A DNA stretch of 64,000 nucleotides from Lingula anatina (lineage: Eukaryota > Animalia > Brachiopoda). Within the stretch, counting starts at the first letter, position 1; each line of letters starts with the position of its first letter. The position numbers and the translations under genes were made by a program. The notes below the pieces were generated by a model. It searched no databases, was not told the DNA's origin, and was given only the letters and a program-made list of their open reading frames with translations. The stretch lies in NCBI GenBank assembly GCA_051362555.1, contig CM120641.1, forward strand, positions 18,290,001-18,354,000, in the 5' to 3' direction. Below, one piece after another: positions 1 through 64,000 of this stretch.

Positions 1-950
1 GTATTCTTCAGTCACTCACAAAAGATTACAAAGATGCACATTTCAACAAAAATATTAAGATGAAAAGCCTCAGCAAGACCTGTAATGAATATTTGCCTGT
101 TAAGAGCAGTATTATCGTTATGACAAAAACTTACTACCTAGGTATAAAATGTCTGTTTTTCAATTGAGAAAGCTTTACATCATCATCAAAAAAAAAAAAA
201 AAAAAAAAAAATCCTTATATTTATGCCAATATTTATATAAGAAAAGTAATTCAGTCACCCAAAACAGTATAACTAAATATGCACTGCTGACCTCATAAGA
301 AAAATTACTTCATATATACCACTGTTTTTGCTCATTTAATTGAAAGTATATATTGAAAGAAAACAAAGCATATATACTATGATAAATTCTGTAGACCAAT
401 ATTCCTCTTGAAACATGCTTTTATACTTTTTTAATGAAAAAGGGGGAGAAATTTTTCTTCTGCCATTTATGTTGGATGATTTTTTATGTTATAACAGGGA
501 AAAAGTATCAAACTTAATGATATTTCAATATGTTGAGGTGATGCAGATAGATGTACCAGCGTCACTAACAGACTATTAGGGAAGTCACTAGTGTATTTTA
601 GATGGGCCTTATGGCTGGTTAAATAGAAATTCAAGGTTGTTAAGGGCAGTTTAGCAATACTACGTACATGTATCGGATCAAGGCACAGTTGTGATATCTG
701 TATCTTGCTATGTTAGATGTTATTGAATGAGAATATAATTTTCAGACAAGCTTATCTCTTTCCAACAGAAAAGGAACTTAGAGGCTGTTTTTGTCTCACG
801 ATATACAAATGTGCATAATTTGTTAAAAATCTTCACAGGGCAATGAAAACTGAGTTGAAATACAATTTTAGCACTTGCCTTCATTTGATCTGAGATGATC
901 AGATAGGTGAACATTCTTCTCTACTCTCCATACCAGGTTCAAAGTGGGCA

Positions 951-1095
951 TATAAAAGGATTAGATCATAAAAAAGGGAAAAAACTGTGGTGGAAAAATC
1001 TTTTTGAAACTAGCTTCTTCAAAGATAACACTGGAAAAACAGGACCATAGAAACATGACGTGAAGGCACAAGTCTCTGCAGCCAGACAGGTAAGG
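951..1095 (+). promoter_or_regulatory. Possible TATA promoter plus non-coding first exon of the membrane collagen-like gene
   Basis: TATAAAAG at 951-958 and donor CAG|GTAAGG at 1089/1090. Exon 5571 has an acceptor and so needs an upstream UTR exon. Confidence 0.3.
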
Positions 1096-4000
1096 GTTTA
1101 TAATGCATCTTTGATCTTTTTATTTGTAGAATAAAAGAAAATGGGTGACAATTTCCTGTAAAGTTATTGAAAATTAATTTATATGAAAACTTATCTTCTG
1201 AAACTGAAGAATAAAGAAATTGGATTTTTCATAGACTTTTCAATTTTCAATTAATGATGTAAAGACTTCACTTTTTTATTGTCAAAAAACAAATATATGT
1301 ATGCTAAATAATTCAAGCAAAAGTTATAAAGAATTTAAAAATGTTTTGCCACATGAAACAGCAAGCTTGTGAGATATGGTATATAGACACAAAATCAAAG
1401 CACAATTAAATGATCACTCATATTCTTCAAAACAAGTAATACTATTATCACAACTATCATTATAAAATGATCCATATAATTTCAGAGGTACAATTGGGTC
1501 ATTTCTTGGTCCCTTCCACCCTAATTAACACCTGTAAAATGCAGACTATTCTTTAATTTTACTTTTTATCTTATCTAAAGGTATGCAATTTGCTCTGTTT
1601 ATGTTGGATCCTAGTCTGTAATCAACTCTTTGCACCCTAAAATTAGTTAACCTATCATTACATCATCTTTGTTTTTATTTTAATAAAAAACTTAAAAGTT
1701 TTAAGATTTTCCTGTGCAAAATCTGACTGGACTTGCATGGCCACCCACATCGAATAGATAGCTGAGGAAGCTGTCAGGAGGCCACAGCTCTCAGCCAGTG
1801 AGGACTAAATCTGACTATATGGAAAACTCCTTGGTAAAATTGCTTATTTTAAAATTCTTGAATAATGACATAGTGAATGAAATACCCAAGCCAGTTGTGG
1901 CACTATGTGTAACGTTAGCAATAATTTTTTAAAAGTCTGAAATATCTTAATTGTCAGTCTGGTTTTTACATATATAAGTAACCACATATAAAAAAAATAG
2001 ATTATAATTGAGCCATTTAACATTTGGGCCATTGATAACCATAAATTTGCACCCATCATACACCTTTTCGTCAATACGTTTTTTAATTCTCTCAAGGGGA
2101 GGCATTATTATATGAGGATTGATGCTCAAGGCTACTGTAGTGCCTACCTGATAATTTAATTATTTAAGTATTCAGTCATCAGATAAATAACAATAAATAT
2201 CCACCACTTGGAAAATGAGTCATAGATTCTACAAATTAAAGATACATAAAAAACATGGCTTAAAAACTAATAACAAAAAGGAGCCATGTATTGAATATTT
2301 GAAAGAAACATCTGTAACTTGAATAGGGGCACCTATGTATTGGTTGCTCTATTGTAATGCCTCTGGTAAAACTGGGTCAAGAAAGGTAGGGGAACAAAAG
2401 AACTTCATAGTACTGTGTAAAGTTATTGGACATGGTTCAACACAGGTAGAAATTATAGGTGTACATGTATATTTGTGGTTGTGGCTGAGAGATATATTCA
2501 ATGCGTATGAGGAAATAACTGATCACTTAACCCTATGAGATACATGTAATAAGGAAGCCTAATGATAAGTTGGAAGAGAACTGTGTTCAATCTGTTACAG
2601 GCAATTTGTTTGTGAAGGATTTTCACCTGTTCAGGTAGGTATACAAATACAATCAAGAAGCCAGACCATAGCTTTTGCGGGAAACATATATACTCATACC
2701 ACAGATACACTCTGGACTAAGTTTGCGTTAAATTATAGTAAACCTCACAGGTGTACTGTACAAGGTGTTATCTTTTGAGGTGAGAAAGTTAGTTTCATTC
2801 ATTATTTCATCTCGTTTCATGTATGTCAGACAGACAATAGAATTGGTACACTGTAGTAGTAGTAGTATATATGAGATGATGAAATCTTACAACCTCACTG
2901 TGGTTCTTTTTGGGATTTTTTTTACATGTACATGTACATTCAGTGTCCATGCAGGACAATTATTAATTTTCTTTCATTGCTATGGCTGTAATTCTTTAAA
3001 CATGTGTGTATTCTCATATACTATTAAGATCACAGAATCTGTTAACAATGAGTATGAATATAAAATAGCATGATCCCAATCAGCTCCTCATTGCATGCTC
3101 AGTTTATGATGTTGACACAATGTTCTGGTGGCTACATATTCATGTATTTATCACCAACTTGATTGCCTCTCAGATAAGGTGGGAATATGTGAAACAGAAA
3201 TTGAATAGTCTACAGCAATCTCTGAAACAAAAGTGTAGGTCAATATAGGCTACTTCCTTCCCTGTTTACTCCAGTAAAATTATGTCAAGTCACAGGTGAG
3301 TTCAGGTAAGTCATTATATGGGAGCCATTTATTGCTTACTGGAGCATAGCCCGCTGATGCATACCGATAGGGATACTGCCTGTACTGAGGCTGAGGAGCT
3401 TCTTGTAAGTTATTTTTTACTGAGATGAAATAAGAAAAAAAGAAGTACATAGTGTTTTCCTTTTTATATCCATTGGGATAAAGCATGAACATAATTATTC
3501 TAATTTCAATGATAATATTCAAGAATGCAGGAGAATATTTTTATTTTGAATATAAGAAAATATTTGTTTCTTATATTTTCCATATGTAAAGGGTCTGTAC
3601 TATACACTACTGAGTATTATATGTGTTTTTATACCAAAGGCGTTGTTATCTTATCATAATTTATATATTAGATGCACAAAGAAATGTGAACAAAATCTTC
3701 CTTGAGATGACTTAACTTGCCTTGTGCTTGGACCCATCACTGTTTGGACCCACCAAACAGTGATGGGTCCCTTAAATTTAGATAATATTACTTTTTTATT
3801 CATTATTTATCCAGAAGTACCAATGGTTCAGTACTCACAGTTGCTTTCACTGGTTCAAATTCAATGTTTAAAAAATCCAATTATTCATTTACCCGTTTAC
3901 ACTGATATTGCTTTGTTGCTTATATGGTCAGAATAATAGGTTCACTTAAACACTGATGAAGATAGATTTCATATCTTGGACCCATCACACTTGTTGTACA

Positions 4001-5590
4001 ATGGGTCCAAGAATTATAACTTTGCATTCACTTTATACGTATATATGTCCTCACTAACAGTTAGTCAAAGTGCCAATCTGTAACAATCCTAGTTCCTAGA
4101 TAAGATCATCCTGTTATAGACATTGTTGTGGTTTACCAAACCGAAAATATACTTCAGGCATTCAGCCAAGCATTGTTTACCAACAAACAGGTTGGCCAGT
4201 GCATGGTAAATTGTCCATGATTTAGTTCTTTTAAGTTGAGTTGCAGCCAAATGGTAGGGTAAAAAGCATGCTCTCTTTGCTGGGAACATTACTGCACTTT
4301 GCACCAAAAAGAAATTATACTTTTTGTATTGCTGCCACTTTGGATGACTTAATTCAATCTTGTTGATTAATCTGAAAACTTATGCTGATGGTCTTTGTTA
4401 TATGCCATATAATATACTAGCTACGTATAAGCATTCCTAGGTAAAATTGGGGAAATGTGAAAAATTGCAATAATTAGACACAGGAATCGGCCCTATGTAG
4501 TTGATGTGATAACACAGTTATGTATGTAGAACCTTTGGTTATGTACATGCAACTGAGCCCAGTATATATATAATGGTAATTTATATGGTTGATACAAAAA
4601 TGTCCTGGACTTAAAAATGTAATTCCTCTAAAATTAGATACTGATGATTCTACAAAATTCTGCTTATAGTACTACCTCTTGACAATGCCTTTGGGACATA
4701 TATGTTTTGTCTTCATAGTTTTTATCATCTATAGCCATGTACCAATATGTGGTATTCAATACAACAAATAATGTACAAATATGTATATTGCCTCGTCTTT
4801 CACTTTTACCTCATGAAACTGTGCTGTTTTCATTTCAGGCAGTTGTGCAGGTGCGTGATAATAAGATTTGAATTAAGAGCATGGGTAAACAGTCAATACA
4901 AGAAAAATGAAACCAGCAGTGAAGGTTTATTTTCCCTCTGTTTAAACTGTTGGTCCCTGATTTCCACACACAACATGAAACAGAAAGTAAACTGATAAAA
5001 CACTAGGTAGAAGTGGCAGATTTCTTTAACTGAATTTTCTTTCTTTGTTTCCCTTTTTTTTTGAGTGAGATGTTAATGAGCATCACGAGGAGTTGACATG
5101 TAACATTAAAATGATGAACATTTAGGTAATTTGATCACCTTTAAATAAAAAGACAATAAAGCTCAAGGAAATGTAAACTTGAGTAAACAAGAGACCTCAG
5201 CAGGTGGCATATTTGATTTGGTTCTCTTACATGTGATGCTGGTGTATGTAGAAAGATGTTATTTTAGATATGTCATTTCTTGCACATTATTATCTGTCTC
5301 AAATCATTTTGCAATTTTTTGTAGTCCATAAGAAACTCTCAATCCAAGTAGCGTGTAAATTTGCATTTACTTGTTCTCAAGGGTGCCATCAGTGCTTATA
5401 CAAAAGAATGCAATGAGAACACCTCATGGACTTTTCTAGTGTCTGATTGTCATCTAGAATAGCAACACAAAAACCTCTATCAGAATATTTCATCTTTTTG
5501 TTATTGACCTCTAATGACTATGATGTGTTGATATTTCACAGAAATGCATCTTGATGTTTCTACTTTTCAGATTGAGATCTTCCCAGAGAA

Positions 5591-8500
5591 ATGCAGTCCG
5601 TTCCTCCATCACACTATCCAGAGGATGGCTACCTAAAGCCAAGCTTCTATGACAATAGACTAGCTGCACAGGAGTTTGGTTCTTATCCTAGAAGAGGAAA
5701 ATATCATGATTCAGGTTATTTAAATTTTGATACATCATGTTTGCGTGGGTTATCAGAATTTGTACTAGAAACATCTATCTATTGTTTTTATTCTATTTTA
5801 ATTGATTTTGATTTCATTTCTTTGTTTTGATATTTATTCATTTATTTACATGTATCAAGTAATTTTGATATAATAATCATTGTGTGTGTGTGTGTGTGTT
5901 TTCAGGGTTTGAAGTGACTTTTCTGTTGGTTATCAATATCTTTTTGCTAATTTTCTCAGTTCTCTGTCAATGCAGTTAGTGGTTATTCCCCTCTCACCCC
6001 ATTTTAGTCACTATAAGTTAGACAAGACTAACACAACATTAATGTTGGCTATCTTTATTTTGTTAAAAAATGTGGGTATTTCTAATAATAATGCAGTGAT
6101 TAAGCAGTGCTTTTTTAAAAATAAGAAAATTGAAGCAAAAATATTAATTCCATTTTTGAATAATATTTCTAATTTATATAGCGCATATAAAAGTTAAAAT
6201 AAATGGAATTCAAGTATCCTTTATAAGTTGAACAAAACAGATGCTTGTGGTTTAAGTTTTAAGTTTAAATAAGAACATAGTTGCCAATCCACCAGTAATC
6301 AACTGCATGCTGCTTAATATCAGTTGATTCAGGTGGGCATCTGCTTGTCAGGAACCACGCAGAATTTATCTATAAATCAAATTTAGAAACAGGCTCAAAA
6401 TACGGACACCATTGAATGCTTTTAGGTTGGATAACGCATTAATACTACCTTCCAGATTCGTGGTCAAAATAGTTACGTGAAAATCGCTATGAGGAAGTCC
6501 AACGCTGACAACAGTAACCAGTTTCAATCATTTTATGTTCACTAGTCGCTTGCTCAGGTACATTCTTACAATATGTGGAGACTCGCACTCTTTAGTATCA
6601 AGCCAAGACAATGGCTTAATTCATGAACTTCTTAATCAATGGCTTCTTAATCATAATAGTCAACAAGCCTACTCTGCATCTGTAGACTTAACATAACATA
6701 TTATAAGGAGTTATACAGACTACAGTAAAAAGTTATTGCGTGAAGTTACTGAAATTGCCTGTCTCCGACATGCTGGACTAATCTCAAGACGCCAGGTACA
6801 TGTACTACCAAACCTGTCTGAACTTTTGTCAGTGTAAATAAACATGTGTATATATAGTCCAGACTGAAGGTGTGCAGGTGATTCAAACTAAATGGGCTTC
6901 TTTCATGAAATATGTCATGTGACCCCTTGCTCTGCCAATCTCTGTGGTAACTTACATGTATTATGTGAGGCCAGCCTAAATGCAGTTTTTATTGAAAAGA
7001 GTGCACTTGGATAGAAACATGCTGCAACCACAGTATATCTGGCTATATTAATCTGGTTGAGAATTCTAAAAATTCTTTTACTTTATCGACTTTCTTTTGT
7101 AAATTTGTATGCAGGTGGAAGTAATTTAAGGACAATTTTTTCATGCAACCTCTTCATTTTGTGGGTTACAAAAGATCCGGGACAGCTGTGTGTATGGGTA
7201 GTGGCACCACTCCTGATTTAAAGTTAACTCATAAGTCGTGGAAAATGGAATGTTCCATTTGAGTTCTTTCACTAATTTAGAGAAAGTTGTCAAAAGCAAA
7301 ACTGAAACTGTGCTTCAAAGTTTTTCAATGGTTTAGGCATTAAAAAGCAATTGTGAAATTTCGTGTTAAATTCATTTGACCTACATTACTTATTAGAGAT
7401 GTTGGTATGTCATGGGGGCCTACACATGTGTGCACACTATTAACTGGATTATGCTTTCACGTCACTGGCTTAACAACCAGCAAACTTTTTATGCCCAGGC
7501 TGCGTTCTCAAGAATTAACTTCCTGTGAAAAGAAAATGGAGTATAGTTACACTCCTTTGAGTACCACATCTGAGCAATCAGAGGGTAAGTTGACATATTT
7601 TCACGGACACTTTATATACTCTACTTGTTTTTCTGATGTGCAGCTTCAACTGTGAAAAAAGTTATGAGGATTTATGACATTACATTTGCTTGAACTACTC
7701 CTAGAGTTCTTGTCAGGGATCATGATGTCTTTTTATTTAGTTGTCTGTGTATGTTATGTGCATATATGTAAAATTAGTTGTGAAGGGAGCCTGTTAAATG
7801 CCTATCTATATAAACATTTTAGTATTCAAAATAAAGTATATATACAGTACTAGTATATGCCAGTACTACTAGTATAGATAAAACTTATAGCCAGGTCAGA
7901 AGCCAGGAGATTGGTTTCATGATCAGAATTTTACTGGTTATTTAGTCATTATATACGTGTAGCACCACACTGCGTTACAAAATCCAATGAATGTTACAGT
8001 GGGCATACAGTCTCCAATAGCAAGGATCAGAAGAACAGGATGGGTCAGTACTGGTTCTGTAGGTTAAGCAGCTTTTCTATTTCCCTGAATTGGCACCTTT
8101 GATTTTTATCAAAACACGCCTGTGCTTAAATGCCTTGGAAAGGAGAAAATGTGAATGAAGCCTGCCCCCCTCCCCTCCATACTCACCCACTATTATACAG
8201 ATGATGATGCATTTTATCAATAGCTAAGACTTATTAATATATCAAATTTTTGTGCATTTTATGATTATTACATATACTCTGATTAGTTTGGTATGATGAT
8301 ATATGGCAGTTAGTGTACCTGTCGCTGTTTTAAGTCTAATATGGTGAAATATATACTGCTATCAATTAAAGAATAGGTATCCAAATATCTTCTAATATTC
8401 CTAGGCAGAAACTACTTCAGATGACAGATTGCAATTTGACTTGATTTTTTCCCAGTTTGATATATATATCATGTACGTAGGTCTAAAATGTAGGGCAGGA

Positions 8501-11500
8501 CAAACATGTGCCAACTCTAGTGCTTTGACCGCATTTTCTCTATTTTTGTCCATGTTCTATTTTAATTTTTAATGAAGATACCCTATATTTAATCCAGGAG
8601 TCTTCTATAATTTGCCCTTGCAAAGTCCATCTAGCTTGTGTCACGGTTGTGGGATGTGATCACTAAAGAAAAGAAAAAAATAATAATAATTAAAAAAAAA
8701 TAATAATAAACTATGAACCTAGAAGAATATTTTTTCAAAAGTGTTATTTAAACAAACCTTGGTAATCAAAGCTGGTATTTTGCTTAAAAAATGCATGTAG
8801 ATACTGTTAGGAAATTATTAAGCATTTGATTTTGTCATGATTTACAAGGGCATACATTTTGTACTTTTTTTGCACTTGACAGCCATACAAACATTTACTG
8901 CCATGTGTAATTGAAGCTTTTGGCCTTTTTGTTCTGTTTGAGTCATCAAATTTGGTGGAATTTAAAACACGAAAAAAGTTTGGCATTGAAAATTTCACAG
9001 TTCAGTAACTTAGCTGCTATTTTCATTTTGTCCCAGCTTTTGATAAAAAAGTTATGTTGACTTTTGGAGAAAAAAAGACAGGAAGTCACAAGATAGAAAC
9101 TTTGCACACCAATTGTAATTGTAAGTGGGCAATAAAACAAGACTGTAAAGAAGAGATCAAGACAATTCATTGAGGCACTCTAGATGTCATGTTTCAGCAA
9201 TTATTTTGTAGAGATGCTGTCAGTGTTTAGTGTTCATCCAAGACTTGCTGGAACACATAAGCAGAAACAAGGTATTCAGCATGACATAGAGTTTTGATTA
9301 TCAATACACTACATGGTGAATTTTCTTTCATTTTTTTTTTAGCAGAATTTACTTTTAAGGCTCTTAATTAATTGAAATTATCTTGGTTACATTTATTCAT
9401 TTTTCAACTATTTATCTGTTCATGAAGATATTTTTCTTACATTTGCAGCCTGAATAATTTATTTAATGCCAGAGAATTGTTTAAAAAAAGAAGCCCAAAA
9501 TTGAAGAATGATTTCATTTTTGGAAGTATATAGTTTGATAACATATCTTAATAATATAATGTTTTGTTCAAGATTGTCTTTGTTTTTATATGAGTTGTCA
9601 GCTTAACTTGACATGACAAGAGTTTGTTTTACATGATGACGACATTAGCATTATTGTTTTGATTTGATATAGAGGACAGATAACATCATGATATGAAGTA
9701 CAGTTTACTTTCCATTGACATTTTAATGCCAAAAGTGATATTGAACAGGGAGGTACGGCATGGAAGATAAGGTTAGAAAACATACTTCTATGATGTTTTG
9801 GTATTGTACAGGAGAATTTACATAGTAAAAAATTGTGTCACTATTTTCATCAACAATAATGTACAATATCTTAGTACAACTAGCATGCATGCTTAAAGGG
9901 ACAATTAAAATCTGTTGGTTTTGGCATGAAAACAAAAACACACTCATGTCAGTATTGTCAGTCAGACCATCTGAATCCAAAATCTAAAAGACCCTTTGAC
10001 TTATATTTTTAAAAAGAATTCACCTTCAAACCAAGTGAACGGCAACATGTATGTATTCCTTGCATGAACAGTTAGTATCACATTTTGAGTGTAATTTCAT
10101 TTTTTAAAATTTTCTGAGAGGGCATGGGCAGAGAGAGCAATGATCATTAGATTGCCTTCCATTTACTTTTTTTATGAAATAATGAAACATTTGAAAATAT
10201 ATCTGATAACTGTGTAATTGCTGTGCTTCAACAAAATACGGGTTGAAAAGCACACCAAAAAGATGTTTATTATAGTACGTGATATTTAAAATCCCAACCC
10301 TGAAGACACCCACTTCTGTACCTGACTAAACCCCACTCATCTGCATCTCCCCCTCAACAGATGTGCCAGTTATGCCATCAAGCACACAAGGAAAATAATA
10401 TCTGACTTGTCAAAAGTGACTAATTTTTCTTATGCAAACTAATGGACACTGTCACCCAGTTCCAAGGCCCAGCCTTCAGTTATAATGTATTCTGATGAAA
10501 TGAATCAGATGTGCATGGGACAGGTCTGACAGGAGGGAGGTGTACAACTGGTAACCTGATCATACAGGAAGCTCCCACTCCAGCTACTGTAGGATAACTG
10601 GGTCATAGTCCCTGAGTTTTGTATTGAATAAGTTTGGGTGTATTCCCTCAGTGTTAAACAATTTAGGACCACAGCCTGGTTGGAGATTTTTTGGGCTCTT
10701 GTGAGCCTAGAAATAGTGGATTGAGATTTGTACATAGGTAAGATATGGTATTTATTAATTTATATACCCCTGTACTTGAGTGTCTTTGTTTGTACAAATG
10801 AATGCAGTGCACCACAACTTGGTATTCAGTCGGATATCATCTGGCATTCCTTAGGGTGTTGAATTGTGAAAGTCAGGATTCTTTTTATGAGCAAAAAGAT
10901 GTGTGCTGTTTGTCTGTGCACGTGGTGACTGAAATGTCTTATGATAATCGAGGTTTTTAAACGCCTTAATTATACATGTATGATGCAAGGTATTTGCCAA
11001 GTTGAATGTCTTGTCTTAAAGTTAATTAACGGTTAAATTTATATGATATGCTGTAGATGGAGACTAATATGTGCTATTACTAACAGTTAAACATCTGAGA
11101 GAAGGTGCATTTATGTACTTGAGTGTGTTTATACCTGATGATAAATACAGGGATAATTTGTCCAACAAAATTACCCAGACATATGTTAAGTCAGTATAAA
11201 TATCTCTAATGAAGGAAAATATGTGTTTGGTAATGAATTTTTATGGTGTACCTTTGTGAGTTTTTAAAAATCAATTTGTCTTTCATTTTAATTTGCATGT
11301 ACCCCTCAACAGGGTAATTCTTGAAGCCACTAATGCCCCAGAAAGTGAATATTTTTAGATTTTTACTGTTCATTGCTGATATGAGTTAGGGGAAACTTGT
11401 AATGCACCCCTCATATTTCACTCCTACATACAACAGCTAACCAAAAAAGGAATGCATTTTCAGAAAGTGAAAAGAATATGGGCCATTTGAGTACAAATGA

Positions 11501-14500
11501 ATTAATCTGTTTTTGATGGGCTTACATGAAGTTAAAGTGCAGTGGCATAAGTTATGGTAAAAAAATATGTTCAGACACACCATTTCAAAGACCACACGGA
11601 TCACGAGGCGTATAAATGTGCTACTGAATTTTAATTGAACAAAAGAGACTTAAGACTAGGCAAATGTTAGTCATTTAAATTTACCTTGAACAAGTAAAGG
11701 ATTAAAGAATTTTAACTTAAAATTTGGAAGCATACATGGATAGTGCTTTTGTGTCATTTCATCACATCCCAAGACCATCCCTTGGACAATTATGGACAAC
11801 TGGACAGCTTGGTAAATATTATTGTCTTAAGGATCTAGATATGTGCATTTTTATGAGTCACTTCTGAATGCAGCTAACAGTATACAGGTGTATGCACTGG
11901 ATAAGATGCATTGATTACTTATATGGGTCCTTTTTGTTTCAGACAACATTTTTCCAGATCTAATTTTCACTAGTAAGATTGGTGATATATGGAATCTAGG
12001 ACTGTGCATTTGGTCCTTAATTAAACAAATGAATTTTGACATTTTAATATTTTTACAGGGATCAAGATTTACTTGTGTATACTACTGTCTAGTGTGCTCG
12101 GAAGACAATCCCTTATCCAGTAAATTTTACTTCATTGAATGTAGCAAGACATTTTATCATTTAGTCATCATATCAATTCCAATCTAAGTCAAAATTATTA
12201 CACCATGAGTTTTTATATGTATCAGACTCTTTGTGTGCATCTGTACTCTTTTGTAGCAATCATTTTTGAGAGCTTATGCACTCATGAATCATTTTTTAAT
12301 AATATGCATAATGGATGATGTTCATAAACAATGCATAAAACTGACACAGGAATCCATGCATCACTATTCCAATTTTTCTTTTAAGGTGTAACAAGTTGTT
12401 CTTGTAGAACATTTGAGATTTTACGTTGATGACTGCATACATGAAATCTATTGTTGTGCAACTCCTGATAGCACTGAAATTAGTAGCACTTCATCATTCA
12501 TCTATTACCCTGTGGGCATGTACAGCCCCAGACATAAAACTTTGGCTGGAATTTCTGTGGTTATAGATTCATGAGTACCATAAAACTATAAAACTTGGCC
12601 ATGTTCCATTAAAAATAGTAGATTGTTTTATCTGGAAGCCAATGCGACCAATCTAAACAAAACTAGAGTACATGTATATAGCAATTTCTAACAAAGAAAT
12701 AGTGCAACTTTTTTCTATTGAATGGTAGATTTTATTGTCTGGAATGGGCAACAGGAGAGGAATTATGGATCATCCCTATTAAATTAATTAATAATTTACC
12801 ATTTATGCACCATGTACTTCAATATGTATTCAGACCACAAAAAGTCCATGATCAATTTTTTGGATCATGCAAATTGGAAACATATTATCATGTCCACCCT
12901 GATGTTAATGCAAAAGATAAATGCATATTGCGTCGATTATAGCATCACTGAGCCAATGCCAAACTTCCCCATATTATAATCTCTATCTATTTCTCAAGTC
13001 ATTAATTGTTATCATAATAGGGCTGGCCAATAAAATGGTGATTTGCCAGCTGATAGACATTCTGTACATGTTTGTATTCAAGCCCAGTATGATCTCTTGA
13101 GCTGCCAACTCACCAGGTGTTATAGGCTGATGGCTACTGGGTATAAGCTTTATCAATAGGCAAAAGCTTAGACAAGTTTTTGAAATATATAAAGGTACAG
13201 TTATGGCTCGATTTTTTTAATGTGGGAAAATTGTTAGTCCTTCAGATAAATAATTTTGAAATCATTAAAAATCACAATCTGTATAGCATTGATAGTGCTT
13301 TGACTGTATAGAATAGAACTGTAGGGTGGCCTGCTTTTCAATTTTGTGGCTACCACTCAACAAGAATGTTCTAATTTTAAGAATTTATGACTTAAAAAGA
13401 TACAGTATCTGTAAAATTCACAATTTCTCCATTAAAAAGACTGGATCATTACCCGAGTTGGAGGTGTAAAAGTAGGTTTAGTGAGAAGTAGAGAAACAAA
13501 ACAAAATTTGAGAAGAATGTTCATCTGTTGATTTGTGAACATCTTTGAAGCAGAATGAAATTTCACTGAAGGCAAACAACAATGTCAATGATAAAAACAA
13601 ACCTTTGAATCTTTTATTGTTAATTAACAGGTGTAGCTGACTGTGAAAGTGTCCACGCTGACATTCCAATGCAGACCGTGGGGAAACCTCCTTATGCGCA
13701 GGGGGCACCAGCTGGGTACCAACCGTCCGCACCCTATGACAAGTACAACAAAAGGGCAGTAAGCAATATGTACGATGGCAAGAAAAGACCAGAGAGTGCA
13801 CACCATTACAATGAAATGTATGAAGAGTTGCCAGATTACAAGTAAGTATTTTGTTATATCATATATATTTACATTTTATATTTTTAATTATTTTACTCAT
13901 TGTTTGTACACAGTATTAAGCATAAAATAAAAGAAGGATTTTGATGACATTTTCAGGAAAGGTCACAAATTGGCCAAGGAAGAAATGATTAGATTTTGTT
14001 GATGATAAATAAGTAAATTGATTAATTTTTAATTTTTAGTTAATTTTTGTTTTGTTTATTATTTGTTTTCAATGTTGCATATAGGTATAAAGTGCTTAAT
14101 TATAATATGGTCATAAATTCATTAAAACATGAAGTATCATACATCAAATGGCTTGTATTTGTGTACTCTTTAATTTTGCTAATGTTTTTGGGTTTTAAAA
14201 ACTAATTTTACAAGTTGCTTTGCTCTCTGAGCAATTTCATTTATTTGATTCATGTTGGTAGGTGTGGTATGAGATGGTTATATGCTGTACTGCTGTATAT
14301 TATAATAATTAATGTTACTTTTTTGGTTTTTCTTCATTTCTAAAATTTTAACTTATACAAAAAATTGCACTGGTTGTGCATAGCAAGAATTTTAACTTCA
14401 TTTACTCGTAATTTTCATCACATGCTCCTTTTTTTTCAAGACGTCCACCCTCTCCACCTCCGCTCCACAGTTTGCCTAGCATGTTGGATGCTACAGATAA

Positions 14501-17500
14501 TTCCAGAGACTCTCCCATATCAATGAATCAGTCCAAAACACAGCTTATCAATAATAATGTAGGGGAAAGGTAATGCATAACATATATTTAAAACATTTTT
14601 ATAACATATCAAAATTAACTTATTTTGTTTAAAGAGCATTTTATTGGAGAAATTGTGGTTTTAGGGTAAAATACTTAAATCGGTCATAAAAATGCTTTGT
14701 TCAGTTTTTTATTTAATGCTGCTAAAGCTAAAATCCCATTATAATTACAGTTTGTAGCAAGAAATTTTAGATTAATTTAGATTTGTGTTGTTTGCTGCCA
14801 TAGCAATTTTGGAATTGATTTAAGACATTACTTCAGTGAATATTCTTTGCCATGCTTTAGTCTAGCAACACACCTACATCCAGGAAAAAATATTTAGTTG
14901 TGTTTTTGTTTCTATGTTTTCTAATGTAATCTGCGTGAGACTGCATCTTAAAATAAAGATAATCAACAGATTTTAGGTAATTACTTGAAATCAACTTGGT
15001 ATTAATATATGCTCTTCTTACCTGTTTCTCTGTTCTTTAATGTGTTTTTCATGAGACTGCATCTTAAGAATTGAGATAATCAGCACTTTTTTATGATTAC
15101 TATAAACTTACCAAGTTGAATTGTGTAAAACACACCTAAATCTTTTAAATCATTTGGAGACTGTCAAAATGTAAAGGTTAATAGCGTTTTTTTATTCAAA
15201 CTACACAACTTTGTAGAATATATATAAGTTGTTGTTTTTCACCAGTTTCTTTACGTGCGACCGATTTGGCAAAAGTGGAGTCAATGATTATGTATTAACC
15301 ATGCCAGCACCAGTTGTATCAGTTAAAATTTCCAAAGCATCAAGATTAATTTCTTCAATCAGATCTGCCTTCAGTAGTTGTCTTCATAGCTCACAGCATG
15401 GTTTTCTAACCCTTCACAGGTCTGGGAAGAAAAAACTGAATCCACTTTATGACCACTTAGAATCTGCAATGAAACAGAAAGAAGAAAATGAAGTGACAAG
15501 AAAAAAATGGCAGCGCAGTTTACATTGTACATGTCTTGCTGTTCTCATTGTGTGTGTGATAGCCTTGACCGCTCTGATCATTGCCATTCTTGCTACTGTG
15601 GCACCAGGAATGATAAGTAAGTTTCATTTTCCCCCTTTTAGCAAAGGGAATTTTAGGCAAAAGAAAATCATAGTGTAGCTAAAAAAATGTAAAATATTCC
15701 ACTGTTTTGCAAGATTTATTATTGATATGGTAAAGCATTTTGATTTGGCAAAGATAATATTAGTAATTTTCATCAGTAATAAAATATTTTGTGGTCACTT
15801 AAAGTCACCTACTGCTGCTCAGTAGTGCAATAATAAAGAAAACCCATAGGTAATGATAGTTCAAACTAAACATATATTACATTTTGTTGCAGTTCTTGTA
15901 TATTATTAAGGATGGTGCACCTTTAGATTGTACTTTTTGGAAAAGATGTATTTCATTTATATTTATTTTCCATGTTCAGGTGGAAGCAGTAATAACCAGG
16001 GTAAAGCAAGCCCCATTACAGGTGAACCTGTAAATACGACAAAGTCCCCAGAAGCCATTATGCTGCAGACAGCTATGGAAGCCATTAGAGAACTCCAAAG
16101 TAATCTGTCTGCCATGAAGGAGAAATATGAAAATTTGCAAAATAAGGTATTGTAAATATATTGCTTCACTTGGTTTGGCTAAGAAATTGAATTGAACTTG
16201 TATTCATTGATGGTATAAGTCAACATGGAAGTAGTTCATGATTTAATGCTAAAAATTGTTGATAAATTCCAACACAGAAGTAAGGGTTTTATCAGATATG
16301 TCAGTGGGAGACTAAAGAAAAATCAAGCGTCATTATCATATGGAATCTACTGCTATGAGTTACATGATAAAAGCTTATATCTGGAACCAAATGCTTTGAT
16401 ATCTGATCATTTTATTGAGAGGCAAACATTTAGTTTTAAGAAACTAATTTTTTACAATGAGATTGAAACAAGTAAGATGTATATATAGAATGAAATAATC
16501 CATCAGATTGTTTCTTTTGGAGGGATCAAAGTCTTAGAAATGTTTTTCCAAACTTACTGGGTACTTATATCTTGTAATTATTTGTGTTTCAGTATGATGT
16601 ATTGTCACAAATCTTGCAGTCTTCCCCTGGCGAGAACAATGTCAGTCTGACTGCCAAAGTAGCCAACAATAGAATATTTATACAGAGTCTTCAGGCAAAT
16701 GCATCTATACAGAATGGACTTATGGACAGTCTGCAAAATAAGGTAAGTTGATGAATAGTATTTTCAAGTCCCCCTTTCATATTTTATTCCATTAATGTTT
16801 CCAGTTTTGCTGAAGAATTAATTGGAACTATTAACCTTAAATTTTCTCATTGGTTGAAAAAGAAAGAAAATGCATCTAATATTTCAAGACTTCAGAATTT
16901 AGTCATTGGCAGTCCAAATCAATGCGGATTGAAAATATGTATGCATGTTGACTGTTTAATGTCAACTTTAGTGTTTGGCAAAATCTTTTCTTCTAAGTTA
17001 GAATGCCAGGTACATGGCATGGCTGTTTTTATGTACAGACACAGATGTGTCTGTACATATAGCCATCATCTGCATCTGTCGTCGCCGTCGCCGCTGTCGT
17101 CGCCGTCGTCGCCGTCGCCGTGCACTTTTACCGATAACACGATAAGTGGAAAACCATTTTACCTTTTGACTTGAAACTTGCAGAACTGATGAATATTCAT
17201 AATACGCAGGTCAAGTTCGAAAATCAGCATGATCGGGTCATGGGAATTTTTAGGGAATTTATGGTTTTTTTTTCACTTTTTTCAGCATATATGCAGCACC
17301 GATAACACAATAAGTGGAAAACCATTTTACCTTTTGACTTGAAACTTACAGAACTGATGAATATGCATAATACGCAGGTCAAGTTCGAAAATCAGCATGA
17401 TCAGGTCACTTTTAGGGAATTTATGCTGTTTTTTCACTTTTTTCAGCATATATGCAGCACCGATAACACGATAAGTGGAAAACCATTTTACCTTTTGCCT

Positions 17501-20500
17501 TGAAACTTACAGAACTGATGAGTATTCATAATACGCAGGTCAAGTTCGAAAATCAGCATGATCAGGTCACTTTTAGGGAATTTATGCTGTTTTTTCACTT
17601 TTTTCAGCATATATGCAGCACTGATAACACGATAAGTGGAAAACCATTTTACCTTTTGACTTGAAACTTACAGAACTAATGAATATTCATAATACGCAGG
17701 TCAAGTTCGAAAATCAGCATGATCGGGTCACTTTTAGGGAATTTTAGTGTTTTTTCACTTTTTTCAGCATATATGCAGCACCGATAACGCGATAAGTGGA
17801 AAACCATTTTACCTTTTGTCTTGAAACTTACAGAACTGATGAATATTCATAATACGCAGGTCAAGTTCGAAAATCAGCATGATTGGGTCACTTTTAGGAA
17901 ATTTATGCTGTTTTTTCACTATTTTCAATATAAATCCAACACTGATAACACAATATAAGAAAAACGGATTGGCCAATTGTAATTATACTCACAGGAGTGG
18001 TCAATCTTACTAAGACGCAGGTTGAGTTCAAAAATCAGCATAATCGAGCCATTATTTTAGAAGTTATACTGTTTTTTCACATTTCCTCAGATTCAATTAT
18101 TAGGCATGTTAACAGTCTCATTATTTAACTAATAAGATGCCTAAAAGTGTTTGTTTGATATTTCCTGTATCTTTACAACATTGTTAGTTGATTATGTAAA
18201 AAACATGGTAAACTTGTTATCATGTATTGTGTAATAAAGTGTCAAAAATGGAAATAAACTCATATCATTGCAGTTTGTCAGATTCAATCATCCACTATGT
18301 TCAGAATCTCAGAATGGAGGAAATTGGACATTTAACACTGTTCTATTGATATTTTTCACATCTCATCAATCTTCTTAGTTGATCTTATAAAAATGGCAGT
18401 AACCTATTAATTTTGTTTTATGTTAAAAAAGTGTTAAAAATGGAAATAAATCCATTTCAGAATAGTGCAGTCTTGTTTACATTTTGGCATTTTTAAGGTG
18501 TGACTTTGAAGTTCCATCGGCCTAAAAACCTTTGTTAGTCACGTTTACTATTTGTCCATGATACTAATATTTTATTATTAAAAATTGATGGTTATTATGC
18601 TGTTAAACATTATGTAATATTGCATCAAAATTTGAAAAAAACATATTTTGGGCACTGCTCCCAAGATGACCATTTAAGAAAAACCATGTCACTTACTGTT
18701 CTCAAACAGTACAGTTAGTATGTACAGATGTGTCTGTACATATTGCCATCACCTGCGTCTGTCGTCGCCGTCGTTGCCGTCACTGTCACTGTCGCCGGCG
18801 CCATGCACTTTCATTGTAAACACGATAAGTGGAAGGCAGTTTTACTTTTTGGCTGTATATTTACAGAGCTGATGAATATTCATAAAATGCAGGTCAAGTT
18901 TGAAAATGAGCATGATCGGGCCATTAATGTAGAAGTTATGCTGTTTTTTCACTTTTCAGCATATATGCAACACTGTAAACACATTTCAAGGAAAACCGAT
19001 AAGCTTTTTGTTATGAAACTCACAGGAGTAATCGATCTTACTATAACGCAGGTCAAATTCGAAAATCGGCATGATCGGGCCACTATTTTAGTAGTTATGC
19101 TTTTTTTTTCATTTTTCAGCATATATGCAACACTGTAAACACATTTCAAGGAAAACCGATAAGCTTTTTGTTATGAAACTCACAGGATTAATCGATCTTA
19201 CTATAACGCAGGTCAAGTTCGAAAATCGGCATGATCGGGCCACTATTTTAGTAGTTATGCTTTTTTTTTTTCACTTTTCAGCATATATGCAACACTGTAA
19301 ACACAATATAAGAAAAACAGATAGGCCAATTGTCATTAAACTCACAGGAGTGGTCATTCCTGCTAAAACGCAGGTTGAGTTAAAAAATCAGCATAATCGG
19401 GCCATTATTTTAAAGAAATGCAGTTTTTTCACATTTCCTCAGATTCAATTCTTAGGCATGTAAACAGTTTCATTATTGAACTAATAAGATACGTAAAAGT
19501 GTTTGTTTGGCATTTCCTGCAATTTTACAACATTATTAGTTGATTATGTAAAAATGATGGTAAACTTGTTATCGTGTATTGTGTAATAAAGTTTCAAAAA
19601 TGGAAATAAACTCATATCATTGCAGTTTGTCAGATTCAATCATTCACTATGTTCAGAATCTCAGAATGGAAGAGATTGGACATTTAACACTGCTCTGTTG
19701 ATATTTTTCCCATCTCATCAATTTTCTTAGTTGATCATATAAAAACGACAGAAAACTGTTAATTTTGTTTTATGTTAATAATTGTTAAAAATGGAAAAAA
19801 AAAAAAAATTTCAGAACAGTGCTGTCTCGTTTACATTTTGGCATTTTCAAGTTGTGACTTTGAAGTTCCATGGGCCTGAAGACCTTTGCTAGTCACATTT
19901 TCTGAATATCCATAATACTAATATTTTATTATTAAAATTGATGGTCATTATGCTGTTAAAAATTATGTAATATTGCATCAAAATTTGGAAAAAAACTATT
20001 TTGGGCACTGCTCCCATGATGACCATTTAAGAAAAACCATGTCATTTACTGTTCTCAAACTTACAGGAAAGAAACATGGGACTAAAATACAGCTTCAGTA
20101 GGAAATACAGTCTGTTTGGTAATTCTTACTGCCATTTAAACAGTTATTTTGTGAAAATTTAATTTTTCACTTATTGGCATTTTCAAGGTTTGACTTTGAA
20201 GTTCCACGGGCTTGAAGACCCATGCTAGTCACATTTTCTGAAAATCCATGATACGTATATTTTATTATTAAAAATTGACGGTCATTATGCTGATAACCAT
20301 TATGTAATATGGCATCAGAATAGAAGAAAACACAATTTTGGGTGCTGCTGCCATGATGACCATTATGGGAAAACCATGTTACTTATGATTGCCAAACTTT
20401 CAAAAAAGAAATACAGGACTAAAATGCAGTCTGAGTTGGAAAAGTAGTCTAAGTGACTTCTTTTTCTGGAAGTTATACATTTTCAAAGTGTAAACTTGTC

Positions 20501-23500
20501 ACATATTTTAATTACATTGGTATTACCTGTTGAGGATAATTAAAATTTGATGTTGAATTTGCAGTTCAACATAATGTATTTTTGCATCAGAATTGACAGT
20601 AGCCTATTTTGTGCACAGTTATTTCCTGTTTTTTGTCTGTACATTTGACAGCTTTGCTGCCTTGTTTAAATCATTTTAGGTACATTTACCAATTCACTTC
20701 TTTTTATTATATCCAGTGAGACATTTTGTTAGCAAATCTGAATTATTTTAATAATAATATTTTGAAAAAAGTAACTACTTATTTTATCTGGCTACTATTT
20801 CAAAATGAAAACATTAGCTAATGTAAAAAATATACCAAGGCTGAAGTTGATGAAGTGCTATTAACCTTTGCTAAAATTAGAAAAAAATAAACATTTTTGA
20901 GGCCTATTCTTGCTTAATCAACAAAATGATCAGTAAAAAAACTGGTCTAAGTACTTGATCTTGAACTTTTGCATCCAAAAATATAGACAGCGTCACTAGT
21001 TAAAGATCATTTGCAATCTTCTAGAGAAATGAACTATTATGATTAATCAATTAGAGGCCTAATTATCCTCTCCCCAGGTGCCAGTGTTTAGGGTTTGCTT
21101 GTTTGCACCAAGCTAGATAAGCCTTGAAAAGCCCAGAAAATGTCAAAAAGACATTACTGTCTTTCATGGGAGATGAATTTCTCTGTCATTTTTGGCTGCT
21201 CTCATGCTCAAGCTAGACAACGTAGATATATGGGGTTAATTGTATCTTAAGCAAACAAAGGCTGGCCTTTCTAATGTCTGAGATCATATTTTGATGTGTT
21301 CAGCAGATAGTCATGGCAATAGAAAATACTTATGATGTCAGCAAATGATATTTACCTGTGGGGTGCCACACCCAGTTACTCAGCCAATTACCCAATTAAG
21401 AGGATTTTATGTTAAATTACTATGTTTTCTTTCATATTTCAAACATCTTTATGTAGTGATGGAAAGATCAATTAACTATAGGTTCACTTCCAGTTCAGTT
21501 GTGATAACTAACTTAGGGAGCCTTCACATTCAGACACTGTACCAGCTAGACCAATCCAACTAGAGTTTCTAGCTTAAGTGCCGTCAATGTAACCAGCTGA
21601 ATTGTCTGAGATGCCCCTCGAGCAGCTAGGGGTATTTTCTTGAGCATGCACTAGCTACCTCGGCAGACGCCCTGATTTTCACAGGATGCTAGAAACTCAC
21701 GTCGCTACTAGATGCTTACCTCTAACATTTTTTTTATTGACAGAGGTATGCTGATAGTAGAAAGGTGAGTTACCATGGTCCTCTAAAACTCACATACTGA
21801 AAAAATGAAGAATACATTTTGTCTGTGAATCTCAATATAACATCCAGATATCAGATGTGTTTAATCTTTAAATTTTTCAGATAATTACCTTAGAAGCACA
21901 GAATAAGAATTCCACTTTAAGATTAAAGAGTTCAGAAGAGCTTGCAGTGAGACATTCAACAGAGGTTAGTGTTTAATCTTCATCTACACATATTCACCAT
22001 TTTTGTCAGAGAGAAAATATTAAAGTTGTCCTATCCAGAATTTTTCTACGAAATTGAATTTTCCTTGAAAAATATATGCCGTTTCCTCCTACAAAAGAAT
22101 CATTGCTCATCCCCTTCCCTGCATTCTGAATCAATGTTTTATACCACTTCTCATTGCATAATTTAGTTCTAAATGACTGGCAAGTCACTTAGACTGCCAT
22201 GTCTTCCTGTACATTTCAGTAAGAAATATGAACATCAAATACTTTTATTTGAAGGGGTTGTCATTTGTAAGGTCCAGTGAAAAATAGATTAAAAACAAAA
22301 ACAATTTCAATTTATCATCAGGGGGCTGACAAAAAAAAAAAAAAAAAAAAAAAAATGCTGTGTTTATTTTTAATATCATATTTTCCTTTGTTTATTTTAG
22401 ATAGCTCAGCTGGAAAGATCAAGTCAAACAAATTTCAGTGATGTATGGCAGCAGATTAACTCATTAACTGTGAAGATCTCTCAGACCAATGCCACTTCCC
22501 AAATGCAAGCATCTTCCCTAAACCAGGTTTTACTTGCCATGAACAGCAGCATATATGAGGAGTTAATGACAATCAGTAAGATGTCTGGTCCACAGGGACC
22601 CAGGGGATACAATGGCTCTCAGGTAAGGAATGGTCATTTTTTTTCAGACTATGGGTGGCACATGCCAAAGACCATCTGATATTATTCTAAACAGAGGAAG
22701 GGAAGGCAGGGAACAGGATTTTTTTAACTAATTCATTTTGCTTATATAACATGCAGGCAGATTTTTCCTTAAAAGGAAATGCTCTCCAAATTACTGTAAG
22801 CACCTTCTTTTCTTTGTAGTTTATACCCCTTTTCCTTTCTGTCTTCCAAACACTTAAATACATAGTAGTTCTTGTTATATTCACACCTGTACCCTTTGAT
22901 ATCAGTCTTTCTAAAAATCTGCCGAGTTCCAAGTATTATACATGTCAAACCATATTTTTATATTTAATCTCATTAACCGTATGTTTTGGAAGTTTTGTAG
23001 TTAGTTGTTTCATTTACATGCACACTGTTTTAATAATCACACCTGTCTGTTGATTTTAACAATGTCAGTGTAACTTATATATTTGGTGCATTTAACAGCT
23101 GGGAGTTAGCAAAAGAAAAAAAAAAAGGCTACTGACTTGGAGAAGAAGTTTATACATTCAATTAATTTTAGGGTCCCCCTGGGGTTGGTGATCTTTCAAC
23201 TTGTAAATATAGTGTAAAGACGAGCACCAGTGATGTTTCAACACCTAGCAATAGTGTGGCTCCATTCCCACTGGAAAATGATTTGATGGTGAGTTAATTT
23301 CAATTTTCTTTTCTTGAAAAAGCTGACATAACCTCTGTCTTTGCGATAACAATGTCTAATAACAGTGAACATAATCTCTTTATGACAACATGACATAAAA
23401 TACTGAAAGTCATTAGTCTAAAATGTTGACCTTATGAAAAAAAGGAACTATTGCCAATGGATTTATTTCAATTGCTAATTTATCTATTTTCCACTGAAAA

Positions 23501-23754
23501 GTGCAGTTTACCAATTATCTATGCTTTTTTCATTTAGTTGATCCATGAATTGGTAATACTGTTTGGATTTTTTTCAGGACTGGATTACAATGGGTGTTAC
23601 ATGCAGTGTAGAAAATGGTGAAACGTCCAATTTGTCCATTAGGGACCATGCTTCAGGGATGAAACAATATGTCTGCACATGCTCTGGACATGGTTCCTCT
23701 CCAAACCACAGAGTTTGTCGAACACACCTTTGGCAGTGTCCCAGAATATCCTAG
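5591..23754 (+). CDS. Multi-exon gene for a type II transmembrane protein with coiled-coil stalk, short collagen (Gly-X-Y) segment and C-terminal 6-Cys domain (scavenger-receptor-class-A / membrane-collagen-like architecture); ~525 aa (532 aa with microexon)
   Basis: Phase-compatible GT-AG exons: 5591-5714, 13631-13841, 14441-14569, 15420-15616, 15980-16146, 16593-16742, [21744-21764], 21881-21964, 22401-22622, 23172-23288, 23578-23754 (TAG). The joined frame is open. It shows a TM segment CLAVLIVCVIALTALIIAILATVA, a heptad-like stalk with many N-x-S/T sites, GPQGPRGYNGSQ|GPPG across a splice junction, and a C-terminus CKY...GVTCS...YVCTCSG...VCRTHLWQCPRIS. In-frame TGA (5573-5575) upstream of the 5591 ATG. 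Confidence 0.85.
7536..7584 (+). CDS. Candidate alternative first coding exon (MEYSYTPLSTTSEQSE-G) of the membrane collagen-like gene
   Basis: AAAATGG start context; ends at a consensus donor G|GTAAGT in phase 1, the phase required by exon 13631. Confidence 0.55.
17026..20666 (+). mobile_element. Non-autonomous Helentron/DINE-1 (HINE)-like element, bipartite, with internal ~160-bp tandem arrays
   Basis: 5' TTTTT-ATGTACAGACAC..GTGTCTGTACAT palindrome, (GTCGCC)n microsatellite, monomers at 17131/17299/17460/17621/17781/17942. Second head at ~18719 with 4 monomers. 3' end has subterminal IR TGTCTGTACAT, hairpin GACAGC-TTT-GCTGCC and TTGTT. No transposase ORF. Confidence 0.8.
21744..21764 (+). 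CDS. Candidate 21-nt in-frame microexon (RYADSRK)
   Basis: Preceded by CTAAC branch-like motif, T-tract and GACAG; followed by AAG|GTGAGT; phase 0/0 inside a phase-0 intron; no stop. Confidence 0.6.
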
Positions 23755-26131
23755 TTTTACTTTAAAAATTTTGTATGTGTATGCGTATGCTATTTTGTCT
23801 TAATGCAAAGTGGAAGGTTCCAAAAAGTGTCTAATAAGATTATTAGATGCACGCAATAAGTTTGAAGCTGTTTTAAGGGGTTCATTTCAACACTCAGTTT
23901 GATTTTAGCTCATGAAGAAGGATTCATAGTAAATCCGACATGGAGTGATTTTTTTATTAGCATTTATTTTGTTTTATATGCAATGCTACTTAACTGACCT
24001 GTATATAATGTATCATATTTTAATAAAAATGATGATTCCCATATCCAAGATTGCTCAAAATTGTAAATACTAGACCATGTAGACTTACACTTTACATGTG
24101 ATGGTGCATTTAATAATAATAATAATAATGTAAATAAAGAAAAAAAGTAGTCCTAATGTGTAGATCGCAGAGGACTAGATTTAGAAAGCTTTTAGATTGC
24201 TGGGCAGTCTAATCATTGATAATATATTTGTTTCATTACCAATAAAAGCTTTAAGAATGTAGACTGCTTACATGGACATGTAAACTAAAGATTTCTATGA
24301 AAAATGAACTTGGGTTACTTCCATGAGAGTTGAATCTTGGACAGTTGACTCCTTTGCCTTTGAATTTCAAGGCAATCTTTTCAAAAAATTAGATGGAGGC
24401 CTTTAAGGCAGTTACTTTATAGATTAGAGGAATGGTAACATAACACAAAGAACAGTGGTTACAATGACCAAACATTTTCACTTCATTTCAGAAGTTTTGT
24501 AATGCTGTATGAAATTTTAATCATAGCCATAATAAAGCTTATAAGCTCAGTATTATAGGTCTCTATCACTTTGTTTTTACTACCATCACATTAAACTCTG
24601 GATGTCATTTGGGGAAAACACTCTAGATATATTTTACTCAAACATTAAAAATGCTTTGCTGGCTTAAATTATTTTCCCTGTTGAATCTACACCAGTTCTG
24701 GGCCACCATTTCTGTTATGGTTTACAGTAGCATTTTAAAAACTTTTTGGTTTAGCGTAGATTACCATGCTAGCCCTTCAATGACGTCACTGCACAACTTA
24801 TATCACCTCTTGCGGGTTTTATCATAACTAAACAAATGAGACCAAGGGATTTATTATGCAATTTATTAACATATTGATTGATATTTTTTTCAATTACTGA
24901 TATTTAGGCAAATGATGTACCCAAAATAATAAAAAAATTAAAATTAATAAAAATAAGTGGTCAATTCAGCGTAACTTAAAAAGTACCTCCCAGCAGTGAA
25001 AATTTGCCGATTGACAGACAACCTCATATTACAATCAGTAAAACATCATCTACTTTTCTGTAGAATCGCTTCATATTTGTTATAATGGCAGTATTGGACG
25101 AGTGCATTTTAATATACAGTATATTGCACATAAAATAGTTAGATATAGTAAGTCAATTTAAATGTTTGTTTTATTTACGAAGATTTGCTGAGGTAAAAAA
25201 TCAAATTAAAAAACTGTCGCTCAGATTTATATTGATCATAAGCAACAGAGTACATATGCAAATAAAATTTGATGAGCACACTGTGGTCCAAAATGCTTAG
25301 AGGCACTGTGGATGGAAATAGAAGGCATCTCGTCAATGAGAGTAGGGATACTTTGCTTTCGCCAAAATGTTGTGATTTTGCCTTCTTTAACTGATACTCT
25401 ATTACTGTGTGCTATCTCATTTAAATGTTTTAATTGCTACATGTACTAGTACTTGCACATCAAAATGATCTAACTGTGAATTTATCTTCACTACATTTGA
25501 TAAAATATTTTAATTGTTTTAAAGTGTTGAGCGTTTACATGCTTATTTAGCTTTTAAAAAGATCTTTGGACCATCATCGGCCTCGTCATGCAATACAAAG
25601 GCACTGCTGATAGGGATGACCCTTCACTAAGAAACAACACGGCTGTTGAACTCCAAAGATGGAAGTACGTTGAGTTGATAAATAATTTAATAATTTTGGT
25701 ATATTGTTTCTTTTATACTCAGAGCAGTTATAATAATGTGTGCCCCTCCCTACAACCTGCATGGTTAGCATGAGATGTGATACGGTCAAATTCTTCGCAG
25801 TTATGTTGATATCTTAGATGATTTCAAAGCTGATTGCCCATGTCACACTATCACTAACAGTCAGCTAGTAAGCCTGTTGGCAGCCAATGCCTTTTAGAAA
25901 AGTTTCCCATGACACATAAACATAGGTGATGGTTTTCACAATGTGCACATTCTTGAAAAAGTAAGTAAATATAAGAAAAGCACAAATGCTTAAACATTTT
26001 ATAAGCTTTTTTTCTAAAAAACACCATTGACCTACACTCTAGGATTTAAACTCATTTAACAATTCTTTCAAAGATTTATAGATCTATCAGCTTCTTCCAG
26101 TTAAAATACGTAATTATGAAGTGCTGGTTCC

Positions 26132-29059
26132 TTATTTCAGTTGTCCCTCATAGCTGACAATTTCATTGACCAAACGTCCACCTGGGCGGCCTGAGGCTGG
26201 AACCACACTCTGCCAGTATTCTTTATTGTTTCTGGAAGAAGAAGATTTACTCAAGATCATTATGAAATTGTTCCAAAGGTCTGAGGCAATTATTGACATA
26301 ATTTGAAATATAATAAAGAAAAATAAATTTTGAAAGTTTGTTATACATCCCTTTCCAAAAACTACTATTTATATTTTCAGATGGCAAAAATTAGAATAAA
26401 ACACATTTCCAAAATTGACATACAGTTGTATTTTACAAATAGTAAAAACAGTTGACTCTCTTACATAATGTTCAGCTGGGCTTTTATGTTGCCAATGGTT
26501 CAAAGGGTACCTGTTAGCTGTATCATCAAAATACATATTTCTTTGAAACTAGTGTTTTTATCTATTGCTACATGTAGTACAGTTGTGCTTTATTGCAGTA
26601 TGTGAGATTTTAGAACTCTGCGTTCAGAACTAAAAAACTGAAAATCAGAAAAAGTTTTAACTGATGTCATCATGAATTTTATTTACCTTGTGGGGGTGTG
26701 ATTACTTATAGTGGACTCTGCCATGCTATCACCCCAAACTCCATTTTTATCAGCTCCAGGTGGTCGCTTTCCTCCTCTTTCAGGAGCAAGCTGATAAATG
26801 TGAAATAACAATCAAACATGTCTTAATGCATGGTAATTTTTATTCCTGTATGGTAAAAGATATTCAACAAATATGGGGCAAGTAATTTAAGCATCATAGA
26901 TTAAAACACAGAAAAAAGCCAACAATGGATAATATTAAGTACTATTATATTATATTACAACATGCAACAGCACAAGAAAGAATATTCTAAATGAACCACT
27001 ATTATAGGTCGTTATAACTATAGCAATTGATTATATACAGTCATCATGATATGTTTGAAAGCAATCTTAGCGAATATCAGTTTGTGAATTTTTATAGTAA
27101 TTTTAGAGATTACATTACACAAACCTCTTCAGCAAGCTCTCGTATATGGTACGGCTCAAACCCACAGCACCCTCCAATATAGCGAACACCAATTTCATAT
27201 GCTTTACGCGCATAGTCTCGGCAATCCCACCTTGTCATCAAACGAGGTTCCATTGCTTAAATAAAGTTTCCAAATAAATTTGTTCCTCAACAAATACAAA
27301 TACATAAACAAACAGACAAACAAATAAATAAATTGTCTTTTCTGTTAGATTGCTACATACCTGTAAATAAATATAAAAGTGAAAAATTTCGTATCCTTAA
27401 TTACTATATGTTTAAAAAAGCATTTTAATTTTCATTATTTGCATGATTCAATGTGTTTAACTGCACAAGATATCAGCAGTTAAAATGTAATCAGAGGCAT
27501 ATCCTTGTGAAGCTATTGAGAATCACTATAAAGTAATAAATAGATAGATATGAAAAGTAAAATGTGTCACCTACCATATGGATATTCTGGGAGATCATAG
27601 TAGCCAATCACGTTATTGTCCACCTCTGGCACATGATACCCAAGAGGCTGGGTCATAAGATAGGGTGATAAGCCCTCTGCAGCTAAAGCATCCTTCATCA
27701 TCTTGATTGTCTTGAGTTCTGTGTGGTAGTCAAATGAACAGTTGATACCAACTATATCGCAACCTGCATTAAAAAAAGAAAAAAAAACTTAAAGAATCTC
27801 TACCAGTATTTCCTTTAGTCTGCTGTGACTGAGATATGATGTTGTCATAAGCTTTTAGAAACATCTTTTTTCTATCCGTGATCACATAATATTTATTGTG
27901 AGGTTTTTAAAAATAAGCATTTTCGAACATTCACCAGACAAAAACCTTCAGTGTGTAGAACACAGCATGTGATGAAAAGCATGTATAAATATAAATTATA
28001 AAAAATGTTCGGTTAGAAATCAGAGGTCCCAAAATGTATTCATGTAGCATGCAGGCATGACAAACAAATATGAACTTCATTAGATTGGGGGCCCTTTGTA
28101 ATTTGGTTGTATGATCAGATCTGCTACACTATTTCTTAGGGTCCATTCAGAATGAGTAAGGATGCAATAGCTATTGTACATTAACTCTAACGGGAGTCTC
28201 ACTGAATGTATTCAGATTTACAGACACATGCCTCCTCTAGTTTTCAACATACTTGTATAATCACCAGCTGCTCTGCATTCTACTAAACAGGAGGCAACAG
28301 GTTATAACGAAATCCTGTTTTTTCCAGTTTCTTTTTGATTTGCCTTACAGTTGGAATTTTTTAAGTAGTTATAATGAGTGCACAATTTTACCCTTTTTTG
28401 CCATTCTGATGGCACATTCTCCAGGGGGGACTCCCACTAGGTCTCCGCGGGGGCCTATTCTTAGTGTACAAGCAACTGGCATTCCACAAGACTTCATCAC
28501 TTCAATGGCCCACTCTGCCTCCTCAACATGACCAAAAAACTATAAGTGAGAAAATAAATGAATAAATGTTGTTTCAAAAGAAGTTTTATATTAGTACTCT
28601 TTTGCTTTTATCAAAACTTCCTTAAAGGATTTTATTTGTGTGTGTGTGTGTGTGTGTGTGTGTGGGGGGGGGGGGGGGAGAGAAGGGGAGGGGGGAGGAG
28701 GGGTTCATGAATAAAAATGAATAAATATAAAATAATGTAAAATTGTGCAAAATTATTCAAAATTAAAAAAGTTAATACAAACTGGTTTCATTATCTAGCC
28801 TCAAAAGAATGGTAGCTGAACCTAAATCTGTTACCTAAAACGCACCTCTCCCAGTAGAAAATCTACTTTGTTCTTGATAAATATGTCACACTGAGTCTGA
28901 AACTGTTCTTTAACTGCATCCTTGCCTTTTCCCTGTGTGTAGGTTGGGGTAGGAGACACTCCTCCACATACTAGAGTATCTGGGGATGTCCTCGCCACCT
29001 CCCAAACAATATCACATGCAGACTGGTTAAGATCCACAGCCTGAATGGATGATAAATAC

Positions 29060-29141
<82 letters not shown>

Positions 29142-31506
29142 GAAACACAACTTCATCTTGTGAAGAAAACCTATATCTTCAATTTGCTTTTAATTTTTAT
29201 GATTATTTGTATGTATCAAACCTTTTATATAGAGCTAGACATGCATCCACATTGCTAAACAAACAAACAAACAAACAAGGGAAAGATAAATAAAAGGACA
29301 GAAGAATAATTAATTAAAAAAATGGAAAAGGAAAAAGAAAGAAAAAGAAAGAATAGAATAGTAAATAGATGATGAGATACAGTGAATGTACAGCGCAGCA
29401 GGGTACTCATCATCTGGACTGCAGAGTGCTCAAAATCCATAGATCTGTTGTTTGTCTAATGTCTTATTAACATAAGAACAGCACAGATGAACAATTAGAA
29501 TCCATCCTAAATAATAAGTAAAACACAAAATAAAGCCTAGAGTCAGCAACTTTGAGACTTATGTATACTTACTGCATAATCCTTTTTTCCTTCCACTATA
29601 TTGAGTTTTCCATCAGTTGAGTAGAATGTGAAGGCTTGAAGGACATCTGCTCCTGCTCTTTGAAATTCTCTGTGCAACTGGCGAACTTATTGGATTTAGA
29701 AAAAATGTGACAGATAATTGTGTAGTTCGGTAAATATCAATTTTCTTTTTCTTATTATATTTCTAAGGAACTATTTTTGTCAAAACAGGTAAATTAAGCC
29801 ATGTTATATCTGGCTTGTGAGAGCAACTAAACAAAAATCTGAAAAATATGGGTGTAACACCTAAAGATAAACCAAGCCAATTAAATTGGGCAATGAAAGC
29901 TACACCCTCCCTTCCATCCCCCAGACCATCACTTAAGGGCGCATTCCCATAGATTTTAGATCGATCTATCCCGTGGGGAGTCTCACTAGATTACTGTCTG
30001 ATAATCCGGCTTAAATGTCCATCCCGCCTACTACAAGCTGTAAGGGGGTAATTAACTTTCGTGCCAGCTCGGCTGACAGCTATTTAGCGTGAACCCCCAG
30101 GGAGTTAGGTCGATCTAGTTGGATCGATCTAATCTCTGGGAATGGGGTCTAAGGCTCCATTCACATGGAAAATCTATTTTCTAAAAATCTATTTTCGGTA
30201 TCTTGTGATCACGGTCCGTGCCCTGGATACCCCATGGCGTAATTACTGGGAGCGCAAGCGAGTTACTTCCAAAGCTGTTATTAATTCTCGGCTGCGCTCG
30301 GAGGAGATTCTGATACCTTGATGCATGCGCAGTAGGAAGTTAGAAAGTAAATGGCAGTTGCTTTGAAAAAAGTGTTTGTGGATTTTGTGCAACAACAAGA
30401 CGAAGAAGATGAAGAAGCTATACACACGACAGACATGAGTGCAACCGTCATGATCTGATGGCAAGGGATGCGGCAACGGAGGATGAGATTTTATAGAATG
30501 CGAGCTAGGAGGCAAAAACAGTTGATGCTGCTTTTGTTGTCTTTGCTGATCGTTTCACCTGAGAGGACTATCTGGTCTCGGGAAAGGTAATGTTTGCTAT
30601 TTTTATCAACAAGAAATGTTTCAACAATGTGAGAGATACTACTGCGCATGTGTCAAGGTATCAGAATCTCTTCCGAGCACAGCCGAGAATTAATTACAGC
30701 TTTGGAAGTAACTCGCTTGCGCTGCCAGTGATTACGCTGCAGGGTATCCGGGGCACAGACCGTGATAACAAGATACCGAAAAATAGATTTTTAGATTTTT
30801 AGAAAATAGATTTTCCATGTGAACGGAACCTAAAACACCACCCAGCACAGCATGCTTGTTCTCCGTAGTATTAGAGATTACTACATGTACTATTAAGTTA
30901 TAATTACCAGCATCGGGGTGTTCAATGGCTGCCTCTGGTGTGAAAGGTCCCATTTTCAAGTAGCCTCTTTTTTCTAATGTTATAACATAGCTGCCATCTC
31001 CTATGACAGGACCTTCAGCAAGCCTCTCTAAAATGCCTTTCCTTTTGGGGACAGTGCAGAAGCCAAACTGAAACAGACAAAAAAAAAAATTAAATGACAT
31101 CCAGAACAAACAATTCTATTCAACAACTTTACTTTATGAAAATGACAAATTCAACAAATAAATGTCCTCGCATAGCACAAGTTACTGATTTTTCACACAG
31201 CATGTTATCCAATGAACCCATAACATCGACTTGTGACATACTGTACATGTACAACATAGACTTTGGAGAGGGTGGCTTTTAGACTTGCCCATCCAGGAGT
31301 CAAGTATTGAAACTACCAAGAATCAGCACAATGCACCATTGAAAGCTTACAGTAATGGCTGGTATTTGGCTGTCATAAAAAGTGTCTCTCTGCACATAAA
31401 AATAATGCGTAACATTTAAACTTACCTTTGAAATTCTGCAAATTCTGCCATAGTTTCCTCTCTGAACATATGTAGACAAAGACCTAGAAACTGTAGCTAT
31501 AGGCAT
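26132..31506 (-). CDS. BHMT: Betaine-homocysteine S-methyltransferase-like protein, paralog a (406 aa), with N-terminal extension resembling a mitochondrial transit peptide
   Basis: Exons (minus): 31506-31426, 31067-30908, 29685-29573, 29040-28846, 28539-28392, 27763-27575, 27255-27125, 26790-26687, 26231-26132 (TAA); 1221 nt, open. BHMT motifs [45 protein letters not shown] and [12 protein letters not shown] (three Zn-binding Cys), LAPERG, EYW..ASGRP. Confidence 0.95.
28637..28702. repeat. (TG)n followed by a G-rich run
   Basis: Direct inspection. Confidence 0.85.
29062..29137. repeat. (TA)n microsatellite
   Basis: Perfect TA run about 20 nt from a BHMT-a acceptor. Confidence 0.95.
29937..30149. 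mobile_element. PIF/Harbinger (Tourist)-like MITE family A, copy 1
   Basis: Imperfect TIRs (CATTCCCA.AGATT..AGATCGATC), flanked by TAA/TAA; further copies in the window. Confidence 0.75.
30153..30830. mobile_element. PIF/Harbinger-like non-autonomous element with ~180-bp inverted arms
   Basis: Left arm 30153-30335 is the reverse complement of right arm 30639-30830 (GGCTCCATTCACATGGAAAATCTA / TAGATTTTCCATGTGAACGGAACC); TAA on both sides. Confidence 0.85.
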
Positions 31507-31829
31507 CGCTAGAGTTGGAGATTGTTGAGCCTCTGCAGTAAGACCTAGTGATGACCTATATACGAATTAAGTACCTGTAGATAAGTCTTTGTACCTTAGT
31601 CCTACACTTTAGCTAGACATGTAGCTCGGCTATTACATAATGCTATCCATACTTAAGTGAACAGCTAGTTTTGTGAACTTGTTGCAAAGCGAAGGTGTTT
31701 TATTTACAGAATGATAAAGAAATGTCCTTGATCTTTATTCATTTAAACTTCTTTCTTCCTCATCTTTTTAGTTTCAACTCTCTTCCATTTAATCCTTTGT
31801 TGCCCAACCCACACTTACATGTAAAATGC

Positions 31830-31995
31830 CAGGGGCGTAACCAGGCATACGCACGGATGCACTGTGCGTACAATTTTTTGAGCCAACCATGATATTATTC
31901 TCCATAAATTCAGTGTATTTTTCACGGAATATAATCGTACCTGGGAATTTTCAAAATCTGTGCGTACAATTTTAAAAGGTCTGGTTACGCCCCTG
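31830..31995. mobile_element. Short MITE with 15-bp perfect TIRs (hAT-like CAGGGG ends) upstream of BHMT-a
   Basis: CAGGGGCGTAACCAG ... CTGGTTACGCCCCTG; internal duplicated CTGTGCGTACAATTTT; no clean 8-bp TSD visible. Confidence 0.65.
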
Positions 31996-32499
31996 CATGC
32001 TGACCACTCCAGTCAGATATTATAAAAAGTAAACATATGGAGGGATATACTCTAGACATGAGTTTGCATAAAGATGATAATAGCACTTTTTTGTAATTGT
32101 AATAGCACTTTTTTGTGAATGTTTAATACTTGTGTTATAATTTAGAATAAAGCCAATTCATCACTGGACAACGCCATTGCAAAAAGCAAATTTAATTGGT
32201 CTATTAAAACAGGCTGATATTGCTATGCAAAGTGACAATCATTATATTCTTTTTTAACTTGCTTTCTTCAGAAGAAGGCAGACTATTATTTGTCCCATGA
32301 ATCTTAAGTGATATCCTGTGGTCCACTGACCTTCACATCTTATATTATTCATCAGCAGAATGTCCAGATAAGGTTATCACTGTAAATAATAAAACACACG
32401 AACAAGAAATATATCCTGAGTATTTTGAAAATTTAACCATTTATTTCAACTAGGTGGATATTAGTACATGTATTTCATGGAAAAGGTAAATATAGCATT

Positions 32500-33207
32500 T
32501 ATGGTGGCAGTGCATGAAGTAGGTTTTTTTGTCAATTTTGATGCAATATTACATATGATTAACTGTATAATTACCATGAATGTTTAATTACTATTAATGA
32601 CATGGACACTTACAAAATTTGGTTACCATTAGGCTTCATGCCTGTGGGAGTTCCAAGTCCCACACTGAAAATACCAATATGTGAAAGATAAAAAATTGAC
32701 AAAAATGGATAAAAAAAAGGGGGGGGGGGGACAATTAGACTGCTTTTCTAACTCAGGCTGCATTTTAGTCCTATGTTTCTTTCCTGTAAGTTTAAGAAGA
32801 GTAAGTGACATGTTTTTTCTTTCATGGTTACTATGGAGGCAGTGCCCAAAATAGAGTTTTGCTTCAGTTTTGAAACAATATTACAAAATGCTTAACAGCA
32901 TAATGGCCATCAATTTTTTTATTATAAAATAAAAGTAGCATGGATATTCAGAAAATGTGACTAGCAAAGGTCTTCAATCCCATGGAAGTTCCAAGTCATA
33001 TATGCTAAAAAATGTATAAAGAGCATACAAAACAGCATAATTTTGAAAAATGGCCCGATCATGCTGATTTTCGAACTCGACCTGTATTTTATGAATAGTC
33101 ATCAGTTCCATTAATTTGAAAACATTTTTCCACTTATCGTAACAGTGAAAGTGCAGGGCAAAAGATGCAGGTAACAGATATATTTACAGACATATCTGTA
33201 CATAAAA
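32500..33207 (-). mobile_element. Degenerate, shortened third copy of the HINE-like element
   Basis: Head TTTATGTACAGATATGTCTGTA at 33207, one decayed monomer (GGTCGAGTTCGAAAATCAGCATGATCGGGCC) and tail blocks shared with 38800-39500. Confidence 0.7.
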
Positions 33208-35146
33208 GGTAAATGGTGTCAGGCAATTATGTGTACTGTATTCAGTAAGTCAACGATCATTAGTTAATATTTGTTAAATTAAGTGTGTCCTAGTTTGCAA
33301 GTACTTGCTAACTCATGACTTGTCTATCTAGTTTTACTGGTATAGAGAAATTTGATAGCAGCACAGGCAAACGTTCTATCTAACACCTATTCAAAGACAA
33401 ACTCTGATGTTGTTTTTGAAATTTGTTACTTGACATTCAACTCCATTGAAAATAAGGTTAATGTTTAGAATAGTACCAGTATGCTGTCCTGCTACCTTAT
33501 TGCGCTTATCAGTGGCAATCCTTGTTCAATTTGCTGAGGGAGCTAGATCTTAAGGCCCTTACTTTTGGAGATAACTTACAAATACTAATTGTATATTTGT
33601 TGACACACACTGAGGTAGATAGTGAGAGTAAAAGGTAAGATTTTATTACCAATTTCAAGAATCGGCTGGTGTAAATGCTGAAAATGTACGTCAATCTGAA
33701 ACACCAACAGTACAAAAATTACAGGTTTTATGAACTGTGCCACTTGACATCTTTTGCTTGACACAACTGACTGCATTTCCCAATGATGTGAATGTTATTC
33801 AATAGAGGGAAAAGATGCACCTTTTCATCTGACTCAGTAGGTAATATTTGCTCAACTTGAGACTTGTCGCAGAAATGATTTTCCAATAAAAAGGTGATGA
33901 ATTTGGCAAAATAAAAGATCTACATAAGATCATGCCATCTCATTTGTATGACTTAAACTGAACAAACAAAAATACCTTATTTCCATTACAGTTAAATGTC
34001 TAGTCAAAGTTTGGAACATTTCTTTTTGATGGAAGTAAAAGACACGGGCAGAAGTAATTTTAAATTCAATTTTATAATAAAAAGAATAAAATAATAAAAA
34101 CTGAACACTTCCAAAATATTTATTATTGATTGTACAATTTGAATACATTGGAGGTACATATGTAAGTTAAAAGCCTCACCAGAAGGTGGCCTATTAGAGG
34201 AACACAGCCCAAAATTGAGACACCAGAGCATGCTCAGCTGGCTGCACAACCCAACCAAACCCAACTCTCTTTTTCAGGGTAGTTACATGTATGAACTACC
34301 CATCATTAACTGTTGGCCAGCACCTTAAGAAACTGCTGGTGCAATCACCTGATAATATAAAGTGATTACTGGAGTCAAATGATCACGACAGTGTATTATA
34401 AGCTTTAGATATTATGCACCCACCAAACGTAGTAAACTTAGCATTACATGGTGTAATTATATAACAACTACCATTCATCTAACCTAGTGTGCTGAAAAAT
34501 GAATTGCTTTTAGTTTCTAAAAACTTTATCATATGTAGTTATGTGTATAACTGTAAAAAGAAATGTAAAGAAATGAGCAGATATTGGTAATGAACACAGT
34601 ATACAGTGCATCTGTTCTTGAATGTATCTGCTTATACTGTGTACATTTTTATGTAAATGTGCTTTCCATAACCAGCGACATATTGTCATGCTTCATGAAT
34701 AAAAACTTCTGTCATGATTGTTAGAAGCATTCAGAGCCATTGCAGCACTTTTAAACTTACTCTAGCTCTATTTCTTATGAACTGCACTTCTCTCCTGCCT
34801 TTAAAAATTATTTGGACACAATGAAATCTTCAATTTTTTTTTCAGTTACGCCATTGATTTATATTTTCCTAATTAAAAAAAATGCACATTTACTAAAGTT
34901 ATTAAAAAAATCAAACAGTGGTTAATACTGGTAGTATTAAATTTTAAGAATGATCCATGTAACAATTTGACTGCATCCAATTTTTCTATCATCAATATTT
35001 TTCTACAGGGATTAATCTTGTGTAACAGTTACATTTTGCAATACATTTAAAACATCAACAGTTTTATCTTTATTGATTGAACATGAATAGATTGCAATGT
35101 TAGTTGTCAAATGACACTGGAAGCTCTTCTGTTAAAGTTTTCTCTC

Positions 35147-38100
35147 TTATTTCAGTTGACCTTCGTAGGCAACAAGTTCATTGGTCAGACGCCCACCTGG
35201 TCTTCCTGAAGCTGGGATCACCTTCTCCCAGTATTCTTTAGTGTGCCTGATTGTAGAATGTCATATCAATCAATAAAATAATAATGATGATTATAAAATA
35301 CATAAAAAGAAATTTCACTGAAATCCCAAGCAAGATGTTTGGTGAATTTATATGATAATATAATGAGATGTTTGTTATCTACCTGATATTTGTACATAGA
35401 TACAAACATATATGTATAATTCATCACTACTTTAACAGCCATGGTAATATATGGGTTAAAATAATTGGAAGTATCAGAAAGTTGCCAATATTGAGGGTCT
35501 GTCTCGGGGGCAAAGATATATACAGATAAACATTTAAGTAGAAAAGTACAGAAATAATATGTTGCTTTACCTTATCGCTACATGAGGTGTTATAGTGGAC
35601 TCTGCCAAGGCATCTCCCCAGTTAGAATTTTTGTCAGCTCCTGGTGGTCTGATTCCACCCCTTTCTGGAGCCAGCTTTGTAAAAAAAAAAAAAAAAAAAA
35701 TAATAATAAAATAAATGTTTCTATATTATTCTATATCACAGTTATTCCTTTCTGTGTCACCATATGTAAAATGAGATTGTGATGAAGATATGCATTAAAC
35801 ATACTCCGTGCAGTCTTAAAGGACTTTTATGCACAGACATGCATTTGAATAGGCAGAAATATGCATACGCAAACAGATTCGCATAAAAGTCATTGCAAGA
35901 CAAAAACCTTATAATTTCCAGAGTAAAATAAAAATATTTTATTCTAAAAATTGGATAGAAAATAAACTTAAACATACTTCTTCTGCAACCTCCCTCATAT
36001 GGTAGGGCTCAAATCCACAGCAACCTCCTATGTAACGTACGCCAAGTTCATAGGCTTTGCGAGCATACTCACGACAGTCAAAACGCACCAGCAAACGAGG
36101 TTCCAGGGCTGTAACATTGAGCATTGTGTATTAGGTAAATGGTGTTGGAATGTAAATGCTTTCTCATCACGGTTTTAAATTAAATTAACATAAACAAAAC
36201 TTGAGTGTTACTTGATGGGATTTAACATCCCCTGTCTGAAATAGACAAAACTGGTGGAATGAAAATGAACAACTGATTTGATAACGTTTATTAGACAACA
36301 ATTTAATGGACAAACCAAAATCTATACTTCACAGCGATCTAGTAAATGAAATTATACTGGCCCAATCTTTTTGAATTTAAAGAAACTTTCTTAAAAGATC
36401 TCTTTGACTGTGTTCCAATAAACTCATCATACTAGTAGGAATGATCTCACTCTGCAGGACTTCTGGCTTACTGTAATCAGCTAAATTGTCTGGCACGTCC
36501 CCTTGAGTAACTATGGGGTAAATGACTATCGTTAATTACCCCCTAGCAGTTTGAGAAGGTGTGCCAGACATTTAGCTGCTTACAATGAATACAATTTAGC
36601 GAGAATCCCCGCAGAGTTAGATCGATCCAGCTAATACGATGGGTTTGTGGAAACGCAGCCTTTGACATTTTGTGTAGTTTTTTTGATAGACTGATTACTA
36701 TGTGAATGAATTTGATTTTCCATAATTTAAAATAAACATATGCTTTAGGATTATCAAATTTGTCAGTAAAACCTACTTGTAGGAAGCATGGAAAATTTTC
36801 TGATTTTTGATACCAAGCACCATTTATTCAAAAATTCCCTGTATCATAACTATAATATTATAAATATATCTGAGGTAAGACCAACAAGGTATGAAATACA
36901 TAAACATATTAATAAATTAGTATTGTTTAAGTTTTGTTAAAGAAACATAATTGAAATCCTTTGCCTTTCAATATCTTACCTAGAGGGTACTCCGGGAGAT
37001 CATAGTAACCCACAATGCTATTCTCCACCTCGGGAAGGTGATATCCAACAGGCTGGGTCATAAGATATGGTGTCAAGCCCTCGGCAGCCAAAGCATCCTT
37101 CATGATCTTGATTGTTTTAAGTTCTGTGTGGAAGTCAAAGGAGCAGTTGAGGCCCACTATGTCACACCCTGAATAAAGAAATTTTCTTAACTTTCACTAA
37201 AATCAAACTATTTTATACATTAATTTTACACGTATAAAGAGGAGTTTGAAAAAAAAGATATATATAGATATCTTCTTATGCATCTATACAAATATTATAT
37301 ATCTATTTCTTACTTTTACATCGTAGTTATAAGTCATGTATCAAAGCTGTAACATCTTCCTTATAATATACATACAGCACACTGGAAATAAAAAATTACA
37401 CATAGGTGCCAGTCTCACAAATGATGCTACAAATGTTTTAATGTACAACTTAGAAATAACTTTGTGAAAAAATAATACATTTTTTAATTTTTCTTACCTG
37501 CTCCTTTAAATATATTACTGTATATCACATACCAGTATGTATGCACTAAGATGAGTAAATAGCAATAATGCTGGGAGTCTATTTGCATAGAGTACTACAC
37601 TTTGATTGGTAAATACATACAGTTGACCTAGTGCTATTGGTCTAAAAGGGTTTTATGTACAACTGGTTCATAATAAATATAGTTGACATAAATTTAAGGT
37701 ATATGTAAATACCCTACTGATATAAATTGTTCTACAGTTTTACTAAAAGATGAACTGAATGCCCTTAAAATTTTTGGTAACACTCAGTTTAGTTAGCTGA
37801 AATTCTGTTGTTAAAACCAGTTTTTGACAGTTTGTGAAGTGGCTGCATGCCCATCCAGGGGCACTATTACATTATAGGTACTTAACCAAGCAACAGTACT
37901 CTGAAGTTGAACACACCTAGATTTAAATATACAATTCAGTATAACTAAAAAATCAACTTTTTCTGAAAATTTCAAAAACTTTAATTACCAAGTTGCAATA
38001 CATTCAAATTGCTGAGAAATTTTTTATCCATGCCTCTAGAAAATAAAAATATACACGTAGAATTAAATTAATTAGCCAAATCTTATAGATCATAATCTTT

Positions 38101-41100
38101 CAACCAGTTTGGATAGGGTATAGCCTCAGGCTGGTGATTAAGAGGAAATTGCTGAAATTTCTTGGAAAATCATTATTATTTTGTTTTGTAGATGTCTAAT
38201 CTGCATTGTATATTACCTGCTCGGGCCATTCTGACAGCACATTCTCCAGCTGAAACACCATCCAAATCCCCGCGAGGCCCAATTCTGAGCGTACAAGCCA
38301 CTGGCATACCACAAGTCTTCATTGCTTCAATGGCCCATTCTGCCTCCTCCACATGGCCAAAAAACTAAAAAGTTTCAAACCATAGGTAGTCATCATGAAA
38401 GACCATTCCAGTAATCCACAGTTACATTACTATGCAGATAAAAACTTGGAAATACTAAATGCAGTACTGTCATAAAACTACAAACAACATCAATATTTGT
38501 GTGTAAAAATAATACATTGCAATTGGTGAATAGATTTTGTAACTTTGTAGTGCATGTTTAAACCTCAGTGAAGAGATATTTTAAAAAATCACATGGGAAT
38601 GGATATTTTCCAAATGATTCAGATCAAAATTATGAAAATATCAGTGTTAGATATAACAAGGCAGCAAAGCTGTCAAATGTACAGACAAAAAACAGGAAAT
38701 AACTATGCACAAAATCGGCTACTGTCAATTCTGATGCAACAGTACATTATGTTAAACTGCAAATTCAACATCAAATTTTAATTATGCTCAACAGGTAATA
38801 CCAATGTAAGTAAAATGTGTAACAAGTTCACACTTTGAAAATGTATAACTTCCAGAAAAAGAAGCCAATTAGACTGCTTTTCCAACTCAGGCTGCATTTT
38901 AGTCCTGTATTTCTTTTTTGAAAGTTTGGCAATCATAAGTAACATGGTTTTCCCATAATGGTCATCATGGCAGCAGCACCCAAAATTGTGTTTTCTTCTA
39001 TTCTGATGCCATATTACATAATGGTTAACAGCATAATGACCGTCAATTTTTAATAATAAAATATACGTATCATGGATTTTCAGAAAATGTGACTGGCATG
39101 GGTCTTCAAGCCCGTGGAACTTCAAAGTCACACCTTGAAAATGCCAATATGTGAAAAATTAAATTTTCACAAAAAAACTGTTTAACTAGCAGTAAGAATT
39201 ATCAAACAGACTGCATTGTCTACTGAAGCTGTATTTTAGTCCCATGTTTCTTTCCTGTAAGTTTGAGAACAGTAAGTGACATGGTTTTTCTTAAATGGTC
39301 ATCATGGGAGCAGTGCCCAAAATAGTATTTTTTTCAAATTTTGATGCAATATTACATAACGTTTAACAGCATAATGACCATCACTTTTAATAATAAAATA
39401 TTAGTATTATGGATATTCAGAAAATGTGACTAGAAAAGGTCTTAAGGCCCATGGAACTTCAAAGTCACAACTTGAAAATGCCAAAATGTAAACAAGACAG
39501 CACTGTTCTGAAATGTTTTTTTTCCATTTTTAACAATTTATAACATAAAACAAAATTAACAGTTTTCTGACGTTTTTATATGATCAACTAAGAAAATTGA
39601 TGAGATGGGAAAAATATCAATAGAGCAGTGTTAAATGTCCAATTTCTTCCATTCTTCCATTCTGATCATAGTGAATGATTGAATCTGACAAACTGCAATG
39701 ATATGAGTTTATTTCCATTTTTGACACTTTATTACACAATACACAATAACAAGTTTACCATCATTTTTACATAATCAACTAATAATGTTGTAAAGATGCA
39801 GGAAATGCCAAACAAACACTTTCACGTATCTTATTAATTAAATAATGAAACTGTTAACATGCCTAAGAATTGAATCTGAGGAAATGTGAAAAAACGGCAT
39901 TTCTTTAAAATAATGGCCCGATTATGCTGATTTTTGAACTCAACCTGCGTTTTAGCTGGAATAACCACTCCTGTGAGTTTAATGACAATTGGCCTATCTG
40001 TTTTTCTTATATTGTGTTTACAGTGTTGCATATATGCTGAAAAGTGAAAAAACAGCATAACTTCTACAATAATGGCCCGATCACGCTGATTTTCGAACTT
40101 GACATGCGTCTTATGAATATTCATCAGCTCTGTAAATATACAGCCAAAAAGTAAAACTGCCTTCCACTTATCATGTTTACAATGAAAGTGCATGGCGCTG
40201 GCAACAGCGACAGTGACGGCGACGATGGCGATGCAGACGCAGGTGATGGCAATATGTACAGACACATCTGTACATAGTTACTGTACTGTTTGAGAACAGT
40301 AAGTGACATGGTTTTTCTTAAATGGTCATCATGGGAGCAGTGCCCAAAATAGGTTTTTTCAAATTTTGATGCAATATTACATAATGTTAAACAGCATAAT
40401 GACCATCAATTTTTAATAATAAAATATTAGTATCATGGATATTCAGAAAATGTGACTAGCAAAGGTCTTCAGGCCCATGGAATTTCGAAGTCACAACTTG
40501 AACATGCCAAAATGTAAACAGGACAGCACTGTTCTGAAATTTTTTTTCTCCCCATTTTTAACAATTTTTTAAACATTAAACAAAATTAAAGGTTACTGCC
40601 ATTTTTATACGATCAACTAAGGAAATTGATGAGATGGGAAAAATATCAAGACAAAAGTGTTAAATGTCCAATTTCCTACATTCTGAGATTCTGAACATAA
40701 TGAATGATTGAATCTGACGAAGTGCAATGATATGAGCTTATTTCCATTTTTGAAACTTTATTACACAATACATGATAACAAATTTACCATCATTTTTACA
40801 TAATCAACTAACTATGTTGTAAAGATGCAGAAAATGTCAAACAAACACTTTTACGTATCTTATTAGTTAAATAATGAGACTGTTAACATGCCTAAGAATT
40901 GAATCTGAGGAAATGTGAAAAAAACAGAATAACTTCTAAAATAATGGCCCGATTATGCTGATTTTCGAACTTGACCTGCATTTTAGTAAGATTGATTACT
41001 CCTGTGAGTTTCATGACAACAGGCCTATCGGTTTTCCTTGAAATGTGTTAACAGTGTTGCATATATGCTAAAAAGTGAAAAAACAACATAAATTCTACAA

Positions 41101-42775
41101 TAATGGCCCGATCACGCTGATTTTCGAACTTGACCTGCGTTTTATGAATATTAGTCAGCTCTGTAAATATAAAGCCAAAAAGTAAAACTGTCTTCCACTT
41201 ATGGTGTTAACGCTGAAAGTGCACGGCGACGGCGACATGATCGGCGACGGCGACGACAGACGCAGGTGATAGCAATATGTACAGACACATCTGTGTCTGT
41301 ACATAAAAATATTTTGTTTGCAGTGACTGCAAGGCAATTCATTTGGTATTCTTTACAAAAACATTTGAATGCCACACTATGACACTAAATAACATATTGG
41401 TAAAAGCTGTATTCATTGACTGGTGAACATTTAAATGTTTTACAGAAAAACACTCACCTCACCCAGTAGAAAATCTACTTTATTTTTGACAAAGATCTCA
41501 CATTGGTTTTGAAACTGTTTCTGAACAGCAGCTTTACCCTTCCCTTGGGTATAGCATGGAGTGGGGGACACGCCTCCACAAACCAGAGTGTCTGGCTTGG
41601 TTTTCGCCACCTCCCAAACAATATCACATGCAGACTGGTTAAGATCTGCAGACTGGAAAGAAACAATGATTTAAGATTGGTTTACAAAAGGTACATTTGA
41701 GAGGTCAAAAATCTTCAGTAAGCATGGGGAAAGTCCTTCAATGTCTTTGTATGTAAATTAGTTATGAAAATGGCAGTCTGAATGAAATGAATTTGGAGGG
41801 TGCAAAAAAAAAAAAAAAAAAAACCCAAGCAAGCAAGCAATAATAAATTGCCAAACCAGCTTGAGCCTCCCTTGTATAGTTTTAAAAATACCCCTTACTC
41901 TAAATGGGGGAGGGGGGTATCGTGTTAAGGTGAAAGGCACTTACTGTAAATACTTTTCCTCCCTCAGAAGTGCTAAGTTTCCCATCGGTTGAGTAAAAAG
42001 TAAAAGCCTGCAGTACATCTGCTCCTGCTCGCAGAAAATCTCTATGCAGTTGCCGAACTATTTGAGAAACAGATTTGAACACACATAATATTATAAGTAT
42101 TTACATAATTTACGTTGAGCTTTCCTGTTGTATGTCCTCACTATACCATCTTCATTCAATTAGCAAAGGAAATTATGATGTAAAAGTCTTAATTTCATAA
42201 CTTTCAAGGACATTTATTAGCCTGCACTTAGTGCTTGGGATAGTTGTATGAGTATTGGTTTTGCCCTGTATTAGAACTTGATAATAATTATTTAAGTTTT
42301 ATGTTCTGGTGCCTGCCTTCCAAAATCATATTATTAAAAAACATTTAATTAATTTAAATAATGGAACAGTCTACACACAACATGAGTTTCAGAGTCAATA
42401 AGTTTTTCAAAAAACAAAGGGAAACCCACACGACACTGAGAGCTTACAGAAAACCCAGTCAAAGACAATTTCAGTTGAGCAGTAATGGTCAAGTTGACCT
42501 GGTGCCTTGTTCTCATTTGATAATTATGCTCTAATAAACCTGTTAGATAGATAAACTTTGCATTAATCATTTATTCTGTGTTGTAATACCAGAATATGGG
42601 GCAACTTTCATCAGTGGCTGGATTAAGGTGGTATGTTTATAATTGAATTCCCTTCCGAGGTCAATGTTGTTTGGTTTTAATTCAAAATGAGGGAAATATA
42701 TGATAAGATATATACCTGGATATTTTCCAAACTTTGTGCACAAATTGTCCTGTATCAAATTTGACATGATTAAAA

Positions 42776-42838
<63 letters not shown>

Positions 42839-43075
42839 CCATCTTCCAAACACCTACTCAATATGTTTAAAACTTCTGGTTTTGACTTCACATGAAATCA
42901 TCCTGTTCTCATGAAAAAAAAAAAAAAAATTACCTGCATCTGGATATTCAATAGCAGCCTCTGGTGTAAATGGCCCTGCCTTTACATAGCCCCTTTTTTC
43001 TAGTGTAATGACATAGCTCCCATCTCCTATCACTGGCCCCTCAGCCAACCGTTCTAGGATGCCCTTCTTTCCCAT
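35147..43075 (-). CDS. BHMT: Betaine-homocysteine S-methyltransferase-like protein, paralog b (373 aa, starts [10 protein letters not shown]; presumably cytosolic)
   Basis: Exons (minus): 43075-42934, 42057-41945, 41652-41458, 38364-38217, 37168-36980, 36108-35978, 35674-35571, 35246-35147 (TAA); 1122 nt, open. Exon sizes 113/195/148/189/131/104/100 are identical to paralog a. GLNC and GGCC Zn ligands intact. Confidence 0.95.
36470..36660. repeat. Degenerate relative of MITE family A
   Basis: Shares GTTAATTACCCCCT, AATTTAGCG.GAA.CCCC and AGATCGATC blocks; similar relic at 44470-44610. Confidence 0.5.
38655..41309 (-). mobile_element. Second, inverted copy of the same HINE-like element, in a BHMT-b intron
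   Basis: Reverse complement of 17026-20666 with the same two heads (41309, ~40276) and same 3' end (AACAAGGCAGCAAAGCTGTC at 38655), but only 2+2 monomers. Confidence 0.85.
42775..42837. repeat. (TAAA)n microsatellite
   Basis: Direct inspection; a similar (TTTA)n at 54675-54717 forms the acceptor tract of ADSS exon 2. Confidence 0.9.
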
Positions 43076-45258
43076 TGCCACCTACTAAAAATGTGAAAAA
43101 TGTTATCTTGCAAGTGTTGATTGAATGCAGCAGATACCTTTCTGGAAACCTCCAATTCCATATTATGCATTCATATTTAATCAACGTGTTACCATTTAAT
43201 TTGCCTCAGTCTTGCATAAATGTTTCATTGTCATTCTATGTGTAGATATGGCTGATACAGCTAGAGGGATAACTTAAATCTGATAAGAAGAAACTCTCAC
43301 CTGTTGCACAACAATAAGAATGTAAGTCACTTGAATTTACTGTTGCACTCATATTGATCCACTTAGATAAAGCATATAGCATAAGAAATTTGTACAAAAA
43401 GAAACTTTAGTTTTGGAACTCAACATGTTAGTTTTTTTGTTATGCTTTGCAGGTGAAGTGGAAGACTGAGTTGGGTCAAAGCCCTTTGTTGATGAAAATA
43501 AATATACTGGAATTCAGTACAATTATAAAATGAAGTCAAAGTCATTCGGATGGTTCACAACATCTTGTATTATCAACAATTAAATAAATGAAAGTTGTTC
43601 AGAACTGCACAAACATTTAGAAAAGCTTAAATGACCCACTAGCTCTTAATTGGAAAACTGTTCAAAATTTCCGTATGTAAAGTGTAGCATGCACATGTCT
43701 TCTTAACTAATTCCAATGCAATACTTTGCACATGACAAGTTACTGGAAGTACATGCATATTTGGTATTGTTAAATGAATAGAACTCCCTTCACAATGGGA
43801 AAAATTATTTGACCTGAGAGCTGAAGAGAACAAGCAATTTCTAGATGAAATCTTTATGCACTGAGATAAACGTTATCATTTAATTATCTGATTGCATGTT
43901 CAAGTGGCTACTTATATTTGCTTCTGCAATAAGAGAAAGTAAATTACTGACACAACAGACAGCTATTGCATAGTTAAATGTTGACACTTAAAAGCATATT
44001 TGAAATAAAATTTATAAAAAAATCTGAACACGTAGATTTTTAAACTTGACTTTAGAAGGACCTTAAATTTTAAAGAAAAACATAAACCAATAAATAGCCT
44101 ATTCTTATGCAAAAGTATTCACTAGCATATCCACTAGCACTTACCAATAGATATAAGATATGCTCGAGTGTCTGCAAATGGACGTCTGGCTCTATGAAAA
44201 CAAAGTTTCTGAAAGCATCAGTTTCTGACCTGAGCTAGGTATTTCAAACTGGGGGCATACTGTATGCAGATAAGAAAGGGACAAATTCAGTTCAAGCTGT
44301 TGTGTGGAGTATAAACAAGGCAGAGTTCAAATATAGGACTTAACCAAATGAAAAGCAAGTTGCATATATCAACACTGCAAAGTATTGTTATTTAAAGACT
44401 CATTTACTCAGGCCCCGTAGTCAGCAATTTCAAAAGGGTATTTCTTTTAGGTCTACTTCTACACAAAAGTTAATTACCTCCCCCCTCCCTCCGCAGCCTC
44501 AGTAAGGGTAACAGACATCTAAGCTGCTTATAGGTTGATTGCAATTTAGCAAGAATCCCTTCAGAGATAGATCCATCCACAGTTAGTGCAATAGGGTCTG
44601 GGAATGGTCCCTTATATTAGACAGCAAAGCTGACAACTATGTAAAAATCAAAACACCCAATAATGGGATAATGTAGACTTTCAAAAGGAACCTTTATTTA
44701 AAACTTAAGAAGTCACGCAGTAAATTTTAAGTTAAAGAAAAATACAGTTTGACAGTTATAGGAATAGACATTTTGGAAGGTGACAACATTGACAGATAAA
44801 GTGATCAGAATATACACAGACGCATAAGAATAAACTGTGAACATAACCCGGCCTACTTTCACATTGCATATATTAACCTACATGTTATGCCTACACACAT
44901 CAGTTATGCAAGGGTTATTGCCCTTTGCACTGTACCTTTTTGCGAGTCACTAAAAGTGTCAAATGGACAGGCAAATATTGTCAAAACTAACAGTAGTGGG
45001 ATTAAAACAGTCTGTAAATGATGAGTTTATTGGTTCTAGCACAATTAAGTATGCACAACAAGCTATGAATTAGATTTAATCCCTCACTTAGAGATTATTC
45101 CTTATGAAACTGTCAGTCATCGTAGATTGATCTGACTAAGCCAGGACTCGGGCTAAATGCAATCAGAATAAAAAGATTAAACAGTAGACAAGTGCGTTTC
45201 TAATGCACTCATATAACCACCAACTCTTCTGGAGTTTACTTCTCTCCAACAGCACTTA

Positions 45259-45483
45259 GAGTGCATTCCCAGAGATTTAGACCGATCCAGAGATTTAGAT
45301 TTTGATCGACCTTACTCCCTGGGGGTTCATGCTAAATTGCAGTCAGCCAAGCGCGCACCATAGTTAATTATCCCCTTACAGCTTTTAGTAGGCGGGACAG
45401 ACGCTTTAGCCGGCTAAGCTGGCAGTAATCTAGTGAGACTCTCCACAGGAATAGATCGATCTAAAATCTATGGGAATGGGGTC
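45259..45483. mobile_element. MITE family A, copy 2 (opposite orientation to copy 1)
   Basis: Same TIRs and internal sequence; TTA/TTA flanks. Confidence 0.8.
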
Positions 45484-46404
45484 TTAGTCTCTCGATCTGA
45501 TTGTATTCAGCAAGAGTCCCCAGAGTTGGACTGATCTATATAGACCTATAGTTTCATTAGGATTGAGCCCTTAAATAGCTAGAGTCAACACAATGAGGTG
45601 CTAAGTGGGATATAAATGGCAGATTAGATAACTGACTGTAAACAAAGATTTCTCAGCTTGAAAAGTACTGTGATTTTTCCCAGTTTTAATGTGAAATTGT
45701 AGATTTTGATTATTATGTACAAATAGTTTTGACATTTAGGATACTTATCCTATACTACAGTTACCTTTTTTGTGTGATACTGTGAGTGTACTTGTGAAAA
45801 TAAATTTTAGAAAAATTTAATTATAGCTTTAAAAGCATCAGGTTTGACTTTTTAATCAGATGATTGGTAATTAGTCTTTTCTACTTAAGGACTTTAACAT
45901 TTCAAAATGGAGGCAGGTTTGGTATCACATTTCTTTCAAAGTAAGTGATTAAATTACCATGTTCAATCAAAAAGAAAGGCATATAATACTGGTTTGGGAA
46001 ACATTTACACAACATTTAAGTGTAATTTTCAGCTTAGGCTTTATTGAAACAAAATGTATTTCCCTGATTTTGTAAATATACTTAATTATATTTCAATTTC
46101 ACTTTCTTTCAGGTGTTATTTTTTTCTGAAATAAAACTTGGAAAAACAGTATTGAAGCACAATAGGTCTTTCAGTAAAAAAAATTAATCCCTTTTCTTTT
46201 AGAACAAGAGACCAGCCTTGATATTGCTGACCAATAACCTGTTATAGGTACATATCTATAAGTACTTATTACCAGACAGGCCAAAAATACACTGTATAAT
46301 CTTTCTTTCTCAAAATTATTTTCTAAATTATTTCACTGGTTTATTTAAAACTTTATAAAAGTAAACATCACTATCACAATAAAAAGTATAACAAAGCCCT
46401 CCTC

Positions 46405-46443
<39 letters not shown>

Positions 46444-46543
46444 ACTCCAATGCCAGGCAGTGGCAGGGAGATAATTGTTTTCATGTGAAATTTTATATAA
46501 AGTGGTAAATGCTTTAATGTTACAAAAATGTACATAAAATATA

Positions 46544-47076
46544 CTGACAGTCAATGAAAACGCATCATTTATTTATCAAATAATGTTTTACGTTCCTTTG
46601 GCACATTAAGAAAATAAGTTTTCGTGTGAAATATGACCCATTATTCAGTCACGCAAGGTGAAATAAAGGTCAGAAAAGATCATTTAAATGCAAGGTAGCA
46701 TGATCAAATCTCTTTGGTTCCGCCCAGCCTCCAGCATCCCCATGCAGGGCCCCCAGTCGCTCTTCCAGTGTCAGACGTGGCATCTCTGAACTTTTTTGTC
46801 ATGTGTCATACTGGATTTGGTGACTTCCTTAAATAGGCTTAATTAATCACCATATATTGAACCTGACTGATTCACACCAATCACGAGACAGGAAAAACAA
46901 ATGATTTTGTAGCAGCTGATCACAAAATCACTGAAGCGGAAATTTTAAACATCCGAGTGGTGAGCCCACTCTCTTATGACCAAACAAGTGCATTTGTACT
47001 TGTTTATATGGTTGGAATCGATTCTCGGTAAAAAAGTACAAGAAAGTTTTCTGATGCGTTTTTCATTGACTGACAG
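46544..47076. mobile_element. Tc1/mariner-like MITE
   Basis: ~25-bp TIRs CTGACAGTCAATGAAAACGCATCA / TGATGCGTTTTTCATTGACTGACAG, flanked by TA on both sides. Confidence 0.7.
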
Positions 47077-47242
47077 TATATATACTAAATATAAACAGGA
47101 TTATACTCTGCTTGACTTATAAGAAATTTTCCAATAATACCAGCACAAATGTTAAAATGCAAGTAGTATATATGGGTAATGATAAGGTTGCATTCACAAC
47201 AGATGATCTGCAGAATTAATGATCCATGGACTAAATATAAAA

Positions 47243-47375
47243 CCTACCCAACTACCAGACTCGGCACCGAATGATACTATACATTCACCGGCACATCAGA
47301 CCACACTACCCGTTTTCAAGGTGTGCGTCAGTATGCATTTCACAGTATCATACCCCGGAACAAAGTTTGAGATGA
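47243..47375 (+). repeat. Dispersed repeat, inverted copy at 53451-53584
   Basis: CCTACCCAACTACCAGACTCGGCACC...TTTTCAAGGTGTG..TCAGTATGCATTTCA matches the reverse complement of 53451-53584. Confidence 0.75.
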
Positions 47376-47739
47376 GATGCACTACTTTCCAACCCCGCTG
47401 AGAATCATTACTATCACATAGGCAAGAGCGGTGTCGCGTCTGATAGTTCGAAGCACATACTGACACACATGAATATGGCCGAACCTACAACCTTGGTAAA
47501 AAGCAATACCAAGCAAGTCCTTAATGGTCTCCCCGCCTCCAAATGTGCCTTCCCTGCAGAGGCCTAGCAATTAAACCTAGAAGCCAAATTTAAGCCATGT
47601 GGAGGCAGGGAGACCATAAAAGGATTAGGCCATCTTGCTTTCAGGTAGGGTCTGCCATATTAGATCCTCGGAACTACTGATCCGTGGATCAGCTGGTCTG
47701 AATGTGACCCAAGTAGTAATAATAATGCAACTTGTCTAT

Positions 47740-47944
47740 CACCCCATTTCCATAGATTTTTAGATCGATCTCTCCCTGTGGGGAGTATCACTAGATTACT
47801 GTCAGCTTGGTCGGCTTAAAGCTGTAAGGGGGTAATTAACTATGGTGCCCGATCGGCTGACTGCAATTTAGCGTGAACCCCCAGGGGGTTAAGTCGATCT
47901 AAATCTTAATCTCTAGATCGATCTAAATCTCTGGGAAAGCACCC
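47740..47944. mobile_element. MITE family A, copy 3
   Basis: Colinear with 29937-30149; TAT/TAT flanks. Confidence 0.75.
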
Positions 47945-50900
47945 TATGATATAAGCTCAGTACCTGGAGTAATCTTGGTGAAATCTTGAAGACAGTGCTG
48001 TATCTACTGGCATTATAGGAGATGAGAGAAGATATATTATTGTGTCTGAAGTGTGACATCATGTGAAGTTGAATGGTGTAAGGCCTGAAGCAGGCTGGTC
48101 ATTTTTAGCTGGATGTGCACAGGAGTGGGGCAGTGAGTGAGAAGTACTCAGTAGAAGCAGATTTTCCAAGGGTATAGTATGATTATAATTTTTTTCTTCT
48201 GGCATTTTGAGCAGAGAATACTTTTATGCAATATTCAGTTGTGAAACACTTCTGACAGGTAGATAAGATCCAATCTGACAGTTCTCAAGGCCATTGACCG
48301 ACAGCCCAAGGCTATTGATTGCCAGTTTCCATTGGTTGTAATTTTTAGCTCAGATAAGAGGCTATCAAGAGGTCATATTTGTCATGGCATAAGTCCCTGA
48401 TTCGCGCACACCTGACAAGAATTTTTTCCTTGACTTTTTTTTTGTCCCACTGTTGGTCAATAAATCAAGTTATATGAAAACAAGTTGAGAGAAAATAAAC
48501 ACAATTTTGCACCCTCACACTTTGAAACACATTTTCATATCATATACCCCGTATTTCTACAAGTATTTTCTGGTCAAAATAGCAAAAGAAAAATTTATCT
48601 TGACCAGCCAGCTTCACATCTGGAAATAGACGAATTTGCTAACCAAATTCAATCAGCCTAGAAGTCGGGGTTGATCCTGCTGATTGCTAAAAATTGTAGT
48701 AAACGTAGGATCTCGGGGTATCAGACATCAATAATGTGCCCCTATCTATTATGTACATACATGTATATATTTCAATTGACTTTGAAAATAAAACTTTTAA
48801 TTGTGAGCAAATGTTACATGGCCTACTGCTATGTGAAGGTCTTTTACAAGATATCTGACCCACTGTTAATATTTGTTGGACAGAAATGAGTATGTCCTTG
48901 TAAATGAAAAATCACTTTGTGTGAACAGGCCCGGTACCAGCAACTTCAAAAGAAGGCTATGTGGTCTGAAAAAGTGGACCTTTTACCACAAAACCTTTGT
49001 GGTAATAGATCAAATTTTAATCCAGAGCATACCTTTTCCCCTTTAGGAGCAAGATGCAAGTCTGTGAGCATCATTATTGTCAACACAAGAAAAAAGAATA
49101 ACAGGTACATTTCACTTCCAGATAAGATCTTGGGTTTAATTGTTCTTTCCTCACTGATGAAAGCAATTAAAATCATCAGAACTGACAAAGGACTGTGGCG
49201 TGCAGACTCTATTCACTGTCTGGAAAATTTACTGAGTTTTGCCGAACAAGGAAAAAAATTCTGTTGCATTTTGACATTTGTTCTAAGTGTTTGGGCCCAG
49301 AAATATCATTTCAGAAAAGATTTTTGGTTGGATTGATAGCATCATTCAAATTGTTTGAGCACCAACTGTAATAGTATTTTTATTTATAACTTTATTCTAC
49401 CTTTCACCTACCCATGTAAATGTATATGCTTCAATCAATAAAGCATTATGTAACAATTCAGAATCACACACACACCATGAAATAACAATTCAGCTTATGT
49501 CAGAATGGTACAATTGATGATGTCTTTCGATTTATCAGTACATAATCAAAGCTGAAGCATCCAGAAATTCACATAACTCAGGATTAAGTCTTTAGAAGTT
49601 TGAATACTGGATATGCTGTAAGTTTCACACTTGCAAGAGCACCTAAAATGCATGGTATAAAATTACATGTAAATAGTAAATTAATCCTTTTGGGTGCTTT
49701 GAAGGTTCTCCTTTACCTTCCCAGAATTACACAAACTTACAAAATTCCAGTCTCGTCTGTGCACATCATCAAAATGGCAACAAGCTCAGTTTTCCCAACA
49801 TTAAACTTTACACCATAAAAACCTACCATGCCCTCTCTTTATAACTTTCTGAAACTTTTTACATGACCCCTGGTTAATTCACTGTATGGTCAAGCTATGG
49901 CAGTTTCAGACACAAATGACATGTTCTGCCCTATTTGAGAATTAAAAAAAGAAAAAAAGATTGAGAGAGAGAAGAGAAGGAGAAAATAAAAAATTAATTA
50001 AGTAATACTAGCAGAATGTACATGCAATAAACAGAGGTTACATTGGGTAGTTTGTTACCCATGAAAACCACTTTTTATTTCCCTGATTTAGTATGATCCA
50101 CGAAGTACTTCATTCCAGGACTTGTGCAGCCTTTTTTCTCCTCGTCTTTGTAAAAAAGAAGTCAAAACTTGACTATTCATGATTTCAACTCAATGAACTC
50201 ACATTTTCAATTCGATTTGAATAAAGTTTTACTTACTTGATTTGTTGATTTTATTTCCCCTGAACTGTGATCACCAATCCTTCCACACAACTCCTCTAAA
50301 AAGCACATCCTTTATTGTCTGTCTTTATTGCACACCTACCACAATCTCTTTTCTTATGACAAATAATACACACAAGTCTTCTGCATGAATCACTACAGTC
50401 CATCACTTATGGTCGATAAAATAATTAAAACCAACATGTTTTCAAAAAAACCCTCTTTGGGGTGTAACAAACTTTCAAAATATGGAGAACAGTGAAAAGA
50501 ACTTTGTGGTTGTTTTTTTAATGCATACTAAGTGGATGAAGAGTTTCCTCTCCTTAAAAAACAAGACTCATTTGTCTTTTAATGTTCATTTATAAGCTTA
50601 CAGGCCATCCAACACGTTTGCTTTTTGGGTGGGATGTCCTCCATGCTGCTCTTAAATGATCAGGGTTCAGGGATAAAACTGGTGACACATTCCAATCCTT
50701 CAGCCTTTTGGGTGCCCTCACTTCCATCTGAAAATAAAAAAGAAATTTTGTTTTAATCTATCTATGAAGTTTCCTATGTCAGACAGGTATTTAATGTTTA
50801 AAAAATAAATAAGCAGATGAAGCTTGTATGCAAAGATGTGTCCTTAGAAGGGCCGAATGTTTCTTGCTTTATCAACTGCTTTGTTATGAAGCAGTATTTC

Positions 50901-51829
50901 CATCTAAATGTAATAATATCCTTCTATCTTATAGCAGCTGCTACCTAGAGCTAAAAATTATATATACTGCTGCCAAAAAAAAAAAAAAAAAAATCAAACA
51001 ATTACACGTTCACATAGGGAGTAGCATTGAAAATCTAATCAAAAATTACAATGGAAACAAGACACGATAGTTTCTAGCGCTAGGAAAGTTCTGAATGTCA
51101 TTTTTTCTGGTGAATTTCTCCTTCTGATGTAAGATGGATAATTACCTTGCATATATTGCTCTTTTTTTCACCTCTGCCTCTGGTCAAAAGATACATCATT
51201 CCAAATTATGGTTCACTTAATTGTGGTCTGTGTCAATCACTATAAAATGCACTTAGCAATAATAATATCACTGATGGAAACTTTTTGATACCTTTGCAGC
51301 ATTTGCCTCCCACCCTGTAACTCCCTAATTTTCAATGTTAATCAAAAATTACTGGCCAGTCATTATATATAGCAGCGACCATTTCCTTTAATCTCCAATG
51401 GATATGTGAACATCAGGTGCGCTCCAGAAAAAAATATTTGAGGGTTTAAATCATTTTTAGTGTGTATGTAAGGTTTAATAAGAAGCTATGGGTGGCAAAA
51501 ATAAGCATTTGGGGGATTATCAAACCCATGGAGCACATACTTAGAAATTCTGAGAACTTTGAAGAACTTGCCTAACCACTGGTAATAAAGCCATGTCAAA
51601 ATTTCAGTTTCAACGATTTACTTTTTTTTTTACCTCAACGTTATTATGTCCAAGATCTCAATAAGCACCTTAGTGCCCATAAATACAAAACAAAAAAAAA
51701 AAAAAAGGTTTTTGAATAAGACATGGAAATTCTTTTCTTTTTTTTCAACTCACAGATCTAATAAACTGGAAATTAAAAATTTTAATTGCAAACATTTTGA
51801 AAGCAAACCCAAAGCCTTTGGCAAAGGGA

Positions 51830-52098
51830 CCACGTTGCCGTTCACCTCAGCCAACGAGATAATTAACCCCTAGTAAAATTTTTACCTCCTTTTGGTGCAT
51901 ACTGACACAGCACGGTCGCGAGAGAAAAAGTACTTTCACCGCCTAAAATATTCCGTTTCCATCTTTTTCCATGCAAAAAACATTAACCAGCATTGGCCTA
52001 CTACAGTCCTCGTTTCATATATCGGTCACATATCGCGCGTGAAATATATACGTACTTCCGGTGTGCGCAGGAAATCTGGATTTCGCGCGAAAGTGGGG

Positions 52099-52100
<2 letters not shown>
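51830..52100. promoter_or_regulatory. CpG-rich promoter of ADSS with E2F-like palindrome and ETS-like site
   Basis: Marked local CpG enrichment against a CpG-poor background; TTTCGCGCGAAA at 52081-52092; ACTTCCGG at 52054-52061; ATTGG near 51992. Confidence 0.65.
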
Positions 52101-63781
<11,681 letters not shown>

Positions 63782-64000
63782 GTAAGTTTATGACAAGAAT
63801 TGTTTTTATAGTTTTTGTGAATAAGTAAAATGTCTTTTGTCATAATATATGTACATGTTTTATTTTGTAATGTATCTAAAAGGGAAAACAGCTCTTCCTT
63901 TGCCATTGAAAATTCCACAAGTACATGGTAAACAACACACAAATATAAATTCCTTTTCACTACCAAAATGACGGTTATCGCAATTAGTCTGAAATCTGTG

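Follow-up and report, generated by a model that had tools for sequence, protein, structure and literature searches.

BHMT-a, one of two tandem BHMT-like genes on the minus strand of the 64-kb stretch of Lingula anatina DNA analysed here (the window, GC content 34%), probably encodes a BHMT-like enzyme that is targeted to mitochondria, with import as a predicted step. Such a location had been proposed in a sequence-only reading of the same DNA; the proposal has gained from spliced reads and from the recurrence of leaders in other phyla, and import itself is still a prediction. More tentatively, and with a little less than even confidence, marine invertebrates (brachiopods, lancelets, hemichordates and echinoderms) may hold an unrecognised, lineage-expanded BHMT-like clade with a remodelled donor pocket, whose members would have been placed repeatedly in the matrix by alternative first exons or dedicated paralogs. 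This wider reading includes homocysteine remethylation in the matrix, with osmolytes other than glycine betaine as its supply. The second gene of the window is BHMT-b, and no third BHMT copy was detected in the 64 kb by tblastn.

Gene models and transcripts

BHMT-a consists of nine minus-strand exons, separated by GT-AG introns, which form a single open frame of 406 codons. Exon 2 used as a query retrieved the L. anatina RefSeq protein XP_013406704.1 (406 aa, 100% identity). The whole exon model differs from this protein only at residue 13, where Tyr is replaced by Phe in RefSeq, which bears out the 406-aa model of the sequence-only reading. The underlying base change is present in 3 of the 4 junction reads of run X2; the three variants in exon-2 reads are all synonymous, the leader variant being the Tyr to Phe change. 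The features of BHMT-a are the following.

31507 to 31546, minus strand: 5' UTR of exon 1, 5' end approximate (read depth)
31426 to 31506, minus strand: coding exon 1, ATG and 27 codons of the leader (RNA reads, donor score, RefSeq P0001)
31172 to 31269, minus strand: alternative segment spliced to exon 2, upstream end approximate (3 reads, run X2)
30908 to 31067, minus strand: exon 2, end of the leader and beginning of the catalytic barrel, without Met (frame, RNA)
29573 to 29685, minus strand: exon 3 (frame; the exon 2-3 junction is seen as a loose end in 3 reads of run X2)
28846 to 29040, minus strand: exon 4, ending at Glu183, human E159 (frame, alignment)
28392 to 28539, minus strand: exon 5 (frame)
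27575 to 27763, minus strand: exon 6, with Cys241, human C217 (frame, alignment)
27125 to 27255, minus strand: exon 7, with Cys325-Cys326, human C299-C300 (frame, alignment)
26687 to 26790, minus strand: exon 8 (frame)
26132 to 26231, minus strand: exon 9 and stop (frame)

The claim that BHMT-a lacks a start codon at the site of the BHMT-b ATG proved correct: exon 2 (31067-30908) contains no in-frame ATG, and an intronic stop shortly upstream closes the frame. The first Met downstream of the leader is residue 66. Because a start at Met66 would delete the conserved Asp51-Gly52 (human D26-G27), present in each of the 45 divergent-clade sequences compared, BHMT-a requires an upstream coding exon. 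Between 35000 and 31068, three candidates leading from an ATG to a phase-0 donor score at least 5/7. The exon at 31506-31426 is the best of them and the only one with 7/7 scored consensus positions at its phase-0 donor, and it supplies the sole BHMT-a start codon before residue 66.

RNA reads were taken from 7 of the 9 listed Lingula runs, with 6-30% of each run used and runs X5 and X6 left out. Stranded reads on the minus strand span the junction 31426/31067, with 4 reads from 3 starts in run X2 and 1 read in run X3, altogether 5 reads from two runs of one study. The junction that had been put forward for checking is thus found in RNA, and the upstream exon splices at phase 0 into the open 406-codon frame, as had been predicted. 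The spliced reads and the sole upstream in-frame ATG point to a translated N-terminal extension. Coverage upstream of the ATG extends to about 31546, and the closest ATG upstream of the start lies at 31620. Expression is low: run X8 gave 1 read and run X9 none over the region, runs X1 and X7 showed weak coverage of exon 2 with an exon 1 depth of zero, and in run X4 neither exon was covered. In a broader mapping over 29300-36200 (runs X1, X4, X7 and X3) repeats dominated, and no exon junction was among the joints displayed.

A second junction, 31172/31067, was detected with 3 reads in run X2 only and uses a GC donor. Because the segment upstream of it contains six ATGs, every one of them out of frame, and an in-frame stop at 31195-31193, this splice form is likely non-productive.

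Intron 2 of BHMT-a carries a long inverted repeat at 30143-30840 (arms 30192-30335 and 30639-30782, 90% complementary), which looks like a MITE-type element. It adjoins a dispersed repeat at 29969-30117, and both draw many RNA reads from other copies.

The sister copy, BHMT-b, has the following features.

35147 to 43081, minus strand: BHMT-b, 8 exons, 373 aa from the internal Met (exon frames)
43081-42934, 42057-41945, 41652-41458 and 38364-38217, minus strand: exons 1-4 (frames)
37168-36980, 36108-35978, 35674-35571 and 35246-35147, minus strand: exons 5-8 (frames)
50602 to 50727, minus strand: upstream exon, in frame in RefSeq isoforms X1 and X2 (predicted RefSeq models)
51146 to 51196, minus strand: further upstream exon, start of isoform X1 (predicted RefSeq model)

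The ATG of BHMT-b stands 6 nt after a phase-0 splice acceptor, and the model differs from RefSeq P0123 by one residue. RefSeq holds the 373-aa isoform X3 and two longer ones (X1 and X2) with in-frame upstream exons, both of which are open in the window sequence. The long extensions are basic (+10 and +6), have 3 acidic residues among their first 30, and pass neither the strict nor the loose presequence rule introduced below. BHMT-b had been called an untargeted sister. Isoform X3, which has no extension, agrees with this description, and the two predicted forms with basic extensions speak against it; BHMT-b is likely to be mainly cytosolic, less certainly than had been stated. BHMT-a and BHMT-b are identical at 302 of 370 residues with a dN/dS of 0.093, and BHMT-a is under purifying selection. 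The possibility of a BHMT-a pseudogene was rejected on the intact frame and this ratio.

Upstream, the additional BHMT-b exons stand head to head with a plus-strand adenylosuccinate synthetase gene (identified by Pfam PF00709 in 51877-52437), about 1 kb apart (51196-52110), and the two genes possibly share a promoter. Elsewhere in the window, an uninterrupted frame of 446 codons at 60392-61729 (minus strand) is hydrophobic in its N-terminal half and matches no Pfam family. Exon-like frames at 15217-22676 (plus strand) combine a hydrophobic segment, a short run of Gly-X-Y and sequence resembling a coiled coil, which suggests a type II membrane collagen-like protein; they gave no Pfam match at the curated cut-off.

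The leader of BHMT-a and leaders in other phyla

The first 30 residues of BHMT-a comprise 4 Arg, 1 Lys and 6 Ser or Thr, with no Asp or Glu and no hydrophobic core, and the net charge is +7 across 36 residues. The composition is therefore as originally described, i.e. rich in Arg, Ser and Thr, free of Asp/Glu and without a long hydrophobic core. Residues 8-14 hold one Tom20-type and one R-3-type pattern, as we take these motifs to be defined; this R-3-type pattern, at residues 8-12, is the sole one, and none is found near the mature start. The helical moment of 0.65 is not above that of composition-matched shuffles (p 0.27 and 0.24). In the structure model residues 1-26 remain below pLDDT 50, in a part with few aligned rows. 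To score leaders, a strict presequence rule (no acids, at least 3 Arg, at least 4 Ser/Thr, helical moment of at least 0.5, low hydrophobicity) and a looser one were used; under these rules, which are home-made and were set after the leaders had been seen, out of 605 random ATG frames taken from the window 3 pass the strict and 31 the looser version. One frame in 605 is as extreme as the BHMT-a leader. By itself, the leader is a plausible, not a textbook, presequence.

Other signals were considered as well. A secretory signal was ruled out by the missing hydrophobic core and a PTS2 peroxisomal signal by the absence of the pattern, and the C-terminus is not of the SKL type, as we presume this motif to be defined. 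An Atlas feature search with leader residues 1-36 gave no usable match; the whole protein matches BHMT clusters only.

Relatives provided the more informative comparison, since it is their leaders that carry the mitochondrial argument, the Lingula leader taken alone being just plausible. These leaders come mostly from gene predictions or transcript ORFs and were read from the models alone. Extensions of at least 20 aa occur in 13 of the 105 canonical-type BHMTs fetched at full length, and 0/13 pass either rule. Among non-canonical relatives 20 of 66 are extended to this degree; the strict rule is passed by 8 of these and the loose one by 11, counts that include BHMT-a itself (P0001). The strict passes include paralogs of Branchiostoma belcheri and B. 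floridae as well as Glandiceps, Ptychodera and Holothuria, and the loose ones B. lanceolatum and Amphiura. Cluster members fetched later (51) added 13 extended proteins with 2 strict and 9 loose passes, 5 of the 9 belonging to one cluster counted before. Both later strict passes are X1 isoforms, of an Antedon and a Ptychodera gene, for which the matching X2 isoforms are short; the B. lanceolatum gene has a similar pair of long X1 and short X2 isoforms. Counting one leader per gene group, with kinship between groups uncorrected, 12 of 21 divergent extensions versus 0 of 11 canonical ones have no Asp/Glu in the first 25 residues (Fisher p 0.0016). The p-values for the leaders are optimistic, given a post hoc rule and homologs that are related and partly redundant.

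A conserved leader exon, which the sequence-only reading had suggested seeking in related genomes, was not found: the leaders cannot be aligned to that of Lingula, and none of 14 other leaders showed similarity to it at p below 0.05 (p 0.10-0.95). Of 21 metagenome BHMT loci found, the two examined (L001 and L002) have no in-frame leader. Three environmental or transcript BHMT-type proteins outside these counts (P0347, P0354 and P0464) start, by eye, with presequence-like leaders, so that the trait is not confined to the divergent clade; P0347 has a canonical pocket despite its leader.

In a tree of 42 rows chosen from the matches (LG+G4; BHMT2 was left out of the trees), the divergent sequences of invertebrates group in a single clade, separate from canonical BHMT (support 100/99). 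BHMT-a and BHMT-b fall inside this clade as sisters (100/100), and the canonical Lingula protein P0155 falls outside. The pairs with and without a leader in Glandiceps and Amphiura are each sisters too (100/98). On this tree the leader label requires at least 10 changes, and an 81-row tree, calculated as a quick tree only, shows the same pattern. A topology that unites the 9 dedicated paralogs with leaders in one clade was rejected (p-AU 0.000114). Either leaders gained repeatedly or an ancestral dual-targeted gene split repeatedly would fit; we lean towards splitting, given that three groups have predicted single genes with both isoforms. Within the divergent clade, one 90% cluster (that of P0143) contains 11 proteins of the nemertean Tubulanus polymorphus, 10 of them on a contig of identical length and none with a leader, which amounts to a large local expansion.

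Three other accounts of the leader have to be weighed against mitochondrial targeting. It could be translated and neutral, with loss of the Met rescued by an upstream ATG in the former 5' UTR and the protein left in the cytosol. We regard this as unlikely. The loose rule is indeed passed by 31/605 random frames, the amphipathicity is no greater than composition predicts, the 14 other leaders are dissimilar in sequence (p 0.10-0.95), and BHMT-b shows that upstream exons can stay open in frame. However, the strict rule admits 3/605 random frames only and a single one is as extreme, canonical BHMT extensions are never similar (0/13), and acid-free leaders recur in three deuterostome groups.

It is decidedly unlikely that BHMT-a is shared between compartments, whether by poor or partial import of the long form or by a short cytosolic protein from the second splice form. 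Such a short protein would need a non-AUG or internal start, the second form offers six out-of-frame ATGs and an in-frame stop and appears in one run only, and a start at Met66 would drop the Asp51-Gly52 kept in 45/45 sequences; this is set against a rival junction with 3 reads versus 4 in run X2 and against relatives that make long and short isoforms from a single gene. Targeting to the secretory path, the peroxisome or the nucleus appears highly improbable, as there is no hydrophobic core, no PTS2 pattern and no SKL-type C-terminus, even if basic residues cluster at 35-37 and a nuclear pool of mammalian BHMT is described in the available text of PMC11942099. Mitochondrial targeting remains the preferred reading.

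Active site and methyl donor

BHMT-a matches Pfam PF02574 (E 2.4e-39), and its structure model (pLDDT 85.9) was matched by Foldseek to human BHMT 4m3p (E 7e-43). In the accessible part of PMC9713302, ten substrate-site residues (D26, G27, G28, W44, F76, Y77, E159, Y160, F261 and F267), three Zn cysteines and three interface residues of BHMT are named. Human numbering was transferred to BHMT-a via an amphibian BHMT. The Zn ligands C217, C299 and C300 are kept as C241, C325 and C326, and D26, G27 and E159 as D51, G52 and E183; F76, Y77 (Tyr102) and the interface residues R346 and W352 are also kept. Changes are found at G28 (S53), W44 (F69), Y160 (F184), F261 (Y287) and F267 (Y293), i.e. at 5 of the 10 substrate-site positions in BHMT-a and likewise in BHMT-b, and at the interface residue H338 (S365).

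All ten substrate-site residues are invariant in the 24 of 24 canonical sequences aligned. In the divergent sequences D26, G27, E159, C217, C299 and C300 are kept in 45/45, and of the 45, 44 have Phe at position 160 and 39 Tyr at 261, and Ser is found at 28 and at 338 in 37 each. The tail after the Cys-Cys motif measures 66-92 aa in the 45 divergent sequences versus 105-113 aa in 18 of 21 measurable canonical ones. Database names for the divergent-clade proteins are only 'BHMT 1(-like)' or 'BHMT2-like'. Judged from these residues, BHMT-a would be a homocysteine S-methyltransferase with an intact zinc site that belongs to a divergent invertebrate clade of BHMTs; the residues for zinc and homocysteine are conserved, and the donor side of the pocket is changed. 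Compared with canonical BHMT (EC 2.1.1.5; PF02574; 4M3P, 1LT8, 8D45; rat 1UMY) it shares the barrel at about 55% identity and has a shorter C-terminus, an N-terminal leader replacing the Met and changed pocket residues. We infer that it works like BHMT yet is not a canonical member, with a donor range that may be changed or widened.

The betaine demethylation first envisaged for the pair is consequently weakened, as both copies are non-canonical with 5/10 pocket residues different and Lingula keeps a canonical BHMT, P0155. Because of these pocket changes, the shortened C-terminus and the separate canonical enzyme, glycine betaine is a doubtful methyl donor for BHMT-a; we would put it somewhat behind a different betaine or a sulfonium compound such as DMSP. 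BHMT2 uses S-methylmethionine and lacks part of the C-terminal helix, according to the available text of PMC11942099. The divergent clade is likewise short at the C-terminus. The fragments P0369 and P0417, which we take to be of BHMT2 type, share Ser 28 and Thr 32 with BHMT-a, whereas they have Ser 77 and keep W44 where BHMT-a has Tyr 77 and Phe 44; the Ser at 77 seen in BHMT2-type sequences is absent from BHMT-a (Tyr102).

A separate short BHMT paralog of teleosts (P0228, P0255, P0259, P0261, P0273, P0284 and P0291) is nested among vertebrate BHMTs. It carries Tyr at position 261 and in most cases Phe at 160, and its C-terminus is shortened, in parallel to the changes of the invertebrate clade.

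Proposed mechanism and its meaning

In the proposed mechanism, the spliced first exon would add a leader serving as a cleavable presequence, by which the protein would enter the mitochondrial matrix, presumably through Tom20 and TIM23 and with cleavage of the leader. In the matrix, BHMT-a would remethylate homocysteine to methionine, with a methylated osmolyte as methyl donor, likely one different from glycine betaine or used in addition to it. We know of no matrix source of homocysteine, which is the main gap in this mechanism. The C-terminal helix of BHMT holds the tetramer (PMC11942099, in part), and BHMT-a may be a dimer rather than a tetramer. As for its history, a tandem duplication in the Lingula lineage is likely, after which copy a would have lost the internal Met and become obligately targeted and copy b would have kept it. 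Because crinoid, acorn worm and lancelet have single genes with long and short isoforms, the a/b pair may represent the two halves of a dual-targeted gene.

Cytosol/mitochondrion pairs that arise by alternative first exons or duplication are known from SHMT1/SHMT2 and MTHFD1/MTHFD1L. Like the a/b pair, those of the SHMT1/SHMT2 type provide one activity in two compartments with a presequence present or absent; unlike them, the BHMT arrangement seems to have arisen or been resolved repeatedly. In animals, remethylation of homocysteine is regarded as a cytosolic process, and in the literature searched, with subscription papers mostly outside it, no description of a mitochondrial animal BHMT or of such a pair was found. 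Human BHMTs are described as predominantly cytoplasmic in the accessible part of PMC13137591. In excerpts of PMC7240134 and PMC5557254, coral BHMT is discussed with no localisation given, and the former mentions that some BCCT betaine carriers of corals bear mitochondrial-like motifs. Dimethylglycine dehydrogenase is a matrix enzyme (PMC5082570, in part). A use for methionine made in the matrix is questionable in view of the statement, in the available text of PMC8773781, that mitochondria lack MAT and import SAM; small amounts of MAT-alpha1 in mitochondria are mentioned in that of PMC11942099.

The wider pattern in marine invertebrates and the altered pocket are of more interest than the Lingula exon itself. 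If true, a BHMT-like enzyme in the matrix would mean that mitochondria have a homocysteine pool and make methionine locally, next to dimethylglycine dehydrogenase, and the altered pocket would be a concrete candidate for how marine invertebrates may tap osmolytes other than glycine betaine for methyl groups.
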